The notes below the pieces were generated by a model that worked only from the letters and a program-made list of their open reading frames with translations, was not told the origin of the DNA and did not search any database. Shown one piece after another: positions 1 to 64,000 of a stretch of 64,000 nucleotides of DNA. Origin of the DNA: Novipirellula aureliae. GTDB taxonomy: Bacteria; Planctomycetota; Planctomycetia; Pirellulales; Pirellulaceae. Within the stretch, counting starts at the first letter, position 1, and every line of letters begins with the position of its first letter. The position numbers and the translations under genes are program-made. The stretch lies in assembly GCF_007860185.1 (NCBI RefSeq), contig NZ_SJPY01000002.1, forward strand, positions 252,374 through 316,373, in the 5' to 3' direction.

Positions 1-2
1 TC

Positions 3-548
3 TTGCGAGCTGCAGGTACGCTCCATTGGGCACTGATGATCACCGTCTTTAGTCTGTCGCATGCGGCTTACCTGCTTGTCTTCGAGGCTGGTCCCGCTCC
101 ACGAGTTGATGGTAGTTATCCTTCGGAGTTGGGAGCGAGTTATCCAGGTGCCGGGTTACTGCTATTCCTGATTCTGATAACGGAGCTCAACGACATTTTT
201 CAATACATGTGGGGAAAAACACTTGGCCGTCACAAAGTGGCTCCCAACATCAGCCCAGGAAAAACCTACGAAGGCTTGCTTGGTGGTGTGGGAACGACGA
301 TCTTATTTGCCAGTTTGCTGGGCCCACGCTTAACCCTGATGGATGTTAGCCACTCACTTGTCGCGGGGCTGATCATTGCCGTCGCCGGTTTTGCAGGTGA
401 CTTGAGCATGTCGGCATTGAAACGCGACTTGAAAATCAAGGATTTCGGTGCCACCTTGCCTGGTCATGGCGGTGTTTTGGATCGCGTGGATTCTCTTGTG
501 TTTACCGCGCCACTTTTCTTCCATTTCATTTACTACACTTATGGTTAG
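3..548 (+). CDS. cdsA: phosphatidate cytidylyltransferase (CDP-diacylglycerol synthase), 5'-truncated at window start
   Basis: Translation ends with KTYEGLLGGVGTT...LKRDLKIKDFGATLPGHGGVLDRVDSLVF, the conserved C-terminal CdsA/CTP-transferase signature. Multiple TM helices. Followed directly by a plsC homolog (phospholipid operon context). Confidence 0.85.
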   Translation: MRAAGTLHWALMITVFSLSHAAYLLVFEAGPAPRVDGSYPSELGASYPGAGLLLFLILITELNDIFQYMWGKTLGRHKVAPNISPGKTYEGLLGGVGTTILFASLLGPRLTLMDVSHSLVAGLIIAVAGFAGDLSMSALKRDLKIKDFGATLPGHGGVLDRVDSLVFTAPLFFHFIYYTYG

Positions 549-682
549 GCTTTGCCTGAAAAGGGGTCGTGCCTGAAAAGGGGTCGGACCCTCTCCAGAC
601 GAGCCGAAAACAACAAAAAAAGAGTGTCCTCCAAAGGGTCAGCCCCCTTTTTCAGACAAAGCCTAATCGAGGCGATTGACCA

Positions 683-1333
683 ATGAACTCAGTTCTACGC
701 CCCCTGTTTTTTGCAATTGTCGTTCGTCCATTGATGATCATCCTCTTAGGAACGAACGTTCGTCGGCATGAGTTACTACCTGATCATGGCCCCGCTTTGA
801 TTGTCGCGAATCACAACAGTCATTTGGACGTGTTTGCGCTCATGAACATTTTGGGATTAAGACGCTTGTCATCGGTGCGTCCGGTTGCAGCAGCGGACTA
901 TTTTATGACGCGTCCTCTCCGGCGTTGGTTTGCGACACGCATCGTTGGTATCATTCCAATTGATCGCAACAATGTTCGGCGTGATCGAAACAGCAAGCAT
1001 CCGCTCGAACCGATTTCCGAAGTCCTGCGGCAAGGAGGCATTGTCTTGCTTTTCCCCGAAGGAACACGCGGAGAGCCAGAGCGATTGGAGGCATTTCAAG
1101 CTGGCGTCGCCCACCTTGCCCGACGGCATCCCGAGGTTCCCATCACCCCCGTTTTTATGCATGGACTCGGAAAAGCGTTGCCCAAAGGCGAGGCGATTCT
1201 CGTACCATTTTTCTGTGACGTATTCATCGGCCAACCGCTCGATTCTAGCTTGCCCAAAAAAGCGTTCATGGAACAATTGTGTGATCGGTTTGATCGTTTA
1301 TCGAAGGAGCAACCGCCGAAAGAATGGATCTAG
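683..1333 (+). CDS. plsC: 1-acyl-sn-glycerol-3-phosphate acyltransferase (lysophospholipid acyltransferase)
   Basis: HX4D motif (ANHNSHLDVFAL) and FPEGTRG motif, typical of the PlsC family. N-terminal TM helix. Sits downstream of cdsA. Confidence 0.8.
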   Translation: MNSVLRPLFFAIVVRPLMIILLGTNVRRHELLPDHGPALIVANHNSHLDVFALMNILGLRRLSSVRPVAAADYFMTRPLRRWFATRIVGIIPIDRNNVRRDRNSKHPLEPISEVLRQGGIVLLFPEGTRGEPERLEAFQAGVAHLARRHPEVPITPVFMHGLGKALPKGEAILVPFFCDVFIGQPLDSSLPKKAFMEQLCDRFDRLSKEQPPKEWI

Positions 1334-1348
1334 AGCATTTTGATTTTT

Positions 1349-1552
1349 GACGTGGCTGGGGCTTCCAGCCCCAGTTGAGAAGAACGCTGCGACTGGAAGC
1401 CACAGCCACTAAATATGACGTGGCTGGGGCTTCCAGCCCCAGTTGAGAAGAACGCTGCGACTGGAAGCCACAGCCACTAAATATGACGTGGCTGGGGCTT
1501 CCAGCCCCAGTTGAGAAGAACGCTGCGGCTGGAAGCCACAGCCACTAAATAA
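1349..1552. repeat. 68-bp tandem repeat x3, each unit containing the hairpin CTGGGGC-ttcca-GCCCCAG and the CTGGAAGCCACAGCCAC motif
   Basis: Unit gacgtggctggggcttccagccccagttgagaagaacgctgcgactggaagccacagccactaaatat starts at 1349, 1417 and 1485 (third copy has a->g variant). Lies between convergent plsC and DoxX ends. Related solo copies at 25055-25120, 44432-44490 and 63380-63420. Confidence 0.9.
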
Positions 1553-1665
1553 GCAGCCTACGGCTTTTTGCAAAATGCTCTAGGCTGATTCGTTGGAGTC
1601 CAGCCTTGAGGCGATTCTTTTCAGGTAATTGGCTAAAGCCTAAACTCCAACTCACCTGCCCTTGA

Positions 1666-2094
1666 TTACAACCACCAGCCCTTGCCTTGTCGGACGGCGT
1701 AATTCCCAGGGCCGATCAATGCGATTACGAGGGAACCCAACAGGTAAAGCATCGGCAACTCGATCGCCCAGCCACCGTGAGGTCCGATGCTAAGGATGTC
1801 CGCCGAGTGGGCAAGCAAGATGGCGACCAGCATATTGAAGGCAAACACCAAAGAGGAAATTCTTGTAAAAACGCCCGCCAGCATGAGCAGTGGCACGACA
1901 AGCTCCCCCACATAGACTCCATACGCCAACAACGTCGGCACCCCCTTGGCGGCCAACATTCCCTCGATGCCGCCAACCCCACCAATCATCTTGGCGATTC
2001 CATGAAAGAGCATCAAGCCAGCGATCGTGACTCTCAGCAGAAGCTTTCCGTAATCTTCAAGCTTCGCTTGCGAAGCGTTTTTCCAAGTGAGCAT
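1666..2094 (-). CDS. DoxX family membrane protein
   Basis: 142 aa, four predicted TM helices, LLLRVTIAGLMLFHGIAKM... pattern typical of DoxX (COG2259). Confidence 0.65.
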   Translation of the reverse strand: MLTWKNASQAKLEDYGKLLLRVTIAGLMLFHGIAKMIGGVGGIEGMLAAKGVPTLLAYGVYVGELVVPLLMLAGVFTRISSLVFAFNMLVAILLAHSADILSIGPHGGWAIELPMLYLLGSLVIALIGPGNYAVRQGKGWWL

Positions 2095-2126
2095 GCGATC
2101 GATTCTCGATAGAGCGTAGAGAGGAA

Positions 2127-3341
2127 TTAGTAAGTTCTTGGTCGAACCGACGCCTGGACGCGGCTTGGTAGGCCTTGGATTCGCAGGAACCCTTCCGCAT
2201 CGTCTTGGTTGTAGGAACCGCCTCCTTCCATCGTGGCAATTTCGGCATCATACAAACTGTTCGGGCTCGTCCGCGATTCGACGCTAATGTTCCCTTTGTA
2301 TAGTTTCAACGTGACTTCGCCCGTTACCGGTTTTTGAGCCTCTTGAATAAACGCCATCAAGGCATCCATCTTGGGCGTATACCAGAATCCGTAGTACACC
2401 ATCTCGGCGACTTCGGGTGCCAAGCGATCACGCAAGTGCATCAAGTCACGGTCCATCGTCAGTTGCTCTACATACATGACGGCATCGTACAGTACCGTCA
2501 TGCCTGGTGACTCATAAACGCCCCGGCTCTTCATACCGACAAAGCGGTTTTCGACCATGTCGATGCGTCCGATACCGTTGCGGCCAGCGATCTCGTTGAG
2601 CGATTCGACCATCTCCAGTGCATTGACCGACTTGCCGTTAAGCTTGACCGGCACGCCAGACTCGATACCGATCGTAACCGATTCGGATTTATCCGGTGCT
2701 TCTTGTGGACTGACGCCCATTCCGAAATCAACGAGTTCAACCCCGTTAACGTCTAGCTCCTCGAGCTGGCCCGCTTCATAGCTGATGTGCAACACATTTT
2801 CGTCGCTACTGTAGGGTTTTGACGTGGATGCTTTAACGGGGATGTTTTTCTCAGCACAGTAGGCGATCAATTCGGTCCGTCCAGGAAATGCGTCACGAAA
2901 TTCCTTGATCCGCCAAGGAGCAATCGTTTCGACGCTCGGGTCGAGGGCTTCGGCGGCGAGTTGGAATCGGCATTGGTCGTTTCCTTTACCCGTTGCTCCG
3001 TGAGCGTAAGCGGTCGCTCCGACTTCACGAGCGACTTCGAGGCAAACCTTGCTGATCAGCGGGCGGGCAATCGAGGTGCCGAGCAGGTAGATTTGCTCGT
3101 ACTTGGCCTGCCAAGCCAAAACGGGGAAAGCAAAGTCGCGGCACAGTTCTTCGCGAACGTCGATGAGACGAGCGGATTTCGCTCCGCAGTCGCGAGCCTT
3201 TTTCATAGTCGCTTCGCGATCTTCGCCCGGTTGCCCGAGATCGACGTAGACCGCATGCACCTCATAACCCTTGTCTTGAAGCCATCCAAGAATGACCGAA
3301 GTATCCAATCCACCCGAATAGGCAAGTACACAGCTTTTCAT
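2127..3341 (-). CDS. argG: argininosuccinate synthase
   Basis: MKSCVLAYSGGLDTSVILGWL (PP-loop), ...GATGKGNDQCRFQL..., full-length ArgG homology. The ORF track extends to 3428, but the ATG at 3339-3341 (MKSCVLAYSGGLDTS) gives a canonical N-terminus. Confidence 0.93.
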   Translation of the reverse strand: MKSCVLAYSGGLDTSVILGWLQDKGYEVHAVYVDLGQPGEDREATMKKARDCGAKSARLIDVREELCRDFAFPVLAWQAKYEQIYLLGTSIARPLISKVCLEVAREVGATAYAHGATGKGNDQCRFQLAAEALDPSVETIAPWRIKEFRDAFPGRTELIAYCAEKNIPVKASTSKPYSSDENVLHISYEAGQLEELDVNGVELVDFGMGVSPQEAPDKSESVTIGIESGVPVKLNGKSVNALEMVESLNEIAGRNGIGRIDMVENRFVGMKSRGVYESPGMTVLYDAVMYVEQLTMDRDLMHLRDRLAPEVAEMVYYGFWYTPKMDALMAFIQEAQKPVTGEVTLKLYKGNISVESRTSPNSLYDAEIATMEGGGSYNQDDAEGFLRIQGLPSRVQASVRPRTY

Positions 3342-3369
3342 AACGACGCCAACTACCAACAATAAGAGG

Positions 3370-4290
3370 TTGAAACAAGATTCACTGCCCAATTTGAATT
3401 TCGAAACCCTCTTCGTGCAACCGCCCATGCCCAGTCAGCCACCCGATGCGAGAGAAATAATTGCCCAGGTCGCTACGGGAGCAATATCGATTGACGACGC
3501 CCTAGCACGTCTCGGAATCGCTACCGCAGCATCGACAGGGCTTGAAAATCTGCCCAAGAATCGAGCGGAAATGCAATCGATCGGCGGTGCGACCGTCGAT
3601 TTGGGGCGTCGAGAACGTTGTGGATTCAGCGAAGTAATCTACGGTGAGGGAAAAAACGTATCCCTTATCGCCGATATCATTGAAACGCAGCAGCGGGCTG
3701 GGCAGAGTTCTTTGGCTACTCGGCTTGCCCCATCGGCCGCCGAATGGCTACAACAAAAATTCCCTTCGGGCCACTACAATTCATTGGCCAGAACGTTTCG
3801 CACCACAGCCAAAAATCCTCAGCCCCCCTGCCCTGCTGAGCAAAAATCTTTCTCTGCTACCTATCATGCCGCCGTCGTCACCGCGGGAAGCACCGATACT
3901 CCGGTCGCCGAAGAAGCGATCGAAACCCTCATCTGGATGGAGATTCCCTACCAGCGTTTCGATGACATCGGTGTCGCCGGGCCGCAAAGATTACTTGCGG
4001 CCGTGCCCCAGCTTCGCCAGGCATCGGCGGTCGTGGTGATTGCGGGCATGGAAGGCGCGCTGCCAGCGGCCATCGCAGGCCATTTGTCGGCCCCCATTTT
4101 CGCAGTCCCGACCAGCGTTGGCTACGGCGCAACACTGGGCGGCTTGACTCCACTTCTGGGCATGTTGAGTAGTTGTGCTTCGAATGTCGCCACCGTCAAC
4201 ATCGACGCCGGTTTCAAAGGCGGATATTTAGCAGGAATCGTGGTCCAGCAATTGCTCGCTAGTCATTCGCCATTTGGAAAGATAAAGTAG
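3370..4290 (+). CDS. larB: nickel-pincer cofactor biosynthesis protein LarB (PurE-like pyridinium-3,5-biscarboxylic acid mononucleotide synthase)
   Basis: N-terminal REIIAQVATGAISIDDALARL helix domain followed by a PurE-like fold: VVTAGSTDTPVAEEA ... IAGMEGALPAAIAGHLSAPIFAVPTSVGYGATLGG ... TVNIDAGFKGGYLA. This matches the COG1691/LarB architecture. Confidence 0.65.
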   Translation: MKQDSLPNLNFETLFVQPPMPSQPPDAREIIAQVATGAISIDDALARLGIATAASTGLENLPKNRAEMQSIGGATVDLGRRERCGFSEVIYGEGKNVSLIADIIETQQRAGQSSLATRLAPSAAEWLQQKFPSGHYNSLARTFRTTAKNPQPPCPAEQKSFSATYHAAVVTAGSTDTPVAEEAIETLIWMEIPYQRFDDIGVAGPQRLLAAVPQLRQASAVVVIAGMEGALPAAIAGHLSAPIFAVPTSVGYGATLGGLTPLLGMLSSCASNVATVNIDAGFKGGYLAGIVVQQLLASHSPFGKIK

Positions 4291-4341
4291 CCTCCCGTTG
4301 GCCGCCCCCAGCCTACCCGAATCACAAAGGACCACGGACGA

Positions 4342-5208
4342 ATGACAAATCCTCCCCTGCCCTTCCCTTCGCGAAAGACGGACGCTCACAAAGGCGATGT
4401 GGGGAGGGTTTTGCTTGTCGGTGGTTCGCGTGGGATGGCTGGATCGATCTCGCTATCATCCATGGCGGCATTGCACACTGGATCGGGGCTCGTCAGTGCG
4501 GCGGTTCCCGATCGCTGTCTCGAAACGGTGGCCTCGTTTCATCCGTGTTTGATGACCATCCCGCTGGCGGATGATGCAGCAGGCCATTTTGCGAGCGCTG
4601 CGGTAACGGAGATTGCTCAGCAAGTGGACGCCTACGATGCAATCGGTTGTGGACCTGGGATGGGGACAAGTGATGCTGCGATCGAGCTGGTCGAGTTGCT
4701 ACTGCAAAAGAGCGATATCGCACGCGTCTTGGATGCGGATGCCTTGAACGCTTTGTCGAAAACCAATTGGGGCCATCGTCAATCTTCCAAATCGGGGCCA
4801 CTGATCTTGACTCCGCACCCTGGCGAATTACAACGGCTGTCAGGGGTTCGTTCTTCGGACCGCGAACAGCAAATCAAAGCGGCCCATCGATTGGCGGCTC
4901 TTCATGATGTCGTGGTTGTCGTCAAAGGGGGCCCGACGGTGGTCGTCGATGCCGAGCGAAAATGGACCAATACGACCGGTAATCCTGGCATGGCTACGGG
5001 CGGAAGCGGCGATGTCTTGACGGGAGTCGTCACATCGCTGCTCGGACAAGGCATGACGCCATGGGACGCCTCTCGACTCGGTGTTTGGCTGCATGGTGCC
5101 GCAGGCGATCGGGCTGCCGTGAAGCATGGTCAAGCAGGCATGACCGCACGGGAGCTGCTCGACGAGATCCCTGGCGTAATGGCAGCCTATGAAAATCGCT
5201 GCATTTGA
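4342..5208 (+). CDS. nnrD: ADP-dependent NAD(P)H-hydrate dehydratase (YjeF C-terminal domain)
   Basis: HKGDVGRVLLVGGSRGMAGSISLSSMAALHTGSGLV, LTPHPGE and GNPGMATGGSGDVLTGV motifs of the carbohydrate-kinase-like NnrD family. Confidence 0.8.
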   Translation: MTNPPLPFPSRKTDAHKGDVGRVLLVGGSRGMAGSISLSSMAALHTGSGLVSAAVPDRCLETVASFHPCLMTIPLADDAAGHFASAAVTEIAQQVDAYDAIGCGPGMGTSDAAIELVELLLQKSDIARVLDADALNALSKTNWGHRQSSKSGPLILTPHPGELQRLSGVRSSDREQQIKAAHRLAALHDVVVVVKGGPTVVVDAERKWTNTTGNPGMATGGSGDVLTGVVTSLLGQGMTPWDASRLGVWLHGAAGDRAAVKHGQAGMTARELLDEIPGVMAAYENRCI

Positions 5209-5411
5209 TGTTGTTTCGTGGTGTTTTCAACCTAGTCTACGCTTACCGCCCGGGTTTTATTGTGTCCCCCAAGCTAGAAGCCTGGGCCACGTTCTCGGGG
5301 CCAAGCGGCCTTTACAAATTTTGTCCGGTACCAGGTCTACGAAAATGGAACGTTTTGAGTCATACTGTTCCCCCCTGCCCTGCCCCGCTTTTCTGAACTC
5401 GACTTTTATAC

Positions 5412-6332
5412 GTGACGAAACTACTACGCTTAAGCGAAATTACCGATGCGGTTCGTTATGGCGTGATCAGTATCGGCAACTTTGACGGAGTTCACCGCGG
5501 GCACGCGGTCTTGATCGGCGCGGCTCGTCGATTGGCGGATCGTCTCCACGGGCCTGTCGTCGCGGTCGCCTTTGATCCTCATCCTGCCGAAATCCTACGT
5601 CCCGACCGAGCTCCCGCGCAATTGACTTGGTTGGAAAGGCGAGCCGAACTGCTGGGGGAACAGGGGGCGGATTTCCTAGTCATCATCCCCATCGGTCAAG
5701 CCTTCCTAAATTTGTCGGCAACCGAGTTCTTTGTCTCCTTGGTCCGTGACCAATTCGCTAGTAAAGGAATCGTCGAAGGTCCGAATTTCTTTTTCGGCCG
5801 CTCGCGACAAGGAAATATCGAAACGCTCCGATCGCTTTGTGAACAACACAGCATCGAATTGTCCGTCGCCGAATCCTCGAAGGACGCCGAGTCGATGATC
5901 AGTAGCACGCGGGTTCGCGATTTCATTCGAAGTGGCGACATCGACGCCGCCAATGGGCTGATGGGGCATCCACATCGGCTGCGTGGAACCGTTGGGCATG
6001 GGGCCGGTCGGGGGAAAAGCATTGGATTTCCCACGGCGAACCTCACCGACATTGATGTCCTAGTCCCTGGTGTCGGTGTCTACGGCGGGCATGCGATCGT
6101 GGACGGCAACCGACACACGGCTGCGATTCATATCGGGCCGAATCCAACCTTCGACGATTCTGAAAAACGGAAGGTCGAAGTACACCTGCTCGATTACAAT
6201 GGCGATTTGTACCAGCGTCCGATGATGGTTGACGTCGACACTCGAGTGCGTGACATTGTTCGCTTTGATTCGCCTGAAAAACTTGTCGAGCAGCTCAACA
6301 AAGATATCTCATCGATCCGCGAGAATCAGTGA
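5412..6332 (+). CDS. ribF: bifunctional riboflavin kinase / FAD synthetase
   Basis: ISIGNFDGVHRGH nucleotidyltransferase motif at the N-terminus, C-terminal riboflavin kinase domain (GFPTANL, PNPTFDD), 306 aa. Confidence 0.9.
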   Translation: MTKLLRLSEITDAVRYGVISIGNFDGVHRGHAVLIGAARRLADRLHGPVVAVAFDPHPAEILRPDRAPAQLTWLERRAELLGEQGADFLVIIPIGQAFLNLSATEFFVSLVRDQFASKGIVEGPNFFFGRSRQGNIETLRSLCEQHSIELSVAESSKDAESMISSTRVRDFIRSGDIDAANGLMGHPHRLRGTVGHGAGRGKSIGFPTANLTDIDVLVPGVGVYGGHAIVDGNRHTAAIHIGPNPTFDDSEKRKVEVHLLDYNGDLYQRPMMVDVDTRVRDIVRFDSPEKLVEQLNKDISSIRENQ

Positions 6333-6649
6333 GGGACGTCGACTTGAAGACCATGGTAGCGAAAAAGCGTTTAGGGATTCGTCCATGCTTGTTGAAATTG
6401 CTTTATGTTATCGTCGCGAAGCGATGATAGGCGAAGGCCTCAGACACAAGTCTGGGGGGCACAAGCCTGGAGGCTTGCCGCAAACGACGATCGGAGAGTC
6501 CCGTCGGGACTTCCGATTCCAATGAAAACCGAAACCATAGACGAACGTCCGTGGCGATAACCTGCCGTGCCTTCGGCACTCAAAAACGCAACGTTAATTC
6601 TTGCGCTTCGGGTTATGATGAAATGCTAAGTGGCATTGTCCTATAACGT

Positions 6650-7684
6650 ATGAACAAATTTATTTCTCCTTCGAAAGCGAAAAGCCTAATGGGTGTCAAT
6701 TGGAAAGCCTTTGTCGATCAAATCAGCCACTATGAATCGTTTGTTCTCGTCAGCCACATTCGGCCCGACTGTGATGCGCTCGGCAGCGAGCTAGGAATGG
6801 CGGAGGTGCTGCGGTCGGTTGGCAAGAAGGTACGAATCATCAATTCACATCGCACACCCACCGCCTTGCAGTTTCTCGATCCGGCTGGCAATATCGAAGT
6901 TCTCGGCGACCATGTCGAGGCGGAAGATATCACGGCGGATTGCATCATGATCCTAGACACATCTGCATGGGCCCAACTTGGTGACATGGGCGACTTTATC
7001 CGAGCGTCGCGGATCGATAAGATCATTGTCGATCATCATGTCGGCGAAGATGACATCGGCGCAACGTTGTACAAAGACTACCAGGCCGAAGCGACGGGAC
7101 ACTTGGTCGTACAAGCAGCCGATGCGCTCGGCGTACCGCTAACGCGAACCATGGCGGCTCCGCTGTTTGCTGCCATCGCTACCGACACCGGATGGTTCCG
7201 GTTCGGCAGTGTCACACCAGAAACCTACCGCGTGGTAGCCCGGTTAGTTGACGCCGGTGTCGTCCCAAGTGAAATCTATAGTGATCTGTACGAGCGAGAT
7301 ACTCTCGGGCGACTTAAACTGCGAGGCCTGATTCTGTCGCGAACCGAATCGGAAGTCGACGGGGCTTTAATGCATACCTACGTCGAGAAAGAAGACTTTG
7401 CCAAAGTCGGTGCCGAAGCGAGTGACACCGAAGATGCAATCAACTTGACGTTGGCGGTGCAAGGCACCAAGGCGGCGGTCATTTTTGTTGGTCAACTTCG
7501 CGGCGGATTCAAGTTGAGTTTTCGCAGTCGGTGTGCAATGGATTGCAATGAGATCGCACAGCAATTTGGGGGCGGCGGTCACAAAGCCGCGGCTGGAGCT
7601 TTTCAAGAAGGAACCCTCGACGACGTGAAAGCCAAAGTGTTGCCCGTCGTTATCGACGCAGTCCGAAAAGCGATCGAGACTTAA
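6650..7684 (+). CDS. nrnA: DHH/DHHA1 family phosphoesterase (NrnA-like bifunctional oligoribonuclease / pAp phosphatase)
   Basis: VLVSHIRPDCDALGS (DHH motif I), DHHVGED, C-terminal DHHA1 GGGHKAAAGA motif. Confidence 0.7.
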   Translation: MNKFISPSKAKSLMGVNWKAFVDQISHYESFVLVSHIRPDCDALGSELGMAEVLRSVGKKVRIINSHRTPTALQFLDPAGNIEVLGDHVEAEDITADCIMILDTSAWAQLGDMGDFIRASRIDKIIVDHHVGEDDIGATLYKDYQAEATGHLVVQAADALGVPLTRTMAAPLFAAIATDTGWFRFGSVTPETYRVVARLVDAGVVPSEIYSDLYERDTLGRLKLRGLILSRTESEVDGALMHTYVEKEDFAKVGAEASDTEDAINLTLAVQGTKAAVIFVGQLRGGFKLSFRSRCAMDCNEIAQQFGGGGHKAAAGAFQEGTLDDVKAKVLPVVIDAVRKAIET

Positions 7685-7730
7685 TCGAGACTTCGTCGCT
7701 ACCTAGCCTCGGCTTCATGACCTGCGTGTG

Positions 7731-7755
7731 CCCTGCCCTGCCCTGCCCTGCCCTC
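7731..7755. repeat. (CCCTG)5 pentanucleotide microsatellite
   Basis: ccctgccctgccctgccctgccct immediately downstream of the nrnA-like stop codon. Confidence 0.9.
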
Positions 7756-8097
7756 GCTGTTCTACCCAATCGCTACCCAGCCGGTAGGGTTGGACCAAGC
7801 AATCGGATGGACCGTTGGGCTGAAATCGTTGCATGCGCCGCGTGGAAAACAACCGGGGCTCTTCCCCCCAAGGCTGGGAGCCTCGGCATCACTCCTTCCA
7901 GACTGGAAGCCGAGCCGCGGGCAAGATCCCAAGATCCGCTGTCAACCGAGTCACGTTGTGCCGGTTATACAGGTTGGCTTTGTCTGAACTCGTTTTCCTC
8001 GGCCAGATGGTCGAATCCTTACAACTAGAACGAGTGTTTTTGCACTCGTTTCGTTAGCGAAACGGATTATAGCGATCAACCTTCGGAGAAGCGTAGC

Positions 8098-8973
8098 ATG
8101 GATGCGGCTAAACGAAACCAACGATTTACTCTGAGTTGCGAACCGCAAACGGTACGTCCCGCTCTGTGGGTGTTTACGATTGCCACTGCCGTATGCTGCG
8201 TTTCGGCAGCCAAGGCCGCTGGCGGTATCGAGCTTGTTGCGAGTGACTCACGGAAATCTGAAGTGCTGATCGAAGGACCGGTGCGAATTTCCCCGGCCTC
8301 CTTTCCCCATTCCTTGTCTTCTATCAACAAGTCTCACTTCGTCGTGTCGCTGAATGAAGAAGCCCAAGAGGAGTTAGGCTTTGATTCGTTGCCAAAAGAC
8401 CCGAGCGAAACGGATGACGAGGAATTCCGCGATCATCTGAAGAGCCGCGAACAGCGCAACTTGATGGACCAAGATGAATCTCAAGGCCGCCAACCTGAAG
8501 TTGTCAGTGGACGATTCATTTTGCCCGATTTGTCGGCTGCGACAACAAACACTACCGATATCGGCAATGGTAAAACGCCGGACGGTTTCCGTGGTGACTC
8601 ACCTGCTCCACTCGAACCGCTACCGGAATCCGGCGTCGATCGCCCCGGCAGTTGGACATGGTCGATGCGGACCTGGGCCGCCCCCAACACGTTTTCTTAC
8701 CCGCGATATTTCGAAGACCGAATGCTGGAGCGACATGGACATGAACGATGTCCCCATTGGACCCCACTGCTCGCCGGTGCTCGTTTCTTTGGAACCGTCC
8801 CGTTGTTGCCCTATCTAGCCACGGTACAACATCCGTGCGAATGCGAGTATACGCTAGGGTATTACCGAAGCGGCAACTGCGTACCTGCATACCTGCAACG
8901 TCCGCCGTATGAGCGAAAAGCGGTCATTGCGGAAGCTGCCGCCATCACCGCGGGTGTGCTGATCATTCCGTGA
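8098..8973 (+). CDS. hypothetical secreted protein with Cys-rich C-terminus
   Basis: 291-aa ORF in an otherwise empty 1.4-kb interval. Hydrophobic signal-like segment WVFTIATAVCCVSAAKAAGG, acidic middle, C-terminal CPHW...CECEY...C pattern. No recognisable family; the true start is uncertain. Confidence 0.35.
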   Translation: MDAAKRNQRFTLSCEPQTVRPALWVFTIATAVCCVSAAKAAGGIELVASDSRKSEVLIEGPVRISPASFPHSLSSINKSHFVVSLNEEAQEELGFDSLPKDPSETDDEEFRDHLKSREQRNLMDQDESQGRQPEVVSGRFILPDLSAATTNTTDIGNGKTPDGFRGDSPAPLEPLPESGVDRPGSWTWSMRTWAAPNTFSYPRYFEDRMLERHGHERCPHWTPLLAGARFFGTVPLLPYLATVQHPCECEYTLGYYRSGNCVPAYLQRPPYERKAVIAEAAAITAGVLIIP

Positions 8974-9172
8974 TAGAAAGGTCGTTGGGGTCCAAGCTTT
9001 AACCGATTTCGTACTCCGGATCATTTTCCCTGTTGAAAATCGCCGAAAGGCTAGACTCCAACGGTATCGGTATTGACGACTAGGCAATCAACCGGTCATT
9101 CTTTCTTTCTTGTGCTCATGCCTCCGTATCGCATGGGCTTCAGAAACCTCCGCAACTTGAGCGAATTTTGTC

Positions 9173-11404
9173 ATGTCGACTGCATCGTCTGCCTCCCCGT
9201 CCCTACCGAGTCAAATTCAAATCCAGCTTCCTGACGGAACGATCGCCAAACATCCTGGCGATACCACGGCGATGGACATCGCCAAAGGGATCAGCGAGGG
9301 GTTAGCCCGCAGCGTGATGGCAGCCGAGGTTTCGGGAAAGATTGTCGACGCCAATCGCCCACTCGGTGAATTGGCTCAGGATGATTCGCCCATGCCACTT
9401 CGGCTACTGACCAACCGAGACAGCGAATCACTCGATGTGCTCCGTCACTCCGCCGCCCACGTGATGGCTCGTGCCGTGATGCGTCTTTACAAAGGTGTTT
9501 CGCTAGCATTCGGACCGACCACATCTGGCGGTTTCTACTATGATTTCGACATCCCCGAGAAGATTAGCGAAGACGATTTCCCGAAGATCGAAGCCGAAAT
9601 CAAAAAAATCATCAAAGAGAAAGAACCATTCGAGCGGTTTATTCTCGACCGTGACGAAGCAAGAAAGTTGTGCAACGATCTTGAGCAAGATTTGAAGGTC
9701 GAGCATATCGAAACCGGACTCGGCGACCAGCCGACGGTCAGTTTTTATCGCCAAGGCGAATTCGTCGATTTGTGCCGCGGTCCTCATATCCCCGATGCGG
9801 GAAAGATCAAAGCGATCAAATTGATGAGTATCGCGGGTGCGTATTGGAAGGGCGACGCTTCGGGCCGACAACTGCAACGACTTTATGGAACCGCTTTCTT
9901 CGACAAAAAGGAATTGGCGGCCTATTTAGAGCGACTCGAAGAAGCACGCCGACGCGACCATCGTGTGCTCGGTAAACAACACGGCCTGTTCGCGATCAAC
10001 CCCGAAGTGGGTCAAGGTCTATGCCTGTGGCTACCCAAGGGCGCTAGGGTACGTAGTACGCTCGAGGATTTCCTACGAAAAGAATTGCTGTCGCGAGGCT
10101 ACGACCCTGTCTATAGCCCTCATATCGGGCGAGTGGAATTGTATGAAACCAGCGGCCACTTTCCGTACTATCGCGACAGCCAATTCTCGCCATTGTTCGG
10201 TAGTGAAGCAGGTGGCATGATCGACGCCTGGACCCAGCGACTCGAAGCTGGCACGCTCGGCAAAGATGACGAAGAAAAGTTGATGGAAGCGGCCAAAGTG
10301 CTCGGAGCCGATATCCCCGATTACAAACCATCGGCATCGAACGAAGAGAAACGAGCGGTGCTGCATCGTTGGCAATCTGTTCATGAACGGTACTTGGTTA
10401 AACCGATGAATTGCCCGCATCATTGCCACATGTTCAAGGCTCAACCGCGATCGTATCGCCAATTGCCACTCCGGTTATTCGAGTTTGGAACGGTCTACCG
10501 TCACGAGCAAACGGGGGAACTGAACGGCATGCTACGTGTTCGCGGTTTGACTCAAGACGATGCCCATATCTTCTGCACTGCTGAACAAGTGGAAGCGGAA
10601 TTCAAAGCGACAATCGATTTGACCAAGTTTGTCTTGGAAGCGGTGGGACTACGCGACTATCGAGTTCAATTGTCGCTGCGTGATCCCAAGAGCGATAAGT
10701 ATGTCGGCAGCGAAGAGAATTGGACCCATGCCGAAAATGCGCTGCGAGAAGTGATGCAACATTCGGGGCTTCAATTCAACGAGGAACAAGGCGAGGCGGC
10801 CTTCTATGGACCGAAGGCCGACTTCATGGTCCGCGATTGTATCGGTCGATCTTGGCAGCTTGGTACCGTCCAACTCGACTACAATTTGCCTGAGCGTTTC
10901 AAACTCGAATACACAGGCACGGACAACGCGACGCACCGTCCCGTCATGATTCACCGTGCCCCGTTCGGTTCAATGGAACGGTTCACGGGAATGTTGATCG
11001 AGCACTTTGCCGGTGCATTCCCAATGTGGCTATCGCCCGAGCAAGTTCGCGTATTACCGCTTAGTGACAAGTCGATTGACTATGCCGTCGCGGTCGCAAA
11101 GCAGTTTGATGAAGCCGGGCTAAAGGTCACGATCGATAACAACGATGGCAAAGTCCAAGCCAAGATTCGCAATGCCCAGCTCGACCTCGTCAACTACATG
11201 GCCGTCGTCGGACCCAAGGAAGCGGAAGCGGGTCACGTTGCCCTGCGAGACCGGATTGAAGGCGATTTGGGATCGATGCCAATCGCCGAGGCGATTGCAA
11301 AATTGACGAAGGAAACCGACGAGCGAATCGTCCGCCAAGCGGTTCAAGGAACAGTCGACGGCGCCGCCGCCGTCGACTCCGGTGCCACCGGTCACGAGTA
11401 CTAA
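9173..11404 (+). CDS. thrS: threonine--tRNA ligase
   Basis: TGS domain at the N-terminus, [11 protein letters not shown] editing motif, class II core ([34 protein letters not shown]), anticodon-binding domain. 743 aa with extensions at both ends relative to the ~640-aa canonical enzyme. Confidence 0.95.
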
Positions 11405-11512
11405 ACACTCCAACCCCTAGTGCCCCAAGCTTTAGCCTCTACACGAGTGTTCAGAGGACCGGAAGGCTTGCGCCCGGTCGTTAATTTGTTAGCGGAACGG
11501 CGCAAGCGGACT

Positions 11513-11930
11513 GTCGAGTCAATCGTTTAACGCTTAGCCGAAGGCGCCAGCTTTCCCATAAGCGGTCGCCTTTGGCTTGGCGTTAAACAATAAGTCGAGT
11601 CAATCGTTTAACGCTTAGCCGAAGGCGCCAGCTTTCCCATAAGCGGTCGCCTTTGGCTTGGCGTTAAACAATAAGTCGAGTCAATCGTTTAACGCTTAGC
11701 CGAAGGCGCCAGCTTTCCCATAAGCGGTCGCCTTTGGCTTGGCGTTAAACAATAAGTCGAGTCAATCGTTTAACGCTTAGCCGAAGGCGCCAGCTTTCCC
11801 ATAAGCGGTCGCCTTTGGCTTGGCGTTAAACAATAAGTCGAGTCAATCGTTTAACGCTTAGCCGAAGGCGCCAGCTTTCCCATAAGCGGTCGCCTTTGGC
11901 TTGGCGTTAAACAATAAGTCGAGTCAAACC
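11513..11930. repeat. 81-bp tandem repeat x5 (plus partial sixth), each unit a long imperfect hairpin
   Basis: Unit gtcgagtcaatcgtttaacgcttagccgaaggcgccagctttcccataagcggtcgcctttggcttggcgttaaacaataa starts at 11513, 11594, 11675, 11756 and 11837. The stem GTTTAACGC...GCGTTAAAC has a secondary arm CCGAAGGCG/CGCCTTTGG. Lies between convergent thrS and glycosyltransferase 3' ends. Confidence 0.9.
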
Positions 11931-11991
11931 GATTAAATCAACAGCCTGCAAGCCGTCCGGTTTCACCGTAATGTTCAACCTGGACCAAGCA

Positions 11992-13290
11992 CTAGGATTG
12001 AGCAAACAATGTTGCCAAGGCTCGGCTGGCATTTTCGATCGAGTGTTTTTCGTGTACTGATCTGTGCCCGTTTTTGCTCAGTTCTTTTCGCAGTAACGGA
12101 TCGTTCTTTAATCGCAGGATCGCCTCGGCTAATGCGTGATGGTCGTTCGGTGGCACGAGGATGCCGCCGCCTGTCGATGCGATGAGCTCCGAAAACCCAC
12201 CGTGGTCTGGCAACACGACGGGAACCCCCGACGCCATGGCTTCAAGTGCAAACAATCCCTTTGGGTCTTCGTACTCGGTTGGCACGGACAACAAATCAAG
12301 AGACTGTAAAAACGCAACCTTCTCGGCCAATTCAGGGCTGCCGTGATACGTGAAACGGTCTTCCAAACCGGCTTCACGGACTCGCGTTTGGATCGTCTTC
12401 AAATAGGGACGATTGACTTCGCCGAGCCAACCAGCGACCTCGAGTGTGACGTCGTGATGCTCGTTTGCAAGGTGCAGAAACGCGTCAACCAGACGATGCA
12501 GTCCCTTTTCGGGTGATATTCTGGCCAAGTATCCAATGCGAAAGGTTTTGGTTTTGCCGTGCGATCGATCGGGCACGGATGTTAGAGACGCGGAGTAGGC
12601 GGCAGCATCGATCGACAAAGGCGTTTGAAAGAGTTTCTCCGGGGGGATGTTCAAAAGCGTGCCCATTCTATCAGCGTAAAAACGGCTGTTAACGACAAAT
12701 CGATCGACCGAACTGACCAGTTTGCTGCACAAGGCGATCGCTTCAGCACGGGCTTCGGTCGGAAGGTGGTCGAGAAAGATATCATCGCCTTGCAACATCA
12801 CAATAACCTGAGTCTCTGGAAGCCGACGATGGACGAGCGGAAGCGAACCACCAATGAGCAGATTGCTCAAAATAAGTACGTCGGGTTGAATTTTGTTCTC
12901 TAACCAATCAACCAGCCGGATAACTTCTTCGGACTGCCGCCCGTCGGTTCCTTGGAGCATCGAGATTGCCAAGTCGCCGAGTTTCGCGGGATCGGTCGAT
13001 GCGGCTTTACGAGTTGCCACTCGGATCAACGGCGGCCAATCGAGAAATCGGCGTGCGGATTGAGGGACAAACCGCAGCCACGGCATCTGTTGGAGCAAAT
13101 AAACGTGAATGCCGCCAAAGAAGATTTTCTCACTCGCAACGCTGATCGAATCGGTCCGAATCGGCGTATAGATTGGTTGCAGCAAACAATCGTAGCCATC
13201 AGCGATGAGCGTTCGAGCCAACGCGTTGTCGTGCATGCAACTGCCGCAGTACATGCCAGCAGCACCGGCGGTCAAGAAGACAACTTTCAT
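11992..13290 (-). CDS. glycosyltransferase family 4 (GT-B, GT1-type C-terminal domain)
   Basis: MKVVFLTAGAAGMYCGSCMHDN N-terminal domain and C-terminal E..GLFALEAMASGVPVV motif characteristic of GT4 retaining glycosyltransferases. Start set to the ATG at 13288-13290 (MKVVFLT) rather than the longer track ORF. Confidence 0.75.
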   Translation of the reverse strand: MKVVFLTAGAAGMYCGSCMHDNALARTLIADGYDCLLQPIYTPIRTDSISVASEKIFFGGIHVYLLQQMPWLRFVPQSARRFLDWPPLIRVATRKAASTDPAKLGDLAISMLQGTDGRQSEEVIRLVDWLENKIQPDVLILSNLLIGGSLPLVHRRLPETQVIVMLQGDDIFLDHLPTEARAEAIALCSKLVSSVDRFVVNSRFYADRMGTLLNIPPEKLFQTPLSIDAAAYSASLTSVPDRSHGKTKTFRIGYLARISPEKGLHRLVDAFLHLANEHHDVTLEVAGWLGEVNRPYLKTIQTRVREAGLEDRFTYHGSPELAEKVAFLQSLDLLSVPTEYEDPKGLFALEAMASGVPVVLPDHGGFSELIASTGGGILVPPNDHHALAEAILRLKNDPLLRKELSKNGHRSVHEKHSIENASRALATLFAQS

Positions 13291-13539
13291 GTTTGTTTTC
13301 AGCGATCGGATGGTTGATTGTGGTTGTTCCATGCGGATTCTATACTCTCGGTACGGTTGTCCGACGACCGCACCGCCGCATTTCCCCCACACACCTTAAT
13401 GCCTTCAAAGCCAGGAGGCAATTCGCCCCCTTATAACGCCGCGAGCGGTGTCCTGGACAGCAGAACACCCAATCGTCGCACTTAGGCGAGAATAAGAGAT
13501 GTCGAAATTCGCTTTTCGAGTATCCTCACAAGAAACAAT

Positions 13540-15351
13540 ATGTCAGCAAATAATACAGCATCAAACATCCGCAATTTTGCCATCATTGCCCATATCGACC
13601 ACGGCAAGAGCACGTTGGCCGACCGATTGTTGGAATTTACCGAGACGGTGACCCTGCGGCAAATGAAAGAGCAATTGCTCGACGATTTAGAACTTGAACG
13701 GTCGCGAGGGATCACGATCAAGGCCCACGCGGTTTCCATGCGATTTAACCGCAAGGGCAAGGATTACGAGCTAAATCTAATCGACACGCCCGGACACGTT
13801 GACTTTCATTACGAGGTTTCCCGATCGTTAGCATGTTGCGAAGGCGTGCTACTGCTCGTTGATGCGTTTCAAGGTGTCGAAGCACAAACGGTCGCCAATG
13901 CGTATGCCGCGATGGAGCACGATCTGAAAATCATTCCGGTCATCAACAAAATTGACTTGACTCACGCCCGGCCAGATGAAGTTGCCGAAGAGATGATGAA
14001 TTCACTCGGCACCGACCCGGATGAATGCGTCCGGGTCAGTGCGAAGACAGGCGAAGGGGTTCCCGATCTACTCGACGCGATCATCGAACACATACCCGCG
14101 CCAACGGGTGACGCCCAAGCGACGTTGCAAGCGATGGTGTTCGATTCGAATTATGACGATTTCCGAGGTGCGATCACCTATGTGCGGATCATGAACGGAA
14201 CCGTCCGCAAAGGTCAAAAAATCCGTTTTTTGAGAGCGGGTTCTGTCCATGAAGTGGTCGAACTAGGGCGATTCTCTCCACAACGCGTTGCTTGCAACGA
14301 ACTAAAGGCGGGACAAGTCGGCTATTTGATTTGTAACATCAAAAGTCTCAGTGACGTTCACATTGGCGACACGATTAGTATCCCAGGTGATAAACCGGCA
14401 CCAGCGTTGCCTGGCTACTCACTGCCCAAACGAATGGTTTACTGTGGTTTGTTCCCAAGCGATGGCCAAGATTTTTCGGAATTGCGTGATGCACTCGAGC
14501 GATTGTCGATCAATGACCCAAGCTTCGAATTCGAACCGGAAACCAGCGACGCATTGGGCTTCGGTTTCCGCTGTGGTTTCCTAGGGCTTTTGCACATGGA
14601 GATCATCCAACAGCGATTGGAGAATGAATCCGACATTGACTTGGTTCAAACCGCCCCGAATGTGACCTACGAGATTGTGACGAAACGCAATCAGCTTCTA
14701 ACGATTCACAAGCCGCAAGACGTCCCCGATCCAGGTGATATCGAAGAGTTCCGCCAACCGATCGTCAGGTGTAGCATCGTTGTTCCTGACGAATACATCG
14801 GATCGGTGATCCAATTGTGCCAAGAACGTCGAGGGATTCTCAAAACGCAAGAGTACATTGGCGCTGGGCGAGCGATGTTGGTTTATAACATTCCATTAGC
14901 GGAAGTCGTTTACGATTTGCATGATAAAATAAAGAGCTGCACGCGAGGCTACGGGACGCTCGATTACGAGATGGTGGGCTACGAGCCAGCGGACTTGTGC
15001 CGATTGGACATTATGGTCAATGGGAATCGAGTCGATGCATTGAGTATCGTTTGCAACAAAGCGGATGCCGATCGCCGCGGCCGAGCGGTCGCAAAGAAAT
15101 TAAAAGCGGAAATTGATCGGCACATGTTTGAAGTTGCCGTTCAGGCCGCGATCGGCAGTCGGGTGATCGCCCGAGAAACGGTTCCCGCAATGCGAAAAAA
15201 CGTGACGGCGAAGTGTTACGGAGGCGATATCACTCGCAAACGCAAGTTACTACAAAAGCAGAAGGAAGGAAAAAAACGCATGAAGGCGATTGGCAACGTC
15301 GAGATCAGCCAAAAAGCATTCATGGCCGTGCTAAGCGATGGTGAAGGCTAA
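13540..15351 (+). CDS. lepA: elongation factor 4 (translational GTPase LepA)
   Basis: IRNFAIIAHIDHGKSTLADRLL G1 motif, DTPGHVDF, NKID, full-length LepA including the unique C-terminal domain. Confidence 0.95.
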   Translation: MSANNTASNIRNFAIIAHIDHGKSTLADRLLEFTETVTLRQMKEQLLDDLELERSRGITIKAHAVSMRFNRKGKDYELNLIDTPGHVDFHYEVSRSLACCEGVLLLVDAFQGVEAQTVANAYAAMEHDLKIIPVINKIDLTHARPDEVAEEMMNSLGTDPDECVRVSAKTGEGVPDLLDAIIEHIPAPTGDAQATLQAMVFDSNYDDFRGAITYVRIMNGTVRKGQKIRFLRAGSVHEVVELGRFSPQRVACNELKAGQVGYLICNIKSLSDVHIGDTISIPGDKPAPALPGYSLPKRMVYCGLFPSDGQDFSELRDALERLSINDPSFEFEPETSDALGFGFRCGFLGLLHMEIIQQRLENESDIDLVQTAPNVTYEIVTKRNQLLTIHKPQDVPDPGDIEEFRQPIVRCSIVVPDEYIGSVIQLCQERRGILKTQEYIGAGRAMLVYNIPLAEVVYDLHDKIKSCTRGYGTLDYEMVGYEPADLCRLDIMVNGNRVDALSIVCNKADADRRGRAVAKKLKAEIDRHMFEVAVQAAIGSRVIARETVPAMRKNVTAKCYGGDITRKRKLLQKQKEGKKRMKAIGNVEISQKAFMAVLSDGEG

Positions 15352-15411
15352 GGCTGTTCCGCGATTTTCGAGAAACACTGCAAAACCGCCTTCTGGGCCA
15401 TCACGAACAAA

Positions 15412-16995
15412 CTACAACGTCAATCCTAACTGAGAACGCGTTTTTTCGGGTACGACTCGGTCGAAAATGATGGCGGCACTGGAGTTGGTTTTATGCAATT
15501 CTTTGTAGGCGGCTTGCAGTTGAGCTTGAGTCTCCTGCAATAGCTCGGGGCGGTCCAACTGTTTGAGCCCCTCGCAGCGACTCACCAAGGCTAAAGTCCG
15601 ATAGAGCCGATCAATTTTTGGATCTGCGGACAATCGCCGCAGCACTTCCTCGGCCGCGCGCCATTGATTATCACTTTGCATTTGCCGCGCCATTTGCAAT
15701 TGGCTCTTTGCATAGTAACGGATATGGAGGGATTGGTTTTCAACGGGTGGGAAGTAGTCCGATACCGCGGACCACCCTGCTTCGTCGTTGCGAACGACAG
15801 CGATCAGGTATTGCTCTTCAACGCTTGTTGCCTGCGGAACTTGGTCAGGACGAAGTATTTGCGTGACACTTTTTGGTGGCCTCGACAGCATCGCGGCGCA
15901 AGTCCCGATGATTCCGATCATGACCGCCGCGACAGCCCCGGTCCATTTCAAAGCCTTGCGTCGGTTTCGCTGGCGGGACTCATCTACGATTCGTTGCAGC
16001 CGGACCGTCGCGGCAGCGGTTCCAATCGTTACAGCCGAAGTGCCACCGGAGATGGTTTGAGCATGAATCGCCGCGAGCACTTCGCTAGGTGATTGAAAAC
16101 GATCTTCGGGTCGTTTGCGAATCAATTTCGCCACGATCGCGATCAGCCATTCGGGAACATCGCTTGATCCACGCGCCAAATCCAAGGGAGCTGGAATCTC
16201 GTGTAGATGCATGACCGCCAAGGCCAGCGGATCTTCCGCTTCGAACGGTGGACGGCCTGCGATCAAATGGTACATCGAAATGCCGAGCGAATACAAATCG
16301 CTGCGAACATCGACAACATGCCCTTGAATCTGTTCGGGGCTCATGTACCGCGGCGTGCCGAGTGTCAACCCAACTTGCGTCAGGTCGCTTCGAGTGGCAT
16401 CGACGGAGTCGGTTGCCACTCGAGCCAATCCAAAGTCGGCAACTTTAATGATCCCGCGACTCGAACGCATGATGTTTTCGGGTTTGATATCCCGGTGCGT
16501 AATCCTTGCCTCGGCCGCAACTTCCAAAGCCGAACCGACTGCCATCAAAACCTCAATCGCTTCGTCCGCACTGACAGCCCCGGACCGAGTGATCACCTGC
16601 CGTAAATTGTCGCCATCGACCAATTCTTGAGCAATGTAGTGAAAGGAATCGACGTTTCCAACTTCGTAAATTTGAATAATATTGGGGTGGTTTAACTTTG
16701 CGGCCGCCTTGGCTTCTCGGCGAAATCGATTGACGTACGTTTCATCACTGGCAAAATCGCTTCGCAGTACTTTGATCGCGACTTCACGTCCTAGAATCAG
16801 ATCGCGTGCGGCATAGACATCCGCCATTCCGCCCCGGCCAAGTTTCCGTAAGATTTGATAGTTGCCTAACCGCGATCCCATCAACTGAGACGAGGACACG
16901 ATACCTTTTCGTTCCGAAACCGAATCCATTGCTTCGCCCATTGCTTCGGTACGCTCAGCCAACGGATCGCTTAGATCAGAGTCGTCGTGAATCAA
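15412..16995 (-). CDS. serine/threonine protein kinase with single TM helix and C-terminal extracytoplasmic domain
   Basis: Hanks kinase motifs LGRGGMADVYAARD, AIKVL, HRDIKPENIM, DFGLA, SPEQ. One hydrophobic helix (AVAAVMIGIIGTCAAML) followed by ~150 aa. Confidence 0.9.
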   Translation of the reverse strand: MIHDDSDLSDPLAERTEAMGEAMDSVSERKGIVSSSQLMGSRLGNYQILRKLGRGGMADVYAARDLILGREVAIKVLRSDFASDETYVNRFRREAKAAAKLNHPNIIQIYEVGNVDSFHYIAQELVDGDNLRQVITRSGAVSADEAIEVLMAVGSALEVAAEARITHRDIKPENIMRSSRGIIKVADFGLARVATDSVDATRSDLTQVGLTLGTPRYMSPEQIQGHVVDVRSDLYSLGISMYHLIAGRPPFEAEDPLALAVMHLHEIPAPLDLARGSSDVPEWLIAIVAKLIRKRPEDRFQSPSEVLAAIHAQTISGGTSAVTIGTAAATVRLQRIVDESRQRNRRKALKWTGAVAAVMIGIIGTCAAMLSRPPKSVTQILRPDQVPQATSVEEQYLIAVVRNDEAGWSAVSDYFPPVENQSLHIRYYAKSQLQMARQMQSDNQWRAAEEVLRRLSADPKIDRLYRTLALVSRCEGLKQLDRPELLQETQAQLQAAYKELHKTNSSAAIIFDRVVPEKTRSQLGLTL

Positions 16996-17855
16996 CGCGC
17001 GGTTCCCGTAGAAGTGGAGGTGGATGGACGAGTGAGATCGAAACCGACCAATACTTGGTTCAAGCTTCCTGATCGCAAACCTTCGACATCAACGGTAACA
17101 AACTGAAACCCAAGTGAGCGGAAGAATTGGTTCATCCGCTCCGCCAATCGGTTTTCACGGAGGCGATCTTGCTCGCTAGGTAGCAATTCCACACGAGCCA
17201 ATTCGTCAGCGTGGAGGCGAACGCGAAGGTCACTAAAACCTTGACCTCGCAGCCAAGCTTCCGCTCGTTCGATGCGGTCAAGACGGTCTGGGGTGACCGC
17301 CACTCCGTAAGAAATTCGACTGGCCAAGCAAGGGGATGCGGGCAATTCGGCATTGTCAAGCTTGAAATGGCGTGCCAGTTCCCGAACGTCCTGTTTCCCC
17401 AACCCTAAATCGGCGAGCGGTGTTTTGACCGAAGCAAGGTTTCCTGCTTCGATGCCAGGACGGTAATCGCCAAGATCGTCCGCATTGGTGCCACTGAGGA
17501 TCACCGCTCCATCGTACCGGACGGCCAACGTTGCCAACGTTTGATAGAGCGTTTGTTTGCAGTAAAAGCACCGCTTCGAATCGTTGCGCACATAGGAAGC
17601 ACGTTCGCCCTCGCGAGTGTCAACGATTTGGTGGTCGATTCCAATTTGGCTAGCAATCCGCTTCGCCCAATCAATTTGCCACTCAGGGACACTGGCCGAA
17701 TGCCCCGTTACCGCGATCGCCGAATCGAGACCAGCGAGGGCAGCAGCGGCAGCAACGACGCTACTATCGACGCCGCCCGAAAATGCGATCACGACCCGAC
17801 CGAGTGGACGGAGGTGATCGATCAGCAAATTTGCATTTTCAGAAACGGAAGACAT
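16992..17855 (-). CDS. larE: ATP-dependent sacrificial sulfur transferase LarE (PP-loop ATP pyrophosphatase family)
   Basis: Aligns along its whole length with LarE: PP-loop VVIAFSGGVDSS, DYRPGIEAG, conserved sacrificial-Cys region ASPCLASRISYG, LRVRLHADELARVELLP and LGFQFVTVDVEGLRSG. Its start overlaps the kinase stop by 4 bp. Confidence 0.8.
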   Translation of the reverse strand: MSSVSENANLLIDHLRPLGRVVIAFSGGVDSSVVAAAAALAGLDSAIAVTGHSASVPEWQIDWAKRIASQIGIDHQIVDTREGERASYVRNDSKRCFYCKQTLYQTLATLAVRYDGAVILSGTNADDLGDYRPGIEAGNLASVKTPLADLGLGKQDVRELARHFKLDNAELPASPCLASRISYGVAVTPDRLDRIERAEAWLRGQGFSDLRVRLHADELARVELLPSEQDRLRENRLAERMNQFFRSLGFQFVTVDVEGLRSGSLNQVLVGFDLTRPSTSTSTGTAR

Positions 17856-18095
17856 AAGTACTTGCGATTATAGCAAAAAAACGGGTTATAACGTCAACCA
17901 GTGCGTTGCAGGCGTACATTGTAAGCGAAAGCGGTGATTCATGCTGCGAGGCCTTCATTGAAAAAGCTAGGTTTCAAAGCCACAGTCTGAAAACGTAGCG
18001 AACATTGATGGTTTTCAGGCAGAGCCTCGTGCCTTTCTCGTGCCTTTACCGTAATTTTTTGCATTTTTACAATACAGCGACCTACTGGACTATCT

Positions 18096-19262
18096 ATGTT
18101 TTCCATTGAACGAACGGATCATTTGGCGACAATCGTTTCGGGGGCTGATTCGTCACGCGAACTTTGGAATTCGCTCGCCGATGGCGTCCCGTTTCGCGAA
18201 CCGAGTTGGTTGGAATCTTGGTGGGAATCGTTTTCAAATGGACAAGAACCCTACATTCTAATCGCACGCGACGCGTCGCGGCAAATTTGTGGCCTGTTGC
18301 CACTCTATCGAAAATCGGGTTCGCCCCGAGTATTGTGCTCCTTTGGCAATAATAATGTCTGCAGCGACTTCGTGTCCGTCATCGCCAAGCCTGAGAATGC
18401 AAAGGAAATCGCAAAGGCAATGGCAAATTTCCTAATCGATCAAATGAACGATTCGAACGATAGTTGGGATCTGATTGAAATGGATGGAATCAGTGAAAAC
18501 GATGAAGTCATGAAAACCTTTGCCGCAGAACTGGGAAAACGTAGTGCGATCGTTCACGCTCAGTCTCGGATGCACACTTGGCTGTTCGAATGTCAAGCAA
18601 CATGGGACGATTGGCTGCAAAAACTAAGTCGCCGAACTCGCCGAAAACACCATTTATTGGAATCTCGGGTCGAGGATACCGACGGCATGGAACTCGTCGT
18701 TGCATCAAATCACGACGAAGTAACCGCGCTCATCGACGGCTTGATCGATCTACATCAACGCCGCTGGAACGCGGTCGGGGAACCCGGCAGCTATGCGGAT
18801 CCGAAAATGCGAAGCTTTATCCAACAAGTCGCCAAGCATTGGCACGACCGAAACCGACTGCACCTCGTTGCGATTCTGATGGATGGAAAAACGATCGGTA
18901 ATGCGCTAAATTACCGAAGTGACGATGGATGCCTCTACGTCTATAGCACTGGCTATGACATCGAGGCGTCAAAACTCGAGCCAGGCCGAGTTTTGACGAC
19001 CAAGACGTTGAAATATGCTCACGAGCAGAAGATGAAAGGCGTTGAGTTTTTGCGTGGTGACGAAGCCTACAAAAAGATGCTCGGAGCCGTTCCAACGCGA
19101 TTGTTGGAATACCGAATCGTCGCACCTCGACTCTGGGCAAAGCTCAGTCATGCCGCCTGGGCTACCCAGTTCGAGCTAAAACAATGGGTACGTCGGCGCA
19201 CAGGCCGCGAAACCCTCGAGGTCGTCGATATCGCCAGTAGCAGCGTCTCTCCGAGACGCTGA
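18096..19262 (+). CDS. GNAT-fold acyltransferase, FemAB/BioF2-like (Acetyltransf_6) family
   Basis: 388 aa; N-terminal ~150 aa plus a C-terminal acyltransferase-like region (YVYSTGYD...GVEFLRGDEAYKKMLGA) resemble the FemAB/CelD-like GNAT family. The 3' end runs into the 60-bp repeat array. Confidence 0.5.
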   Translation: MFSIERTDHLATIVSGADSSRELWNSLADGVPFREPSWLESWWESFSNGQEPYILIARDASRQICGLLPLYRKSGSPRVLCSFGNNNVCSDFVSVIAKPENAKEIAKAMANFLIDQMNDSNDSWDLIEMDGISENDEVMKTFAAELGKRSAIVHAQSRMHTWLFECQATWDDWLQKLSRRTRRKHHLLESRVEDTDGMELVVASNHDEVTALIDGLIDLHQRRWNAVGEPGSYADPKMRSFIQQVAKHWHDRNRLHLVAILMDGKTIGNALNYRSDDGCLYVYSTGYDIEASKLEPGRVLTTKTLKYAHEQKMKGVEFLRGDEAYKKMLGAVPTRLLEYRIVAPRLWAKLSHAAWATQFELKQWVRRRTGRETLEVVDIASSSVSPRR

Positions 19263-19416
19263 ACACACCAAATCTCGGAGTGAATCGGCAACATACGTAG
19301 CAGCGTCTCTCCGAGACGCTGAACGCACCGAATCTCGAAGTGAATCGGCAACATACGTAGCAGCGTCTCTCCGAGACGCTAAACACACCAAATCTCGGAG
19401 TGAATCGTCAACATCT
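19237..19416. repeat. 60-bp tandem repeat x3 carrying the palindrome AGCGTCTCTCCGAGACGCT
   Basis: Unit gtagcagcgtctctccgagacgctgaacacaccaaatctcggagtgaatcggcaacatac starts at 19237, 19297 and 19357. First copy overlaps the last codons of the upstream CDS. Member of the GTCTC/GAGAC palindrome family also seen at 39712, 59143 and 61593. Confidence 0.9.
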
Positions 19417-19499
19417 TGCCAAAAACGATTTTTCGCGATATCGTCCTACGATCCGTCGTCTAACCGTTCTTTCAATGTCGATTTGCCTTTTATCTACCT

Positions 19500-20129
19500 A
19501 TGATCACTATCGTTGATTACCAAATGGGGAATCTCCGCAGCGTCCAGAAAGGGATCGAGCGGATTGGCGGTTCGGCAACCATTAGCTCGGATCCGAAGGA
19601 AATCGCAAAGGCTTCCCAGTTGATCTTGCCGGGCGTTGGTGCATTTGGTGATGCGATGGCTGAAATCAATCGCCGCGATCTGGCGAAACCTATTCTCGAT
19701 TTCATCGCATCAGGACGCCCCTTTTTGGGGATTTGTCTCGGCCTGCAATTGCTGTTTGAACGAGGATTTGAGCACGGCGAACATGAGGGACTCGGGGTGC
19801 TTGCCGGTGATGTGGTTCGCTTTGACCTGCCAAACAACTACAAAGTTCCGCACATGGGATGGAACACCGTTTCCACCCGGAAACCCTGCCGAATCGTTAA
19901 TAAACTCAATGACGAAACACACTTTTACTTCGTGCATTCCTATTTTGTTCGTCCAACCGACCCATCCGTGATTGCACTGGAGTGTGATTATGGCGGTCCG
20001 TTTTGTGCAATGGTCAGCCGTGACAACCTATTTGCGACTCAATTTCATCCCGAAAAGAGTCAAGAAGTAGGGCTAAAACTATTGGCCGAATTCTCGAAGT
20101 TAGGCGACGCAAACGGAGTCGATGAGTGA
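19500..20129 (+). CDS. hisH: imidazole glycerol phosphate synthase glutamine amidotransferase subunit
   Basis: MITIVDYQMGNLRSV, GVGAF, catalytic Cys in LGICLGLQ, HPEKS at the C-terminus. Class I glutamine amidotransferase, 209 aa. Confidence 0.9.
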   Translation: MITIVDYQMGNLRSVQKGIERIGGSATISSDPKEIAKASQLILPGVGAFGDAMAEINRRDLAKPILDFIASGRPFLGICLGLQLLFERGFEHGEHEGLGVLAGDVVRFDLPNNYKVPHMGWNTVSTRKPCRIVNKLNDETHFYFVHSYFVRPTDPSVIALECDYGGPFCAMVSRDNLFATQFHPEKSQEVGLKLLAEFSKLGDANGVDE

Positions 20130-20623
20130 TCACCTCGCCTCCTGATTTGAATCTTGCTTCGCAGGATGGATCGATTCAAGTTTGCTTCCGATGGCACCAA
20201 GACCGATACCAACACCACTTTGGCACGGCAGCGGAAATGCCGCTAATGACAAGCATCGAAGACAACGGCGGTCTCGCTTGGCCCTGCTCACCGCCAATCC
20301 AACAATTGTCGCTCGAGGCGATTCCCCTGGGGGACGCGTTACTCGGCGTTGGTGGTGCGGGGACGAGTCATTGGAGCATCAGTGTTCACCACGTCGCCTC
20401 GGCCAACCAACCAACATTACAATTCGAATTGGCTTGTCGCTATAAGATAGCACCCGGCTTTTTGGGGAGTCGTTACGACCACCATCCGGATCTGATCGTC
20501 ACAGCGGGTGATGACGCGACGCTCGATCTTGACGGGGATGTTTTGACCGTCAAACCGAAGAGGATTGCCAATCAGGGCACGAGCCGATGGAGTTATCAGG
20601 TTTCTAAGCCACTGGGGCGATAG
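20126..20623 (+). CDS. hypothetical protein (overlaps hisH stop by 4 bp)
   Basis: 165-aa ORF in an ATGA overlap with hisH where hisA is usually found. It is not HisA-like and has no recognisable motifs. Confidence 0.35.
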   Translation: MITSPPDLNLASQDGSIQVCFRWHQDRYQHHFGTAAEMPLMTSIEDNGGLAWPCSPPIQQLSLEAIPLGDALLGVGGAGTSHWSISVHHVASANQPTLQFELACRYKIAPGFLGSRYDHHPDLIVTAGDDATLDLDGDVLTVKPKRIANQGTSRWSYQVSKPLGR

Positions 20624-20785
20624 CCTCGGTCTGAAAACGAGAACTCCAGCCTAGGACCGCAACAAACCCCAGGCCGTCGCGTTAATAATGAACTTGGCTT
20701 GTTGATAATTCACATCTCAACAGTCATAATCTATTTTGCTTCCCCATACCCAATCCCCACGTTCTTCACCTTCGGAGTGTTAACC

Positions 20786-21526
20786 ATGCTACGTCTTTCG
20801 CTTGCTATGCTGATTGGTTCATTTGTTACCCATTTAATCGCCGATGACGTATGGCAACCATCCGCTGCGGATTCGACCGAATGGAAATCTTTGTTCAATG
20901 GCGAAAACTTGGATGGCTGGGACGGTGACTCTCGACTTTGGTCGGTCGTCGATGGAGTCATCCATGGTGAAACAACCACCGAAAATCCAGCGAAAGGTAA
21001 CACCTTCCTGATTTGGAAAGGTGGCAATGTCAATGACTTTGAAATGAGCCTTTCGTTCCGTTGCAATGCAGTGAACAATTCGGGGATCATGTATCGATCT
21101 GAACAGATCACGAATCAAAACCCATGGTCGATGAAAGGTTATCAACACGAAATTCGAAACGAAGAGATTTTCCCAAACGTATCGAGCTTTATCTACGAAG
21201 AGAAAGGCAAACGAGGCCGCATTTGTCTGGTCGGCGAAAAAGCGGTTTGGACGGCAGATGGAAAAAAGGTGCTCGACGATTCATTGATCAGCGAACCAGC
21301 CTTCAAGGAATTGATGAAGGTCGATGATTGGAATCATGTGACGATTATTGCCAAGGGAAACCGCATCCAACACTACCTGAACGGCAAATTGGTTGTCGAC
21401 TTTACTGACGAACACCCTGAATTGGCTCGTTCGGAAGGCAAAGTCGGACTGCAACTTCACGCCGGAAAACCAATGTGGGCCGAGTTCAAAGACATACGCC
21501 TGCGTGAATTGAACAGCGAAGAGTAG
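20786..21526 (+). CDS. DUF1080 domain protein (3-keto-disaccharide hydrolase-like), secreted
   Basis: Signal peptide MLRLSLAMLIGSFVTHLIA, then LFNGENLDGWDGDSRLWSVVDGVIHG ... GNTFLIWKG ... SGIMYRSE ... GYQHEI ... VGLQLHAG, the conserved blocks of the DUF1080 jelly-roll family. ATG at 20786 chosen over the upstream in-frame codon. Confidence 0.7.
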   Translation: MLRLSLAMLIGSFVTHLIADDVWQPSAADSTEWKSLFNGENLDGWDGDSRLWSVVDGVIHGETTTENPAKGNTFLIWKGGNVNDFEMSLSFRCNAVNNSGIMYRSEQITNQNPWSMKGYQHEIRNEEIFPNVSSFIYEEKGKRGRICLVGEKAVWTADGKKVLDDSLISEPAFKELMKVDDWNHVTIIAKGNRIQHYLNGKLVVDFTDEHPELARSEGKVGLQLHAGKPMWAEFKDIRLRELNSEE

Positions 21527-21540
21527 TACTTTTTTAAAGT

Positions 21541-21588
21541 AGTGGATCTTGTTAAAGATCCTACGCACGGGATCTTTAACAAGATCCA
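21541..21588. terminator. perfect 20-bp inverted repeat with 8-nt loop between convergent genes (putative bidirectional terminator hairpin)
   Basis: GTGGATCTTGTTAAAGATCC-tacgcacg-GGATCTTTAACAAGATCCAC, 15 bp after the DUF1080 stop and 62 bp before the pfk stop on the other strand. No flanking U-tract on either side. Confidence 0.5.
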
Positions 21589-21649
21589 CTACCGCCAACC
21601 CTCGTTCTTATCCAGGCCGTCGTCCCAGGCTACTGCCCTGCCCTGCGGC

Positions 21650-22774
21650 CTACGGACGGCCGAGGCAAACGCCGGTGAGTTCGGCGGTTCGGACCCAGGG
21701 GTGATCCTCCGTCACCAGCTTTTTTTTGCCGGCGATATCCGCTAGCGGTAGCGCTTCGAATCCGTCACCGCGAGCTGCGACCATGACACCATAGGTCTGG
21801 TTGTGCAGCAGTTCTGCACAGGATGCACCGAGCCGAGTCGCCAGAATGCGGTCGGTAGCCGATGGCGTGCCGCCACGTTGCAAGTGACCGAGAATGGTCA
21901 AGCGTGATTCGATTCCTGTCAACTCTTCCAATTTCTTCGTTAACTTGAGCGTATTACCAACATGGTTTTCATGGAATTCGGCCAGTTCTTCTGACGCTTG
22001 CTTGCGTTCTTTCTTTGAATCGGCTTCTTTTTTCTGGCGAGCTAATTCTTCGATCTTTTCCGATTCGATCGCCGTCATTGCTCCTTCGGCAACGGCCACG
22101 ATGCTGAATCGACGTCCGCGCCGAGCACGTTCTCTGATCGCGCCTGCGACCGATTCGATCGAGTAAGGGATTTCAGGGATCAGAATCGCATCGGCTCCAC
22201 CCGCGATCCCAGCTCCAAGGGCCAACCATCCGGCGCGATGCCCCATTGTTTCGACCACGATGATGCGATGATGGCTCGTTGCGGTCGAATGCAATCGATC
22301 GATGGCTTCGGTGACAATTTCCAATGCGGTATCAAAACCGAACGAAACATCGGTACCAAAGATGTCGTTATCAATCGTCTTGGGGAGGGTGATCACATTG
22401 AGCCCCGCGTCGGCCATACGTAGCGCATTTTTCTGAGTACCGCCGCCCCCGATGCAAACGACGGCATCGAGCCCATGTTTACGGTAGGTATCGACGGCGG
22501 CCTGAGTCATATCCTCGGTTCGATCACCGATCGGCATTTTGTGCGGTTTATCGCGACTCGTTCCGAGTATGGTGCCTCCATCGGTCAGGATCCCAGCGAG
22601 TTGTTCCCCATCGATACGTAAAATCCGATCTTGGGTCAGCCCTCGAAAACCGTCGCGAAAACCGATGACGGCCATGTCAAATTCATCCATCGCCGCCTTG
22701 CCGACTCCTCGAATCGCTGCATTAAGGCCAGGACAATCACCGCCGCTCGTTAAAATTCCAATTGATCTTCTCAC
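21650..22774 (-). CDS. pfk: 6-phosphofructokinase (PFK-A family; phosphoryl donor not resolved)
   Basis: [19 protein letters not shown], ...[11 protein letters not shown]..., [20 protein letters not shown]. The GGDGS box is GGGGT here, so PPi-dependence cannot be excluded. Confidence 0.85.
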
Positions 22775-23034
22775 GTATTAGATTCCTGCTGTTGAAGAGT
22801 TAAAGTTCATGCGATTCGTTCATGCGATTCAAGGTTGAAGTGAATAGTTTACCACACGACAAGCTTCCTTCGAAATCACCGCAATTTTTGCCTCCTGGCG
22901 AATTCTGCGTTAAGCTCGGGGAATCCCCCCGAGCACAATTTTGACACGATCGGTCGATTGATACCGAGACGGGTATTGTTTGCGAGTCAGCGATGTGGGG
23001 ATGCGGAACAAACCGTGGCCATCCCCAAAACCGC

Positions 23035-24939
23035 TCAGCGTCTGCGGCGTCCCTGCTTTGCTTTGCGTTTGATCATTGCTTTGCGTTTTCGGACCCATTC
23101 GGGTTGCACGCTGGCAAGATCAATTCCAGCAGCGAGGAGTGCCTTGTCCCAGTCGCCATAGAATTTTTCAGCCGTCAATATCAGAGCACTATCGCGAATA
23201 TCATCGTCGCCATGCGAAACCGCTCGATGGTTGAGTGGTATCCCCTCCTTGTGCCGACGTTGTAACTCCGCGATGACTTCGTCGCGGCTTTCATAGGTGC
23301 GATAAGTACGCTTCTTCATCGCTTCGTAGTCTTGCTGCTTGTGAACCACCGAATCGTACTCGATTCCAGCGGCTTCGATCGCCGCTTGCCAACTGCCAAA
23401 CAATTTACGAGCACTGTAGAGCAGTGGCTGATCGGTGGCATCGCCGTGGGTAAGGCCACGTACGTTAATCGGCTGGTCCTTCTTTTGCCGTTTGCGAATT
23501 TCGTCGACGACTTGCTTTTCCGTAACGTATTTCCGAATCGGTTCGAGGTTGAATTGATGGTAAGCTTTCGGATCTTGTCCCGACGCCCTGACGGCAGCCT
23601 GCCAGGTGCCAAAGAAACCGCTAGCCATACAATAAAGTTGCTTGTCGATCTCGTTTTGGCAAAGTTGCTCTCTTGCCAACGACCGACCGCCGCGGTTCCG
23701 TTTCTTCAGCTCAGCGGTCACTTTTGCAGTCGTTGAAAATGGGGTTTGACTGGCCTCGCGAATTTGTCGCGAATTGCCACCCGCCTTTTTGACGGCGTTT
23801 CGCCAACTGCCGAAGAGCTCGAACGCTTTCTTCCATAACCGCAAATCAGAGCGAGAACCGTAGTAGAGATCGAGAGGTGCTAGGCTATACTGATGATCCA
23901 ATCGATAGCGGATCGCTTCAAGCACATCCTGTTCGGTTTCATAGTTCACACGTCGGACACGCAACTTTTGCGGAACCCGAGCGGCATCGAGACAGGCGGT
24001 CCAATTACCAAAAAAACGAGCTGCTGCGTCGGTTAGCTGCGTGCCATTCGGCCACAAACTTACTGCCGTATGAGACAAATCCGCCTTTTCTCGGCTCTTT
24101 CGCCGCACCTCCTTTAACACCGATTCCTTCGTCAGATAGTGATGACCTCCAAAAACGGCTTTGCCAAAATCAACCTTCGCTGCTTCTAACGCGGCGGTCC
24201 AGTTGCCGTAACGGCGCATCGCCCAAACAAATTGCCGCGGTCGCCGATGCCACGTGTCATACTCTCCGAGTAACGTGACTTGCGTGCAATCGACTCCTCG
24301 ACTTTCACGGTCCTCAAGCCATTGCTTGAAATCGGCGAGCGTAAAGTCACTGTCTCGCGTGAACCCTCGATACTCCACAGGGTCAATATCGATTCGCCGC
24401 AGCACATCATCCCAGCTCATCGGATCGAGGAAGATTTTGAACACACCAACCAAGGAGCAATCGATCGTCGTCATCGTTTCATAGTCCATCCAAAAGCCCC
24501 GCATGGCATATTCGTTGATACGGTCCAATATGTATTCGGCGGTGTAAATGGGTTCCCAATGTGGAATGAACTCGGGATGAGGGGGGCGTTTTGAATTGCC
24601 TGTCAATTTTTCGCGTAAACGCTCGCTGACGAGTTCCGCATCGGGATACTCCTCGCGATAATCTTCGGTCGACATCTCGTGAGCCGACCGCAGATGTACC
24701 GTCAAATTCTGAAAACGACGGCCACAAACACGACACTCCGTCGTTTCACGCACATAAATGCGGATTTTATCATACGTCAAACCGGCATCCGCCAGGGCCG
24801 CTTTCCATCCCCAATACGGAGTTTCCGCATAGACAGCCGAAACCAATTCCGGATGGTCTCGTTTGACAGCAGAAAGGTTCAACGGTTCACATCGCCGATG
24901 TAGACGGCGAATGGTTTGGATTACTTGTTTACGGTTCAT
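23035..24939 (-). CDS. MucR/Ros-type C2H2 zinc-finger protein fused to ~7 homing-endonuclease-associated (HNH_repeat-like) repeats
   Basis: Near N-terminus: CRVCGRRFQNLTVHLRSAHEMSTEDYREEY (C-X2-C-X9-H-X4-H plus the E-YR-W/Y tail of the Ros/MucR domain). Then repeated ~60-aa modules each ending in an aromatic-G-x-W-x-x-A-h-x-x-A-G motif: YGNWTAALEAAK, FGNWTACLDAAR, FGSWRNAVKKAG, FGTWQAAVRASG, FGSWQAAIEAAG, YGDWDKALLAAG. Basic C-terminal tail. Confidence 0.6.
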   Translation of the reverse strand: MNRKQVIQTIRRLHRRCEPLNLSAVKRDHPELVSAVYAETPYWGWKAALADAGLTYDKIRIYVRETTECRVCGRRFQNLTVHLRSAHEMSTEDYREEYPDAELVSERLREKLTGNSKRPPHPEFIPHWEPIYTAEYILDRINEYAMRGFWMDYETMTTIDCSLVGVFKIFLDPMSWDDVLRRIDIDPVEYRGFTRDSDFTLADFKQWLEDRESRGVDCTQVTLLGEYDTWHRRPRQFVWAMRRYGNWTAALEAAKVDFGKAVFGGHHYLTKESVLKEVRRKSREKADLSHTAVSLWPNGTQLTDAAARFFGNWTACLDAARVPQKLRVRRVNYETEQDVLEAIRYRLDHQYSLAPLDLYYGSRSDLRLWKKAFELFGSWRNAVKKAGGNSRQIREASQTPFSTTAKVTAELKKRNRGGRSLAREQLCQNEIDKQLYCMASGFFGTWQAAVRASGQDPKAYHQFNLEPIRKYVTEKQVVDEIRKRQKKDQPINVRGLTHGDATDQPLLYSARKLFGSWQAAIEAAGIEYDSVVHKQQDYEAMKKRTYRTYESRDEVIAELQRRHKEGIPLNHRAVSHGDDDIRDSALILTAEKFYGDWDKALLAAGIDLASVQPEWVRKRKAMIKRKAKQGRRRR

Positions 24940-25054
24940 CAGAATGCTGGCAGAAAGTGATTGGCGATCGACAATTCATTTTACCAGAATCGACGCCTCA
25001 CTGCGGCCTCCGCTAGCCAAGTGTTCGAGCCTGCCTATTGCTTTGTCACCGCTT

Positions 25055-25120
25055 GATTTTTAGGCTTGGCAAAAGTCTCGCCCCAGAAAACGGCGGCTAG
25101 AAGCCACAGCCACGAAAGAG
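25055..25120. repeat. solo copy of the GGCTTGGCAAAAG...GCCCCAG...AGAAGCCACAGCCACGAAAGA hairpin element
   Basis: aggcttggcaaaagtctcgccccagaaaacggcggctagaagccacagccacgaaagagg. Related to the 1349-1552 array and to 44432-44490 and 63380-63420. Confidence 0.6.
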
Positions 25121-25691
25121 GCTTCATTTTCGATCCGCTCACGTTTCCAATCTTGGCCTGTACAGCACATTGCCATGCAAAAAAGGTGTATTGAAATCCT
25201 TTAGGGAGAGTCGGACATGCCGGAAACGAAGCATGACGCACGATTGAATGTTCGAATCAACAGCGTATGGAAGAAAACCATAGAAGACGCCGCTGCTCAA
25301 ACACTTCACATCGCTTAACTCGTTGGAATTCGAGCGGTAGAAGTTGACGCTATCGATAATGCGGCTCAACCATTCTATCTCATGTTTGGATTCGGAAAAT
25401 CGCTCAAATTGAACTGGTTGACGCCGCGTAGTGGGGAGCTTGGCAAAATCATATAAACCCATCTTTTCACCGCTTATCCTCGAACCTTATCCGGGCTAGC
25501 TCGGATGATTCATGGGCTTGCAAATTGTTTTGCTAACGTCTACGCCTTCAAGCGTTTACGTTCTTTGCTCGAAAAACAGTCTGCGTATCATCCGGGCTAG
25601 CTGGTTTTAGGTTTGACCGTCAATATCGCCGACGATTTTGTTTTTCCGAAAGCTGGGGAGAAGCGGCGAAAGCCTGGACTCCAACGAGTGG

Positions 25692-28600
25692 TTATCGATC
25701 CGGTGGGGGGGTGCGTGGTTCGAACGATGCCTCGGCTTCGTCGTACTGTTGGAGCATTTTTTCGAGTTGTTTTTTCAGACCTTCTAGGTCGCGGCTGTTG
25801 TCTAAGGATTCATTCAATAGCGGACGAAGCCATTCTTGCATTAAATGAAATTGGCCTTTGACTAATTCGGCAATCTCTCGAGGCACGCGGTACTGGACCA
25901 CCACCTTTTGCTCGGGCGGCGACAGTGCTTGCTGGGTGCTGATCTGTTCCAGATTCTTACTCGTTGCCGTTAACGTATCGGATAACTGTGATGCGGATGT
26001 CGATAGACTTTGCCGCAGCAGATCGAGCCGTGTGTCCATCCGCTCTTCCGCTCCTTCGCGGCCGATCGCGATGGCTTTGGAGATAACTTGCCGAATCGAT
26101 TCGAGTCCATCTCGCATCGATGCTAATTGTCGCATCAACTGGCCCGCCTGATCTTCACTATCCATTCCCTGCATCCGTACACTTTCGACATAAGCGTACT
26201 TGATCGCATCCCAACGCTCTTTCTCTTCCGCCGTCAAAATCCCCATAATCTCTTTGAACTTTAAAACGTTCGCTTCGTTGTCGGTCGTCAGTGTTTGTGC
26301 ATCCTGCTCGTACGTACTGACGATCAAGGTTTGCAACTCTCGCTCGTTCATCACGCCCGCCACCCGCTCGGCGATGCGGTTCATGTTTCGGTAACTACCC
26401 TGCAATTTGAACGCTGGCTCCGTTCGATAGGCATCCGCTTGCGCCGCACTTCGGATGTAGGCACGATTGACCTTCAACACGACGTCGCGAACCCGCAGCA
26501 GTTTACGGATAACTTCGAACATTTCGCGAACTTGATCGACCGATAGATTACTTTCAAGCTCAATCCCCTCGAGTGAATCTCGCCCTGCGGCGCGGATAAT
26601 CGCTCTCGCATCCTCGGGCGGTGCGGTCGCCAACGGCGAGAGCGTACGATTGCTGGTCAAGCAATTCTCTAGATAGCTCATTTCGAATGCGTCAGCCGAA
26701 TCGCCGATGATTTCACCGAGGTTATAGACATCGGCACGGTTGCTGAGCATATCGGGAACTTGGAATCGCTCACCACTTTCGGTATACGGATTACCCGCCA
26801 TGACGACGGCGACACGGCGTCCTCGCAAATCGTACGTCCGCGTTTTCCCATTGCGCACCCCTTCGATCTTGCGAGTCGCATCGCAGAGCGAAATAAACTT
26901 TTGCAGTAACTCGGGATGGGTGTGTTGGATGTCATCCAAGTACAGCATCACGTTGTCACCCATTTCCAAAGCCAAGTTCAAACGCTCGACCTCTTCGCGG
27001 GCCGCCGCGTTGGGTGCTTCAGCTGGATCGAGTGACGTGACGCCATGACCGATCGCAGGTCCGTTGATCTTCATGAACACCACGCCGAGACGGTTTGCAA
27101 TATACTCCATCAACGTGGTTTTCCCGTAACCAGGCGGTGAAATCAACAGTAGCAACCCCATGCGATCGGTCCGTTTGTCCGCGCCGGCGACTCCCATTTG
27201 TTTTGCCAAGTTATCGCCGATCAGCGGCAGATAGACTTCATCGAGCAGTTGGTTGCGTACGAAACTGGTTAGCACTCGCGGCTTGAACTCCTCTAACCGC
27301 ATCGAGTCGCGTGCGTCGTCCACCAACCGACTTTTCGTTTCATGAAGCTTTCGATAGCGTGGAACAACGTCCGAGCGATAGTGTCGGACTCGGTCAAGAA
27401 TTTCATGGTAGTTCAAACTCATCACGCCGCGAGTAATCCGCGAATGGCTACCCGCCATCGACTCCAGCTTCTTGGCAACCGCCGCCTTGACGACCTTCAT
27501 CGAAGTAGGTCCTGCGTTATAGATTAGCCATGCCAATTCATCGAGATAGGAGGCCGCAGGGTCAAGATCATCGCTGTCACTGTGCTTACTTAAAAACGCA
27601 TCGGCCCAATTGCGTGACAAGATGAATGCGGATGTAGGTGACGACTCGTTCGCTTTGATCGAAGCGGCAACCAGCTTTTCGCGAGTCTCTTCGGGAAGTG
27701 ATTCAGCGAACGAGTGATGTAGATCGGCTGCTCGACTGCTGACGACTCCACGCCGTGGCGATTCGACGAATTGTTCGAACAAGTAGTCTGCCATCAGCTC
27801 GGGGGTAACGTTTTGCGAAAAGATTGGTTTCCACAACAATCCATCCGCTTCGGCAAGCTCGCTCAAACGGTGACGAAACTCCACGGCAGGTTTTGCCTCC
27901 GGAAATGCTTTTGCCAATTTCGCGAATCCCGCGATCCAATCGGTCATCGCTTTGCGTTGTTTCGAGTCGAGTAACTTATTAAACCACAGCAGCGACGCGG
28001 TGCGAACCGACGGAGAATGTCGGAGCAGCCCAATCGATCGGCTAAATTCTAGAAGCGACTTCAAGATCTGCATCGCGTCGAGATCGTGAACCCCTTTGGA
28101 ATAACCTTCACGAAACCGGTCTTGCAATTGTGAATTCATCCAGGCGGGTGTGACCGCTTCCGAATCGGTAAACACAGACGACTCAAATAAATCGACGGCC
28201 AGAAATTCGCTCCGATAGACGTCTCCGTTTTCACTGATCAGCTCTTGGTCCCACAAGTCCTTTGCGTTCGAGAGGTCCTCGTTTTGCAGCGGTTCGAAAA
28301 ACTGGGTGCCAGTCAGATGCAAACAAATCTCACCATCTCGCAGCACCGTTGTTAAATCGAGTGTTTGAGTGTTTACTGCGAAGCGGTGCCGTCCGAGGCG
28401 GATCACATCGCCACCGTCTTCGTAGAGGTCTTGTCGATCCTTTAGCTGCCGCGACGCGTCTTCTCGAATCGTCTTGAGGCGGCTTTCCAGGTCACCGACA
28501 CGAACCGCATCCCCAAGTTCGCCTAGTTGGCGGATGATGTCGCGGACCTTTTCGACCATCAAATCGCCAGCGAAATAGGCAGCGATTTCTTCGCTCGACT

Positions 28601-30929
28601 CCATCGCTCGCGCACGTGAATCGATCCCCTTGATGATTCGACTGGCGGCCGATGCCAACGATTCAGCTCGGCGGTTTTGCTTTTCAATCAGCTGAACCTT
28701 ACAAGACTCGAAGGCCGCATAAACCTCTTCACGTCGCTCAGCCAATTGGACGACGAATTGATCAAACTCGGCAAACCGGCCTTCCAACTCTTCTAGCTGG
28801 ACCATGATTTTGGTCAGATACTCTTCGCATTTCGCTGGCGTATCCGAAACATCAAGATAACCAGCCGTGGTTTGCTGAAGCAACTTGAGCTGCGACGCGA
28901 ATTCTGCTTTTCCTTCGACGCTTACCAGTTCGCTGACTCGTGCCTTGAGCGAACTGCGTACTCGATTGAGTGATGCGAAAACGGTCCCGATCGCGTCAAT
29001 AATCTCCGTTCGTTTCGTGGCGTCATCAATGCGAAGATTACTGACCGTTTCGGTTAGTAGTTCCAACTGGGAAGCACTTTCGTCGATCGATTCGCCTAAT
29101 TTTTTCGCTTCGGTAACCGACTCAACCGCCGTGACGTTTTCGCCCGCTTCCTCCACACGTGTTTGGTAGAGATCGAGCGAACCAGGGGTCAGTAGAAAAT
29201 CGACACAACGTCGACTGATCCGCTCGGCTTTTTCAGCAGCATCCTTTTCCAGGCTATCGACAATCGCCTCGTCAACATAGCGAAGGTCTTTGAGAGCCAA
29301 GGCTGCGCCCCGTACATGCCGTAGTTTCGCTAGTGCGTCGACAAAATCATCGATCGAAGTGAATCGTCCCCGCTCGATCGTCTTCATCAAATCGGCGACG
29401 TCTTGCTGTACCTTCTTGGTTGCCGACTCCGTTTCGCGGCGAACGCGAACCACTTTTTCGAATTCGTCGACCGCTGCCGAAGCCGCATCGCGAATCTTAC
29501 CGATCGGCTCAGCAAGATGCTCGGTTTCAGCCTTGTCGATCCAAAAATAGTTATCCAGAATACTGGCCGAATTCTTGACCAAATCGACGTAAAGTCCATC
29601 GTAGTTGTCATCCTTGTCGATCAGGTTCAATAGCTCGCTGCATTCGGCCATGCCGCGAACGATTTCCTTATTGCCGATTTTGTAGAGCATCGAGTCGGTT
29701 TGATTGTCCGACACAAAATCAGCGGTCGTAAACGGTGTCTGCCAAACTTGAATCGCATGATGCTTTTGCGGTTCATTGTTCGTCTTGAAGCAAACCATCT
29801 CTCCTGCTTCGAAAAACGTTTGTCCGTTGCAAATCATCGGTGTTTCCACCGTTTGGCGAATCAGGTTATAGGCGAGTTGGACGTAGGTTCCCGATTCTGG
29901 GTTGTAGAACAGGTACAAGAAATCCTCGCCGTTGCTTGATGCGATCGTGCGTTGGTATTGCATATCGCTCAGCCCGTGATCAAACCGCTTGCATTGGCCT
30001 GTTTGTAGGTAATAGCCGCCTGGGAAGATCAGTCCTTGATCGCTCGGCAGCATCACGCAGGCGTGTGCAATTTCATCCAGTCGAATGGCGCTTTGGATCT
30101 TTCCGTTGTAGACCAAATAGCGGGTCGTCGTCTCTTGATAGGGACGGACCTTCATCAGAATCAAATTGCCAACGATCGCATAGTGGATCTCAGCATCGTC
30201 AAGTTTTTGGTCGGCGTGGTCGACGGGTTCGGCGTAAATCCCTTCGCCCGAGTCCGTATTGTTTTCGATCTTGACCGTCAAATCGCCACCAACCGTTTCG
30301 ATGAATACTCGGTCGTCGATCGAAATATGCGGATGTGTTCCGTAGTGATGTTGATCGCGAGTCGTCCGTTCCCAGCGAAACTCGTGCTGCGGCGGCACCT
30401 TCACTTCTTGTTCACTGCGGTTATCGATGTACTCGATCGAATCGGCTGTCATCCGCCATTTGAAACTCTTGATGTCTCGCGATGTTTTGCCGACGCGGAA
30501 TACCATGTGTAACATCGGGCCGGCACGAAAGAAGCGGGCGAACTTCGTGTCTTTATAAAACCGATACAGCTCGTGGAAATCGTTTCGAAAACGCTTGTCC
30601 CCGATCAGATCGAGCGGTTGTTCGTGAAATCGATTCTCACTGAATTGATAAACGGAAAAGACATCCTGCAGTTCAATCTCGTTTTTCAATCCAAATTGGA
30701 CGTTGTAGCCAAAGATAAATCGATCACCGATCGAAATCAGATCGCGAGGAATGCAATTGTGCTCCGTTGTCACCCGTTCGGTTGTGAGCAAACGTGTATC
30801 GATATTTCCAAAGACCGAGGCACGTTGCTCATTGAGCCTCTTCAATCGTCCGCGCAAATCGGTTGCCGCCTCGCGCAGACGATTGCGAAGGACCTCATAG
30901 GTGCCAGCCGCTAAAGGGGTATCCGGCAT
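25692..30929 (-). CDS. giant (1,745 aa) protein with a single MoxR/AAA_5-type AAA+ ATPase module and long coiled-coil regions
   Basis: Uninterrupted 5.2-kb ORF. Walker A LLLISPPGYGKTTLMEYIA, Walker B NVMLYLDDIQHTHPE, sensor-1-like RRVAVVMAGNPYTE (MoxR/dynein-type). The rest has no recognisable domains, with many predicted coiled coils in the central ~600 aa. Last gene of the NfeD-flotillin operon. Confidence 0.65.
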   Translation of the reverse strand: MPDTPLAAGTYEVLRNRLREAATDLRGRLKRLNEQRASVFGNIDTRLLTTERVTTEHNCIPRDLISIGDRFIFGYNVQFGLKNEIELQDVFSVYQFSENRFHEQPLDLIGDKRFRNDFHELYRFYKDTKFARFFRAGPMLHMVFRVGKTSRDIKSFKWRMTADSIEYIDNRSEQEVKVPPQHEFRWERTTRDQHHYGTHPHISIDDRVFIETVGGDLTVKIENNTDSGEGIYAEPVDHADQKLDDAEIHYAIVGNLILMKVRPYQETTTRYLVYNGKIQSAIRLDEIAHACVMLPSDQGLIFPGGYYLQTGQCKRFDHGLSDMQYQRTIASSNGEDFLYLFYNPESGTYVQLAYNLIRQTVETPMICNGQTFFEAGEMVCFKTNNEPQKHHAIQVWQTPFTTADFVSDNQTDSMLYKIGNKEIVRGMAECSELLNLIDKDDNYDGLYVDLVKNSASILDNYFWIDKAETEHLAEPIGKIRDAASAAVDEFEKVVRVRRETESATKKVQQDVADLMKTIERGRFTSIDDFVDALAKLRHVRGAALALKDLRYVDEAIVDSLEKDAAEKAERISRRCVDFLLTPGSLDLYQTRVEEAGENVTAVESVTEAKKLGESIDESASQLELLTETVSNLRIDDATKRTEIIDAIGTVFASLNRVRSSLKARVSELVSVEGKAEFASQLKLLQQTTAGYLDVSDTPAKCEEYLTKIMVQLEELEGRFAEFDQFVVQLAERREEVYAAFESCKVQLIEKQNRRAESLASAASRIIKGIDSRARAMESSEEIAAYFAGDLMVEKVRDIIRQLGELGDAVRVGDLESRLKTIREDASRQLKDRQDLYEDGGDVIRLGRHRFAVNTQTLDLTTVLRDGEICLHLTGTQFFEPLQNEDLSNAKDLWDQELISENGDVYRSEFLAVDLFESSVFTDSEAVTPAWMNSQLQDRFREGYSKGVHDLDAMQILKSLLEFSRSIGLLRHSPSVRTASLLWFNKLLDSKQRKAMTDWIAGFAKLAKAFPEAKPAVEFRHRLSELAEADGLLWKPIFSQNVTPELMADYLFEQFVESPRRGVVSSRAADLHHSFAESLPEETREKLVAASIKANESSPTSAFILSRNWADAFLSKHSDSDDLDPAASYLDELAWLIYNAGPTSMKVVKAAVAKKLESMAGSHSRITRGVMSLNYHEILDRVRHYRSDVVPRYRKLHETKSRLVDDARDSMRLEEFKPRVLTSFVRNQLLDEVYLPLIGDNLAKQMGVAGADKRTDRMGLLLLISPPGYGKTTLMEYIANRLGVVFMKINGPAIGHGVTSLDPAEAPNAAAREEVERLNLALEMGDNVMLYLDDIQHTHPELLQKFISLCDATRKIEGVRNGKTRTYDLRGRRVAVVMAGNPYTESGERFQVPDMLSNRADVYNLGEIIGDSADAFEMSYLENCLTSNRTLSPLATAPPEDARAIIRAAGRDSLEGIELESNLSVDQVREMFEVIRKLLRVRDVVLKVNRAYIRSAAQADAYRTEPAFKLQGSYRNMNRIAERVAGVMNERELQTLIVSTYEQDAQTLTTDNEANVLKFKEIMGILTAEEKERWDAIKYAYVESVRMQGMDSEDQAGQLMRQLASMRDGLESIRQVISKAIAIGREGAEERMDTRLDLLRQSLSTSASQLSDTLTATSKNLEQISTQQALSPPEQKVVVQYRVPREIAELVKGQFHLMQEWLRPLLNESLDNSRDLEGLKKQLEKMLQQYDEAEASFEPRTPPPDR

Positions 30930-30935
30930 GTTGGA

Positions 30936-33065
30936 CTACCCTTTCTTGCCATTTGACTTCGCCACTTTGGCCTCCAACATCGTACTGGCCTTCCGGTCGG
31001 CAATCGCAGCCGTTCCGGCCACGCCGAGCAAGCTAGTCAATTGGCTACGGACATCCTCGCTCTTAGCCATGCCCATCATCTTGGCAATCAGGGCGGCGAT
31101 CGAGAGGTCTTTGACGCCGTCTGTATCCAGGTTAAAACTGGAAACCATCTCGTTCAGCTGGCCACGGAAATAGTCGGCATTTCCATCAAAGAAGGTGTCC
31201 TTGATATCGGTTGCCACTCGGCTGTTGTAAACGAAGCGGTCGATTGCCTTTCCACCTTTGACCGCAGAAGTGATTTGGTCGAAGAATTCGCCATCGCCAC
31301 CAACGATATCGATTCTTGCCGCACGCAGTGCTTCACCAACGACACCCGCTTGGCTTTCGGCAATCCCGCGTTGAGCATCGATCGCCGCGATTTCGACGGC
31401 TTTTTCTTTGTCGAGTTTGAGTTTGAACTCTTCGTGTTCTTTGCCGACACCGTCGAGTTGTTTCATCGCTTCGGCCTTCTCGGTAATTCCGATTGCTTCG
31501 CTGCGATACTTCTCCAGGTCGACGTTCGCTTCGGCCAGCCCTTGTTTCTGGTTCGCCGCGGCGCGAGCTTCGATCCCCTTTGCTTCGGCCATCGCTTTCT
31601 TCTCTAAAATGCTTGCTTCGGCGGTCCCTTCCTTTTCCAAACTGACCGATTTGGCTTCTTGCACTTTCGCTTCGGCCAATCCAGCGGCAGCGGCCCTTGC
31701 AGCTTCCGCTTCGGCGAGCATTTTGGTAGCGGCCGTTTCTTTTTCCGCCGCGTCGCGTTTTGCTTCCGCTTCGATGCGGACTTTTTCGGCCAACAAGGTA
31801 CTCGCATCCTTTTCGGATTGAGCTTGTTTGGTGACGCGAATCAGTTCCTCTTCCGCTCGCATCTCTGCTGCGGTCACTTGTACCTTCTTCAGCCGGTCGG
31901 CTGCCGCGTGTTCCTGCGTGTCTTTGATCCGTTCTTGTTCTTCGACGACCGCCCGTTCGACGGCGACTCGTTCGCGGATCACTTCTTGGATGTTACGTTT
32001 TTCGACCTCGATCGCCTTTTCTTTTTCGACTTCGGCAACGCCGACGACTCGTAGTCGTTCGGTCATTTCTAAGTCGCGATCGCGGTTGACTCGTTCTAAT
32101 TCGACGGCGTCGGTCTTTTCCTTGTTTCGCTGTGCGACCAAGACTTGTCGAGCTTTGTTTTCTTCGGCAATCCCCAATTCCTCTTCGGTCGCAATCCGTG
32201 CTCGCTCAGCTTCGAGCCGTTGTTCTTCACGAACCTTTGCAGCGGACGCTTGTTCGCGTGACGTGATCTCGGCGATTTCTCGTGTTTGTTTCTCGACCGC
32301 TTCGACACGTTGGCGTTCGAGTTCGAGGATGGTTTCTTCCGCTTCGACGTCTTGCTTTTTAAGTATCTTCTCTTTATCGCGAGTGAATTGGTTTTCCTTG
32401 ACCTTTTCGCCAGCCGTCAATTCGGTAATCTTCTTGATACCTTCAGCATCGAGAATGTTGTTCGGGCTGAGTTTTTCGATCGGCGTTTGTTCCAAGTAGT
32501 CGATCGCCGCATCATCCAATTGGTAACCGTTCAAATCGGTACCGATAACCTTCAAAATCTCTTCTTTGAACTTGTCTCGCTGGTCGTAAAGATCGACGAA
32601 GTCAAATTGTTTTCCGACCGTCTTGAGTGCTTCACTGAATTTTGCATCAAACAATTCGCGAAGCGTGTCGATCTCGCTACATCGTTTCGCGCCGATCGAC
32701 TGGGCAACCTCTTTGATTTGTTCGTTCGAACTGTCGACGCGGATAAAGAAGGCGACCTTGATGTCCGCTCGGATGTTGTCTTTACAAATCAAGCCCTCAC
32801 TGCCTTGCCGGGCGATCTCGAAGCTCTTCAGCGTCAAGTCCATGAACTCGTAGCGGTGCAACAGCGGGATGATGAATGCCCCATTATTCGTCGAGACATT
32901 CAAGCCGCCAGCACCCGATTTGACGATCGCACGGTCGGGCCCGACGATGACAAAACATTTCTTAAAGGTAATCATCGCCGCAAAGATCGCGACAACACCA
33001 ATCACCACGACCACAATCCAAAATTGTGTCCAGCTTATCTCGGCAAGAAAAAACAGTGAGTTCAC
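30936..33065 (-). CDS. flotillin / SPFH (band-7) domain protein, YqiK/FloT-like
   Basis: N-terminal TM helix, SPFH core (FVIVGPDRAIVKSGAGG...DLTLKSFEI...KDNIRADIKVAFFIRV), long E/A/K/R-rich coiled-coil flotillin region (AEAEAARAAAAGLAEAKVQEAK), C-terminal GG-rich tail. 709 aa. Confidence 0.8.
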   Translation of the reverse strand: MNSLFFLAEISWTQFWIVVVVIGVVAIFAAMITFKKCFVIVGPDRAIVKSGAGGLNVSTNNGAFIIPLLHRYEFMDLTLKSFEIARQGSEGLICKDNIRADIKVAFFIRVDSSNEQIKEVAQSIGAKRCSEIDTLRELFDAKFSEALKTVGKQFDFVDLYDQRDKFKEEILKVIGTDLNGYQLDDAAIDYLEQTPIEKLSPNNILDAEGIKKITELTAGEKVKENQFTRDKEKILKKQDVEAEETILELERQRVEAVEKQTREIAEITSREQASAAKVREEQRLEAERARIATEEELGIAEENKARQVLVAQRNKEKTDAVELERVNRDRDLEMTERLRVVGVAEVEKEKAIEVEKRNIQEVIRERVAVERAVVEEQERIKDTQEHAAADRLKKVQVTAAEMRAEEELIRVTKQAQSEKDASTLLAEKVRIEAEAKRDAAEKETAATKMLAEAEAARAAAAGLAEAKVQEAKSVSLEKEGTAEASILEKKAMAEAKGIEARAAANQKQGLAEANVDLEKYRSEAIGITEKAEAMKQLDGVGKEHEEFKLKLDKEKAVEIAAIDAQRGIAESQAGVVGEALRAARIDIVGGDGEFFDQITSAVKGGKAIDRFVYNSRVATDIKDTFFDGNADYFRGQLNEMVSSFNLDTDGVKDLSIAALIAKMMGMAKSEDVRSQLTSLLGVAGTAAIADRKASTMLEAKVAKSNGKKG

Positions 33066-33808
33066 GATGATTGCTCCGAAGGTTGAAGAGAGACTTTGTA
33101 GATGCGTTTCCGTTTGTCAAATCCGATGATCCAAACCTCGGTCCCCTTGGGGATCGTCGGACCATCAGTACGAATGTTTAAAAGTAGTGGTGCGGCCTCG
33201 GCGCGAAACTTCGCTTGGCCGAATTCAGGGGTTGCTTCCGTGGTCGTCACCTCACACGTGGCACCCATTAAATGGTTCTCGTCGTATGCTGGACCTTTGG
33301 CAAATGTTCCGACAAGCGGCCCGGTGGCTAATTTCGTTCCCGCAACCGCAATCACGACGTTGCGAATGGAAAGCAGGACACTGGCCCCTACCGCCGGCTC
33401 ATAGCGATTTGAATCGAAGCCATGCCACAACAGGAAAGACACCGACCAAAATATCGTTGCAAAGATGCCGCCCCAAACGATAACCGGAACGCGGCCAAAG
33501 TTGGTCCAGCGAGCTGAAACCGCTCCGATACCGTGCCAAAAATCCCATTCGACCACCGAATCAAGATCCAAACCAGGATCCAAACCAGGATCGAGATCGA
33601 CCTCGGGGACATCAAACCCGAAATCCAACAAACCTATCATCGCCAATGCGGTGTAGGCGATCAACAAGCACACCAAGATCGATGCGGGCCAAATCGGACC
33701 GACGAACATGTTGTTGACCGGATCGGTAATCGAATCCGCGAAGTTCATGGATGCATTGACAAATGAATGGAAAACGAGCCCCGCCACGCAGAGGGGTGTA
33801 CTCAGCAT
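33062..33808 (-). CDS. NfeD/YqiJ-like membrane protein (flotillin partner)
   Basis: 248 aa, 4-5 TM helices, then a soluble C-terminal ~80 aa (GATCEVTTTEATPEFGQAKFRAEAAPLLLNIRTDGPTIPKGTEVWIIG) resembling the NfeD OB-fold. Overlaps the flotillin start by 4 bp, as in yqiJ-yqiK / yuaF-floT pairs. Confidence 0.5.
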   Translation of the reverse strand: MLSTPLCVAGLVFHSFVNASMNFADSITDPVNNMFVGPIWPASILVCLLIAYTALAMIGLLDFGFDVPEVDLDPGLDPGLDLDSVVEWDFWHGIGAVSARWTNFGRVPVIVWGGIFATIFWSVSFLLWHGFDSNRYEPAVGASVLLSIRNVVIAVAGTKLATGPLVGTFAKGPAYDENHLMGATCEVTTTEATPEFGQAKFRAEAAPLLLNIRTDGPTIPKGTEVWIIGFDKRKRIYKVSLQPSEQSS

Positions 33809-34109
33809 AATAGCAAGGCCTGCAGAGAACCAATCCAGGGCGCAAAAGCGGTATGGATTTTGAAGAATAGTGTGGGGGTCAGTGCGCGCAGGCTGATTCC
33901 ATTAGTTTTTACGACGCCGAACCGCCCTAAGTTACTCCAACACGGCTAAAGAGATCGCTCGACGACCGGTAACAAAGGCAGCCGTTCGAATCAATCCTCG
34001 GCATCGATCGTTCCATCGAATAGCAAATCGAATAGCAAACGGTCCGCCGTCATCGTCGATGGCTGCGGAGGATTGGAAGGCCGATAGGGATTGATGGGCG
34101 AGTCCCGAT

Positions 34110-34685
34110 TCACTTTAGCGGTTTCATGCCCTGATGATCGCGGAGGCGATTGAGCCATGCGAATGCGGCAGGGACCGAACGGACAAAGTTAACGAGTGAT
34201 GTCGTGCTCGTCCCCCACTCTTTTGCCACGAAACGGGTCTGTCCGCCCGCAGTATACAAGTCGTTTAACAACAATGCTAAAACCGCGGGTTTGTCCTCGT
34301 TGTTATCATTCATTCGTTTCAGAATTTGACGATACCGATCGCGGAGACTAGCCTCGATCGGATCAGTCGGCGTATCCAATTTTGGCTGACTGCGAATTTC
34401 GATTGCCAGTCGGAAACGAAGCCGCTTTAACGCGATGCGACGATTGTCCGCTTGACTACGTCGCTCGGTCGCCTCGCCAACGATTTGCGAGGGACGGTGT
34501 ATCAAAAACACGCCAGAGCTGGTTTTGTTTCGATGTTGCCCGCCTGGTCCGCTACGCCGCTGAGTTCTCAGTTCACACTGCTCAAGTAAATCCTTTGGCG
34601 ATTGTACCGCCGGATGCACGCCAGCTATCGTGAGAACGTCCATTGGCAACGTCTTCTTCGGTTCGCTCGATTCGCTATCCACCAC
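34110..34685 (-). CDS. arfB: ArfB-like peptidyl-tRNA hydrolase (class I release-factor GGQ domain protein)
   Basis: GGQ motif in RRSGPGGQHRNKTSSGVFLIHRP followed by a basic C-terminal tail (RRIALKRLRFRLAIE). 191 aa, longer than typical ArfB at the C-terminus. Confidence 0.6.
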   Translation of the reverse strand: MVDSESSEPKKTLPMDVLTIAGVHPAVQSPKDLLEQCELRTQRRSGPGGQHRNKTSSGVFLIHRPSQIVGEATERRSQADNRRIALKRLRFRLAIEIRSQPKLDTPTDPIEASLRDRYRQILKRMNDNNEDKPAVLALLLNDLYTAGGQTRFVAKEWGTSTTSLVNFVRSVPAAFAWLNRLRDHQGMKPLK

Positions 34686-36708
34686 TCACAAACTCGCTTA
34701 GCATATTCACGAAATCGGCTGCCAAACTGCGTGAAGGCAATTTCACCACTCCAACGCAAGAACGCCCGATCGAATCGAGCAATGGTTCATGCGGAAGAGT
34801 TGGCAGCGGACATATCACTCGATAGACGGCATCGCGAGTGACGCTCGTTCGATCCTCGCTCATTTGGGAAACCGATTCGATTTTCGTATCGACCCATTCA
34901 CGTTGACCGTAATCGATTCTCACTCGAATCGCGGTACCGCGCGTCACCCAGCGTTGGTCTTTGGCATCGAGCCAAAACATCGCTTGACGCTCTTCGTTCG
35001 TTGCGATTCGGCAAAACGGTTGGCGTGAATCATAGACCGTACCTGCGAAACTGGCCAACCATACGCTCTGATTCGGTTCGTCAACCGGTGTGGTTGCTTG
35101 AGGCGGTATGACGACTCCAGATACCGGCGAATGCACCTGAGTTTCTGCCAATCGTTTTTTCGCTTTGTCGAGTAACGCCCCGACGGACTCTTCGGCAGCT
35201 TGTAGTGTCTTCCACTGTTCGGCGACCTTGGGCCGATCGAGTGCATCGCGACGTGCCAGCTCGCCCCGCATATTCGCCAATCGCAATTCGCCCTCGAGTC
35301 GAGTAATCTCGATTCGCGACGTTTCATCGGTTAGTAGCGCCAATCGGTCTCCGGCGGCTACATGGTCACCGTATTCCGCTTTGATTTTTGAAATTTGGCT
35401 TGAGGGTGGTAAAAAGACGCTCGAGGAGTTTGCCGCATCAATGATTCCTGCTACTTCGCGATAACGCGGTAATGGTAGAAACAAAATCAACAATAGCAAA
35501 ACGGCGGGGGTCGATACGATCGCAAAACGGCGCCACTTCGATACACCCATCCAACTCCCCTTTCCTTGCAAGACACTAATAGAAGCCTTTGTTTTTGCCG
35601 CCATCAACCGTACCGCTACGATACAAACCAAGCCGATTCCTAATACGCTCAAATGAAGCAAATTGGCGACATGAACGATCAACGCGGCAATAGCGAATAG
35701 AACGGTCGTTCGATAGATCGTCGATGCGATGTGATAGCTCGACAACCCAATCGCTATTTTATCTGAGCGGCGGATTTTCTGGTACTGTTTTCCCGCAATC
35801 CTCGCAATGATCGTCGACTCGAACGCTTCACGCGCTTCGCGACGCAAATTCGTACTACCGACGGCATCCAACAACACATAGTAACCGTCATATCGCATGA
35901 GCGGATTGGCATTGAACAGCACGGTGCTGATGCCACAAACCAAGATTAGATTCATCGCATACATTCGTGCCGCCGGATCATCCGCTAATACCCAAACCCA
36001 GGTTGCGGAAGCCGCAATAATCAATTCGACATAGATGCCAGCCAACATGACTGCCGCACGCCGCACCGGGTTCGCAATTCGCCAAACATCGGTCACGTCG
36101 CAATAGGGGCATGGAACGCCGCAAAACAGATAGACACCTACCGATTTACTCTCCGCACCCATCCGTCGACACATGACCGCATGCGCCAATTCGTGGAGGA
36201 CTTTTGTGATCAAAAAAGTGATGCCGATCCCAAACGCATTTGCACTGCGAAGGTACACAGGCAACAAGCGAAGAGACGCGACCCACGCTTCCGATCGACT
36301 TACCAGTACCGCTATCGAAGCGACAATGATTGACATCCAAAATAGAATCGCGACCGGTGAGAAAAGGAATCCGCTAACCGGAGCGAGTCGTCTTGCGATG
36401 CCGTCAATACTGCCTAGCGGAATCTGAATCGCTAAAAAGTTAAACGGCTTGGATGGATTGGATGGAGACTCGAGTCGCTCGCAGGTCCAATCCGCCACTT
36501 TGGCTTGAGTCGACAAGGACGGGTCGACGCGGTCACCGTGAAGTTGTTGCCATGCGTGCTCGCTTATCCTGGAAAATTTCCCGCTAACGTCATCGATTAC
36601 CATTCGATAAGCTCGGGCGTAGCCTTGAACGGATACGCTACGCAGATCCCTTCGAATGAGAACGGAGGGAACGGAGCGAATCTCGTTTGGTAAAATCGAA
36701 TCGGCCAT
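34675..36708 (-). CDS. membrane-embedded M50-like zinc metalloprotease domain fused to a HlyD-type periplasmic adaptor domain
   Basis: HEXXH inside a TM segment (LITKVLHELAHAVMCRRMG), several further TM helices. C-terminal ~300 aa has coiled-coil plus beta-barrel-like HlyD features (AEYGDHVAAGDRLALL ... VHSPVSGVV). 677 aa. Confidence 0.55.
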   Translation of the reverse strand: MADSILPNEIRSVPSVLIRRDLRSVSVQGYARAYRMVIDDVSGKFSRISEHAWQQLHGDRVDPSLSTQAKVADWTCERLESPSNPSKPFNFLAIQIPLGSIDGIARRLAPVSGFLFSPVAILFWMSIIVASIAVLVSRSEAWVASLRLLPVYLRSANAFGIGITFLITKVLHELAHAVMCRRMGAESKSVGVYLFCGVPCPYCDVTDVWRIANPVRRAAVMLAGIYVELIIAASATWVWVLADDPAARMYAMNLILVCGISTVLFNANPLMRYDGYYVLLDAVGSTNLRREAREAFESTIIARIAGKQYQKIRRSDKIAIGLSSYHIASTIYRTTVLFAIAALIVHVANLLHLSVLGIGLVCIVAVRLMAAKTKASISVLQGKGSWMGVSKWRRFAIVSTPAVLLLLILFLPLPRYREVAGIIDAANSSSVFLPPSSQISKIKAEYGDHVAAGDRLALLTDETSRIEITRLEGELRLANMRGELARRDALDRPKVAEQWKTLQAAEESVGALLDKAKKRLAETQVHSPVSGVVIPPQATTPVDEPNQSVWLASFAGTVYDSRQPFCRIATNEERQAMFWLDAKDQRWVTRGTAIRVRIDYGQREWVDTKIESVSQMSEDRTSVTRDAVYRVICPLPTLPHEPLLDSIGRSCVGVVKLPSRSLAADFVNMLSEFVSGG

Positions 36709-36711
36709 CGT

Positions 36712-37689
36712 TTATCGCCAATCGGTCATTCGAATTTTCGCCGACTTGATCGCCGCATCACTGGCGTCAATCCTCATACGAACACTTGTTCCTGGCACCA
36801 ACATCCATTGTGTCATCGGCGAATCGGCGTTCCCATCGATTTGATTGATGACCTCCGCGTGTAATCGATACCGGCCACCCGGTAACCGCTGTGGATCGGA
36901 AGACAGAACGTTGCCCCGGAGCACTTTTTCGTTTCCATTGCTTGAATCGGTAAAGTGGACACTGACGGGCAATCCAGCACAATGTTTGGGCGACAATTGG
37001 TCTTCGCGAACGAGGGCATGAACATGCAATCGATCCATTTTGGCGACCGTCGCAATCGGCTGCCCCTTTTCGATCCATTCACCACTCGACCGAGCGATTT
37101 CGACGACGGTGCCCGCGAGGGGTGAGCTGATTCCAAGATTCTCGATTTGGTCGTCAAGCATGGCCAGATCCGCTTCGCGGAGTTGGACTTCGACAAACAA
37201 TTCACGTCGACGTTTTTCGGCTTGGGCAACCTCAAGTTCGCCACGTTCGACCGCCAATCGCAAACGGCGAAGGTGGCTCATAGGAACCGCACCATTCACA
37301 TCGTTATAAATCGAGCGGTTGGAGTCGAGCTCCGCCTTGGCTTCGGCGAGTGCCGTTTCGGCATACTTTTGTTCAACGTCGTCACCGGCAGCTTGGCGAG
37401 CATGCTCGAGACGCAATGACGAAGCACGGCGACGAATTTTAAGTGTTCGATCGTCAAGTCGTGCAAGTGTCTCATTTTCATTGACTCGCTGGTTAAGTTT
37501 CACTGCGATTTCGGCAATGCGACCCGACTCCAAACTCGGCACTTCAACCTCATCCGCAAAACGCACCACACAATCGGTTACTTCGACGATGCTGCTTTGG
37601 GCGCAGAGGATCGTTGGTGATGCGGCGAGCACGAGCGAAACGATCAAGCGAACTCGCAGAGCTTGTCTTGTTAGCAGCAGTCTGTTCAT
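36712..37689 (-). CDS. HlyD family secretion / efflux adaptor protein
   Basis: Signal-anchor N-terminus, biotinyl-lipoyl-like hairpin (RIAEIAVKLNQRVNENETLARLD ... SSPLAGTVVEI), central coiled coil. 325 aa. 3 bp from the downstream M50-HlyD gene. Confidence 0.55.
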   Translation of the reverse strand: MNRLLLTRQALRVRLIVSLVLAASPTILCAQSSIVEVTDCVVRFADEVEVPSLESGRIAEIAVKLNQRVNENETLARLDDRTLKIRRRASSLRLEHARQAAGDDVEQKYAETALAEAKAELDSNRSIYNDVNGAVPMSHLRRLRLAVERGELEVAQAEKRRRELFVEVQLREADLAMLDDQIENLGISSPLAGTVVEIARSSGEWIEKGQPIATVAKMDRLHVHALVREDQLSPKHCAGLPVSVHFTDSSNGNEKVLRGNVLSSDPQRLPGGRYRLHAEVINQIDGNADSPMTQWMLVPGTSVRMRIDASDAAIKSAKIRMTDWR

Positions 37690-37723
37690 ATTTGGATTTC
37701 TGGTTCAATTTGATCGTAGCTTA

Positions 37724-37900
37724 GGTTTCCAGCCTGGACTCCAATTTTTCCCAGGCTGGAAGCCTAGGCTACGTGAATCGGTTAATGCCTGAACGCCAAT
37801 TTCCCCCAGGCTGGAAGCCTAGGCTACGTGAATCGGTTAATGCCTGGACTCCAATTTTCCCAGGCTGGAAGCCTAGGCTACGTGAATCGGTTATTGCCTG
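37724..37900. repeat. ~54-bp tandem repeat x3 carrying the GCCTGGACTCCAATTTT and CCAGGCTGGAAGCCTAGG motifs
   Basis: ccagcctggactccaatttttcccaggctggaagcctaggctacgtgaatcggttaatgcc repeated three times with variants, in the 223-bp gap between two co-directional HlyD genes. The GCCTGGACTCCAA core recurs at 1594-1624 (reverse), 9043-9060 and 25668-25690. Confidence 0.85.
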
Positions 37901-37912
37901 GACTCTAACGGT

Positions 37913-40147
37913 CTAAAAATACATCTTCAAGTTTGCTCGAATCATTTCGATGGCATCGTAAAACACCACGTTAACCAGTGGCAGATCCTCACATTGGAAC
38001 ATGACCCGAATTGGAGTCCCGTTCACGGAACCACGGTTTTGAAGCGAGCGGCATAGCTCCATCGACTTCTCGGATGATTCGATTTGCAGCACGACTGCTT
38101 TTGCATCGGTTCCGTCCTTGGTGTTGCGGATCACCGGACCGATCGATTGCATCGTCAATGGCAACGGTTGGTCTTTTGCATCGTTCATCGTTGCGACTGC
38201 GGACAGGACGCCTTTTTGGTTTGCATGATGGACGGGATCGATTCGGGACAGTGGCACACGCGCGTCAACGAACCATCGAGTCTCATTGCCAATAACTTCC
38301 AATAAAGCATCTCCGCGATTGACGGGTCGACCTTGTAAACGCTGCTCGATTTGCCACGCATCCACGACACCATCGTTTGTCGCTCGTATGACCAGCGATT
38401 GTTTCACTTCTTCGAGATCGGCTAATTGTTGATCAATGGTTTGCAGCTCTTCCGCCAACAAACTTCGCTCACTTTGCAATTGTTCGCTACGGTCGGTTCG
38501 GTTGGAAGCCGTATCGACGAGAGCGGTCATGAAAGCTGATTGCTTCTGAATCAGAATCGATCGCCGGCCGATCAACGCGGTCATTTGTTGCTCAAGCGTA
38601 GGATCGCTCATCGACAACAGTTTCTGACCGCTTGTAACCGATTCCCCATTTGCGACATGGATCGATTCGATGACGGCCGACCTTGGCGCAAAAACTCGTT
38701 GCACGTCTGCTGGCCGAAGTACCGCCGGTGCAGTCACTCGCATCGGAACGGGGTAGAGTGCTGCAACCGCCACAAGAGCCATGAAGAGGATGCCAACGAC
38801 GGGGTTGAACCACTTCGCACGACGTCGCGAATGGATTTGGTTCGCCAATGCCCCGATCACGCGCCCCATGGGAATCGCTTCGAGCATTCGACGATGCCGA
38901 ATCGCTAACCCCGTGTGCAATGCGATGCGGCAGAGCGGTTCGCTTAGCAAATCGTCGAGCGGTTCCGAACCGCTGCGGACGAATCCTACCAAGCAAACGG
39001 CATCGCATTCTTCTGAACTGGCAACGAAACGAACTTCTAAATCGGAAGATCCTCCCTCTTGTTCGTCCGGAAGCATAATACACGAGGTTGCGGGACAATA
39101 GTACTCGTTGGCGACCGCTTCGATCTGTTTCGCTGCACTGCCGTTCCGGTCGATCGTACCAACATGACTCACCGCAACCAATTTGCAATCGTTTGCTTCG
39201 ACGTAGCACAATGCAACCCGGTCAAGGGGAAAAATCTTGGCGACCGAGTCGACCGCGAGCATTTCGATAGAACGGCTGTTGGTTTGGGCATGAAGCGAAG
39301 CAATGATCGCATCGACTTGGTCGTTTACACGTGCTTTGTGATCGAGACAGCGAAGTTGATCGTTGCGCAAAAACTCGCCAGCTAAATCTGCCATTTGAGC
39401 GACGAAACGCAGGTAGCCACGCTGGGTCGCGATCCCGCAATCGGGTTCAAGAAAGACTTCGAGGACATACGAAGGATGCGGCGAGATCGGATTGGACTCG
39501 ATCGGTACGACCGCCGCAGCCACATGGGTTGGATTGGCTGGAAGAGCGGAATCGGTAGCCCCGGGAGTTGCCGGAACAACGACCGGCTGTCCCGAGGCAA
39601 TCACTTCCGCAATCATTTGCAGGTGAGTGTTTGCCGATTCAGACGGAATCGTTTGGTCTGTCACCTTGCCAATCCGATGAGCAACCGAAAACGTCCATTC
39701 ATCAGTAGATCCGTCTCTCCGAGACGGACAGCCCGGCACCGTGGTTTCGTCTCTCCGAGACGGACAGCCCGGCACCGTAGGTTCGTCTCTCCGAGACGGA
39801 CAGCCCGGCACCGTAGGTTCGTCTCTCCGAGACGGACAGCCCGGCACCGTAGGAGCGTCTCTCCGAGACGGACACTCCCTCGTATCAACATTCCAAATCA
39901 CAACGCCTTCTGCTGCCATAGCCACCAGAATACGGTTGGCTAGCATTCCTAGAAATTGGTGACGCGAGGCATGACTGCGAGCCGCCAGTGCCACTTCGCG
40001 AACAATGTCGGCGATTTCACGCCGCGTTTCTTGGACGAGTGGGTTATTTTCGCCCGTCGACCGCTGCGGATGCGGCGCAGCGTTACCACCTGGAGCAGGT
40101 CCAGAAGGAGAAAAGACGAACGGTTGGTCGTGAACATCCGCTTGCAC
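37913..40147 (-). CDS. HlyD family adaptor protein with large N-terminal cytoplasmic GAF-like region and an in-frame 12-aa x5 repeat
   Basis: 744 aa. N-terminal ~450 aa is soluble with GAF-like blocks, then a TM helix (VVGILFMALVAVAALY), then a HlyD-like periplasmic domain (coiled coil LAEELQTIDQQLADLEEVK; beta-strands). Residues ~90-150 are CPSRRD(A/E)PTVPG x5, encoded by the palindromic 36-bp repeat. Confidence 0.5.
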   Translation of the reverse strand: MQADVHDQPFVFSPSGPAPGGNAAPHPQRSTGENNPLVQETRREIADIVREVALAARSHASRHQFLGMLANRILVAMAAEGVVIWNVDTRECPSRRDAPTVPGCPSRRDEPTVPGCPSRRDEPTVPGCPSRRDETTVPGCPSRRDGSTDEWTFSVAHRIGKVTDQTIPSESANTHLQMIAEVIASGQPVVVPATPGATDSALPANPTHVAAAVVPIESNPISPHPSYVLEVFLEPDCGIATQRGYLRFVAQMADLAGEFLRNDQLRCLDHKARVNDQVDAIIASLHAQTNSRSIEMLAVDSVAKIFPLDRVALCYVEANDCKLVAVSHVGTIDRNGSAAKQIEAVANEYYCPATSCIMLPDEQEGGSSDLEVRFVASSEECDAVCLVGFVRSGSEPLDDLLSEPLCRIALHTGLAIRHRRMLEAIPMGRVIGALANQIHSRRRAKWFNPVVGILFMALVAVAALYPVPMRVTAPAVLRPADVQRVFAPRSAVIESIHVANGESVTSGQKLLSMSDPTLEQQMTALIGRRSILIQKQSAFMTALVDTASNRTDRSEQLQSERSLLAEELQTIDQQLADLEEVKQSLVIRATNDGVVDAWQIEQRLQGRPVNRGDALLEVIGNETRWFVDARVPLSRIDPVHHANQKGVLSAVATMNDAKDQPLPLTMQSIGPVIRNTKDGTDAKAVVLQIESSEKSMELCRSLQNRGSVNGTPIRVMFQCEDLPLVNVVFYDAIEMIRANLKMYF
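39712..39885. repeat. 36-bp tandem repeat x5 (CGTCTCTCCGAGACGGACAGCCCGGCACCGTRGKTT) lying in-frame inside the GAF-HlyD CDS
   Basis: Copies start at 39712, 39748, 39784, 39820 and 39856 (last degenerate). The core CGTCTCTCCGAGACG is the same palindrome as in the intergenic arrays at 19237, 59143 and 61593. Confidence 0.9.
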
Positions 40148-40601
40148 GAATTGGTTGGCCTAAGCGAAACAGAAGAGAACAGGAAAACAACTCACGTTTT
40201 CCATAGCAAAACGGTCTGCTCACTCGCAACCCTCAAATACGCGGGAATTTAGGGACTCCCGGACGAACGCGACCACGGGGGCGTCTACAGAGAAATTTGC
40301 TCGAAGACGAGAAGAATGGTGGGTGAAAGCTGAATGTGCAGCCCTTGTTCGCTCATGAACGCGAATCGGCGGTTTGAGACCGGCTTGCCGCACATGCTCT
40401 GGCAATCTTCATTGACTAAGCTGGTAATCTGATGAAGCGTGCCGGTTATGCGGCGTGTTCCATCAAAGCGGGGTGCTAGCAATTCGGGTTTTGCTGATTT
40501 TGCTAGGTAGGAATCTCGGCTACGCCGATCATTTTAAGAGTAGCCGATTGGTAGGCACTTACGCTTTAGACACCTAGAATCTCGAAACGAATTTCGAAAC
40601 C

Positions 40602-41474
40602 GTGGCAAACGCTCGCGAACGACCGACGCTATTTCGCTGGTTCTTTTTGATCGGTCCAGCGCGGACGAGTGAGTTTTTGGGTGAGCAATTCCTAAGCCGA
40701 CTTGGCACGATCGTTTCGATCTTGGCAATGCTTTGGGCAACGGTTCGATTGGCGATTCGCCCCGCTTCCTGGACTCCCCCGATCCGCAGTATTTTTGCCC
40801 GTCAACTCTTGTTTAGCAGCGTTGACGGGGTCATCGTCGCGGTGCGGTTCGGAGCCGCGGTCGGTGTATTGATTATTGTCCAAGCTGCGCTTTGGGTCGA
40901 CGCGTTCGGCGTCACGACGGACGCGATTGCCCCGATTCTATGGCGTGCAATCGTTCGCGAATTGGCACCATTACTAGCGTGTCTGGTTGTGATCGGGCGC
41001 AGCGGGATCGCGATTTCGACCGAACTGGCCACGATGCTCGTCAACCACGAAGTCGACGTCCTCGACGCACAGGGGATCGATCCGATGACAGCGTTAGTGA
41101 TGCCGCGGATTCTCAGTATGGTGATCAGTGTCTTTTGTTTGGCAATCATCACTGCCACATCGATGATTGTGACGGGCTATGTGATTGGTTGGTCTGTGGG
41201 TGCGATCCATATCCCCTGGACCACCTTTCTCGATGGTATCTTTCGTGAATTCAATTCACTCGACTTGCTATTTTTCGTCTCCAAAACGATCATTGCTGGC
41301 GGCTTTGCTGGAGCCATTTGTTGCATCGATGGACTGAGTGTTGGCAGTAGTGTCACCGACGTTCCGCGGGTGTCGAGCCGGAGTGGAATCCGGGCGTTAA
41401 CGGCCGTCTTTGTTGTCTCTGCCGTGTTGTCCATATTGATTTATGGACGCATCCTCGTATTCAAAGTATTGTAA
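40602..41474 (+). CDS. mlaE: MlaE-family ABC transporter permease
   Basis: 290 aa, five TM helices, conserved MlaE/YrbE blocks (LFRWFFLIG ... VIGRSGIAISTELATM ... DAQGIDP). Confidence 0.8.
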   Translation: MANARERPTLFRWFFLIGPARTSEFLGEQFLSRLGTIVSILAMLWATVRLAIRPASWTPPIRSIFARQLLFSSVDGVIVAVRFGAAVGVLIIVQAALWVDAFGVTTDAIAPILWRAIVRELAPLLACLVVIGRSGIAISTELATMLVNHEVDVLDAQGIDPMTALVMPRILSMVISVFCLAIITATSMIVTGYVIGWSVGAIHIPWTTFLDGIFREFNSLDLLFFVSKTIIAGGFAGAICCIDGLSVGSSVTDVPRVSSRSGIRALTAVFVVSAVLSILIYGRILVFKVL

Positions 41475-41487
41475 CGAGCCGCACAGC

Positions 41488-42216
41488 ATGACAACCATCC
41501 AAACAACGATTCCAAACGAAAAGCCGATCGTACTGAGGTTATCGGATGTTTCTTTTCGTGCAAGTCGCGAAAGCGACATTCATTTCAATCGATTGACGAT
41601 GACGGTACGTCAAGGCGACTTGGCAATGATCCATCTTGACCGCTCCCAAAAGGTCCGCGAAACGGTTTCCGTTTTAGAGGGATTGATTCAGCCCCATGAA
41701 GGCACGGTGCTATTCGAGCAAAACGATTGGCTTGGTGACGATTACGACCGCCATTTTAGAATGAGAAGTCGGATTGGCCGCGTCTTTGAGAATAATGCAT
41801 GGATCCAAAATCTGAACATTGCCGAAAACGTCACACTGGCGCGGCGTCATCACCAAATGGAGCCGAAATCGATTGATACCGATCTGACCGTTTGGCGAAC
41901 ACGGTTCGACGTGGCAAACGTTCTGAATCAGCGTCCCGCCTTTGTTGAGCCATCGACACTACAAGTCTACCAGTGGATTCGTTCTCTGATATCAAAGCCT
42001 CGACTACTCTTGCTCGAACGCCCAATGCAATCGGTTTCACCATCCCGATTGACGGCACTTGTTAACGTATTGAATGAGGTTCGAATGGCGGGAACTGCCG
42101 TGGTCTGGTTCACGAGTAATCCGGAGGACGCAAGCGGCAAATTCGCTGATCCGCAGAGTCACTACACGCTAGCGGATGGAAAACTTGTGCAAACCGAAGG
42201 AGCATCGAGTCCATGA
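41488..42216 (+). CDS. ABC-ATPase-fold protein with degenerate catalytic motifs (MlaF-like pseudo-ATPase)
   Basis: Position, length and overall pattern match an MlaF-type nucleotide-binding subunit, but every catalytic motif is changed. Walker A is HLDRSQKV instead of GxSGxGKS/T. The Q-loop Gln is Glu (VFENNAW). The signature is PSTLQVYQ instead of LSGGQ. Walker B is LLLLERP instead of hhhhDEP. There is no H-loop His. ATG at 41488 chosen. Confidence 0.55.
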   Translation: MTTIQTTIPNEKPIVLRLSDVSFRASRESDIHFNRLTMTVRQGDLAMIHLDRSQKVRETVSVLEGLIQPHEGTVLFEQNDWLGDDYDRHFRMRSRIGRVFENNAWIQNLNIAENVTLARRHHQMEPKSIDTDLTVWRTRFDVANVLNQRPAFVEPSTLQVYQWIRSLISKPRLLLLERPMQSVSPSRLTALVNVLNEVRMAGTAVVWFTSNPEDASGKFADPQSHYTLADGKLVQTEGASSP

Positions 42217-43322
42217 ATGAACCTTTGCGTTTGCGATACACCAACCAAATCGTTGGCGTATTCTTGCTGATCTTGCTGCTATTCGTGATCGGTCTGTCCG
42301 TGCTACTGTTGCAGGCGACCGACTATTTCGTAGAGCAGGATTTGTACTGGATTGAAATCGCGCAAGAGGACGTCGACGATCTCTATAAGGGAGCGGATGT
42401 GATGATTCTCGGCGAACGAGCTGGTGCGGTCGACAGTATTCGCTACATCGACGGCAGCGACCGAATTCGGGTAAACCTAAGAATCGATCCGACGAAAAGC
42501 GCTGATATCTTTACCGATTCGGTCGTCTTGCTACAGCGGAGGTTTGGACTGGGAAACCCGATACTTGTCATCCGCCGCGCTCATCGCGATGGGGCTAGCG
42601 AAGCACAATCGCTACCTGCGGGAAGCCGACTAGAAAACTTTCATGGTGAGGACGACCGAATCGACCAAATGGCTCGCGAGGTCGCGACGGTCAGCGATTC
42701 GGTTAGAAAAATCCAACAAAAACTCGACCCCACATTGACAGGGATTGAACAGTCAGCGAAGCGTTTCACAAGCTCGCTTGACGATTCCGTGGATCCCGCT
42801 CTAGCCAGTACTCGTCGTGCATCCGATTCCGTTCGAGTAACGAGCGAAGCGGTTCGCCCAGAGGTGGTCGACACGATGCAAACGGTCCGCACGGCCACCG
42901 AAAATCTAGAATCACGCATCGAAACTCTAACGGGAAAAATTGAACAACTGGTCGAAAAGGATGTACGCCGAACGCTCGCCGATGTTCGTGAATCAACCGA
43001 CGACATTAGCGAGGCCGCTAAAGGTGTCAACCAGAGCACTGAAACCGTTAGCGAAGATATCGCCGAGACGCTCGCCGCACTGCGAGTTGCCGCCGAACAG
43101 GTGCAACAGCTTGCTACCGAGACACGCGAAGTGGTACGAATGGTTCGAAAGGAAGCGAACGATCTACCGGGTACAACACAGCGAGTTAACGATACCGTCA
43201 GCGACACACAAGAATTGGTCGGCGAAGTTCGTAGCCACTGGCTGCTACGTCGATACCGAGATCAATCGACTGCGTCAGAGCAATTGTCACCATCGAGTGT
43301 GCGCGGAGGTTCCGCCAGATGA
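42213..43322 (+). CDS. MCE/MlaD-family periplasmic substrate-binding protein with long helical C-terminal extension
   Basis: N-terminal TM anchor (IVGVFLLILLLFVIGLSVLLL), MCE beta-barrel region (GADVMILGERAGAVDSIRYIDGSDRIRVNLRID), then ~200 aa of helical heptad-like sequence. Overlaps the upstream gene by 4 bp. Confidence 0.7.
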   Translation: MNEPLRLRYTNQIVGVFLLILLLFVIGLSVLLLQATDYFVEQDLYWIEIAQEDVDDLYKGADVMILGERAGAVDSIRYIDGSDRIRVNLRIDPTKSADIFTDSVVLLQRRFGLGNPILVIRRAHRDGASEAQSLPAGSRLENFHGEDDRIDQMAREVATVSDSVRKIQQKLDPTLTGIEQSAKRFTSSLDDSVDPALASTRRASDSVRVTSEAVRPEVVDTMQTVRTATENLESRIETLTGKIEQLVEKDVRRTLADVRESTDDISEAAKGVNQSTETVSEDIAETLAALRVAAEQVQQLATETREVVRMVRKEANDLPGTTQRVNDTVSDTQELVGEVRSHWLLRRYRDQSTASEQLSPSSVRGGSAR

Positions 43323-44395
43323 ATGCAGCTACAAGGGTCCATGCCGTTGCCGTCTCGGTTGTATTGGCCATCTTGCTTGTGCAGTCGGGATGCCGCACCC
43401 CCTCGCTCTCACCGATCAAGGAGGTTGACAGCACACTCGTGCGACATTCAAAGTCAGCCAAGGAAGCCTATGCGGAAGGCGATATCGACGCTGCAATTCG
43501 CGAATACCGAAAAGCAATCCGGCGAGCCTGGGCGATCGACAATCCCTATGAATCGGGCACCGCTGCATACAATTTGGCCGCTTGCATGACCAGCCTCGAC
43601 AAGAATGCAGAAGCAAAGGACTGGTTGGTCGATGCCAGGATTGAGTTGTGTCGTGCAGGAAGTTCGACAGGCAACACGTGGCTGCTCGAAGCTAAAATCG
43701 CCTTGCAAGAATGCCGCTTTGATGAGGCTCAGCAAATGCTGGATCGCGCTGCGTGTTGCACCCCGCCCTGTAGCCAAAATGGACACGATTCCTGTTGCCG
43801 TCCACACGATCCTTGTCAAGGATCTTGCGTGACACAAATTCCTTGCGTGGGGAAAAAGCTCAAACAAAAGAAACAAACCGAACAGTGTGAGGATGATTAC
43901 CAGGCTCAAATCCATTTGGCACGCGCACGATTGGCTGCCGAGAAGTACGACATTCTCTGCGCCGAACAATCGTTCGAAAGTGCTTGCAAATTGGCGGCCG
44001 ACGTTTGTAGTGAAGAACTACAAGCCGAACTGCAAAACGTCGCGGCGATGATCCATTTAGCGAAAGGCGAATATTTCCAAGCCGCATGCCATTTCGACAA
44101 AGAAGCCGAACATCTACGTTTGGCAGGCAATTTCCGAGAAGTACCGATCGCACTTGAATTTGCATCGGCGGCCTACGAACAGTCGGGGCGAATGGATTTG
44201 GCCACCACTCGGATGTGCCGGGTTGCCAGAATCTGGTTCGGTCGCGGAGAGACGAAGAAGTCATGGGACTACGTCCAAACCGCTTCCGAGTTGGCCGAGT
44301 TCTGCGAGTCGCAAACCGCCCGCATCCGACTGGCACTTTTAGTCAACGAAATTGAACGAGCACTCGCTGATGGAGAGGTGGTGGCTACTCGCTAA
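43319..44395 (+). CDS. lipoprotein with TPR-like helical repeats (Mla-operon accessory protein)
   Basis: Lipobox LLVQSGC after the signal peptide. Alanine-rich helical repeat pairs (AYAEGDIDAAIREYRKAIRRA, FEAQQMLDRAA ...). 4-bp overlap with the MCE gene. Confidence 0.5.
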   Translation: MNAATRVHAVAVSVVLAILLVQSGCRTPSLSPIKEVDSTLVRHSKSAKEAYAEGDIDAAIREYRKAIRRAWAIDNPYESGTAAYNLAACMTSLDKNAEAKDWLVDARIELCRAGSSTGNTWLLEAKIALQECRFDEAQQMLDRAACCTPPCSQNGHDSCCRPHDPCQGSCVTQIPCVGKKLKQKKQTEQCEDDYQAQIHLARARLAAEKYDILCAEQSFESACKLAADVCSEELQAELQNVAAMIHLAKGEYFQAACHFDKEAEHLRLAGNFREVPIALEFASAAYEQSGRMDLATTRMCRVARIWFGRGETKKSWDYVQTASELAEFCESQTARIRLALLVNEIERALADGEVVATR

Positions 44396-44431
44396 TGCTT
44401 CGGCACAATTGGATGTTCGACTTGGCAATAG

Positions 44432-44490
44432 AGTGGCTGGGGCCTCTTGCCCCAGCAAGCTGCGTTTGGAAGCCACAGCGACGAAAGAAA
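44432..44490. repeat. solo copy of the GTGGCTGGGGC...GCCCCAG...GGAAGCCACAGCGACGAAAGA hairpin element
   Basis: gagtggctggggcctcttgccccagcaagctgcgtttggaagccacagcgacgaaagaaac, 37 bp after the lipoprotein stop. Same family as the 1349-1552 array. Confidence 0.7.
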
Positions 44491-44726
44491 CTTACCCTCA
44501 TTCCTCGTTGTGACAACGCACTAGAATCCGATTGTTTGGAACAATCGTTAAAGTCCTGTTTCGAGTCGTGAGCGGACTCGTAGGAGACGATAGATCGTTA
44601 GGAAGAGACGTTGGGGAGCCGAACTCTCTGCGCGTCGTGCTGCGCTGTCGCGACGATCCGTGATTTGATCACTTTCATTGACGCGAAAACCGTGTCCGAA
44701 TTCCTCGGTTTTGAAGGCCATACGGC

Positions 44727-45950
44727 ATGAACTTTCCTCTACTATCCGTCTTTGCGGTTGTGACGGTAGTGTGCCTGTTCGGTTTCCCGAAAGCAGGTGT
44801 GTATTTGGGTGACATCCCGATCACGTTCGGCTACCTTCTGCTCGGCGTGACGGGTGGAATCCAACTGATTCGTTTGGCGGCGAACTCAAAGCGGCGAATA
44901 CGCCCCGAGTACGCTGCGTTGGGTCTGCTATTTTTCCTGCTCTCTACCGTCGAGTTGGCTGGTTTTTCCCAGTACGGCTACGCATCCAAAGGCGCATTGA
45001 TTTCGATCGTTGTCAGTACCATTATCGTGCCGGTTTTGTCATTGCTAAGCATCCACTACTTCATCGACATTCTCGGCACACCACGATTCTTGAAGCTGCT
45101 ACGAATTTCATTGCTGATCGTCTTCGGCTTTGGGGTACTGTCATTCGTTGTTTACAATACAACTCACATCGTCATCGGCATACCGTTTCTAACGACGACG
45201 GGCGCAGACATCCATTTGGTAGCCGAGCGTCACAATCTTCGCGGCAGCATGATTAAGATGTTTTCCACGTACAACAATGGAAACATTCTAGGAGTCAACT
45301 TACTGATTTGGGGGCCGATCGCAGCGATTGGCGCAGCGGGAGCCCGATTTCAGTTTCGTTCCATTTGCATACTCACTCTTTCGAGAAGCGTTTGGATAGG
45401 CTTTGCCGCCTATGAATTTGTTAACGCGGTCGTCCAGAGAAAGATTGCCAGGATTTTCTACGCGGGCGCCTTTGTCCTTGTACTGTTCGCCATTTTTGTC
45501 GGGGCTTCTTACGTAATGGGCCGCGAGCCGTTCGCATTTCTCCTCGACTCAAACCTCGGAGGCCGCGTCTCGAACTTTCGAGATGAGCTGCATGGAATGG
45601 GCACGCAAAAGCTGGCCTGGACAAGTGAAAGTCTATACCTAGCCGCCTACTTAACATTCGGCTGGATGGGCGTCGCGCTCATCACCCTGATCTGGCTGCT
45701 CCCAATCGTCTTTGGCGGTCGCAGCCCGATCGAAATCCAAAGTCGGATCGTTCTGGCAATCTATTTGTTTATTGCCAGTTCTGAAGCTGCTTTTAACCTG
45801 ATTCCCACGCAGGCGGTTTATTGGATGGTTGCTGGATTGGCGCTTGGTGCGGCTGGGACAAAGCCGGATGAAATTGACGACGAATGGACTAATCTGCCAA
45901 ACATTCCGCATAGAGACCCAAGTGCTGATCGACCACACGTTTTCGAGTAA
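44727..45950 (+). CDS. polytopic membrane protein, O-antigen ligase / Wzy-like polymerase candidate
   Basis: 407 aa, ~10-11 TM helices, one larger loop. Sits within a cluster of GT4 transferases, a flippase and methyltransferases. No strong motif, so the call is by topology and context. Confidence 0.4.
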   Translation: MNFPLLSVFAVVTVVCLFGFPKAGVYLGDIPITFGYLLLGVTGGIQLIRLAANSKRRIRPEYAALGLLFFLLSTVELAGFSQYGYASKGALISIVVSTIIVPVLSLLSIHYFIDILGTPRFLKLLRISLLIVFGFGVLSFVVYNTTHIVIGIPFLTTTGADIHLVAERHNLRGSMIKMFSTYNNGNILGVNLLIWGPIAAIGAAGARFQFRSICILTLSRSVWIGFAAYEFVNAVVQRKIARIFYAGAFVLVLFAIFVGASYVMGREPFAFLLDSNLGGRVSNFRDELHGMGTQKLAWTSESLYLAAYLTFGWMGVALITLIWLLPIVFGGRSPIEIQSRIVLAIYLFIASSEAAFNLIPTQAVYWMVAGLALGAAGTKPDEIDDEWTNLPNIPHRDPSADRPHVFE

Positions 45951-46995
45951 ACTCGGACGCAACTCGCTCTTTGCCGCTTTCGATCATTTGCTGAGTCTTA
46001 CTTGGCTCCGCAACAACCGCCCTTAGTGCCGCTACAAAAGCAGCTCGATTCTCGCTTGGTGCAACACGCCCATCCACTTGATCACGGACCACTTCGGTGC
46101 ATCCGTTCACGTCACTGATGACAACGGCCAATCCCATCGCCATCGCTTCGACCGGTGCGATCGGTAGCCCTTCCCACAAGCTCGCCATCAAAAAGGTGCC
46201 ACACTCAGACATTCGAAAAAGTCCATCGCGACGTGATTGGTCACCATGAAAGATCACGTTGTGAATCTGCTGCGTTTGCGCTCTTGATCGAATTTCGGCC
46301 TCCATGTCGCCACCGCCTATGAAGTGAAACACAAAACCTTCGTTGGCCAAATCGGCGGCGATATCGAGAACGAGATGCGGGTTTTTCTGAATGGTCAGTC
46401 GCCCGAGAACAGCAACATTTAACCGGCGAGCTTCGTCATCGGCGCTTGATCGATTTGGAGATGGGATGTCCGCCAAACGAATGCCGTTGCGAATAACGAC
46501 GCTGTCGTGATTGTCGACAACAAAGCGGCGGTCAATTGCAACCTGTTGATCACTTTGGCTGACATGAACCGTTCGGAAAATGGATTGGCTAATTTTCCGT
46601 TCGACTCGTTCAGCCAAAAAACGCATCAAAAACGTCTTTCGCCAAAAATGGTAACCCCGTACGGTATAAAGCATCTTTTGCAACTGTGGTGGCGTAGCCC
46701 CGCGAACCATCGCAAACGCAGCCCGCCCGCCATGCGCATGCACGATGTCTGCAGATGCCTCTTTAACGGCTGCACGTAGCTCATTTACGATCCGCGTATC
46801 AATTCGACTGCGGAAAAAGTGAAGTCCATCATATACTTCGGCACCAAGTTTCCGAGCTTCCTCGGTCGCATACGAATGCCCTTCACTGCAAAAGACAACC
46901 TCGACACCTTGATCGATTAAGTCTTCCGTCAAAGCCAATACATTGGTGGTTCCGCCGCCTGGGCTTCCGTCGGCAACAATTTGCATTACTCTCAT
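45889..46995 (-). CDS. glycosyltransferase family 4
   Basis: MRVMQIVADGSPGGGTTNV N-terminal GT-B domain and C-terminal EGLPIAPVEAMAMGLAVVISDVNG motif. ATG at 46993-46995 chosen, because the longer track ORF would overlap the upstream GT gene by 140 bp. Confidence 0.7.
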   Translation of the reverse strand: MRVMQIVADGSPGGGTTNVLALTEDLIDQGVEVVFCSEGHSYATEEARKLGAEVYDGLHFFRSRIDTRIVNELRAAVKEASADIVHAHGGRAAFAMVRGATPPQLQKMLYTVRGYHFWRKTFLMRFLAERVERKISQSIFRTVHVSQSDQQVAIDRRFVVDNHDSVVIRNGIRLADIPSPNRSSADDEARRLNVAVLGRLTIQKNPHLVLDIAADLANEGFVFHFIGGGDMEAEIRSRAQTQQIHNVIFHGDQSRRDGLFRMSECGTFLMASLWEGLPIAPVEAMAMGLAVVISDVNGCTEVVRDQVDGRVAPSENRAAFVAALRAVVAEPSKTQQMIESGKERVASEFTRKRVVDQHLGLYAECLAD

Positions 46996-47005
46996 GATCG
47001 TGGCT

Positions 47006-48166
47006 TCACACCTCTCTCGATGCAATCGATTGATCTTGGCAAGGCTCAACCATCCGATCAATGAATCGTTGCCATGTGAATTGCCTTCCATGTTGGCGAA
47101 TACGATCGCTATCAAAGATCCGTCGATGGTTGAGAATTTCTTCAATGGTATTGGTCAATGGACCGATATCCGCATTATTTAGTAAAACACCAGAAACACC
47201 GTCTGCGATCGCCTCCCCGACGCCGCCATTGTCAACACCGATGCTGGCAACACCTCTCGTCGCGGCTTCGGCAAATGAAATACCAAATCCTTCGACGGTA
47301 TTGTTTTTTAATAGCCGATTGGGCATCACATATAGATTCAACAGGTCGTAGTGACAGACATGTTCACTCTCCGAAACACGACCAGCGAATACAACGTGAT
47401 CGGAGACACCGAGTTCCTTGACTCTATTTTCCAAGAAAGCACGTTGCGGTCCCGTGCCACCGATCAAGTACTTAAGATTCGGATACTTGGTTGCTAGTGC
47501 TGCAACCGCGTCGATGACGAGATCGTTTCCTTTACGCTCATCAAGTCGGCTGATCGTTCCAATAACAAAATCATTGGCATCAAAACCGTAGCGACTTCGG
47601 AGCTCGCGTTGTTTTTCAGGATCTGCGTGATTTTGAATGAAGTTGTCGCCAACACCGCAGGAGGTTCGAATACTATCGTGACCGTACTTTGACTTTAGTT
47701 GAGATTCAACAAAACGCGTCGTACTAAAAATACGTTTGGCGTTTCCGAGCGCCAAACGCATGAGACGGTCCGTCGTTGCGTTGCGTGAATAGCGAATCAA
47801 TTCCGAGCCATGAAGCAAAACCTCGTACTCGATCGCTCCCATCTTTGTCATGATTGGAAATGGAAGGGCATTCGATGCATCGATGACAAGTATTCGGTCA
47901 AATCGCTGTCGACGAATCCAGCGCCCGTTCACCATTGGCCAGAGAGAGCATAGATATACTTTTCCTAATGCCGCATTCCGAGGCCGATGATAGTATTCCA
48001 TTTTGGCTTTTTCATCGCCAAAATCGTTGATCGCTTTTCGTGATCCGTTGGTCAAAACCGTCACATCGTGGTTGCGTTCGACTAAGCCATCGGCCAATGC
48101 GCAGGCAACACGGGCGATTCCGCCGATCGTGGGTCGATATTCGTCGCTAATCAGCAAATATTTCAT
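47006..48166 (-). CDS. glycosyltransferase family 4
   Basis: MKYLLISDEYRPTIGGIARVACALADGLVERNHDVTVLT, C-terminal EGFGISFAEAATRGVASIG E-x7-E-type motif. Confidence 0.75.
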   Translation of the reverse strand: MKYLLISDEYRPTIGGIARVACALADGLVERNHDVTVLTNGSRKAINDFGDEKAKMEYYHRPRNAALGKVYLCSLWPMVNGRWIRRQRFDRILVIDASNALPFPIMTKMGAIEYEVLLHGSELIRYSRNATTDRLMRLALGNAKRIFSTTRFVESQLKSKYGHDSIRTSCGVGDNFIQNHADPEKQRELRSRYGFDANDFVIGTISRLDERKGNDLVIDAVAALATKYPNLKYLIGGTGPQRAFLENRVKELGVSDHVVFAGRVSESEHVCHYDLLNLYVMPNRLLKNNTVEGFGISFAEAATRGVASIGVDNGGVGEAIADGVSGVLLNNADIGPLTNTIEEILNHRRIFDSDRIRQHGRQFTWQRFIDRMVEPCQDQSIASREV

Positions 48167-49533
48167 GGGCTGAACGTTTCGGGTTCCGGATTCACTTTCG
48201 TTGCTTCCTTGCGGATCAAGAAGTCAGGAGAGAACGAAAGGTAAACGCAAACAATTGCAAACAGTATGGCTAGCAACGCTTCGCACGCTAAACTCGTCCA
48301 GATCGCTCCATACCATGAATAGAGTGGAATAAACACAATCCCTGCGATAACATAGGTTACAAGGACAACAATTTGAAGAAAAGTGCGGATCCATTGATAG
48401 CCAGTAGCCGTTAAAAAATTACCACATGTGTAGTGGATCGCTTGGATAACCGGTAACAGAAATCCAATGCGAAGGATTGCGATGGAGCCTTCGAACTCGG
48501 CTCCGAACAAGTAGATTGCATACGGAGCGAGGACATAGAGCGTCAAGGCTATCAGACCGCCTAACACGACATTCACTAACAACACGGCACCCGAAAACCG
48601 AACGCAGGCAGATCGATCTTTATCAGCCAATTCGACCGTGCGTGGAAAGGTCGCTTCTAAAATGGCCCGCATCGGCATGAACGACAAGGCTAGAATTTTG
48701 TAGCCTGCCGAATAGGTTCCGACAATCGCAGCGTTGGACCATCGTGTCAAGAACAGCTTGTCAAGATCGGTGTACACCACCTTGCACATGACGCTCAAAC
48801 CAAATGAAATTGACAGCCGAAAATTCTCCCTTAGTTCAAACCATGATACTCGGGAGATTCGAACGAGACGAGCAAACGAGGAAAGAAAGAGGAACAGCGT
48901 AATCGACAGACCGAGATTCAAGAACAAGACCAGAAGCAGAATCGAGCGATAACCGGCCATGAACAAGATAAACGCAACCAATGCCTTTGTCGCAGCGACA
49001 AGCGTATTGATGGCCGCCGTTCGCGTGATGTCACGTCGAGCTTGATGAATGCGTCCAATCGCCAAACAGCATCGCACCAGAACCAACTCACTGATCGCCA
49101 AGCCAAATATCAAATGCCAAGGCAGCCAGCGGTCCGTACCGATGGCTGCAGAAGCGAGCGCTAAGAGAACCGCGAAAACACCCCCCATGGCGAATGTTGT
49201 CGCCATCGTGTTGGCGACCCAAATCCCCGTTGTTTTTCGATCGCTGCTGACTCGCAATAAGGCGACTTCGGCGTAGCCAATTCCGGATAACGGTGCAAGC
49301 ATTGCAATGGCAGCCAAGGCAGCAGCGAATTGACCAAACCGTTCAACGCCCAACATCCGTGTCAACAGAACAAAGTAGCCCATTTGAAAAGCGAGTTGAG
49401 CGACATATCCGATCCCCAACGTGGCAGATGCCGTCAGATGGGTCCGTGCATGACGAACCTTTTCAACCGAAAAAGCCACGCTACGAATAAGCAACGATGC
49501 TAGACTAGGAGCTGTTCCTCGATGCTTGCTCAC
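48163..49533 (-). CDS. polysaccharide biosynthesis protein / Wzx-like oligosaccharide flippase (MOP superfamily)
   Basis: 456 aa, ~12-14 TM helices with the internal duplication typical of MOP flippases. 4-bp overlap with the downstream GT gene. Confidence 0.6.
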   Translation of the reverse strand: MSKHRGTAPSLASLLIRSVAFSVEKVRHARTHLTASATLGIGYVAQLAFQMGYFVLLTRMLGVERFGQFAAALAAIAMLAPLSGIGYAEVALLRVSSDRKTTGIWVANTMATTFAMGGVFAVLLALASAAIGTDRWLPWHLIFGLAISELVLVRCCLAIGRIHQARRDITRTAAINTLVAATKALVAFILFMAGYRSILLLVLFLNLGLSITLFLFLSSFARLVRISRVSWFELRENFRLSISFGLSVMCKVVYTDLDKLFLTRWSNAAIVGTYSAGYKILALSFMPMRAILEATFPRTVELADKDRSACVRFSGAVLLVNVVLGGLIALTLYVLAPYAIYLFGAEFEGSIAILRIGFLLPVIQAIHYTCGNFLTATGYQWIRTFLQIVVLVTYVIAGIVFIPLYSWYGAIWTSLACEALLAILFAIVCVYLSFSPDFLIRKEATKVNPEPETFSP

Positions 49534-49555
49534 ACTATCGCTTTTTCATGGCGGG

Positions 49556-50143
49556 TCACTTGGTTGCTTCGATTCGCATATCTCGTCCCGGATAATGCGT
49601 TTCGGTGCGATGGGTAATTCTCACCTTCGAAAACCCGATGGAACGCAACTCTCGCTTGATCTCTCGTGCGGACCAAACGTAGCGATGCGTTTCGAATTCA
49701 ATGCGGTCCCATTGGTTTCCATAAAACTGGTTTTTCGCGACTTGGCGTCGCCTTGCAAGCGGATGAAACAACCACAACACACAACGAGTGAAGTCAGCCA
49801 CTTCGATTACTAATCGCCCGCCGTTTCGAAGCATGCGATGCCAATCGGTAAACATGTCGAGCCCAGCCCATCGAGTGAAATGATCAATGGTGTGATAGGT
49901 TTGAATCTCGTCGACGGTGCAATCGTCGAGCCCCAACTTAGTCATGTCCGCAAACACATCCGCATCACATCCATCACGCGAGGAATCTTGGATCTCAGGA
50001 TCATGGGGATGCAGATCCACATTGAGAAACCCTTCAAGACGGACACCGCCGCAACCAAGATGCAAGCGGATCGGTTGCCCTGAAAGCTGCGCAATGCGTG
50101 TCTTCAGATCGGACGATTCAGAGGATTGCGTGGGGGTTTGCAT
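49556..50143 (-). CDS. class I SAM-dependent methyltransferase
   Basis: LHLGCGGVRLEGFLNVDL glycine-rich SAM motif I, followed by an acidic motif II region. 195 aa. Confidence 0.6.
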   Translation of the reverse strand: MQTPTQSSESSDLKTRIAQLSGQPIRLHLGCGGVRLEGFLNVDLHPHDPEIQDSSRDGCDADVFADMTKLGLDDCTVDEIQTYHTIDHFTRWAGLDMFTDWHRMLRNGGRLVIEVADFTRCVLWLFHPLARRRQVAKNQFYGNQWDRIEFETHRYVWSAREIKRELRSIGFSKVRITHRTETHYPGRDMRIEATK

Positions 50144-50622
50144 GGGATAATCTGGTCGAAAGCAAGGTTCCGCGTCAACTCAGCAGCAGACGGACAAAAG
50201 ACAACGGACTGATGGTTACCGTCATGACCATACGATAGATTACTCATTCTCGGAAAGTGCAATTTCACGACTCCTGCGACCTGCGACCTGGGGTGCATGC
50301 CTGAATTTGCAGTGATCCCCCACCGCTGCCGTGAATGGACACTGCCCCACGACCATCATTAGAGGTCCTGCAAGCAACGCAACTCTTTTCTTAAACCACC
50401 TTTTCTGATTTCGTGCAAAAATGAAGATTAATCGTTTTCCAGCGACGATTAGGACTAGCTGAAATTGGCCAGGTATCGTAAGAACGTCTACGCGAAGTCG
50501 AAATCGCCTCTCCTCGAAATCGCTCGCCTTCGCTGGTACAAATCCGAAACAATTGTTGCCTCCGATCGTTTTGTCCGCCAAGCTGCCAAGGCAAAACTCG
50601 GTCTCTGGCCCATCCCTAAGAA

Positions 50623-51276
50623 ATGTCCAAAGCCATGAATCGTCAATCCAAATTCGCAAGCATTTACGACGAACACGAATGGGGAAGCACGTCTCGCAGC
50701 GGCCCTGGATCGGAGCTTTTCCGATTGAAAGAATACGTTGACTGCTTAGAAAAAGTGATTGCACGCGATGACATCCAATCGGTTGTCGACATTGGCTGCG
50801 GCGACTGGAGTTTTTCAAAAAACCTGGATTGGTCTCAAGTGGACTACACCGGCGTCGACATCGTTCCGTCGCTATCGGAGCAACTCAATCGCGAACACGG
50901 AAGCGAAAACATGAGATTCGCTTGTGCGGATCTGACCAGCGATGAACTGCCAACCGCTGATCTGTGCATCTGCAAAGACGTGCTACAGCACCTCTCGAAC
51001 CACTCTGTGCAAAAGTTTTTGTCCGGCAATCTGAAACGTTATCGTTATGCCTTACTAACCAATGATTGGCGGAAGACGAAACGAAACCGTTTTAGCATTT
51101 TTGGAAAGATGCGAGAATTTCAAGTGCCAAACTCAGAGACAGTTGACGGCGGGTCCAGACCAATCCGACTGACCGAGCCACCGTTCAATTTACCAGCAGA
51201 ACAGTTGGCCCTTTTTGATATGCGAATTGGACGAACTCTATTCACGAAAGAAACGCTGCTTTGGACGCGTACTTGA
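50623..51276 (+). CDS. class I SAM-dependent methyltransferase
   Basis: VVDIGCGDWSFSKN (motif I), DYTGVDIV (motif II acidic residue), CKDVLQHL (motif III). 217 aa. Confidence 0.55.
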   Translation: MSKAMNRQSKFASIYDEHEWGSTSRSGPGSELFRLKEYVDCLEKVIARDDIQSVVDIGCGDWSFSKNLDWSQVDYTGVDIVPSLSEQLNREHGSENMRFACADLTSDELPTADLCICKDVLQHLSNHSVQKFLSGNLKRYRYALLTNDWRKTKRNRFSIFGKMREFQVPNSETVDGGSRPIRLTEPPFNLPAEQLALFDMRIGRTLFTKETLLWTRT

Positions 51277-51340
51277 TACCAACCATCGATTTGCCGAAAA
51301 AACATTAGCGTGGCTGAATCCCCCAGGCTTACCCAACCTG

Positions 51341-53218
51341 TCACTTCGTTGTGTCGACGACTTCCTCTTCGGCTGGCTGCTCTTCTTCCGCTGGCAATCG
51401 CCCGCCGTTTTCTCGTGCTTGGATGATGTCAGCATCAATCTCGCGTAGTCTTGCGGGACTGATATGCTTCGACAACAATCGCCTTGTCATCGTGAACATT
51501 TCATCGATCTTTTTCCGCTGACGTAAATTTTGGGGGCCAGCCAATGCTTTTAAAAACGCCGCTTGCTTTCGCCCCATGTCATCGCTAAGTCGCTCACTGG
51601 TTGGTTGTTTCGAAAGTGCATTGAACAGTTCTTCCGCTCGGTCCAACTCACCACTTTGAAGATGATTTTTAATACGCGCGGCGAACAATTCGCGAATGGC
51701 AACGAGATCAACAATCGCATTTTGGACGCCGCGAATATAGGCCTCCGCTTGTAGCCGCATATCGTCACCACTTAAGTCGGCTACCTCTCGCTCGGTTAAC
51801 CCAGGCACCATCGGCAAACGGGCTAGAATAGCACCGCCGTTCTTGACATACATCAATCGCAGTGGACTTCGATCGATGCGGCCAACTTCCAAACGCCCGT
51901 TCCAATCCGTTCGTCCGACAAACGTCATGTCGCCGGTCTCGAGATTTTTATCGTGAATTTCGTAGCCAATGAGCGGAAAGTCCTTGTCGCCTTGGGCGTG
52001 CAACCGCAGCATCGTCGATTCGTTGACGGGCCGAACCCGAAGTGCCATGCGGAAGGTGCGATTGTTTTTGCGGCCCTGTAACCCACCCGCTCGGCCAGCG
52101 TGGTAGTCCATTTCGACCTTAGAGCCGTCCTTTTCTTTTACGACCAAGAATGCCCACTCCAGTGGCCCAATCGTGGTGGGATTCCCGTTGCGATCATTCT
52201 TGCGAATCATCGGTTCAAGCACGTCGCCAACGTTGATCATCGCTGGTGATTTTGGGTCCAAGGCCAAACCACCGGCGCGGATAAGCGCTTTCGCACTGCG
52301 GACGCCTGACTCTTCGATTCGGACCATTGGAGCAAACGAATCGGTGACTGCCAAACCTATCGTACTGGGAATCTCGGACAAATTCAGGCAGGATTCCTCC
52401 GCAACGGTTCCAAAATGTCGCATCAAAGAATCGAGTTCGATGGAACTAACATGCGTCAGCAACGAACGGCGATCGACGCGAACAATAAAAATCTTGTCGT
52501 AATTTCTGGCTGCATCAATGATCAATCCGTTTTGTGGGACGGTAATGATTTTGGCAGCCGGCTCAAGCGTATCCGCCATGCCCCGAGCAACCAAAATCGC
52601 CTCGGTATCCTTTTTCTTCCAGTGCTCAAGCAGCGATAACGTATCACCTTCAATCGCTTTGAGCTTCGGTTTGACACCATCGATTGTTTCGTTATCGATT
52701 TCGGCGGCGGCTTGCTCGACTTGCTCGATCAATGCAGTTGTTCCATAAACGGTCGAAACGTATTGACCGACATTCTCGGCAACTCGAAGTCGAACGGAAT
52801 CGGGATGATCCCGCTTGACGGCTACCACCGGGTCAGTCGATGCGATTTCTTCAAAACTGATATCGGCCAGATGACGCTGAGCTGCCGTCGCAACCGCAGG
52901 CGGTGCATCGGCGATGTCGACTTTCCAAAGTGCGGCAAAATCGCGGTCCAAATAAGTTCTCAACTCATCTTCGACGTCGGCGGCATCTACCAATGGATCG
53001 TTCGACGCGATCCAAATCAGCACACGGTAAGGTGCGAAATCCCAAGGCTGGTCAATTTGCAATGGGTCTTCGACCGATGCCCACGTTGAAGCTTTCTCGG
53101 AACCAGACTCGGAATCTTGAGCCGCCGAAAAGCGGGTGAAACAAACGCACAATACGAGCAGCAAAGATCCTACAAGCGATTGATATGTCATGGAACGATT
53201 CACTATTGCCACCGCCAT
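51341..53218 (-). CDS. hypothetical secreted protein
   Basis: 625-aa ORF with an N-terminal signal peptide (LVGSLLLVLCVCFTRFSAAQD), acidic C-terminus and no recognisable catalytic motifs. 16-bp overlap with the upstream gene. Confidence 0.45.
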   Translation of the reverse strand: MAVAIVNRSMTYQSLVGSLLLVLCVCFTRFSAAQDSESGSEKASTWASVEDPLQIDQPWDFAPYRVLIWIASNDPLVDAADVEDELRTYLDRDFAALWKVDIADAPPAVATAAQRHLADISFEEIASTDPVVAVKRDHPDSVRLRVAENVGQYVSTVYGTTALIEQVEQAAAEIDNETIDGVKPKLKAIEGDTLSLLEHWKKKDTEAILVARGMADTLEPAAKIITVPQNGLIIDAARNYDKIFIVRVDRRSLLTHVSSIELDSLMRHFGTVAEESCLNLSEIPSTIGLAVTDSFAPMVRIEESGVRSAKALIRAGGLALDPKSPAMINVGDVLEPMIRKNDRNGNPTTIGPLEWAFLVVKEKDGSKVEMDYHAGRAGGLQGRKNNRTFRMALRVRPVNESTMLRLHAQGDKDFPLIGYEIHDKNLETGDMTFVGRTDWNGRLEVGRIDRSPLRLMYVKNGGAILARLPMVPGLTEREVADLSGDDMRLQAEAYIRGVQNAIVDLVAIRELFAARIKNHLQSGELDRAEELFNALSKQPTSERLSDDMGRKQAAFLKALAGPQNLRQRKKIDEMFTMTRRLLSKHISPARLREIDADIIQARENGGRLPAEEEQPAEEEVVDTTK

Positions 53219-55641
53219 TTGTCTGCGTCCTGATAAAGCGAAACGATATCGCGACCGACTCCGCGAAGACTACGCCGGTATGCATAGGAATCGACCATCT
53301 GCCATAGCGGGATGACCGGTAGTTCATGGTGCGTGATACCGTGCAGAACCAATAACTGATCGCGAACTTCGCGCCAATTCCGAGCCTCTTCCAACCGCCG
53401 CAGGCCCAGCCCGACGAGTTGATCGGTACTGCCCGCCAATCCGCTCGGGCCAAGCAAGCGGCGGGCATCAATGATCGGTTCCCAAATCGCGGCTGCTACA
53501 TAAACGAGATCGGCGGTGTCAGCGTCGGGGAAGGTACGACCGACGGGAAGTTCGACCAGTTCAACTTCCAATCCAACGAGTTTCCACTGAGTCGAAATTG
53601 CTTCACATGCGACTCGTGACAAGTTATCCGATGGAAACGCCAACCGAATCGGTTTCATCTCAGGCACCTCGTCCTTCTTGCGTTCCGCTTCCGACTTCAT
53701 TTGATTTTCGTTCATCGTCATCAAAAGCTGGGACAACCTCGGTTCGTAACCACGGGCTAAAATCTCTTGATCGTAGGCGTAGCCGAGTGGATCGTTTGGG
53801 TCCATCCCAGCTGGAAATGGTCCCGATACGACTTGGCAGCCCGGGAACTCCATCCCTTGAAGCAACTCACCCTGCAAAATATCTTGCCGGTTGATTGCAT
53901 ACAGCAGTGCTCGCCGGAACGTACTTTCGGCCACAAAGGGATGATCCGAACAAGGGATCAACATATGCACCGTCGGCAAGGGATACTTTTCGACTCGGAT
54001 ATCGTCGCTACGACTAAGTTGGATCGCATCGGCTGGGAACAATTGATCGAGCATATCAAGTTCACCCTTTAGCAACATGGTCACCCCATCGCTAGCCGAT
54101 TCCGTTCGCACCTCGACAATTTCCTTGATCTGTTGGGGGCTGTCGGGCTCGCGGGCCAACACATAGCGAACGGTATCATCGGTGACGACGTCGCGCCGAT
54201 AGGTCCCCGTCGGCTCGCCAGGTTTTCCACCGAACCATTCTCCGTCGATCGGTACTTGCAATAGGCAAGTCGGCAACACGTGCGGACGCCGCAGTAGACA
54301 TTCGATCCGCTGAGGACCACTCAGTCCGATCGCATCCACGGCTGCAGCCCAGGCAGGAAAATAGGTTGGCGATGTACGTTGAGCACGCGCCGCCAAGACA
54401 TCCGCCAGGTAAAAGCCACGAACTTGATCGAGCGGAGGCGGCAATTTCTCGGGTTGTAGATCGAGATCCAATTGCATGCGATCCGGAGTCATCTCGGTAT
54501 CGCCGAAGACGAAGTCGTACTCGCCACCTTCGGGACCCGCTCCCTTCATTTCGAACAGTGTTCGGTAGACCAACCGTCCCGATCGACGTGACGCCCAATT
54601 ATCGATACGTGTCGGATCAAGCACCGTTGCCGTTTGCAGAACACCAACACGCACGAGTGGATAGATGGTATCGATTTCGCGAACAAGTAGCTGGCCCCCC
54701 TCAATTCCCGGGCTCAACTCCACGCTCTCACGAGCGAGCAAACGGGCGGCCCGATAATCCTCTCGATCTTTGGCTGCCAACGCCTCTTTGCGTTTTTCCA
54801 TCGCCATTGCCAAAAAGCTGTCGTTCCATTTCGTGATCGATGTTAATTGCCGTGCACCATATTCCTTTTCCAACCGCGCCAACATTTGCTGAGCTAACGT
54901 GAATTGTTCATCGTCCACCAACTTTTTCATCAACCGATCCGTCACGCCACTGAGTGCGCGAAGGACAACGTCCTTCTTGTACTCTGGTGCAAACCGATGC
55001 AACTCTTCGAGTGTCGCCAGCGTCGCTTTGAAATCTCCTTGGCGAGCGCGGTACACCGAATCTTGAAGCAAATACTCGGCCCGTAGCTCTTTTATCCCAG
55101 GTCGCTCAGGGTAGTCGCGAATCAAGACAGCCAGAAACGGGTAGGCTCCCTTAAAGTCTTGTTTCGCAATCAGATCGGCCGTTTCACGCTCAAGTCGCTT
55201 TTCCCAAAAATCGATTCGTTCGATGTCTTCCCATTTCGCGGTGAGTTTTTGGGTTTCAATCCCCAGCACCTCAAAGAGAAGTCCACCCTCGGGGTTCGAC
55301 GGCATCCGTCGGCCGGGCAGATCGAGTAGCGGCGTTTTGACCCAACCACCGCCTGACTCTTCGGTAAAGAAGATCAAGTCGTGCGGCTCTTCTTGCAAAA
55401 GCTCTAAACCAACCGGATCCGGCACACCCGAATCGGCGTAGTTGACGATTTGAGCCTGAAGCGGCGTCGTAAAAAGGGCCAGACAAAAGAGCGACCATGC
55501 ATTCGCGGCGATCCACTTCTTCCTGGTGGGCAAACCAGAAACGCGGATCGGTCGAGCATCGAAAATTAACTGCATAAGTAAAACCATGATTATGCCCAAG
55601 GGGCGTCGATTGTATTTTTTGGAGGCAGCGGAAGTCGTCAA
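53203..55641 (-). CDS. large extracytoplasmic protein with TPR-like N-terminal half and solute-binding-protein family 5-like C-terminal half
   Basis: 812 aa, signal or TM segment near the N-terminus (WSLFCLALFTTPLQAQI). The C-terminal ~450 aa resemble ABC peptide/nickel SBP family 5, but no partner permease or ATPase is nearby. Confidence 0.45.
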   Translation of the reverse strand: MTTSAASKKYNRRPLGIIMVLLMQLIFDARPIRVSGLPTRKKWIAANAWSLFCLALFTTPLQAQIVNYADSGVPDPVGLELLQEEPHDLIFFTEESGGGWVKTPLLDLPGRRMPSNPEGGLLFEVLGIETQKLTAKWEDIERIDFWEKRLERETADLIAKQDFKGAYPFLAVLIRDYPERPGIKELRAEYLLQDSVYRARQGDFKATLATLEELHRFAPEYKKDVVLRALSGVTDRLMKKLVDDEQFTLAQQMLARLEKEYGARQLTSITKWNDSFLAMAMEKRKEALAAKDREDYRAARLLARESVELSPGIEGGQLLVREIDTIYPLVRVGVLQTATVLDPTRIDNWASRRSGRLVYRTLFEMKGAGPEGGEYDFVFGDTEMTPDRMQLDLDLQPEKLPPPLDQVRGFYLADVLAARAQRTSPTYFPAWAAAVDAIGLSGPQRIECLLRRPHVLPTCLLQVPIDGEWFGGKPGEPTGTYRRDVVTDDTVRYVLAREPDSPQQIKEIVEVRTESASDGVTMLLKGELDMLDQLFPADAIQLSRSDDIRVEKYPLPTVHMLIPCSDHPFVAESTFRRALLYAINRQDILQGELLQGMEFPGCQVVSGPFPAGMDPNDPLGYAYDQEILARGYEPRLSQLLMTMNENQMKSEAERKKDEVPEMKPIRLAFPSDNLSRVACEAISTQWKLVGLEVELVELPVGRTFPDADTADLVYVAAAIWEPIIDARRLLGPSGLAGSTDQLVGLGLRRLEEARNWREVRDQLLVLHGITHHELPVIPLWQMVDSYAYRRSLRGVGRDIVSLYQDADKWRWQ

Positions 55642-55715
55642 GACTTTCGTTTTCCAGCATGGACGAAAGTTTTAACGATTTCCGCTACGACCAAAGGCGA
55701 CTCTGTTTCAAGCCG

Positions 55716-58700
55716 CTAACGGGTTGCCGGAACGTCGGTGATGTAAATCAAACCTTCAGCGCCGGGGACAAGCAAACGATTACCAACCGCAACCGGGGCG
55801 GCTGACAACGGCTGACCGATATCGGATTGCCCTATCAATTCACCACTTGCCGGGTCGTAAGCGATGATCCATCCCGGTTTGCCGGCCAACACCATCACGT
55901 CACCTACCCGAACCGGAGCCGCAACGGGATCGCCCGCGGGAGCGTCAAGTTCAAAGCGTTGTTTACCCTTGGAATCGTAGGCACGAAGTTTGCCATCACT
56001 TGTGCGGAGCAAACATTCATCGCCCGCCTGGACAGGCCCCCAAACGGCTCGGCCATCCAACAGGATTCGGAACGCTTCGTTTAGACTACTCAGATCATAA
56101 CCGACCAAAAAGTCAGCCGCTGGGCCGCTCGTCGTCCCGACGTACACGCCACCGACAACAGCGGCAGGCCCCAGTAACGGCGTTTGTATGTCTTTACTGG
56201 CCAATTCGTTGACCTGTTCGCCAGCCCGTAACCGATAAATCTTTTTGCGGCTATCGGCAATCACGACCTGGTCCGGATCATTTGGCAATGTCACCGGAAC
56301 GGACCATACCACGGTCGATTCGGGGGCTGCGGCTGGTTGGAACGGACTGCCTAACATGATGCCGGTTTCATAATCCATCAACACAACGCGGCCGGTACTC
56401 AGTGGAACGAGTAATCCGCCCCCTGATATGATGGCGCCACCACCGACATCCTTCCCGCCGGGATCACTTCCGCCTACGTGTGCGGTCGGTTTGCCGGCAC
56501 CGAGCCCGAGTTGCAAACGTCTTAGCTTCTCTCTTCTACGGTCAGGATCGTAGACAATGATCTCGCCCGAACCGTTCTGATTCAGCATCACGTAGACGTT
56601 CTCGTCAACCTTGATCGGGTTTTCAAATCGCATTGCAACGCCCGAACCGCCTGGATTTTCGATCGGCCCCTTGGTCGAACCGGTTTGCAACGATTCACGA
56701 TTGATTTCGAACAATGTCGCTTGAGTCGTGATCGCATGATAACTCTGGTTCGCCGGATAAGGCGTAATCATCGCAACCGGGACACCGACATCGGTTTGCC
56801 AAATCTCTTTTCCCGTTTTCGCATCAGCGGCGGTCATACGGATTGCCGACGTTCCACGAAGCACACGAGCGTGTACGAGCGTATCATCGCTAGCGAACGG
56901 TTCGCCGATAAAGTTATCGGCTTCATGCTTGAACCAATCTTGCACAACGCGCCCTGTATTGATCTGCAGCTCATAGCGTCCGATGCGAGTTCCGGTCACC
57001 CACATTTGACTCTTGCTGACGGCCATTTGAGTATTTGTCGGACGATCATACGTGGCAACCTGTTCCGCCACGATACTGACCTTTTCACGTTCAGCCGTGG
57101 GCTCGACTTCGATGACGACCACCTGACCAAGGTCGGTCAAGACGATCACACGGCGACCTTGAACGAGTGGTTTGATTTTCACATTTCCGGTCAAACGAAT
57201 GGGTGCCTGTGCCGGCTTGAGCGATTCGCCACTTTCGTCCAGCGCAAGGATATGCACGCGAGCGAAGTCGGTCCCCGCGTTTTCAAAGACAAACAGATGC
57301 TCCATCAGTGGCACGGGTGCAACCGCAATCGCGCCTTCGGCATGTCCCACGTAGTAGCTTTCCAAGCAAGAACCATCACGTGTGTTGAGCACATACAAGT
57401 TGCTGTGGTTCCCCGGTTGGTAAGCGCGTGCGGTTCGAGGATCGACACCAGGGCCTGCGTCGAGCGGTTGTGGGATCATGGTCGCCCAATTGGTTTCACC
57501 CGAATCGGCATCAAGAACCGCCAACCGCCCCGAAACGCTGGCAACATAGACATCATCACGAACCGCATTGGGTTCACTGAATGGCTCACCGATTCTCGTA
57601 CGCCACCGGAGAACGCCATCTTCGCCATTAAAACGTTGGACTTCGAGTTTCTTTGATTCGCTAAGCAGCACTCCTGATCCGCCTTCAACACGCACCGGTA
57701 AATGACCTTGACCATAGCCAACGAATTTCCGCCACTTCAAATTGCCGGTTTCGCCATCGAACGCTAACACGGCACCGCCTGCGTCGAGATACAGAATCTG
57801 ATCGGACAAGTCGAGTGCTTTGCCCCCAGTGACGGTCGTCAGCACGATCGACTCGGTCGAATCATCGACCTCCGACGCATCGACGACTTGCGGCAAATCG
57901 GTTGCTGGCTTGACCAAGGTTTTCTGGATTTGGCTCGCCGATTGAATCAATTGACTGAGCCGCTTGTCATCACCGAGTTCGGGGAATTCGCGTAGCAGTT
58001 CAAACCGGACATCGTAGGCTTCCTTGGTGTTCTTGGCATCGAGAGCGGATTGCATCGCAGCGACCGATTCGTCGAGCCGGACGTTGCGGTTGATGTCACG
58101 GCGAACACGGTCGCGAGTTTCTTCGACCGTCTGAATCCTCGCTGCCAAGCTCGTTCTCAAACTGCCGGTAATGTAGTTCGGGTTGTCCATCAACTCCATC
58201 TGCTCCGCCAATCGTCCGAGCAATTGTTCCTTCTCGGGGGTATCCTCTGCTTCGCTTGCAGCGTTCGCGATATTCTCGGCAATGTCGACAAGCAATGCGG
58301 CCAAGTTAGCTCGCTCGTCGTTCAAGCCAAGTTCATTCTCAATCGTTGGCAATTTTTCTTTTGCCAAATCAAGTGCCACGGTCGGATCCGTCATCGTCTC
58401 AGCACGATACAGTTCGATCATTACCAAGCGGGTTTTCGCAATCGATGAAAATTGGTGCGTATCGCCATAGGCTTCCAAGAATCCGTTGTAACGCTCTTGT
58501 GCAGGCACGAAGTTCTGTTGATCGTACAACGTGTTCGCTTCGCCGATGTATTCGTCGGCACTTTGACGCGTCAGTAGCGAATACAGACCATAGCCGGAAA
58601 GCAGCAAAAGAATGATGATGCCGGCAAAACCGTAGATTTTAAACGAGTCCCAAACCGATTTGTGTTCGGGTGGCTTTGGCCGCGAACGAACCGGACGCGA

Positions 58701-59111
58701 ACCGCCCGATCCAACGCCGTCACCAACCGCTTCGACCGGGACCGCTTCGACCGGCTCCGCGTCGACGGCAACCGCTTCGACCGGAACCGCTTCGGCAAAC
58801 GGCTCAGCCTCGACCGCTTCGGCTTCGGCAAACACATCGTCACCACTACCGTCAGAGGCGATCGCTAGATCGTCCATACCACCTGCAACGGCCACCGCCC
58901 CGTCCGCTTCCTCGTATTCACCTTCGCGAATTTCGCTGATCAGTTTCGTAGCTTGAAAACGTGTCAATTGACCATTGTCGACCAACAACTTGGCAACCGC
59001 CTCGGGGGTCACGCGAGTTCCTTGGTCCAACTGCTCTCGAAGAGCTTCGATAATTTCCTGATCGAGCAACCCACGGCGTTCGAGCCGATCGATCAATTCG
59101 TTAGCAAGCAT
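55716..59111 (-). CDS. giant PQQ-like beta-propeller repeat protein with N-terminal cytoplasmic domain and TM anchor
   Basis: 1131 aa. Acidic low-complexity stretch (EAVPVEAVAVDAEPVEAVPVEAV), one TM helix (IYGFAGIIILLLLSGYGLYSLL), TPR-like helical region. Then more than 10 PQQ/BamB-type blades, each with an A-x-D-x-x-T/S-G-x-x-x-W signature (DGETGNLKWRKFVG; DADSGETNWATMIP; DAKTGKEIWQTDVG; DPASGELIGQSDIG). Confidence 0.6.
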   Translation of the reverse strand: MLANELIDRLERRGLLDQEIIEALREQLDQGTRVTPEAVAKLLVDNGQLTRFQATKLISEIREGEYEEADGAVAVAGGMDDLAIASDGSGDDVFAEAEAVEAEPFAEAVPVEAVAVDAEPVEAVPVEAVGDGVGSGGSRPVRSRPKPPEHKSVWDSFKIYGFAGIIILLLLSGYGLYSLLTRQSADEYIGEANTLYDQQNFVPAQERYNGFLEAYGDTHQFSSIAKTRLVMIELYRAETMTDPTVALDLAKEKLPTIENELGLNDERANLAALLVDIAENIANAASEAEDTPEKEQLLGRLAEQMELMDNPNYITGSLRTSLAARIQTVEETRDRVRRDINRNVRLDESVAAMQSALDAKNTKEAYDVRFELLREFPELGDDKRLSQLIQSASQIQKTLVKPATDLPQVVDASEVDDSTESIVLTTVTGGKALDLSDQILYLDAGGAVLAFDGETGNLKWRKFVGYGQGHLPVRVEGGSGVLLSESKKLEVQRFNGEDGVLRWRTRIGEPFSEPNAVRDDVYVASVSGRLAVLDADSGETNWATMIPQPLDAGPGVDPRTARAYQPGNHSNLYVLNTRDGSCLESYYVGHAEGAIAVAPVPLMEHLFVFENAGTDFARVHILALDESGESLKPAQAPIRLTGNVKIKPLVQGRRVIVLTDLGQVVVIEVEPTAEREKVSIVAEQVATYDRPTNTQMAVSKSQMWVTGTRIGRYELQINTGRVVQDWFKHEADNFIGEPFASDDTLVHARVLRGTSAIRMTAADAKTGKEIWQTDVGVPVAMITPYPANQSYHAITTQATLFEINRESLQTGSTKGPIENPGGSGVAMRFENPIKVDENVYVMLNQNGSGEIIVYDPDRRREKLRRLQLGLGAGKPTAHVGGSDPGGKDVGGGAIISGGGLLVPLSTGRVVLMDYETGIMLGSPFQPAAAPESTVVWSVPVTLPNDPDQVVIADSRKKIYRLRAGEQVNELASKDIQTPLLGPAAVVGGVYVGTTSGPAADFLVGYDLSSLNEAFRILLDGRAVWGPVQAGDECLLRTSDGKLRAYDSKGKQRFELDAPAGDPVAAPVRVGDVMVLAGKPGWIIAYDPASGELIGQSDIGQPLSAAPVAVGNRLLVPGAEGLIYITDVPATR

Positions 59112-59142
59112 GTTTTGTATTAGTTAGTATTGGATGAAAAGG

Positions 59143-59380
59143 TGTAGTAGGCGAGTCTCTCCGAGACTCGTAATGTATCGTAGTAGGCGAGTCTCTCCGA
59201 GACTCGCAATTTCAGCGTCTCAATTTCAGCGTCTCAGTTTCAGCGTCTCAATTTCAGCGTCTCAATTTCAGCGTCTCAATTTCAGCGTCTCGGAGAGACG
59301 CTGCTACTGTTCAGCGTCTCGATTTCAGCGTCTCGGAGAGACGCTGCTACTGTTCAGCGTCTTGGAGGGACGCTGCGACG
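59143..59380. repeat. composite repeat block: 35-bp unit x2 (GTAGTAGGCGAGTCTCTCCGAGACTCG), 14-bp microsatellite (AATTTCAGCGTCTC) x6, and two copies of CAGCGTCTCGGAGAGACGCTGCTACTGTT
   Basis: Read directly. The last element is the reverse complement of the GTAGCAGCGTCTCTCCGAGACGCTG core of the 19237 array. Lies between the PQQ-protein start and the ExbD stop. Confidence 0.9.
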
Positions 59381-59386
59381 GATTGG

Positions 59387-60163
59387 CTAATCAAAACCGT
59401 CGACTTGGGTGACGGAGATGTCGACAAACCCGGCGATCGTGCCCGCGTCCATCGCGTCCACGAGGAATTGCAGCTTGGCCATTTCGTGAACCTTAATGGC
59501 CAACTTCATGCCCTCCGAGCCATTGGTCATCGCCTGTTTCAGGGCAATCGTCAAATTCTGTTTTCCTGGTGTCTCCCTTTCCCAATCATTTGCCATAACC
59601 AAGAAGGAACCTCGTTCATCGATTTGCACATCGACCTTGTCAAGATCTTCGTCTTCATTGGAAACGTTAAAGCTTGCCTCATCACTTTGTTGACGCGGCA
59701 CTTCGATCGACTTTTGCAAACTAAAACTGGCCGTCACCATAAAGAAGATCAATAACAAGAACGTCACGTCGACCATCGGTGTCATGTCGAGTTCATCGTC
59801 ATCGCGAGGCTTCCGCTTGGGAATCGCATCGCTATCGTCGTCTTCCCAGACCGCTGGGGAGATGGGTTCTGGCATGATCTCGGCTTTTCCCGATGCCGAG
59901 CCCGATGAGGACATTGAAGCTTGCTCAAGCGGAACGGCTTCGACTGCGATTGCTTCGGCGGGCATGACATCGACAGGCAAAGCTTCAAAGTACTCCGTTT
60001 CGATCATATCGTCACTCGAGTCGACTTCGATGACGGCATCGTCCGCTTCGGGGACGTGGATCGCTGTTTCACAATTCGAGCATCGGACACGCCGACCAGC
60101 CAAGCGGGCATTGACACGAAGTAGGCTTCCGCACTGAATACATTTGACTTCGATCGCCGACAT
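59387..60163 (-). CDS. exbD: ExbD/TolR-family biopolymer transport protein with N-terminal zinc-ribbon
   Basis: N-terminal C-x2-C...C-x2-C (CIQCGSLLRVNARLAGRRVRCSNC). Acidic linker, then the canonical ExbD TM plus periplasmic domain (DMTPMVDVTFLLLIFFMVTASF). Confidence 0.7.
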   Translation of the reverse strand: MSAIEVKCIQCGSLLRVNARLAGRRVRCSNCETAIHVPEADDAVIEVDSSDDMIETEYFEALPVDVMPAEAIAVEAVPLEQASMSSSGSASGKAEIMPEPISPAVWEDDDSDAIPKRKPRDDDELDMTPMVDVTFLLLIFFMVTASFSLQKSIEVPRQQSDEASFNVSNEDEDLDKVDVQIDERGSFLVMANDWERETPGKQNLTIALKQAMTNGSEGMKLAIKVHEMAKLQFLVDAMDAGTIAGFVDISVTQVDGFD

Positions 60164-60165
60164 CG

Positions 60166-60672
60166 TTATTGCTCCTTGACTGCCACGTAGGTGGATTCAA
60201 TATCTTCAAAGGAATCGCCGATTATTTTCTGCACTCGTGTTACCTGGCCAACTTTCACATCTTTGTCTCCCATAATCATCACATGGTTTTTATTACGTCC
60301 TTGAGACTTCTCGAGTTCACTGGTGACGTATTCGACGATCTCGGACGCTTGCGTTGCTTCGTCGCGACTGAATTCGGTCCCATCGAGCCGTTCGACAATC
60401 GCGTCCTCACCCGCCCCTGGCTTGATGAAGATTACGGCCGAGTCTTTTGCTGAAATGGCCAATGCGTTATCCGCTTCAGGAATCGAGCCAATTTGTGTGG
60501 GGTCCATTTTCGAGGCGACGACAAAGAAGATGAGCAGCAAGAATGTGATGTCGATCATCGGCGTGATGTCCATTTCCTCGTCATCACGCTTCTTGCGAGG
60601 CAGCATCACCTCCTCTTCTTCTTCTACGTCCACATCGACTGCGTCATTGTTGGTCGGATTTGCGGTACTCAT
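60166..60672 (-). CDS. exbD: ExbD/TolR-family biopolymer transport protein
   Basis: MDITPMIDITFLLLIFFVVASK signature. 168 aa. 2-bp gap to the downstream exbD. Confidence 0.8.
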   Translation of the reverse strand: MSTANPTNNDAVDVDVEEEEEVMLPRKKRDDEEMDITPMIDITFLLLIFFVVASKMDPTQIGSIPEADNALAISAKDSAVIFIKPGAGEDAIVERLDGTEFSRDEATQASEIVEYVTSELEKSQGRNKNHVMIMGDKDVKVGQVTRVQKIIGDSFEDIESTYVAVKEQ

Positions 60673-60683
60673 GTCAGGCTCCC

Positions 60684-61415
60684 TTATCGTTGGGGCGATT
60701 GCATTGCTGACGCCATTTGCGGGTCGGTCGCCGCAGCAGCAGGCCGAGCGGACACCGCTTGACCACCGACCGCACCGCCAGCCAAAGCTTCACGATAAAT
60801 CGACATAAACCGACCAAGCCCCGAGCCGACCAAGTCTTCCATCTTGGCGATTTTGATATTCACATTGGCGGTCAAAATCATCAATGGAATCGCGATCGCC
60901 AAACCGCAGGCGGTCGTTCGAAGAGCGATATTAATGTCACCAGCCAAGTCGGATGGGTTGACGGACGCCGAAGACGCCAACGTGTTGAACGCCCCCATCA
61001 TCCCAAACACCGTCCCGAACAGCCCGATCATCGGTGCCGCCTTGATGACCGTACTGACCCAGCTCAACCGATACTCGAGATCGCTCATCACGTCACGCTG
61101 GAAGCGGTCCATGACAAATTGGCGAGCCCGCTTGTAGCCGAGGTCGCGATGGTGCATCGACATTTCGACAATTTGTGGGATCGCCCGCGCGTCGCCTTCA
61201 CAGTACTCCGCAACCCCCTCAAAATCGCGGTCGGTGACCATTTGTTCAACGTCATCCATGAAGACATCCTGCTCGTCCTCACTCTTGAACCGTTTCTGAC
61301 TCACGCGAGTCCAGACGACAACAATACAGTAAAGTCCCCACAACGCAGCCCCGGCCAACGCACCGTAGGTGGCTTGTGAGATGATATCGAAAACAGAAAT
61401 TTCAGCGAACAGCAT
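60684..61415 (-). CDS. exbB: MotA/TolQ/ExbB proton-channel family protein
   Basis: Three TM helices with the conserved APMIGLFGTVFGMMGAF segment and C-terminal TM. 243 aa. Confidence 0.8.
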   Translation of the reverse strand: MLFAEISVFDIISQATYGALAGAALWGLYCIVVVWTRVSQKRFKSEDEQDVFMDDVEQMVTDRDFEGVAEYCEGDARAIPQIVEMSMHHRDLGYKRARQFVMDRFQRDVMSDLEYRLSWVSTVIKAAPMIGLFGTVFGMMGAFNTLASSASVNPSDLAGDINIALRTTACGLAIAIPLMILTANVNIKIAKMEDLVGSGLGRFMSIYREALAGGAVGGQAVSARPAAAATDPQMASAMQSPQR

Positions 61416-61592
61416 CGGTTACTCGTGTGGATTAGGTCCGTAAGAATGGTCATGGTGGAGGTAGTGTAGTATCTTTCTACCTAGAATCACCAAAAGCGGG
61501 CATGATTTCCAGCACTATCCTAACCGATTACGAATATTTATGGGGTGAGGGTGCGACAAGATTTCACGCCGTATCGAAAAAAAGGTTTAGCC

Positions 61593-62043
61593 TAGTAGCG
61601 GCGTCTCTCCGAGACGCCGAACACAGGCCAGCCCAGTAGCGGCGCCTCTCCGAGACGCCGAACACAGGTCAGCCCAGTAGCGGCGTCTCGCCGAGACGCC
61701 GAACACAGGTCAGCCCAGTAGCGGCGTCTCGCCGAGACGCCGAACAAAAGGTCAACCCAGTAGCGGCGCCTCTCCGAGACGCCGAACACAGGCCAACCCA
61801 GTAGCGGCGTCTCGCCGAGACGCCGAACAAAAGGCCAACCCAGTAGCGGCGTCTCGCCGAGACGCCGAACACAGGTCAGCCCAGTAGCGGCGTCTCGCCG
61901 AGACGCCGAACAAAAGGTCAGCCCAGTAGCGGCGCCTCGCCGAGACGCCGAACACAGGTCAGCCCAGTAGCGGCGTCTCGCCGAGACGCCGAACACAGGC
62001 CAACCCAGTAGCGGCGTCTCGCCGAGACGCCGAACAAAAGGTG
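61593..62043. repeat. 41/42-bp tandem repeat x~11 (AGTAGCGGCGTCTCGCCGAGACGCCGAACA[C/A]A[G/A]G[T/C]CA[G/A]CCC)
   Basis: Eleven head-to-tail copies with 3-4 variant positions per unit. Each carries the GCGTCTC(G/T)CCGAGACGC palindrome. There are no unique spacers, so this is a minisatellite, not a CRISPR array. Confidence 0.9.
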
Positions 62044-62292
62044 CAATAGGCCCCCCGTCTGTCGTACCTAAACCGACAGGCTCGAAGCCTATCCCACACT
62101 CTTATCCTACGCTCTTATCCTACGTTGAGGTTCATTTAGCAAAACCCCATCCTGGCTTGGGCCTTCATCAGACCCAACGGACGATTGCAAAATGCAAAAG
62201 GGGAATTTGCAAAATGCGAAAGGGAAGACGCGAGGTCTGGAGAGCATTGTTCAAATTGCAATGTTCAAATTGCCATTTGCAATCCTCTATCC

Positions 62293-63234
62293 TTAGCGTC
62301 TTGGTTTTCGGTAGCGTTGGCTGGTGACCACGAATTTAAAACCGCTTCCATCCGGCTCGCTTTCAAAGATGGTCTTGGCGATTTCTTTTACCGTATCGTG
62401 TCCATTGGCCTTGGCGTATTGCATTTCGGTCTGCTCGAGCAATCCTTCCAAGTTCTCAGGGATAAACTTCAGGATTTGCCGGCCAGGCAGAGGGATCCCC
62501 GCTTTTTGTAGCAATTGGCGGTCATATTGCAATAGCGGTCCTGGCGTGGTCCACATGAAATAGAGACGCTTCTCATTCTCGGTATCGACAATACGGTACT
62601 TCTGAGGGCTTCCCGCCAAATTTTTTGCCGTATCAACGCCCTGGATCGATCCGCCGAGCGCTCCGAGTTCAATCTTGTAAAAATCAAGCTGGGTTGCATA
62701 CCCATTGATATTCTTGGCACTAAACTTCAGTTGCCAGCGTTCGGCACGCGGAATGATGTCCTCACCCTCTCCCAACGGTCCCGGAGGTCGACTATCCCCT
62801 TTTCCGTCCGTTGCCGAAAAGTTGGTAGCACTGACCGTCGCCGCCACGCTACTGACCGCATTGGTGACCGCCATAATGTTTTCTTCGAGTGTCGGTTCCA
62901 GCAATTCCTCGACCTCTTCGGCGGCAGGCGGATCGAAGTCTCGCTCGGTTCCCTCGGCATTCGGGCCTCGGCCCGCCGCATTCTCGATCGACGGTTTGAT
63001 CGGCTTAGGCGGGAATTCAAAACGCGTAAACAACCAAACCAGGAACAACATCAAAACGAAGGTCCCGATGAACAAAATCAACGACAGGAACAGACTGGTG
63101 ACAATATCAAAACGGCTTGTACGCAGTTTTTGACGCTCTTGGAGCCGCTCAAGCCGCCGCTGTTCGAGTTCAGCGGGTGTGGCTGAATCGGCTGGGACCG
63201 TATCAGACGATGATTTATCAGCGACCGACGACAT
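62293..63234 (-). CDS. hypothetical single-pass membrane protein (paralog 1 of a tandem pair)
   Basis: 313 aa. Polar N-terminus, one TM helix (IVTSLFLSLILFIGTFVLMLFLVWLF), proline-rich linker, conserved C-terminal ~160-aa domain (ERWQLKF...YFMWTTPGPLLQYD...QRYRKP). That domain is ~70% identical to the next gene. Confidence 0.5.
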   Translation of the reverse strand: MSSVADKSSSDTVPADSATPAELEQRRLERLQERQKLRTSRFDIVTSLFLSLILFIGTFVLMLFLVWLFTRFEFPPKPIKPSIENAAGRGPNAEGTERDFDPPAAEEVEELLEPTLEENIMAVTNAVSSVAATVSATNFSATDGKGDSRPPGPLGEGEDIIPRAERWQLKFSAKNINGYATQLDFYKIELGALGGSIQGVDTAKNLAGSPQKYRIVDTENEKRLYFMWTTPGPLLQYDRQLLQKAGIPLPGRQILKFIPENLEGLLEQTEMQYAKANGHDTVKEIAKTIFESEPDGSGFKFVVTSQRYRKPRR

Positions 63235-63443
63235 GGGGGAAGAACCTTCCGAACGAGAGACAATCCTATTAGCAAATGATGATTCTGTTCAATTGTAACG
63301 TATCGCAGAGGCCAACGCCAAGACTTTCGCAAGCAAAGGACGGTAAAAACCGTATCCTAGTGCTTGGTCACCGCTTAATTTCAGGCTTGGCAAAAGAGTG
63401 GCTGGGGCTGGAAACCAAATCATCGAATAACAGCTTCTCTCAA

Positions 63444-64000
63444 TCAACGGCTTGGTTTTCGATAGCGTTGATCAACGACTTCGAATTGATAACCGCCACC
63501 GTCGGGCTGGCTTTCAAAAACCGTCTTAGCAATCTCTTCAACGCTCGATCGCCCATTGGCTTTGGCATACTCCATCTCGGTCTGTGCCAACTGGGCCTCC
63601 AAGTTTTCTGGAACGAACTTTAGGATCATGCGTCCTGGCAGCGGAATGCCCGCTTTTTGTAGCAATTGTTTGTCGTACTGTAGAAGCGGCCCAGGAGTGG
63701 TCCACATGAAATACAAACGTTTTTCGTTTTCCGTATCAACGATTCGAGCTTTCTGCGGGCTTCCCGCCAGGCTCTTGACCGTATCGACGCCCTGGATCGA
63801 GCCTCCGATTGCCCCCAGTTCGATTTGAAAAAAATCGAGCTGGGAGGTATACCCGTCAATATTGTTGGCATTGAACTTCAGTTGCCATCGTTCAAAGCGA
63901 GGGACAATATCGTTCCACTCGCCCACGGGTCCGGACGGTCCGCTGTCGGTGTAGCCATCGATGGGTGAATCGTTTACCGCACCGACGGTCGCCTTGGTAC
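63444..64000 (-). CDS. hypothetical membrane-associated protein (paralog 2, truncated at the 5' end by the window edge)
   Basis: The C-terminal domain aligns with paralog 1 (RFERWQLKFNANNIDGYTSQLDFFQIELGAIGGSIQGVD ... YFMWTTPGPLLQYDKQLLQKAGIPLPGR). The reading frame stays open upstream to the window end; the track's start at 63926 is GTG and homology to paralog 1 continues before it. Confidence 0.5.
   Translation of the reverse strand, partial: TKATVGAVNDSPIDGYTDSGPSGPVGEWNDIVPRFERWQLKFNANNIDGYTSQLDFFQIELGAIGGSIQGVDTVKSLAGSPQKARIVDTENEKRLYFMWTTPGPLLQYDKQLLQKAGIPLPGRMILKFVPENLEAQLAQTEMEYAKANGRSSVEEIAKTVFESQPDGGGYQFEVVDQRYRKPSR

Follow-up and report, generated by a model that had tools for sequence, protein, structure and literature searches.

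HlyD/MFP adaptors, with their lipoyl, hairpin and beta-barrel domains, are characteristic of T1SS (HlyB-HlyD-TolC, LipBCD), MacAB-TolC and EmrAB-TolC, in which one adaptor is combined with an ABC, MFS or RND transporter and a TolC-family protein. Classical T1SS substrates carry their signal at the C-terminus, and the T1SS adhesins are large repeat-rich surface proteins. PCATs with HlyD partners (CvaAB-TolC, NHLP/Nif11 export) couple a leader-cleaving protease, in this case a cytoplasmic C39 cysteine protease, to an adaptor/TolC route by way of an ABC transporter. RseP and SpoIVFB belong to the M50 family and, together with the S2P of M. jannaschii (3b4r), represent the site-2 proteases, which have the motifs HExxH and NxxPxxxxDG within transmembrane (TM) segments. 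The RiPP M50 proteases (daptide, NF041824; EpeP/YydH-LiaK, NF058609; TglG/TmoG) are polytopic HExxH enzymes acting on a ribosomal product with a recognition sequence, and EpeP, the epipeptide M50 protease, is thought both to cleave and to export its peptide (PMC10885120).

Here, a minus-strand operon of four genes, designated A, B, C and D, was analyzed in Novipirellula aureliae, the window being the whole 64-kb stretch of DNA studied. The A-B-C cassette has the adaptor domains of the tripartite TolC systems, and TolC-family genes likewise occur in related cassettes. It differs from those systems in possessing three adaptors, of which one is joined to an M50 protease and another to a tandem GAF module, with no ABC, MFS or RND transporter in or near it. 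As in T1SS adhesins, the proposed cargo consists of large repeat-rich surface proteins, but the putative signal is N-terminal, and in some cassettes a SecA paralog is the only ATPase where T1SS has an ABC transporter. In comparison with the PCATs, the same coupling of protease and adaptor would be achieved by a membrane-embedded M50 metalloprotease. The RiPP M50 proteases share with the cassette the polytopic HExxH enzyme, the ribosomal product with a recognition sequence and the PqqD/RRE-type domain of family members, whereas C is fused to a periplasmic adaptor and neither tailoring enzymes nor short precursors were found. C also shares both catalytic motifs with the site-2 proteases and is distinguished from them by its C-terminal adaptor domain and by the lack of PDZ/CBS domains and of sigma/anti-sigma genes. 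Tandem GAF modules have a catalytic output in PDE2A/PDE5/PDE6, cyanobacterial adenylyl cyclase and phytochromes; in A, a single TM helix links the module to a periplasmic adaptor. On balance, the locus probably supplies the core, in inner membrane and periplasm, of a pump-less export machine that spans the envelope and is conserved, a reading that draws, beyond domain architecture, on guilt by association.

Organization of the operon

A check of the ORF coordinates confirmed the four minus-strand genes of the original prediction, arranged as follows:

37913-40147, minus strand: gene A, 744 aa, periplasmic adaptor of HlyD type preceded by a tandem GAF module and one TM helix (HlyD_3, 50.8 bits, cutoff 22.2)
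37732-37905, no strand assigned: 55-bp x 3.2 tandem repeat (TRF)
36712-37689, minus strand: gene B, 325 aa, short adaptor of HlyD type, its N-terminus a signal or anchor (HlyD_3, 55.9 bits, cutoff 22.2)
34675-36708, minus strand: gene C, M50 intramembrane metalloprotease fused to an HlyD-type adaptor, 677 aa (Peptidase_M50 and HlyD_3)
34110-34685, minus strand: gene D, 191 aa, GGQ protein combining an RF-1 domain with a conserved domain of unknown fold at the C-terminus (RF-1, 56.9 bits)

C starts 3 nt past the stop codon of B and overlaps D by 11 bp, the overlap having been predicted correctly. A and B are separated by 223 nt, a gap filled by the 55-bp repeat; in orthologous loci the two genes abut or overlap. 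As originally described, the operon contains no ABC, MFS or RND transporter and no TolC-like channel, and it has no OEP gene either. Neither OEP/TolC, SecA-like or DUF3467 genes nor a large ORF with a basic N-terminus followed by LE[PSA]RxL[LF] could be found anywhere in the 64-kb window, and no energy source for export is evident at the locus. Membership of the operon in T1SS was rejected on account of the missing HlyB-type ABC gene, the low score of A against type_I_hlyD (TIGR01843; 40.8 bits, cutoff 208.65) and the lack of TolC in the window.

The membrane protease subunit

The following regions can be distinguished in C:

36364-36708, minus strand: cytoplasmic N-terminal region, residues 1-115; by family alignment, it corresponds in shortened form to the PqqD/RRE-like domain of distant members
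36181-36195, minus strand: HELAH, zinc-binding and catalytic motif, residues 172-176 (H172, E173 and H176 invariant)
35884-35913, minus strand: NANPLMRYDG, second M50 motif with the third zinc ligand Asp, residues 266-275 (N266, N268, P269, D274 and G275 invariant)
34678-35463, minus strand: periplasmic HlyD domain, residues 416-677 (Pfam; MacA profile match, E 1e-18)

C has approximately seven hydrophobic helices and matches both Peptidase_M50 (PF02163; 29.3 bits, cutoff 27.2) and HlyD_3 (25.3 bits, cutoff 22.2). PF02163 also matches 16/16 diverse family members, across which both M50 motifs, intact in C, are invariant. HELAH ends a moderately hydrophobic helix, GIGITFLITKVLHELAHAV (hydropathy 1.25), in agreement with the prediction that HExxH lies in a membrane helix. 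With regard to the S2P-like fold, a weak profile match to 3b4r was obtained (E 0.012), and the single-sequence AF2 model had a pLDDT of 39. Against NCBIfam, the M50 part scored best with daptide_HExxH (NF041824; 129 bits, E 2e-37) and YydH/LiaK (NF058609; 34.9 bits, E 1e-8). The respective cutoffs, 300 and 225, are missed by a wide margin, so that C is a relative and not a member of either family. Judged by sequence, RiPP leader-processing HExxH proteases are the closest to the M50 part of C. A PqqD/RRE-like domain was not detected in C, the N-terminus of which is shortened. Among proteobacterial C homologs, PqqD exceeded the Pfam cutoff in two of the five tested and fell just below it in a third, the M50-HlyD homologs of Pontibrevibacter and Methylosinus scoring 24.1 and 28.7 bits (cutoff 23.4); in planctomycetes it was weakly present in 2 of 16 family members. 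No PDZ or CBS domain was found in C by Pfam search.

The two partner adaptors

Gene A comprises a cytoplasmic tandem module, a membrane anchor and a periplasmic domain:

39287-40042, minus strand: GAF domain 1, residues 36-287, including a repeat insertion
39705-39874, minus strand: 36-bp x 4.7 in-frame tandem repeat with the 12-aa unit VPGCPSRRDEPT (TRF), in a hairpin loop of GAF domain 1
38876-39277, minus strand: GAF domain 2, residues 291-424 (weak profile match to GAF chain 6bhn)
38756-38809, minus strand: single TM helix, residues 447-464 (hydropathy 2.31; helix in the model)
37916-38752, minus strand: periplasmic HlyD/MFP domain, residues 466-744 (Pfam, structure model, Foldseek)

The cytoplasmic part of A has the GAF fold. 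The score of A itself against the Pfam GAF models is below gathering (GAF_3, 17.4 bits vs 27); among 64 orthologs, a match at E<=0.01 is given by 15 for GAF and by 9 for GAF_3, with a best value of about 1e-6. The lipoyl, alpha-hairpin and beta-barrel fold of the adaptor part is reflected in Foldseek matches to MacA, MexA, AcrA, EmrA and ZneB (E 1e-11 to 1e-10). B, which begins with a hydrophobic segment, scores 61.8 bits against RND_mfp, and weak matches to the NHLM_micro_HlyD model were obtained for both A and B. With HlyD above the Pfam cutoff in A, B and C alike, the three HlyD-type adaptors that had been predicted are all present.

Conservation and gene neighborhood of the cassette

The M50-HlyD fusion is represented by 1,769 representative clusters at E<=1e-30, most of them full-length fusions, and A-B-C(-D) recurs with unrelated flanks in Crateriforma, Roseimaritima, Novipirellula maiorica, SH139 and MAGs. 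For planctomycetes, the count covered 58 loci in which the flank upstream of C extends for 4.2 kb or more. A long adaptor precedes C in 52 of these, its N-domain being homologous to that of A in 43 of the 52, and both adaptors are upstream of C in 42/58. The A-B-C cassette is thus a conserved unit, and co-occurrence of GAF-HlyD with M50-HlyD, by which the original prediction was to be checked, is seen in Planctomycetota and Alphaproteobacteria. Among 97 flanking genes of the cassettes, no ABC, RND or MFS family recurs, the commonest families being SecA-like (7), DUF481 (4) and OEP (3). The earlier proposal that the adaptors partner an intramembrane M50 protease instead of a pump is supported by this combination of a retained trio, variable flanks and no recurrent pump family. 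Its description as an export module gains support from the TolC/OEP genes beside related cassettes, which in planctomycetes adjoin about 9 paralog cassettes. SecA paralogs are present in about 11 planctomycete cassettes. Ser/Thr kinase genes were also observed near about six paralog cassettes.

The proteobacterial comparison covered six annotated plasmid loci, E. coli included, and the set of long adaptor, short adaptor and M50-HlyD protein is present on all six plasmids. Both long adaptors tested there are GAF+HlyD proteins (GAF 40.7 and 50.1 bits, cutoff 22.4). A giant repeat protein of 4,400–16,200 aa is encoded directly upstream of the cassette on the same strand in 6/6 loci, and all five readable N-termini of these giants have in common a basic stretch with the motif LE[PSA]RxL[LF] (LEPR-XLL). 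The operon includes a TolC/OEP gene in four of the six and a SecA paralog lies at three. In planctomycetes, 1.10 Mb of cassette loci yielded 9 motif-bearing large ORFs, of which about 7 are convincing, and 0.67 Mb of control DNA yielded 0. This enrichment is based on few cases and on a regex motif; with the curated LEPR-8K model, the best score was 14.8 bits (cutoff 17), for one protein. The candidate substrate proteins beside cassettes range from 800 to 16,000 aa. This position of related cassettes beside giant surface protein genes suggests that such proteins are exported by a route not described before. LEPR-XLL-type giants, the likely cargo class, had escaped the original prediction and become visible only by comparison with other genomes. 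No motif-bearing protein, TolC gene or SecA paralog adjoins the cassette of N. aureliae or its close orthologs (loci L002-L008 and L087), and the cargo assignment here therefore rests on paralogs at approximately 25-30% identity.

Proposed export route

A possible sequence of events can be outlined. Firstly, cargo proteins, large or giant surface proteins by analogy with relatives, would present a basic stretch followed by LE[PSA]RxL[LF]. This leader would be bound by the PqqD/RRE-like N-terminal domain of the M50 subunit, in the way that RRE domains bind RiPP leaders. Subsequently, the M50 site would cut the leader at the membrane and the protein would exit through the adaptor/TolC conduit. 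The adaptor domains of A, B and C are envisaged to assemble into a MacA/HlyD-like periplasmic tube docking on a TolC-type channel encoded elsewhere in the genome, while the M50 domain of C would stand in for the pump as the inner-membrane component. Energy may be provided by the dedicated SecA paralog in some cassettes, and the tandem GAF of A is a plausible cytoplasmic ligand gate. For the N. aureliae copy, we propose that cargo and outer-membrane channel are encoded elsewhere. We know of no M50 protease with a demonstrated role as conduit for folded or giant proteins, and no published description of the A-B-C system was found in the literature. A wider interpretation is offered tentatively, as a possibility somewhat short of probable: the trio may be the core of a distinct, unnamed secretion pathway of diderms, present at least in Planctomycetota and Alpha-, Beta- and Gammaproteobacteria, which would use a TolC-type channel and no ABC transporter to export giant surface proteins, with an RRE-like domain recognizing and the M50 protease removing a LEPR-XLL-type leader, some versions being driven by a SecA paralog with a DUF3467 partner.

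The GGQ protein

D matches RF-1 (PF00472) above the cutoff of 35, with its GGQ at 34536-34544, and the surrounding GPGGQHRNK is invariant in 23 D-family sequences. It resembles the GGQ rescue/release factors (ArfB/YaeJ, ICT1, PrfH, C12orf65/mtRF-R) in having an RF-1 GGQ domain and no codon-recognition domains. The original assignment of D as arfB did not hold: the ArfB model (NF006718) gave 32.2 bits against a cutoff of 100, all 23 of 23 family members score below that cutoff, and the basic C-terminal tail of ArfB is replaced by a conserved domain of 90 aa, for which there was no credible match, profile hits being confined to a designed repeat protein. The GGQ domain scores nearer to class-I RF, PrfH and C12orf65 types than to ArfB/ICT1. 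D as PrfH was likewise rejected (TIGR03072, 53 bits vs 166.65), and an RtcB-type partner was not found among the recurrent neighbor families of D loci.

D may be considered as a working part of the machine: very long cargo could stall during synthesis and block a co-translational exporter, and D would release such nascent chains. Such a role is favored by the overlap or direct contact of D with C, which is seen in Novipirellula, Crateriforma, Roseimaritima, SH139 and several MAGs even though the flanks are unrelated, by the invariance of the GGQ motif with its surrounding residues, and by the fit of an N-terminal signal and SecA paralogs with co-translational targeting. Nevertheless, it appears unlikely, as D follows C in only 6/72 cassette loci, orthologs are located away from the trio in Stieleria varia and Rhodopirellula sp. 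MGV, and no M50-HlyD gene occurs in any of the D-centered metagenome loci, about 40 of which extend 2.5 kb or more upstream of D. Elsewhere D adjoins TsaD-like and HflX-like translation genes. Conservation is stronger in D, at 50-60% identity, than in A or C, at 35-45%, as would be expected for a housekeeping factor. Most likely, D is a general ribosome-associated peptidyl-tRNA hydrolase that joined the operon in one Pirellulaceae lineage. Of the prediction that a ribosome-rescue factor is co-transcribed, the co-transcription stands for this locus, but the linkage is lineage-specific and the D family is widespread without the trio.

Alternative explanations for the trio

Maturation and export of a small peptide, a RiPP or bacteriocin, would also employ these components, with the M50 protease trimming the leader of a short precursor and the adaptors channeling the product out, a role that has been put forward for EpeP/YydH and the daptide protease. 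The daptide_HExxH and YydH/LiaK matches, the PqqD/RRE-type domains of family members and the dual role ascribed to EpeP are consistent with this. We regard it as quite unlikely, given that the scores against these models lie so far beneath their cutoffs and that RiPP tailoring enzymes, be it a radical-SAM enzyme, a cyclodehydratase or another type, are not recurrent in the set of 97 flanking genes. Small precursor-peptide ORFs, which the original prediction had suggested looking for nearby, were not seen, the intergenic gaps holding no conserved small ORF; the recurrent neighbor is a giant protein rather than a short precursor.

Regulated intramembrane proteolysis for signaling is very unlikely. 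In this reading, C would make an S2P-like cut in a membrane-anchored regulator, the HlyD domains would serve as a scaffold or sensor on the periplasmic side, and GAF would supply the cytoplasmic input. The M50 family does include RseP and SpoIVFB, GAF is a classical sensor domain and kinase genes occur near some paralog cassettes; against this, no sigma/anti-sigma pair recurs next to the cassettes, C is devoid of PDZ and CBS domains, and a conduit is what the three MacA-like adaptor domains, together with the TolC genes of related operons, point to.

That the adaptors are ordinary efflux or T1SS components serving a pump elsewhere, the M50 fusion being incidental, is scarcely credible: A is indeed annotated in databases as "HlyD family efflux transporter periplasmic adaptor subunit", and a divergent Mla-type ABC operon (MlaE / ABC-like / MlaD; 40602-43322, opposite strand) begins 455 nt upstream of A, yet Crateriforma, Roseimaritima and others have no such operon beside their orthologous cassettes, Walker A, LSGGQ and Walker B are all missing from the ATPase-like protein of the Mla-type operon, Mla systems work with MlaD and not with HlyD adaptors, and the M50-adaptor fusion is conserved, with no pump family recurring in the 97 flanking genes. 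The pump-less export machine is retained as the preferred reading, the Mla-type ABC operon adjoining the cassette here but not traveling with it in other genomes.

Tandem repeats at the locus

The 55-bp repeat between A and B occurs nowhere else in the window. The 36-bp repeat insertion of A is likewise found once in the window and is missing from all 63 aligned orthologs; the region is disordered in the model (pLDDT <50, residues 94-145) and represents a strain-specific insertion of 58 aa in the GAF 1 loop.

Gene layout and domain composition

The operon is composed of four open reading frames on the minus strand, and an ORF check of the window reproduced exactly the positions given in the original prediction:

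37913-40147, minus strand: A, long adaptor (tandem GAF, transmembrane helix, HlyD), 744 aa
36712-37689, minus strand: B, short HlyD adaptor, 325 aa
34675-36708, minus strand: C, M50-HlyD fusion, 677 aa
34110-34685, minus strand: D, protein with a GGQ (RF-1) domain, 191 aa

The stop of B and the start of C are separated by 3 nt, C and D overlap by 11 bp, and a gap of 223 nt (37690-37912) lies between A and B. The G+C content of the locus is no different from that of its surroundings. The product of C shares 100% identity with an NCBI protein from Novipirellula aureliae, which matches the window to this species. Small precursor-peptide ORFs, which had been envisaged near the operon, were not convincingly found in the three intergenic gaps (37690-37912, 40148-40601, and 33809-34109), where every candidate either coincides in part with a tandem repeat or is without a conserved counterpart. 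HlyD_3 was matched by A (50.8 bits), B (55.9 bits), and C (25.3 bits), all above the Pfam cutoff of 22.2, and Peptidase_M50 was matched in C with 29.3 bits against a cutoff of 27.2. About seven hydrophobic helices are present in C; the HELAH motif terminates a helix of moderate hydrophobicity, and the protein also carries NANPLMRYDG. Residues H172, E173, H176, N266, N268, P269, D274, and G275 were invariant in an alignment of 16 diverse members of the family. Since these zinc and catalytic motif residues are retained in all 16, the active site of C is, as judged from the alignment, intact and under selection. As the predicted topology starts N-in and comprises an odd number of helices, the C-terminal adaptor of C would be periplasmic. 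The adaptor profile of C matched MacA (E 1e-18), and the HExxH region gave a weak match to M. jannaschii S2P 3b4r (E 0.012); a single-sequence AF2 model of C reached a pLDDT of 39, too low for use. Regarding A, the GAF evidence by sequence is weak (17.4 bits against a cutoff of 27). GAF was matched by 15 of 64 orthologs and GAF_3 by 9 of 64 (E<=0.01), while a GAF chain was barely reached by the profile of A among PDB sequences (E 0.86). The AlphaFold2 model of A built from the 64-sequence alignment is confident, with a mean pLDDT of 86.2.

Conservation of the cassette and absence of a pump

An exhaustive HMMER search recovered 10,189 representative proteins related to C at E<=1e-3 and 1,769 at E<=1e-30; among the 150 matches listed, most are full-length M50-HlyD fusions of 650-750 aa. 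More than 572 loci were obtained in a genome scan for C, the best 80 of which all belong to Planctomycetota and include Ca. Kuenenia, Gemmataceae, and Thermoguttaceae labels as well as paralogs within Novipirellula itself. Adaptors were counted at the 58 loci where the sequence upstream of C extends for 4.2 kb or more. A long adaptor occurs upstream of C in 52 of them (its N-domain being homologous to that of A in 43 of the 52), a short adaptor in 43, and both in 42, so that the conserved unit is the trio of A, B, and C.

No ABC, RND, or MFS family recurs in Pfam scans of 97 immediate flanking genes, the commonest families being SecA-like (7), DUF481 (4), and OEP (3). The picture was similar when neighbours were clustered: SecA paralogs and DUF3467 each turned up in about 11 loci, while OEP/TolC genes were seen at about 9 loci, genes for Ser/Thr kinases at about 6, and a GAF-like gene standing alone at about 5. 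Genes for OEP, SecA-like, and DUF3467 proteins are all lacking from the window. The standalone protein of about 350 aa is divergent upstream of A in about five loci (L010, L017, L046, L049, and L083); it has no Pfam match, looks GAF-like in its N-terminal part, is rich in Cys and His at the C-terminus, and may act on the cassette as an accessory regulator.

A transporter operon does lie beside A in the window:

40602-43322, plus strand: divergent Mla-like operon (MlaE, ABC-ATPase-like protein, MlaD/MCE protein)
41443-42216, plus strand: ABC-ATPase-like protein of this operon, lacking Walker A, LSGGQ, and Walker B

MlaE is matched with 145 bits and the MlaD/MCE protein bears a long coiled-coil extension, while the motif losses in the ABC-ATPase-like protein indicate that it is probably catalytically dead. 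This operon is not syntenic with the cassette in other genomes. The Mla-type operon was ruled out as the partner pump on account of this lack of synteny and the degenerate ATPase-like protein, and for the same reasons no canonical transporter that would pair with the adaptors, the finding against which the original prediction had been set, is present just outside the operon.

Giant repeat proteins beside related cassettes

Homologs of C were found by tblastn in 84 annotated plasmid records, most commonly from Escherichia, Azospirillum, and Citrobacter. In all six annotated loci that were examined, a giant repeat protein is encoded directly upstream, on the same strand, of M50-HlyD and two more adaptor genes.

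Giant proteins encoded beside proteobacterial cassettes
E. coli NZ_CP081687: Ig-like, 13.4-kb gene
Azospirillum brasilense: Ig-like, with a DUF4347 gene ahead of it
Pontibrevibacter: LEPR-XLL type, 31.8 kb
Methylosinus: LamG-like, 26.5 kb
Pseudosulfitobacter: LEPR-XLL type, 38.7 kb
Variovorax: tandem-95, 48.7 kb

TolC-family genes are present in four of these six operons and DUF3467 in two, and three of the six cassettes carry a truncated SecA paralog of 640-675 aa, located on proteobacterial plasmids as follows:

L169, 10860-12845: truncated SecA paralog
L172, 13937-15853: truncated SecA paralog
L173, 14789-16813: truncated SecA paralog

RefSeq labels one of these "DEAD/DEAH box helicase" and two "prepilin peptidase", which are likely misannotations. 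The Pontibrevibacter paralog matched SecA with 585 bits, and the Methylosinus copy shares 52% identity with it across 615 aa. The accessories of the proteobacterial cassettes are the same as those in planctomycete paralog cassettes. In both SecA-type cassettes tested, the long adaptor is GAF+HlyD (GAF 40.7 and 50.1 bits, cutoff 22.4). An N-terminal PqqD domain was detected on their M50-HlyD partners at 24.1 and 28.7 bits against 23.4, a third lying just below at 22.8. Because proteobacterial GAF+HlyD adaptors stand beside M50-HlyD, the co-occurrence of the two across genomes that the original prediction had raised extends across phyla.

All five readable N-termini of the giants (RFALESRQLFDGA, DPMEPRVLLSADP, MEALEPRFLLSADP, DTLEPRVLLNAD, and AMALEARYMFDAA) display the motif (A)LE[PSA]R-x-[LMF][LF] preceded by a basic stretch. 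The same signature occurs in proteins of 800-2,160 aa beside planctomycete paralog cassettes, for example as LEERRVL, LEDRRLLA, LESRQLLA, and LEPRRVLSADP. The motif was searched by a regular expression with a basic-residue filter, since the NCBIfam LEPR-8K model (24 positions) is too short to score most N-termini; it gave one sub-threshold match (14.8 bits against 17). Nine signature ORFs, about seven of them convincing, were found in 1.10 Mb of cassette loci and none in 0.67 Mb of control DNA, which comprised the D-centred loci and the window, corresponding to a Poisson P of about 5e-5 with a pseudocount. The window itself holds no signature-bearing large ORF. On Azospirillum brasilense plasmid p2 (L180 / L170), the candidate giant cargo is divided between two overlapping genes, one with a DUF4347 domain and the other of the Ig-like type; by eye, the N-terminal region that follows the LESRQLF motif in the E. 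coli giant also resembles DUF4347. The first folded module behind the leader may be DUF4347.

Proposed mechanism and alternative explanations

On balance, we favour a pump-less export machine in which the adaptors cooperate with an M50 leader-processing protease, the giant-protein cargo being suggested by the related cassettes. Within such a module, it is quite probable that the inner-membrane partner of the adaptors is the M50 domain and not a pump. A, B, and C would contribute their adaptor domains to a single periplasmic tube on a TolC-type channel, with the M50 domain in place of the pump. The leader would be bound by the PqqD/RRE-like N-domain and cleaved at the M50 site during export, with gating possibly exerted by the GAF module. 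The cargo and the outer-membrane partner of the window cassette must be encoded elsewhere. For cleavage coupled to export, the M50 protease EpeP, as reviewed in PMC10885120, offers the closest parallel, and PCAT/HlyD/TolC systems are analogous in logic. The locus is classified here with the tripartite adaptor/TolC machines, as a variant; that the cassette represents a distinct secretion pathway is a tentative suggestion, which we rather doubt.

The nearest curated relatives of the M50 part of C are RiPP leader-processing proteases, namely daptide_HExxH (129 bits, E 2e-37) and YydH/LiaK (35 bits), both far below the cutoffs of their models. Export of a small RiPP peptide is nonetheless unlikely, as precursors and tailoring enzymes are missing. 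Signalling of the S2P type is more improbable still: regulators are missing, and three MacA-like adaptors with TolC would be left unexplained. Both synteny and the conserved M50-HlyD fusion contradict the idea that the adaptors serve a distant conventional pump, which is scarcely credible.

Dozens of giant proteins per genome are encoded in Planctomycetota and several other phyla. If the pump-less cassette exports them, a concrete, testable machine and a candidate N-terminal secretion or processing signal become available, with a tractable experimental entry point, because IncF plasmids of E. coli, as well as Azospirillum, also carry cassette and giant cargo. It would further mean that HlyD-type adaptors can be built round a protease instead of a pump, widening the repertoire of tripartite envelope machines and tying RiPP-style leader recognition (RRE + M50) to protein secretion. 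Thousands of cassette proteins whose present label is "HlyD family efflux transporter periplasmic adaptor", "PqqD family protein", "prepilin peptidase", or "DEAD/DEAH box helicase" would then need renaming. In the full-text literature searched, which covered few subscription journals, no description of the cassette, the M50-HlyD fusion, or the motif function was found, and "LEPR-XLL" appeared as an annotation label only, in two papers. A 2025 Planctomycetota centenary review lists giant genes and mentions neither a secretion system nor a signal peptide (PMC12673574). A 2026 giant-protein preprint deals with canonical T1SS parts.

Protein D and the downstream genes

The RF-1 GGQ domain of D was matched with 56.9 bits against a cutoff of 35, and GPGGQHRNK is invariant. 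The earlier assignment of D as ArfB was abandoned: the ArfB model gives 32 bits against a cutoff of 100 and the domain content differs. PrfH gives 53 against 166.65, and the GGQ domain scores closer to class-I RF, PrfH, and C12orf65 types than to ArfB/ICT1. The conserved C-terminal 90 residues have no credible match, with profile matches only to the designed repeat protein Tako8. D is more conserved than A and C. The order C-D, in many cases with an overlap of the two genes, recurs in Crateriforma, Roseimaritima, N. maiorica, SH139, and several MAGs, always with unrelated flanks; this arrangement is found in only 6 of 72 cassette loci. Orthologs of D are placed elsewhere in Stieleria varia and Rhodopirellula sp. 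MGV, and C is absent from all more distant D-centred metagenome loci, about 40 of which have at least 2.5 kb upstream of D. Obligate membership of D in the cassette is ruled out by this distribution, and a dedicated role there is retained as a minor hypothesis. TsaD-like (8 loci) and HflX GTPase-like (5 loci) proteins, identified by sequence, recur beside D in the D-centred loci (L085-L167). These neighbours, outside the cassette-bearing Pirellulaceae lineage, suggest a role in translation or ribosome rescue for this GGQ family, which is widespread and uncharacterised and has a C-terminal domain of its own. We regard D as a ribosome-associated GGQ factor of general function, added to the operon in one Pirellulaceae lineage.

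Downstream of D, the following genes are located:

25692-33808, minus strand: three genes downstream of D
33062-33808, minus strand: NfeD-like membrane protein, weak NfeD match (E 0.007)

The second gene encodes a 709-aa coiled-coil protein whose N-terminus is SPFH/flotillin-like by eye, with no Pfam match, and the third a protein of 1,745 aa in which a P-loop motif lies near the C-terminal third. Together they may constitute an operon for flotillin/NfeD membrane microdomains in which a giant ATPase is the partner. The NfeD/flotillin-like genes are not kept beside orthologous cassettes and were rejected as part of the unit.

Tandem repeats at the locus

Two tandem repeats are present:

37732-37905: 55-bp repeat, 3.2 copies, filling the gap between A and B
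39705-39874, minus strand: 36-bp in-frame repeat in A, 4.7 copies, 12-aa unit VPGCPSRRDEPT

At orthologous loci A adjoins or overlaps B, in contrast to the repeat-filled gap of the window, on whose coding strand no terminator-like site was found. The 55-bp repeat may hold a regulatory element or make translation of B independent of A. The 36-bp repeat lengthens a hairpin loop of GAF 1 by 58 residues, an insertion that is disordered in the AlphaFold2 model and missing from all 63 aligned orthologs, one of them 82% identical. The hairpin GTCTC-TCC-GAGAC is present in every unit, and the repeat may represent recent slippage or an inserted repeat element.

Follow-up and report, generated by a model that had tools for sequence, protein, structure and literature searches.

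The Rickettsia palindromic elements (RPE-1 and relatives), reportedly described by Ogata and colleagues in 2000, are selfish palindromic DNAs that lie in frame in protein-coding genes, where they are tolerated by virtue of surface-exposed segments and open frames. They are approximately 100-150 bp long in the case of RPE-1, belong to CGTC-type or unrelated families, are restricted to Rickettsia, and are inserted singly. Intragenic REPs tagged with GTAG or CGTC have been catalogued more broadly (Di Nocera, De Gregorio & Rocco 2013, BMC Genomics 14:522; PMC3733652), in a survey that also cites RPE-1, RPE-4, and RPE-6. Single, dimeric, and "grouped" intragenic REPs in that catalogue encode 7-30 amino acids and clusters encode 43-82; the highest GTAG counts occur in the PVC bacterium Opitutus terrae, and REP families are also recorded in Planctomycetes, including Rhodopirellula baltica (PMC3733652). 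Mobile REPs have further been described as REPIN/RAYT systems (Bertels & Rainey 2011; PMC3116915; PMC3337134), and in E. coli the GTAG tetranucleotide is required for binding and cleavage by TnpAREP (Messing et al. 2012; PMC3479197).

We describe here a REP array within a gene of the planctomycete Novipirellula aureliae. Because the phenomenon was described in 2013, the insertion is a fresh example of something already known and opens no new question. It is nevertheless a clean and datable example of selfish palindromic DNA tolerated in coding sequence: its empty site is known to the base, its host gene is under selection, and it lies in a naturally length-variable hairpin loop of a predicted GAF sensor domain. 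Like the intragenic GTAG/CGTC REPs (PMC3733652), it is a short, GTAG-headed palindrome, of a kind that is normally extragenic and RAYT-associated, found in frame in an open reading frame (ORF). It differs from them in forming a regular, five-unit direct tandem array with a 36-bp period instead of a single copy or an inverted dimer, and it comes with an ortholog that preserves the exact empty site and with a structural rationale. Neither the core sequence CGTCTCTCCGAGACG nor the encoded peptides were found in the text or supplementary tables of that survey, and literature string searches for the core sequence and for N. aureliae returned nothing relevant. With the Rickettsia elements the insert shares only its behavior, that of a tolerated in-frame insertion; it is tandem, and it is not an RPE, differing from these in sequence, length, and taxon.

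The window analyzed is a stretch of 64,000 nucleotides of the N. aureliae genome (contig NZ_SJPY01000002.1, positions 252,374 to 316,373, forward strand). The host gene and the array occupy these positions within it:

37913-40147, minus strand: host gene Q31b_14510 of N. aureliae, a 744-amino-acid ORF 100% identical to the deposited protein (P0001)
39434-40042, minus strand: first GAF-like domain (approximately residues 36-238), which holds the insert, placed by AF2 topology and by Pfam matches in homologs
39705-39878, plus strand (GTAG-head orientation; host gene on the opposite strand): inserted REP array, 174 bp (4 x 36 + 30)
39705-39740, 39741-39776, 39777-39812, and 39813-39848: array units of 36 bp each
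39849-39878: fifth array unit, shortened to 30 bp

The boundaries of the array were set by DNA alignment against the empty-site ortholog (L001:3420-5480), and TRF reports a period of 36 bp, 4.7 copies, and 94% matches at 39705-39874. Each unit consists of GT[AG]G, three further nucleotides, CGTCTCTCCGAGACG, and a 14-nt spacer, GACAGCCCGGCACC; the last spacer reads GACACTCC. The exact core starts at 39712, 39748, 39784, 39820, and 39856, and the five heads (GTAG, GTGG, GTAG, GTAG, GTAG) each lie 7 nt ahead of it. All units have the same orientation, forming direct repeats only; units 3 and 4 do not differ from one another, and divergence is greatest in the terminal units. Within Q31b_14510 the array corresponds to residues 90-148, the insert amounting to 58 amino acids, and it is free of stop codons in five of the six frames. 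A sequence-only reading of the locus had proposed five in-frame 36-bp copies at 39712-39885, encoding CPSRRD(A/E)PTVPG five times within an unbroken 744-amino-acid frame. The unbroken frame is confirmed, with neither stop nor frameshift across 2235 bp, as are the five in-frame copies, but the array extends over 39705-39878 with a short fifth unit, and its in-frame translation is CPSRRD(A/E/E/E/G)(P/P/P/T/S)TVPG, with five cysteines in all.

No further copy of the coding unit with its spacer was found in the DNA searched. The spacer GACAGCCCGGCACC, searched at up to two mismatches, gave only chance matches in the window and 145 fetched loci and was also absent from metagenome contigs, in which the exact unit CCGAGACGGACAGCCCGGCACC had zero matches. 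An exhaustive HMMER search with the 58-residue insert against 1.8 billion representatives yielded 41 matches and no true homolog, the matches being unrelated repeat proteins with a 12-residue period that are eukaryote-like or of low complexity.

The element itself is a GTAG-type REP of the CGTCTC-TCC-GAGACG family, with GTAG at its foot and a stem that is maintained by compensating changes. The hairpin has a 6-bp core stem, a 3-nt loop, and an extension of 2-3 bp; in 139 copies taken from other genomes, complementarity of the 3-nt stem extension reaches 84%, versus 37% in shuffles, with at least eight types of complementary triplet (e.g., GGA/TCC, CAG/CTG, GGG/CCC). The extensions of the coding copies are degenerate (ATC/GAC, TTT/GAC, GTT/GAC, GAG/GAC), and such copies would, on this evidence, be poorer RAYT substrates. 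The likeness to E. coli REP/BIME elements lies in the 5' GTAG tetranucleotide at the foot of an imperfect hairpin, whereas the hairpin sequence and the taxon differ, and the planctomycete RAYT-like clade does not reach the NCBIfam cut-off for RAYTs. At Rfam gathering thresholds, no family matched anywhere in the window.

Further copies of the family are found in the window at intergenic positions:

19237-19414, plus strand: intergenic REP array, 60 bp x 3 (GTAGCAGCGTCTCTCCGAGACGCTGAAC...); its first copy contains the end of the upstream ORF, 18096-19262
59143-59362, minus strand: intergenic REP cluster, with two or three GTAGCAGCGTCTCTCCGAGACGCTGAA copies on the minus strand and a 14-bp x 6 run of REP half-sites
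59143-59200, plus strand: two variant REP copies in this cluster, GTAGGCGAGTCTCTCCGAGACTCG, of the variant form GAGTCTCTCCGAGACTC
61589-62036, plus strand: intergenic REP array, 41-42 bp x 11 (GTAGCGGCGTCTC[G/T]CCGAGACGCCGAAC...), located by TRF and core matches

The core has 28 matches in the window at one mismatch or fewer, against 0.03 expected from shuffles. REP copies in the window number approximately 23, at four loci, three of them intergenic. The exact core recurs at 19244, 19304, and 19364 and, on the minus strand, at 59286 and 59329, and a T/G variant of it is present in 11 copies at 61602-62029. Tandem periods in the intergenic arrays are 60, 41-43, and 14 bp. A CRISPR-like reading of the 41-bp x 11 array at 61589 was rejected, its "spacers" being approximately 13 nt long and themselves repeated.

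Coding and intergenic copies share the GTAG head at the same spacing, 7 nt ahead of the core. The palindrome had been described from sequence as common to the coding array and the arrays at 19237, 59143, and 61593, which holds for the family, the 15-nt core, and the head; the copies at 59143-59200, however, are a variant, and the coding copies are of another sub-type (stem extension ..C/G.., "GGAC" after the core) than the intergenic arrays of the window (GCGTCTC...GAGACGC). Because the sub-type differs, the coding copies are not direct copies of the three intergenic arrays in the window. In common with REPIN/RAYT systems, the CGTCTC-TCC-GAGACG family forms inverted doublets in many genomes, seen at 59143-59362 and at many fetched loci, and flanks RAYT genes, an arrangement that defines those systems. 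The coding array is not a REPIN, because it consists of direct repeats only, its five units sharing one orientation and having no inverted partner. Described REPIN populations, moreover, are lineage-specific, whereas the present core is common to three phyla.

The insertion site could be reconstructed by comparison with the closest ortholog (P0002 lineage; 82% identity, conserved gene order), which lacks exactly these 174 bp. The ancestral site reads ..GATACCAG|TGACGAG.., and the flanks are base-for-base collinear with the ortholog on both sides. Alignment against this empty site places the start of the insert precisely at a GTAG head, and the ancestral gene sequence at this position shows no relation to the spacer. 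No target-site duplication is present at the junctions (..CCAG|TGAC..) relative to the empty site, and the ends of the insert (GTAGATC.. and ..GACACTCC) are not inverted repeats. The earlier label "REP/MITE-like" thus holds in its first half, the element being REP-like and of the same family as the intergenic arrays, and fails in its second, a MITE being excluded by the lack of terminal inverted repeats and target-site duplication. Whether relatives lack the insert entirely had been suggested as a check; they do: neither the 82%-identity ortholog nor any of the 119 other listed homologs has it, and it is seen in one genome. Gain of the insertion in the N. aureliae lineage, as opposed to loss, is shown by these comparisons, as are its boundaries.

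Q31b_14510 is predicted to comprise two cytoplasmic GAF-like domains, one transmembrane helix (approximately residues 447-463), and, in the periplasm, a part of the HlyD/membrane-fusion-protein type. The HlyD_3 match has 50.8 bits (cut-off 22.2). A Foldseek search of the full model against the PDB matched MacA, MexA, and ZneB with E of approximately 1e-11; these matches are dominated by the C-terminal membrane-fusion part and thus say nothing about the GAF fold, which is assigned from Pfam matches in insert-free homologs and from predicted topology. GAF is above its cut-off in homolog P0091 and GAF_3 in P0002, and in homologs that lack the insert the Pfam GAF match covers the insertion site (P0091, residues 55-153, 29.3 bits vs a cut-off of 22.4; P0003, residues 56-153; P0002, residues 64-158). 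In Q31b_14510 itself the domain is split by the insert, and its GAF matches therefore stay under the cut-off; intragenic REP arrays can thus depress domain-model scores in annotation. The matches are those expected of a HlyD/membrane-fusion (periplasmic adaptor) protein whose HlyD barrel-sandwich/lipoyl fold follows the transmembrane helix and whose GAF domains are N-terminal.

In the AF2 model (mean pLDDT 86.8), the secondary structure of the GAF-like domain is H36-56, H62-77, E81-88, E152-160, H169-185, E189-191, E211-216, and E227-232. The insert falls between strands beta1 (residues 81-88) and beta2 (152-160), that is, in the beta1-beta2 hairpin loop. It had been taken for a linker between an N-terminal region and the GAF-like domain, but both AF2 and Pfam put it inside the first such domain. 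The insert is predicted to be disordered: pLDDT is below 50 at residues 94-145 and above 94 in the flanking strands. The loop has a median length of 6 residues in 80 homologs (range 1-25) and is 63 residues long in Q31b_14510. Relative to the ortholog, dN/dS is 0.125 for the gene, 0.24 upstream of the insert, and 0.11-0.12 downstream; Q31b_14510 is under purifying selection on either side of the insert.

Very probably, a GTAG-type REP entered loop codons of Q31b_14510 in the N. aureliae lineage, was amplified locally to five copies, and has been tolerated as a passenger. A REP of the CGTCTC-TCC-GAGACG family would have entered the codons of the beta1-beta2 loop, we infer by a RAYT-mediated route, and the unit of REP plus 14-nt spacer would then have been amplified in place into the five-copy direct tandem array. 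Amplification is proposed because the family makes tandem arrays in intergenic DNA as well and because the internal units are identical and the terminal ones diverged. Entry of a single unit and entry of a ready-made array are both compatible with the data. The insert would most likely be a tolerated passenger without a function of its own, presumed to be neutral or slightly deleterious. Its survival would be accounted for by a length that is a multiple of three (4 x 36 + 30 = 174 bp), by an array without stop codons in five of six frames, and by a loop that is naturally length-variable and solvent-facing, where 58 residues can form a disordered excursion that leaves the fold undisturbed.

The array may instead have been copied as a block from an existing genomic array, for instance through template switching or gene conversion where a hairpin has stalled a replication fork, and not by transposition of a single REP by a RAYT followed by amplification. 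The spacer, unrelated to the ancestral site, implies that local flanking DNA was not the source of the unit, and tandem arrays with array-specific spacers are common in the N. aureliae genome as sampled by the window; the lack of a visible target-site duplication also fits. A donor array carrying GACAGCCCGGCACC, however, was found neither in the window nor in the fetched loci or the metagenomes, and the start of the insert exactly at a GTAG head fits a REP-defined end. We regard such a recombinational origin as possible but unlikely.

Exaptation, in which the REP-derived segment has gained a function, seems still less likely, and we consider it improbable. It could take three possible forms: a flexible cytoplasmic loop of the GAF sensor domain, rich in Cys, Pro, and Arg, whose five cysteines might serve in metal binding or redox sensing; a contingency-like tract through whose variable length signaling is tuned; or five mRNA hairpins that modulate translation or stability of the operon transcript. 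The host gene is under purifying selection with its frame kept, but reading without stops needs no selection when five of six frames are open, and the peptide is predicted to be disordered. The mRNA segment of the array folds at -96 kcal/mol (z = -2.7), a modest z-score, and a strong fold would be expected of any array of palindromes. Repeated recruitment could be reflected in the in-frame presence of the same REP family in several multidomain signaling and repair proteins, and REP-decorated proteins do cluster in certain functional classes (PMC3733652). The insert is nonetheless confined to one genome, missing from the 82%-identity ortholog and the 119 other listed homologs, and its units are near-identical, so that the array is young and has had no time for visible selection.

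That the array is an artefact of mis-assembled repeat reads, or that Q31b_14510 is a pseudogene or two ORFs parted by an intergenic array, is highly improbable. Short palindromic tandem repeats are hard to assemble, but both flanks align collinearly with the ortholog, base for base, around an insert of exactly 174 bp; no stop codon occurs over 2235 bp, and the conserved N-terminal 89 residues (PFVFSP..ETRREIAxIVREVA..AAEGVVIW), with a dN/dS of 0.24, share a GAF domain with the residues after the insert. The last alternative, that CPSRRDEPTVPG is an old peptide repeat of the family whose DNA likeness to the REPs is due to chance, has in its favor only the variable loop at this position in relatives and is refuted by its absence from all homologs compared, by the HMMER search with its unrelated 12-residue-period proteins, and by DNA that agrees with the intergenic REPs in 15 of 15 core nucleotides and in the distance of the GTAG head from the core, where 0.03 matches are expected.

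Among the matches listed, a contig scan with GTAGNNNCGTCTCNCCGAGACG found at least 120 stretches, N. aureliae not being among these, and the REP core occurs in Planctomycetota, Verrucomicrobiota, and Chloroflexota. ORFs of the RAYT family of tyrosine transposases adjoin the REP at eight loci in the three phyla (L021, L056, L081, L057, L123, L128, L136, and L138); the ORF at L021 scores 96.5 against the NCBIfam REP_Tyr_transpos model (NF047646; cut-off 80) and has a REP on both flanks. A candidate RAYT homolog in N. aureliae, Q31b_44130 (P0213), is 53% identical to the L057 protein and scores 54.7, below the same cut-off of 80.

The same REP family lies in frame in four other ORFs: one UvrA-like (L134), one encoding a Ser/Thr kinase-LRR protein (L142), one DUF1549/DUF1553 (L044), and one TIR-TPR (L111). 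The insertion had been called uncommon when first noted, which is fair, but these four cases and the documented ones (PMC3733652) qualify the term. We advance only as a doubtful proposition that this REP/RAYT family, with its near-invariant 15-nt core, repeatedly gives rise to in-frame tandem peptide insertions in large multidomain proteins of three phyla. Open in five of six frames and amplifying in tandem, the element would on that view supply length variation to loops and linkers generally, and thus protein innovation or strain-level polymorphism, some inserts, the Cys-rich one included, perhaps being recruited for function. The core shared across three phyla, the tie to RAYTs, and the in-frame recurrence do suggest a study system for REP-driven variation in protein length. 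For annotation, the case shows that a planctomycete REP array can be part of a genuine gene and is no ground for splitting an ORF.

Candidates at four more loci (L024, in the N-terminal region of YidC; L035; L049; and L070) are ambiguous, the REP lying near the end of the ORF or outside recognized domains. Tandem arrangements of the family were found at 24 metagenome loci, with periods of 30-50 bp.

The protein deposited for Q31b_14510 of Novipirellula aureliae Q31b is 100% identical to the translation of the window ORF at 37913-40147 (-), and the in-frame five-fold repeat that the sequence-only reading had reported was recovered in it: CPSRRD-x-x-TVPG is read five times through the coding array, and the 744-aa ORF is without a stop. 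Tandem Repeats Finder places the array at 39705-39874 (period 36 bp, 4.7 copies, 94% matches), with exact copies of the 15-nt palindrome CGTCTCTCCGAGACG at 39712, 39748, 39784, 39820, and 39856. Three further arrays share this palindrome: 19237-19414 (60 bp x 3), 59143-59362, and 61589-62036 (41-42 bp x 11). The earlier claim that coding and intergenic repeats have it in common is borne out by 28 core matches at no more than one mismatch in the window, against 0.03 expected from dinucleotide shuffles. All units, coding and intergenic, have GT[AG]G on the 5' side of the core, at a distance of exactly 7 nt. The coding copies are of the sub-type ..C-core-G.. followed by GAC, whereas the three intergenic arrays have GCGTCTC..GAGACGC, a difference that makes the coding copies relatives, and not copies, of those arrays.

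The two central units of the coding array are identical and divergence is greatest in the terminal units, the pattern expected from unequal exchange or slippage inside the array. Five of the six frames are without stops, the only closed one being that which reads TAG in the head, so a multiple-of-three insertion would usually leave the ORF open. The array segment of the mRNA has a predicted fold of -96 kcal/mol (z = -2.7); a strong predicted fold is expected from any palindrome array and is no evidence for function.

A scan for GTAGNNNCGTCTCNCCGAGACG, with one genome per species, returned at least 120 stretches; those among the matches listed belong to Pirellulaceae, Planctomycetaceae, Phycisphaera, several Verrucomicrobiota, and Chloroflexota (Anaerolineae), with single MAG matches in Hymenobacteraceae and Steroidobacteraceae. 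Across 139 copies, the 3 nt between GTAG and the core and the 3 nt after the core are 84% complementary, versus 37% in shuffles (maximum 44%), and the compensatory stem extensions include GGA/TCC, CAG/CTG, GGG/CCC, CCG/CGG, GGT/ACC, and others. An inverted partner follows many copies, forming REPIN-like doublets. A GTAG head, a covarying hairpin, multiple copies, association with REP-associated tyrosine transposases (RAYTs), and doublets are the defining marks of GTAG-type repetitive extragenic palindromes (REPs) (PMC3733652, PMC3116915); binding and cleavage by E. coli TnpAREP need the GTAG (PMC3479197). Because head, covariation, copies, RAYT association (seen as adjacency in loci of other genomes), and doublets are all found here, we have filed the element as a putative GTAG-type REP. 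Extensions of the core are phylum-typical in loci L003-L122: CAG/CTG and CCG/CGG in Pirellulaceae, GGA/TCC in Verrucomicrobiota, and GGG/CCC in Anaerolineae. The 15-nt core of this REP spans at least three phyla among the matches listed, an unusually wide range for a single REP sequence; this suggests that it either spread horizontally or was inherited vertically from very early on, its RAYT recognition site being under constraint.

RAYT-family ORFs directly adjoin the motif in eight loci, which were retrieved by the DNA motif alone.

Loci with a RAYT-family ORF adjacent to the motif
L021, L056: Verrucomicrobia
L081: Anaerolineae
L057, L128, L136, L138: Pirellulaceae-type
L123: Roseimaritima multifibrata

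The L021 ORF scores 96.5 bits against NCBIfam REP_Tyr_transpos (cut-off 80 bits) and has a REP on both sides; the Pirellulaceae RAYT-like clade reaches 46-55 bits against this model, below the cut-off. N. aureliae itself has a protein of this clade, Q31b_44130 (P0213), with 53% identity to the L057 protein. In L123 (CP036262), the RAYT-like P0149 lies between 108-bp tandem arrays (2474-3000 and 3664-4172; four copies upstream of it and two to three downstream), the unit of which is a sister REP doublet, GTAGCAGAGTCTCTCCGAGACTC plus inverted CGTAGCTCCGCCTCTCCGAGGCGGAGA. A Pirellulaceae MAG carries, at a distance of about 0.9 kb from one REP copy, a 363-aa ORF (L040:1241-2329, -) in which a Y1 (IS200-like/RAYT-like) transposase domain is fused to a DnaA C-terminal helix-turn-helix.

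Absence of the insert from relatives, a possibility that the sequence-only reading had raised, is seen in the closest homolog, P0002 (82% identity, 686 aa, JGI metagenome). Its locus has the gene order of N. aureliae, with MlaE divergent upstream and, downstream in both, a second HlyD-type gene, an M50-like gene, and an RF-1-domain gene. DNA alignment of Q31b_14510 with the P0002 gene contains a single gap, exactly 174 bp long. In the ancestral ..GAT ACC AGT GAC GAG.. (D-T-S-D-E), the split falls between AG and T, giving ..ACG AG[G GAG TGT CCG ... GGA TCT AC]T GAT GAA.., with the insert in brackets.

Inserted DNA
39705-39878 (+ strand coordinates): starts precisely at the GTAG head; four 36-bp units and a truncated 30-bp unit

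One Ser is replaced by residues 90-148, and no target-site duplication is visible at the insert junctions in this alignment. The loop is of 5 residues in the next homologs (P0003, P0004, P0010) too, and its median length in 80 homologs is 6 (range 1-25), compared with 63 in N. aureliae; some Novipirellula species carry unrelated sequences of 18-25 residues at the same position. These lengths and unrelated inserts argue that the short loop is ancestral, that the position tolerates insertions, and that the array was gained, not lost, being particular to the N. aureliae lineage. The earlier identification of a REP-derived in-frame insertion is upheld.

The dN/dS ratio against the ortholog is 0.125 overall (Nei-Gojobori); it reaches 0.24 in the stretch before the insert (89 codons) and 0.11-0.12 in the two downstream parts (dS ~0.84). 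The host gene is alive. An AlphaFold2 model built from an 81-sequence alignment (mean pLDDT 86.8) comprises two alpha/beta domains with the topology of GAF, one transmembrane helix (~447-463), and a part of membrane-fusion-protein type, for which Foldseek matches MacA, MexA, and ZneB. The pLDDT is below 50 at residues 94-145 and above 94 in both flanking strands (81-88 and 152-160). Pfam GAF spans the insertion site in the insert-free P0091 (aa 55-153, 29.3 bits, above the cut-off), and Pfam GAF models also cover it in the insert-free P0003 (aa 56-153) and P0002 (aa 64-158); GAF matches in the N. aureliae protein itself are fragmentary and below threshold. Strand positions in the model and these spans place the insert inside the first GAF-like domain, in the beta1-beta2 hairpin loop, and not in a linker before the domain; its earlier placement between the N-terminal region and the GAF-like domain was wrong. 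Being N-terminal to the transmembrane helix, this domain is predicted to be cytoplasmic.

Direct tandem arrays are a habit of this REP family, with periods of 60, 41-43, and 14 bp inside the window and of 30, 31, 32, 33, 34, 36, 37, 39, 40, and 50 bp in 24 metagenome loci, in three of which arrays flank a RAYT gene. We propose that a REP entered the loop-coding DNA, presumably by RAYT action, and that the unit would then have been amplified locally. Its retention, the step that the data show, follows from a length (174 bp) that keeps the frame and from a solvent-exposed loop of variable length. The 14-nt spacer does not come from the ancestral gene (ortholog DNA alignment), nor was a further copy that could be its source found in the window, the 145 loci, or metagenomes, so a pre-formed array may instead have been transferred from elsewhere in the genome. 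An old protein repeat, the ancient Cys/Pro repeat considered earlier, is ruled out, as profile-free HMMER, run with the 58-residue insert over 1.84 billion representative proteins, gave only unrelated proteins of 12-residue periodicity.

The RPEs of Rickettsia are the classic in-frame palindromic insertions. REPs have been sorted into GTAG and CGTC super-families and found in Planctomycetes (R. baltica, Planctomyces) and the verrucomicrobium Opitutus terrae; intragenic REPs, many of them in uvrA and other repair genes, were catalogued as singles, dimers, and grouped repeats of 7-30 aa and clusters of 43-82 aa (Di Nocera et al. 2013, PMC3733652). The N. aureliae coding array behaves like these intragenic REPs and the Rickettsia RPEs. 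Its REP sequence and peptides are absent from the text and supplementary tables of PMC3733652, and the REP sequence was not found in the searchable literature. The N. aureliae case is well resolved; the term "uncommon" in the sequence-only reading is true, but of a phenomenon already described. The observation made there is confirmed and its interpretation partly supported.

Other in-frame copies of this REP family, in genuine multidomain ORFs of retrieved loci
L134:4191-10310 (-): UvrA-like ORF; in-frame 33-bp x 2 pair, ASLRDANPRVAASLRDA
L142:7128-11633 (-): Ser/Thr kinase-LRR ORF; 33-bp x 3 between kinase and LRR, GRLGETAGAVV x 3
L044:3-2546 (+): PSCyt1-DUF1549-DUF1553 ORF; doublet between DUF1549 and DUF1553
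L111:4652-7477 (-): TIR-TPR ORF; doublet between TIR and TPR domains

That this REP/RAYT family, spread over several phyla, repeatedly supplies in-frame variation in loops and linkers, with occasional exaptation, seems to us improbable.

Directly 3' of the host-gene stop, at 37732-37905, lies a 55-bp x 3.2 array of a different GTAG REP (cacGTAGCCTAGGCTTCCAGCCTGGG on the - strand, with an inverted partner at the end); the orthologous intergenic region beside the P0002 gene (L001:5481-5662) has instead a tandem array of unrelated sequence that repeats about every 37 bp. This spacer turns over through array replacement. Palindromic tandem arrays of other families occupy 1348-1551 and 11513-11927, one being 68 bp x 3 (GTGG plus CTGGGGCTTCCAGCCCCAG, inverted partner) and the other 81 bp x 5.1, with units 100% identical and a long palindrome GTTTAACGC..GCGTTAAAC. 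The N. aureliae genome appears rich in several REP-like array families. A 388-aa ORF (18096-19262, +) runs into the 60-bp x 3 array and terminates within the first of its REPs; the stop codon (19260-19262) falls just past the palindrome at 19244-19258, so that the final codons and the stop both come from the REP. At 59207-59291, REP half-sites form a 14-bp x 6 array (TTTCAGCGTCTCAA), flanked by complete REPs of both orientations; such a degenerate form of the element is unusual.

Follow-up and report, generated by a model that had tools for sequence, protein, structure and literature searches.

How can an ABC-type lipid transporter work if the subunit in the place of its ATPase has lost every catalytic motif? 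This question is raised by a gene cassette of Novipirellula aureliae (contig NZ_SJPY01000002.1), which is located at positions 40602-44395 of the window, i.e., the whole stretch of 64 kb that was analyzed. It consists of four intact open reading frames, all on the plus strand, which encode an MlaE permease, a protein with the fold of an ABC nucleotide-binding domain (pseudo-NBD), an MCE protein, and a TPR lipoprotein. No description of the cassette was found in the literature searched, and database labels call the pseudo-NBD an active ATPase. A previous sequence-only reading had proposed an Mla/MCE-type operon with an ABC-fold subunit stripped of its catalytic motifs, and had offered three alternatives for its function, namely an ATPase borrowed from elsewhere, a passive or regulatory system, or a structural role of the pseudo-NBD. 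The basic proposal was confirmed by Pfam and by BLASTP against MlaF, and the results support the view of an Mla/MCE-type operon with an ABC-fold subunit that cannot work as a conventional ATPase. The cassette probably transports lipids without ATP.

The four genes of the cassette

The first gene (40602..41474, GTG start) encodes an MlaE-family permease of 290 aa (PF02405, E 3e-42), and YrbE1A, followed by MlaE, was the best match in the PDB. The coupling-helix motif NHEVDVLDAQGIDPMTALVMPRIL (residues 148-171, 41043..41114) aligned to EIDALEVLGIDP..PR of YrbE1A, and it was retained by the MlaE proteins of all 41 mlaE-bearing loci. In E. coli, the coupling helix of MlaE is the docking site of MlaF (PMC7790496). 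The second gene (41488..42216) encodes the pseudo-NBD of 242 aa; an alternative upstream ATG exists at 41443, and the NCBI protein starts at 41488.

The third gene (42213..43322) encodes an MCE protein of 369 aa with an MlaD/MCE domain (PF02470, 30.4 bits, cut-off 25.1) and TIGR00996 as the best NCBIfam match (E 9e-15). A conserved cytoplasmic N-terminal motif is followed by a transmembrane helix as N-terminal anchor (42249-42311), the single MCE domain (about 42330-42602), and a putative helical extension of ~200 aa (about 42615-43235). This extension had been predicted before, and the prediction is backed by the family profile, which aligned through the helical domains of the mycobacterial proteins Mce1B, Mce1C, and Mce1F. 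The profile also matched MlaD, and the strongest match was LetB, for which the score is summed over repeated MCE domains. A hydrophobic FGLG stretch, RRFGLGNPILVI, was seen in the sequence of the MCE protein. Near the C-terminus the motif DLPG..TQ.L..E.R.HWLLRRY (residues 317-348, 43161..43256) precedes a tail of 21 aa. It was found from the Pirellulaceae to the Verrucomicrobiota, Kiritimatiellia, and Lentisphaerota, and its W343 was invariant (alignment A3).

The last gene (43319..44395) encodes a lipoprotein of 358 aa. Its signal peptide with Gly24-Cys25, the latter being the lipobox cysteine (43319-43393), is followed by tandem helix-turn-helix repeats; the TPR matches were weak at the level of Pfam and NCBIfam, and the structural model with two TPR lobes was confident. 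The lobes (43430-43753 and 43847-44368) are separated by a Cys-rich loop (43754-43846). Homology of this protein to MlaC or MlaA was considered and rejected.

The proposed order of MlaE, ABC-fold protein, MCE protein, and lipoprotein was thus correct, but the likeness to mlaFEDC operons that had been seen in it was not, because the genes run E-F-D and are followed by one for a TPR lipoprotein. Similarly, 4-bp overlaps (ATGA) had been claimed throughout and were present at two of the three junctions, between pseudo-NBD and MCE protein (42213) and between MCE protein and lipoprotein (43319), whereas the MlaE stop codon (41474) and the pseudo-NBD start codon (41488) are separated by 13 nt. None of the four proteins is an MlaB (STAS), MlaC (PF05494), or MlaA (PF04333) homologue, and none of these was detected among the scanned ORFs of the window, which lie beyond roughly its first 21 kb.

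A nucleotide-binding-domain fold without catalytic motifs

The pseudo-NBD matched ABC_tran (PF00005) with 22.8 bits, which is under the Pfam gathering cut-off of 25, and all NCBIfam matches were far under their cut-offs. The best match in the PDB was MlaF of E. coli (phmmer, E 5.6e-9). The AF2 model (pLDDT 92.8) has the RecA-like core and the helical subdomain of an NBD, and a Foldseek search with this model also placed MlaF at the top (6xgz_A, E 2e-18). The search yielded 1214 PDB matches at E<=0.001, and the best 50 of these 1214 were all ABC NBDs. According to the model, the fold is intact and closest to that of MlaF. The sequence-only reading had named a better match to a non-ABC family as one finding that would overturn its assignment; with Pfam, NCBIfam, or Foldseek, no non-ABC family fitted the pseudo-NBD better.

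The catalytic motifs were compared residue by residue after BLASTP had aligned the pseudo-NBD to E. coli MlaF, for which a sequence identical to PDB 6xbd_I was used, and all five losses were verified. In addition, 76 homologues and 143 further representatives of 50% clusters, taken from the best 150 of a profile search, were analyzed; the profile search had yielded 465 cluster representatives at E<=1e-30. First, the Walker A loop reads HLDRSQKVRE (residues 49-58, 41632..41661) opposite MGPSGIGKTT of MlaF, i.e., GPSGIGKT is replaced by LDRSQKVR, GxxGxGK[ST] is gone, and Val56 occupies the position of the catalytic lysine. GK[ST] was absent throughout the family, with the exception of one chance match in the 143 further representatives. 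Second, the glutamine of the Q-loop is replaced by Glu101, and the family varies at this position (E, D, A, S, G). Third, the signature region is VEPSTLQV (residues 153-160, 41944..41967) opposite LSGGMARR, so that LSGGM has become VEPST (residues 153-157). At this motif the earlier assignment of PSTLQVYQ had been two residues off. At the aligned position, SGG was missing from all 76 homologues and all 143 representatives.

Fourth, Walker B is LLLLERPM (residues 173-180, 42004..42027) opposite LIMFDEPF. The aspartate is replaced by Glu177 and the catalytic glutamate by Arg178; Glu177 (92%) and Pro179 (98%) are highly conserved. Among the 143 representatives, 91 have Arg, Gln, His, or Ser in place of the catalytic glutamate, and only two have D-E. 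Fifth, Thr209 replaces the histidine of the H-loop in the segment VVWFTSN (residues 205-211, 42100..42120). A histidine was found at this position in 0 of 76 homologues, and the 143 further representatives did not align reliably here; the nearby Trp207 is family-specific and 95% conserved. The degenerate motifs are, therefore, a property of the family and not of this one gene.

In E. coli MlaF, the exchange K47R alone abolishes ATPase activity and function (PMC5016091). In the proposed model, the pseudo-NBD neither binds nor hydrolyzes ATP canonically. ABC transporters in which one nucleotide site is degenerate are known, e.g., TM287/288, TAP, and CFTR (reviewed in PMC7756269). Like the pseudo-NBD, they have lost catalytic residues of an NBD and retained the fold and the contact to the transmembrane domain. 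However, one of their sites is fully competent and the degenerate site still binds ATP, whereas in a pseudo-NBD homodimer Walker A, signature, Walker B, and H-loop would be missing from both composite sites.

Binding or hydrolysis of nucleotide by residues that have been relocated within the fold is very improbable. In general, some pseudoenzymes do stay active through relocated residues (PMC10211241), and the aromatic residue of the DVSF stretch, possibly that of the A-loop, is retained in the pseudo-NBD. Yet all five motifs are gone together, and glycines are missing from the P-loop, as is any conserved Lys, Ser, or Thr; none of its consensus residues reaches 50% in 209 family members.

Conservation, selection and gene context

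A sequencing error, the other finding that the sequence-only reading had named as overturning it, or a pseudogene would be a trivial explanation for the lost motifs, and the low ABC_tran score is the one observation in its favor. But an intact ORF, a confident AF2 model, conserved synteny, and the recurrence of these losses in hundreds of independent sequences speak against it. In addition, the dN/dS of the pseudo-NBD was 0.176 (rounded, 0.18, at a dS of ~0.6), compared with 0.064 for MlaE, 0.095 for the MCE protein, and 0.110 for the lipoprotein. The pseudo-NBD is thus under purifying selection, which is the most relaxed of the four cassette genes, and the chance of an artefact or of gene decay is negligible. 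The mean identities within the Pirellulaceae were 70% for MlaE, the most conserved member of the cassette, 45% for the pseudo-NBD, 55% for the MCE protein, and 53% for the lipoprotein.

Conservation of the pseudo-NBD is concentrated at scaffold residues and at residues 93-122 (41764..41853), its most conserved block, which comprises the strand preceding the Q-loop, Glu101 at the Q-loop position, and the first part of the helical subdomain. In this block R93, I96, G97, R98, V99, F100, W105, N108, L109, E113, N114, L117, H121, and H122 were each conserved in at least 83% of the 209 members. By analogy with NBD structures, the block would be the docking face for the transmembrane domain. No conservation was seen in the Walker A loop, the signature, the D-loop, or the H-loop, which argues against a new ligand at the old nucleotide site. 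Eight residues, W81, R98, W105, H121, H122, R149, W163, and W207, are near-invariant and family-specific, without counterpart in canonical MlaF, and they could signal a gained function beyond simple clamping.

The identical cassette order was found in 43 loci, mostly of Pirellulaceae, Verrucomicrobiota, Kiritimatiellia, and Lentisphaerota, and the cassette is thus common to planctomycetes and their relatives. Outside of the PVC (Planctomycetes-Verrucomicrobia-Chlamydiae) superphylum, a divergent subclade has a sensor-cyclase gene (dCache-GAF-cyclase domains) directly upstream, overlapping mlaE, and this joining to the operon hints at regulation. A response-regulator-cyclase gene flanks the cassette of a Pirellula sp. 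genome. In the Pirellulaceae no conserved partner gene was found beside the cassette, and the neighbors differ between the window and the loci L001 and L002.

Both cyclase genes would be in line with the pseudo-NBD being a sensor or adaptor, which binds a cytoplasmic protein or a small molecule with a newly evolved surface and thereby opens or closes the path through MlaE and the MCE protein. The near-invariant Trp, Arg, and His residues, a dN/dS that indicates more than a spacer, and the cytoplasmic motif of the MCE protein also fit. However, the Pirellulaceae cassettes have no constant neighbor, the former nucleotide pocket is unconserved, and the family-specific residues could merely stabilize a fold that is no longer held by nucleotide. 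A regulatory switch is, therefore, rather unlikely, albeit worth considering.

Next, a canonical ABC ATPase encoded elsewhere could power the complex, either by taking the place of the pseudo-NBD on part of the MlaE dimers or by pairing with it as a heterodimer. A precedent exists in mycobacteria, where the mce operons lack an ATPase gene and a single MceG/Mkl serves all Mce systems. In contrast, the cassette has its own NBD-fold protein, and the strong conservation of its putative MlaE-facing block and of the MlaE coupling helix indicates that the docking site is probably occupied. Furthermore, MlaE is encoded by one gene and would form a symmetric dimer, so that there is no basis for a defined heterodimer. 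Such a heterodimer would also have neither of the two composite sites, because the pseudo-NBD contributes neither Walker A nor signature. A canonical ABC ATPase with Walker A was not found within ~6 kb of any of the 43 loci, and the 64-kb window contains neither an ATP-hydrolyzing MlaF or MceG nor any other ABC ATPase. A published survey reported no MlaA, MlaB, or MlaC in the Planctomycetia genomes sampled, and just a single MlaD, a single MlaE, and a single adjacent 'MlaF' each in Pirellula staleyi and Planctopirus limnophila; the cassette of the Pirellula sp. genome is of the degenerate type. A borrowed ATPase is thus disfavored, and less probable than a regulatory role.

A putative ATP-independent conduit

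Among the three alternatives of the sequence-only reading, a structural role or a passive system is the best supported, because the conserved positions are restricted to a surface that homology places opposite the transmembrane domain. More specifically, the pseudo-NBD may act as a structural clamp on a conduit of MlaE and MCE protein that works without ATP and has the ~200 aa helical extension, with the TPR lipoprotein as its partner, a proposal for which belief and doubt are about balanced. The four genes would encode one envelope machine with an MlaE dimer in the inner membrane. A pseudo-NBD would cap each MlaE coupling helix on the cytoplasmic side, for which it has kept the ABC fold and the docking face. 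On the periplasmic side, the single-domain MCE protein, presumably a hexamer, would form a hydrophobic pore that runs into the helical extension. The latter would reach towards the outer membrane and end in the HWLLRRY motif and the tail; this tail would probably be received or anchored by the TPR lipoprotein.

As the NBDs could not cycle, the MlaE dimer would be held in the resting state. In its nucleotide-free form, MlaFEDB of E. coli is outward-open, and a hydrophobic path runs uninterrupted through MlaD (PMC7790496). Lipid transfer by MlaFEDB is spontaneous without ATP, in both directions (10.1101/2021.05.25.445566; 10.1101/388546). In view of this open state, which is continuous with the MCE pore, lipids would partition spontaneously and move through the encoded complex down their chemical gradient, probably with a net flow from the inner membrane, where lipids are synthesized, to the outer membrane.

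The cassette shares with MlaFEDB of E. coli the permease with the same coupling-helix motif, the NBD that is the best match of the pseudo-NBD in sequence and fold, and an MCE protein with an N-terminal transmembrane helix and one MCE domain. In contrast, MlaF is active and required, the alignment of the pseudo-NBD stops near MlaF residue 231, the cassette MCE protein is twice as long as MlaD, and MlaC and MlaA are missing, while a TPR lipoprotein is present as an additional fourth subunit. The mycobacterial Mce1/Mce4 systems are similar with respect to YrbE1A, the fit of the MCE profile to the Mce1 helical domains, a long helical needle (putative in the cassette), and accessory proteins. They differ in having six different Mce proteins, two YrbE, and an active MceG encoded elsewhere, whereas the cassette has one MCE gene, one permease gene, and a dead NBD inside the operon.

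In the E. coli systems PqiABC and LetAB, MCE tunnels operate in the absence of an ABC ATPase, and PqiB carries a helical needle at its C-terminus and pairs with a lipoprotein, PqiC. Unlike the cassette, PqiA and LetA are unrelated to MlaE, an NBD-fold subunit is missing, the MCE proteins have several MCE domains each, and PqiC is not a TPR protein. The last example is MlaEFD of Veillonella parvula with its long MlaD, which also has the order E-F-D and no MlaA, MlaB, or MlaC (Grasekamp et al. 2023, PMC10665443). According to that paper, its mlaE and mlaF are very similar to the proteobacterial genes, and unlike the cassette it lacks a TPR lipoprotein. Its MlaD has a terminal beta-barrel, which was reported to be missing from PVC sequences, and the long helical MlaD has been proposed to bridge the envelope (PMC10665443), as the extension of the cassette MCE protein may do.

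Cassette genes and catalytic motifs

All four ORFs of the cassette were intact and are located on the forward strand. In Pfam, the MlaE permease gene (40602-41474) matched PF02405 with an E value of 3e-42, and the MCE protein gene (42213-43322) matched the MlaD/MCE domain with 30.4 bits. The gene between them (41488-42216) encodes a 242-aa protein with the fold of an ABC nucleotide-binding domain (NBD), here called pseudo-NBD, and its ABC_tran match of 22.8 bits was under the gathering score of 25. For the lipoprotein gene (43319-44395) only weak TPR matches were obtained. The NCBIfam results were in agreement, and the pseudo-NBD was far under the cut-off of every ATPase family that it matched. 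It is 100% identical to the N. aureliae NCBI protein "putative phospholipid import ATP-binding protein MlaF". The gene order is E-F-D followed by the lipoprotein gene, and not mlaFEDC-like as the sequence-only reading had it. The 4-bp overlaps described there were found at the pseudo-NBD/MCE and MCE/lipoprotein junctions (both ATGA), but not at the first junction, where 13 nt separate the MlaE stop codon from the ATG at 41488. A second possible ATG of the pseudo-NBD ORF lies further upstream, at 41443. An Rfam scan of the 454-nt intergenic region 5' of the cassette gave no match, and promoter and terminator scans revealed a signal no better than that of shuffled sequence.

The catalytic motifs were compared in a BLASTP alignment with E. 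coli MlaF, the sequence of which is identical to PDB chain 6xbd_I. The Walker A motif GPSGIGKT of MlaF is replaced by LDRSQKVR, with Val56 at the position of the catalytic Lys, the Q-loop Gln by Glu101, the signature LSGGM by VEPST, the Walker B motif LIMFDEP by LLLLERP (Asp to Glu177, catalytic Glu to Arg178), and the H-loop His by Thr209. The alignment bore out the motif losses that had been read from the sequence, and only the signature equivalent had been placed two residues off. In E. coli, the single exchange K47R in MlaF already results in the absence of ATPase activity and of complementation (PMC5016091).

The degeneracy was also found to be kept in orthologues. GK[ST], SGG, D-E and the H-loop His were absent in all 76 homologues retrieved by a word-indexed search. 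A profile search over 1.8 billion cluster representatives yielded 465 proteins at E<=1e-30, and the motifs were tallied for the 143 new proteins among the best 150 of these matches. GK[ST] occurred by chance in one of the 143 and D-E in two, SGG was present at the aligned signature position in none, and E-[R/S/Q/H]-P was found in 91.

When all PDB sequences were searched with phmmer, MlaF was the top match of the pseudo-NBD (E 5.6e-9). An AlphaFold2 model with 68 homologues as input had a mean pLDDT of 92.8, and Foldseek placed MlaF (6xgz_A) first with an E value of 2e-18 and a TM score of 0.77; the other matches among the 50 listed were all ABC NBDs. The protein is thus an NBD whose nearest solved relative is MlaF. 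The two circumstances named beforehand as fatal to the claim, a sequencing error in this gene and a better fit to a non-ABC family, were looked at and neither applies: the losses are family-wide, which rules out the former, and no better-fitting non-ABC family was found. That the degeneracy is an artefact is practically out of the question. The observation of an Mla/MCE-type operon with a degenerate ATPase subunit is confirmed, and its interpretation is supported by the MlaF alignment, the family-wide losses and the fold. The cassette is an MCE system that keeps the frame of an ABC transporter but has a dead NBD.

Conservation of the pseudo-NBD and the proposed mechanism

In a comparison with a closely related metagenomic sequence (dS about 0.6), dN/dS was lowest for MlaE (0.064), followed by the MCE protein (0.095) and the lipoprotein (0.110), and highest for the pseudo-NBD (0.176). 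The mean identities to the window proteins within the Pirellulaceae were 70% for MlaE, 55% for the MCE protein, 53% for the lipoprotein and 45% for the pseudo-NBD. Taken together, these values indicate that the pseudo-NBD is under purifying selection, yet is the fastest-evolving member of the cassette. In ordinary ABC transporters, in contrast, no part is better conserved than the NBD.

The conservation profile of 209 family members revealed four clusters of positions conserved at 80% or more. The first comprises residues 93-122 (R93, I96, G97, R98, V99, F100, W105, N108, L109, E113, N114, L117, H121 and H122), the second R149-P150, the third W163, R165 and A166, and the fourth P171 to P179 plus W207. 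Several of the conserved positions are generic NBD scaffold residues, while W81, R98, W105, H121, H122, R149, W163 and W207 are specific for the family. Among the same 209 members, the former Walker A loop had no consensus residue at 50%, and the signature, D-loop and H-loop positions were also poorly conserved. Use of nucleotide in a non-canonical way by the pseudo-NBD is regarded as very unlikely. The family-specific invariant residues suggest that the protein might instead be a regulatory switch, and so does the sensor-cyclase gene attached to the operon of a divergent subclade; we consider a switch possible, but rather unlikely.

Residues 93-122 correspond to the Q-loop, to the strand that precedes it and to the first part of the helical subdomain, and by analogy with NBD structures they would line the coupling-helix groove. 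On the MlaE side, the coupling helix carries the motif NHEVDVLDAQGIDP..PR (residues 148-171), which can be aligned with YrbE1A and is kept at each of the 41 loci where the mlaE gene is present. In E. coli, the contact between MlaE and MlaF is made through the coupling helix (PMC7790496). The conserved docking elements speak against an ATPase that is encoded in trans and powers the complex. Two further points against it are that the MlaE dimer is symmetric, and that a heterodimer with the pseudo-NBD would still be devoid of both composite sites. ORFs that combine a Walker A motif with similarity to MlaF were absent from the surroundings (about 6 kb) of the cassettes at all 43 loci, and phmmer with MlaF together with a Walker A regular expression, applied to all six-frame ORFs of at least 80 aa, revealed no canonical ABC ATPase in the 64-kb window, where only the pseudo-NBD matched. 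The search for MlaE homologues returned only cassette-type orthologues among the best 120 matches, and hence is silent on paralogues in N. aureliae. An ATPase in trans is judged to be improbable.

[quoted passage not shown] In vitro, MlaFEDB transfers lipids spontaneously both ways, and with ATP hydrolysis retrograde transfer is favoured and anterograde transfer blocked (10.1101/2021.05.25.445566); ATP-independent export to MlaC has also been described (10.1101/388546). A complex with NBDs unable to bind ATP should accordingly stay in the resting, open state, and the chances are about even that the cassette complex would act as a passive conduit held in this state.

The direction of phospholipid movement by Mla/MCE systems and the role of ATP have long been disputed. 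The pseudo-NBD family represents a widespread natural ATPase-null mutant under purifying selection, in which MlaE, the MCE tunnel and the NBD scaffold were kept and the ATP chemistry was discarded. It makes directly testable whether the MlaE-MCE conduit by itself is sufficient for lipid supply or equilibration between membranes, and, if the passive reading is true, it would reveal how the MlaE-MCE machine acts without energy input. The cassette is also a candidate for the route by which planctomycetes and related bacteria supply their outer membrane with lipids.

The MCE protein and the lipoprotein

The MCE protein consists of a transmembrane helix, one MCE domain and about 200 polar, helix-prone residues, and, depending on the lineage, it is between about 250 and 370 aa long. 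Directly before the transmembrane helix, a cytoplasmic N-terminal motif, M-x-x-P-[YF]-[RK]-[LF]-R-[YF]-x-N-[QE]-I-x-G, was found at 42213-42260 and at the equivalent position in all loci across phyla, with R8 and G15 invariant; it might contact MlaE or the pseudo-NBD. As a single query the window protein had no PDB match, and matches were obtained with the family profile alone. The profile aligned with Mce1B, Mce1C and Mce1F of M. smegmatis over the MCE and helical domains, with MlaD over the MCE domain, and, via profile positions 32-289 (E 3e-13), with PDB 13hr_I, a solved 312-aa "Mce/MlaD domain-containing protein". Judged from its sequence, the helical region is a plausible needle. At the C-terminus, the motif DLPG..TQ.T.RE..L..G.R.HWLLR+Y recurs across phyla and precedes a tail of some 20 residues.

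The Gly-Cys lipobox of the fourth protein is nearly invariant. Its model (pLDDT 91.6) contains two TPR lobes divided by a Cys-rich loop (window 43754-43846), which has nine Cys in 31 residues and a low model confidence. C151 within the loop and C190 just past it are invariant. Possible roles of the loop are metal binding and the formation of disulfides in the periplasm. The fold matched generic TPR proteins only, ruling out an analogue of MlaA, MlaC or PqiC by fold. As TPR domains often bind short peptide tails, we propose by analogy that the lipoprotein could receive the C-terminal tail of the MCE protein.

Distribution, known systems and genomic neighbourhood

When one genome of each GTDB species was scanned and contigs were looked up in addition, 43 loci were obtained; as the scan used one peptide pattern, this distribution is a lower bound. 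The four genes were present in identical order in Pirellulaceae, Verrucomicrobiota, Kiritimatiellia, Lentisphaerota/Victivallales and Mucisphaera, and a few loci were found in Acidobacteriota, Syntrophobacteraceae and Acetobacteraceae.

In open-access papers and bioRxiv, searched also for MCE systems in planctomycetes and other bacteria of the Planctomycetes-Verrucomicrobia-Chlamydiae (PVC) superphylum, no description was found of a degenerate, pseudo- or non-catalytic MlaF or of the cassette. MCE systems without an ATPase, PqiABC and LetAB, are already known, and so are ABC transporters in which one site is degenerate, whereas every motif is gone in the pseudo-NBD. A conserved MlaE partner that has lost all NBD motifs is undescribed in the literature searched, and a fully degenerate NBD retained as partner of a transmembrane domain is a rare case among ABC transporters.

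In the phylogenomic Mla survey of Grasekamp et al., MlaF was called by profile and synteny, and catalytic motifs were not checked. For Pirellula staleyi and Planctopirus limnophila, the survey lists a single copy each of MlaD, MlaE and an adjacent MlaF, and it reports neither MlaA nor MlaC for the Planctomycetia sampled. The degenerate cassette is present in a Pirellula sp. MAG, and therefore it may be the only MlaE/MCE system in some Planctomycetia, the link to the MlaF of the two species being made via this Pirellula. Public names of the family are MlaF, FtsE, NikE, "ABC transporter ATP-binding protein", "P-loop NTPase" and "hypothetical", of which the first four present it as active ATPases. 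Because annotation by profile and synteny lacks a motif check, some of the "ABC transporters" and "Mla systems" counted for these phyla may be inactive. Tentatively, an ABC transporter could have evolved across the PVC superphylum into a lipid bridge, passive or gated, that spans the envelope, its MlaE-MCE path locked open by a pseudo-NBD without nucleotide chemistry, perhaps as the sole MlaE/MCE system of some species.

The cassette is flanked by HlyD and M50 genes upstream and by glycosyltransferase and flippase genes downstream. These flanks were rejected as parts of the system, being common only to the closest relative (locus L046) and not to other genera, and the cassette is therefore autonomous. 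Upstream, three HlyD-type genes lie in a row on the reverse strand (34675-40147), divergent from the cassette, and are not found beside it in other genera; the last one (34675-36708) is a Peptidase_M50-HlyD_3 fusion. The ORF 37913-40147 (reverse strand) contains a 36-nt tandem repeat (39705-39874, 4.7 copies, 94% identity), which encodes PSRRDEPTVPGC about five times in the 744-aa HlyD-like protein. Downstream, at 44727-49533, a 407-aa polytopic membrane ORF without Pfam match is followed by two GT4 glycosyltransferases and a Polysacc_synt flippase on the opposite strand, and L046 has similar neighbours.

In the most divergent non-PVC subclade, a gene with cyclase homology is located directly upstream of the cassette (L004, 4916-7219; L005; L042, 2452-5076; L043, 2-1309). 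In L004 it encodes a dCache-GAF-class III cyclase, and its 3' end overlaps the mlaE start. This gene may tie signalling to the system in that subclade. In the Pirellula sp. MAG (L044), a Response_reg-GGDEF/Guanylate_cyc gene (4606-6419) lies convergently just downstream of the cassette.

Elsewhere in the window, the reverse-strand region 25692-33808 encodes a 1745-aa protein with DUF3686, DUF7902 and an AAA domain, beside which two ORFs without Pfam match (30936-33065 and 33062-33808) overlap each other by 4 bp. An ExbB(MotA/TolQ)-ExbD-ExbD cluster (59387-61415, reverse strand) adjoins a 1131-aa PQQ/beta-propeller protein (55716-59111).
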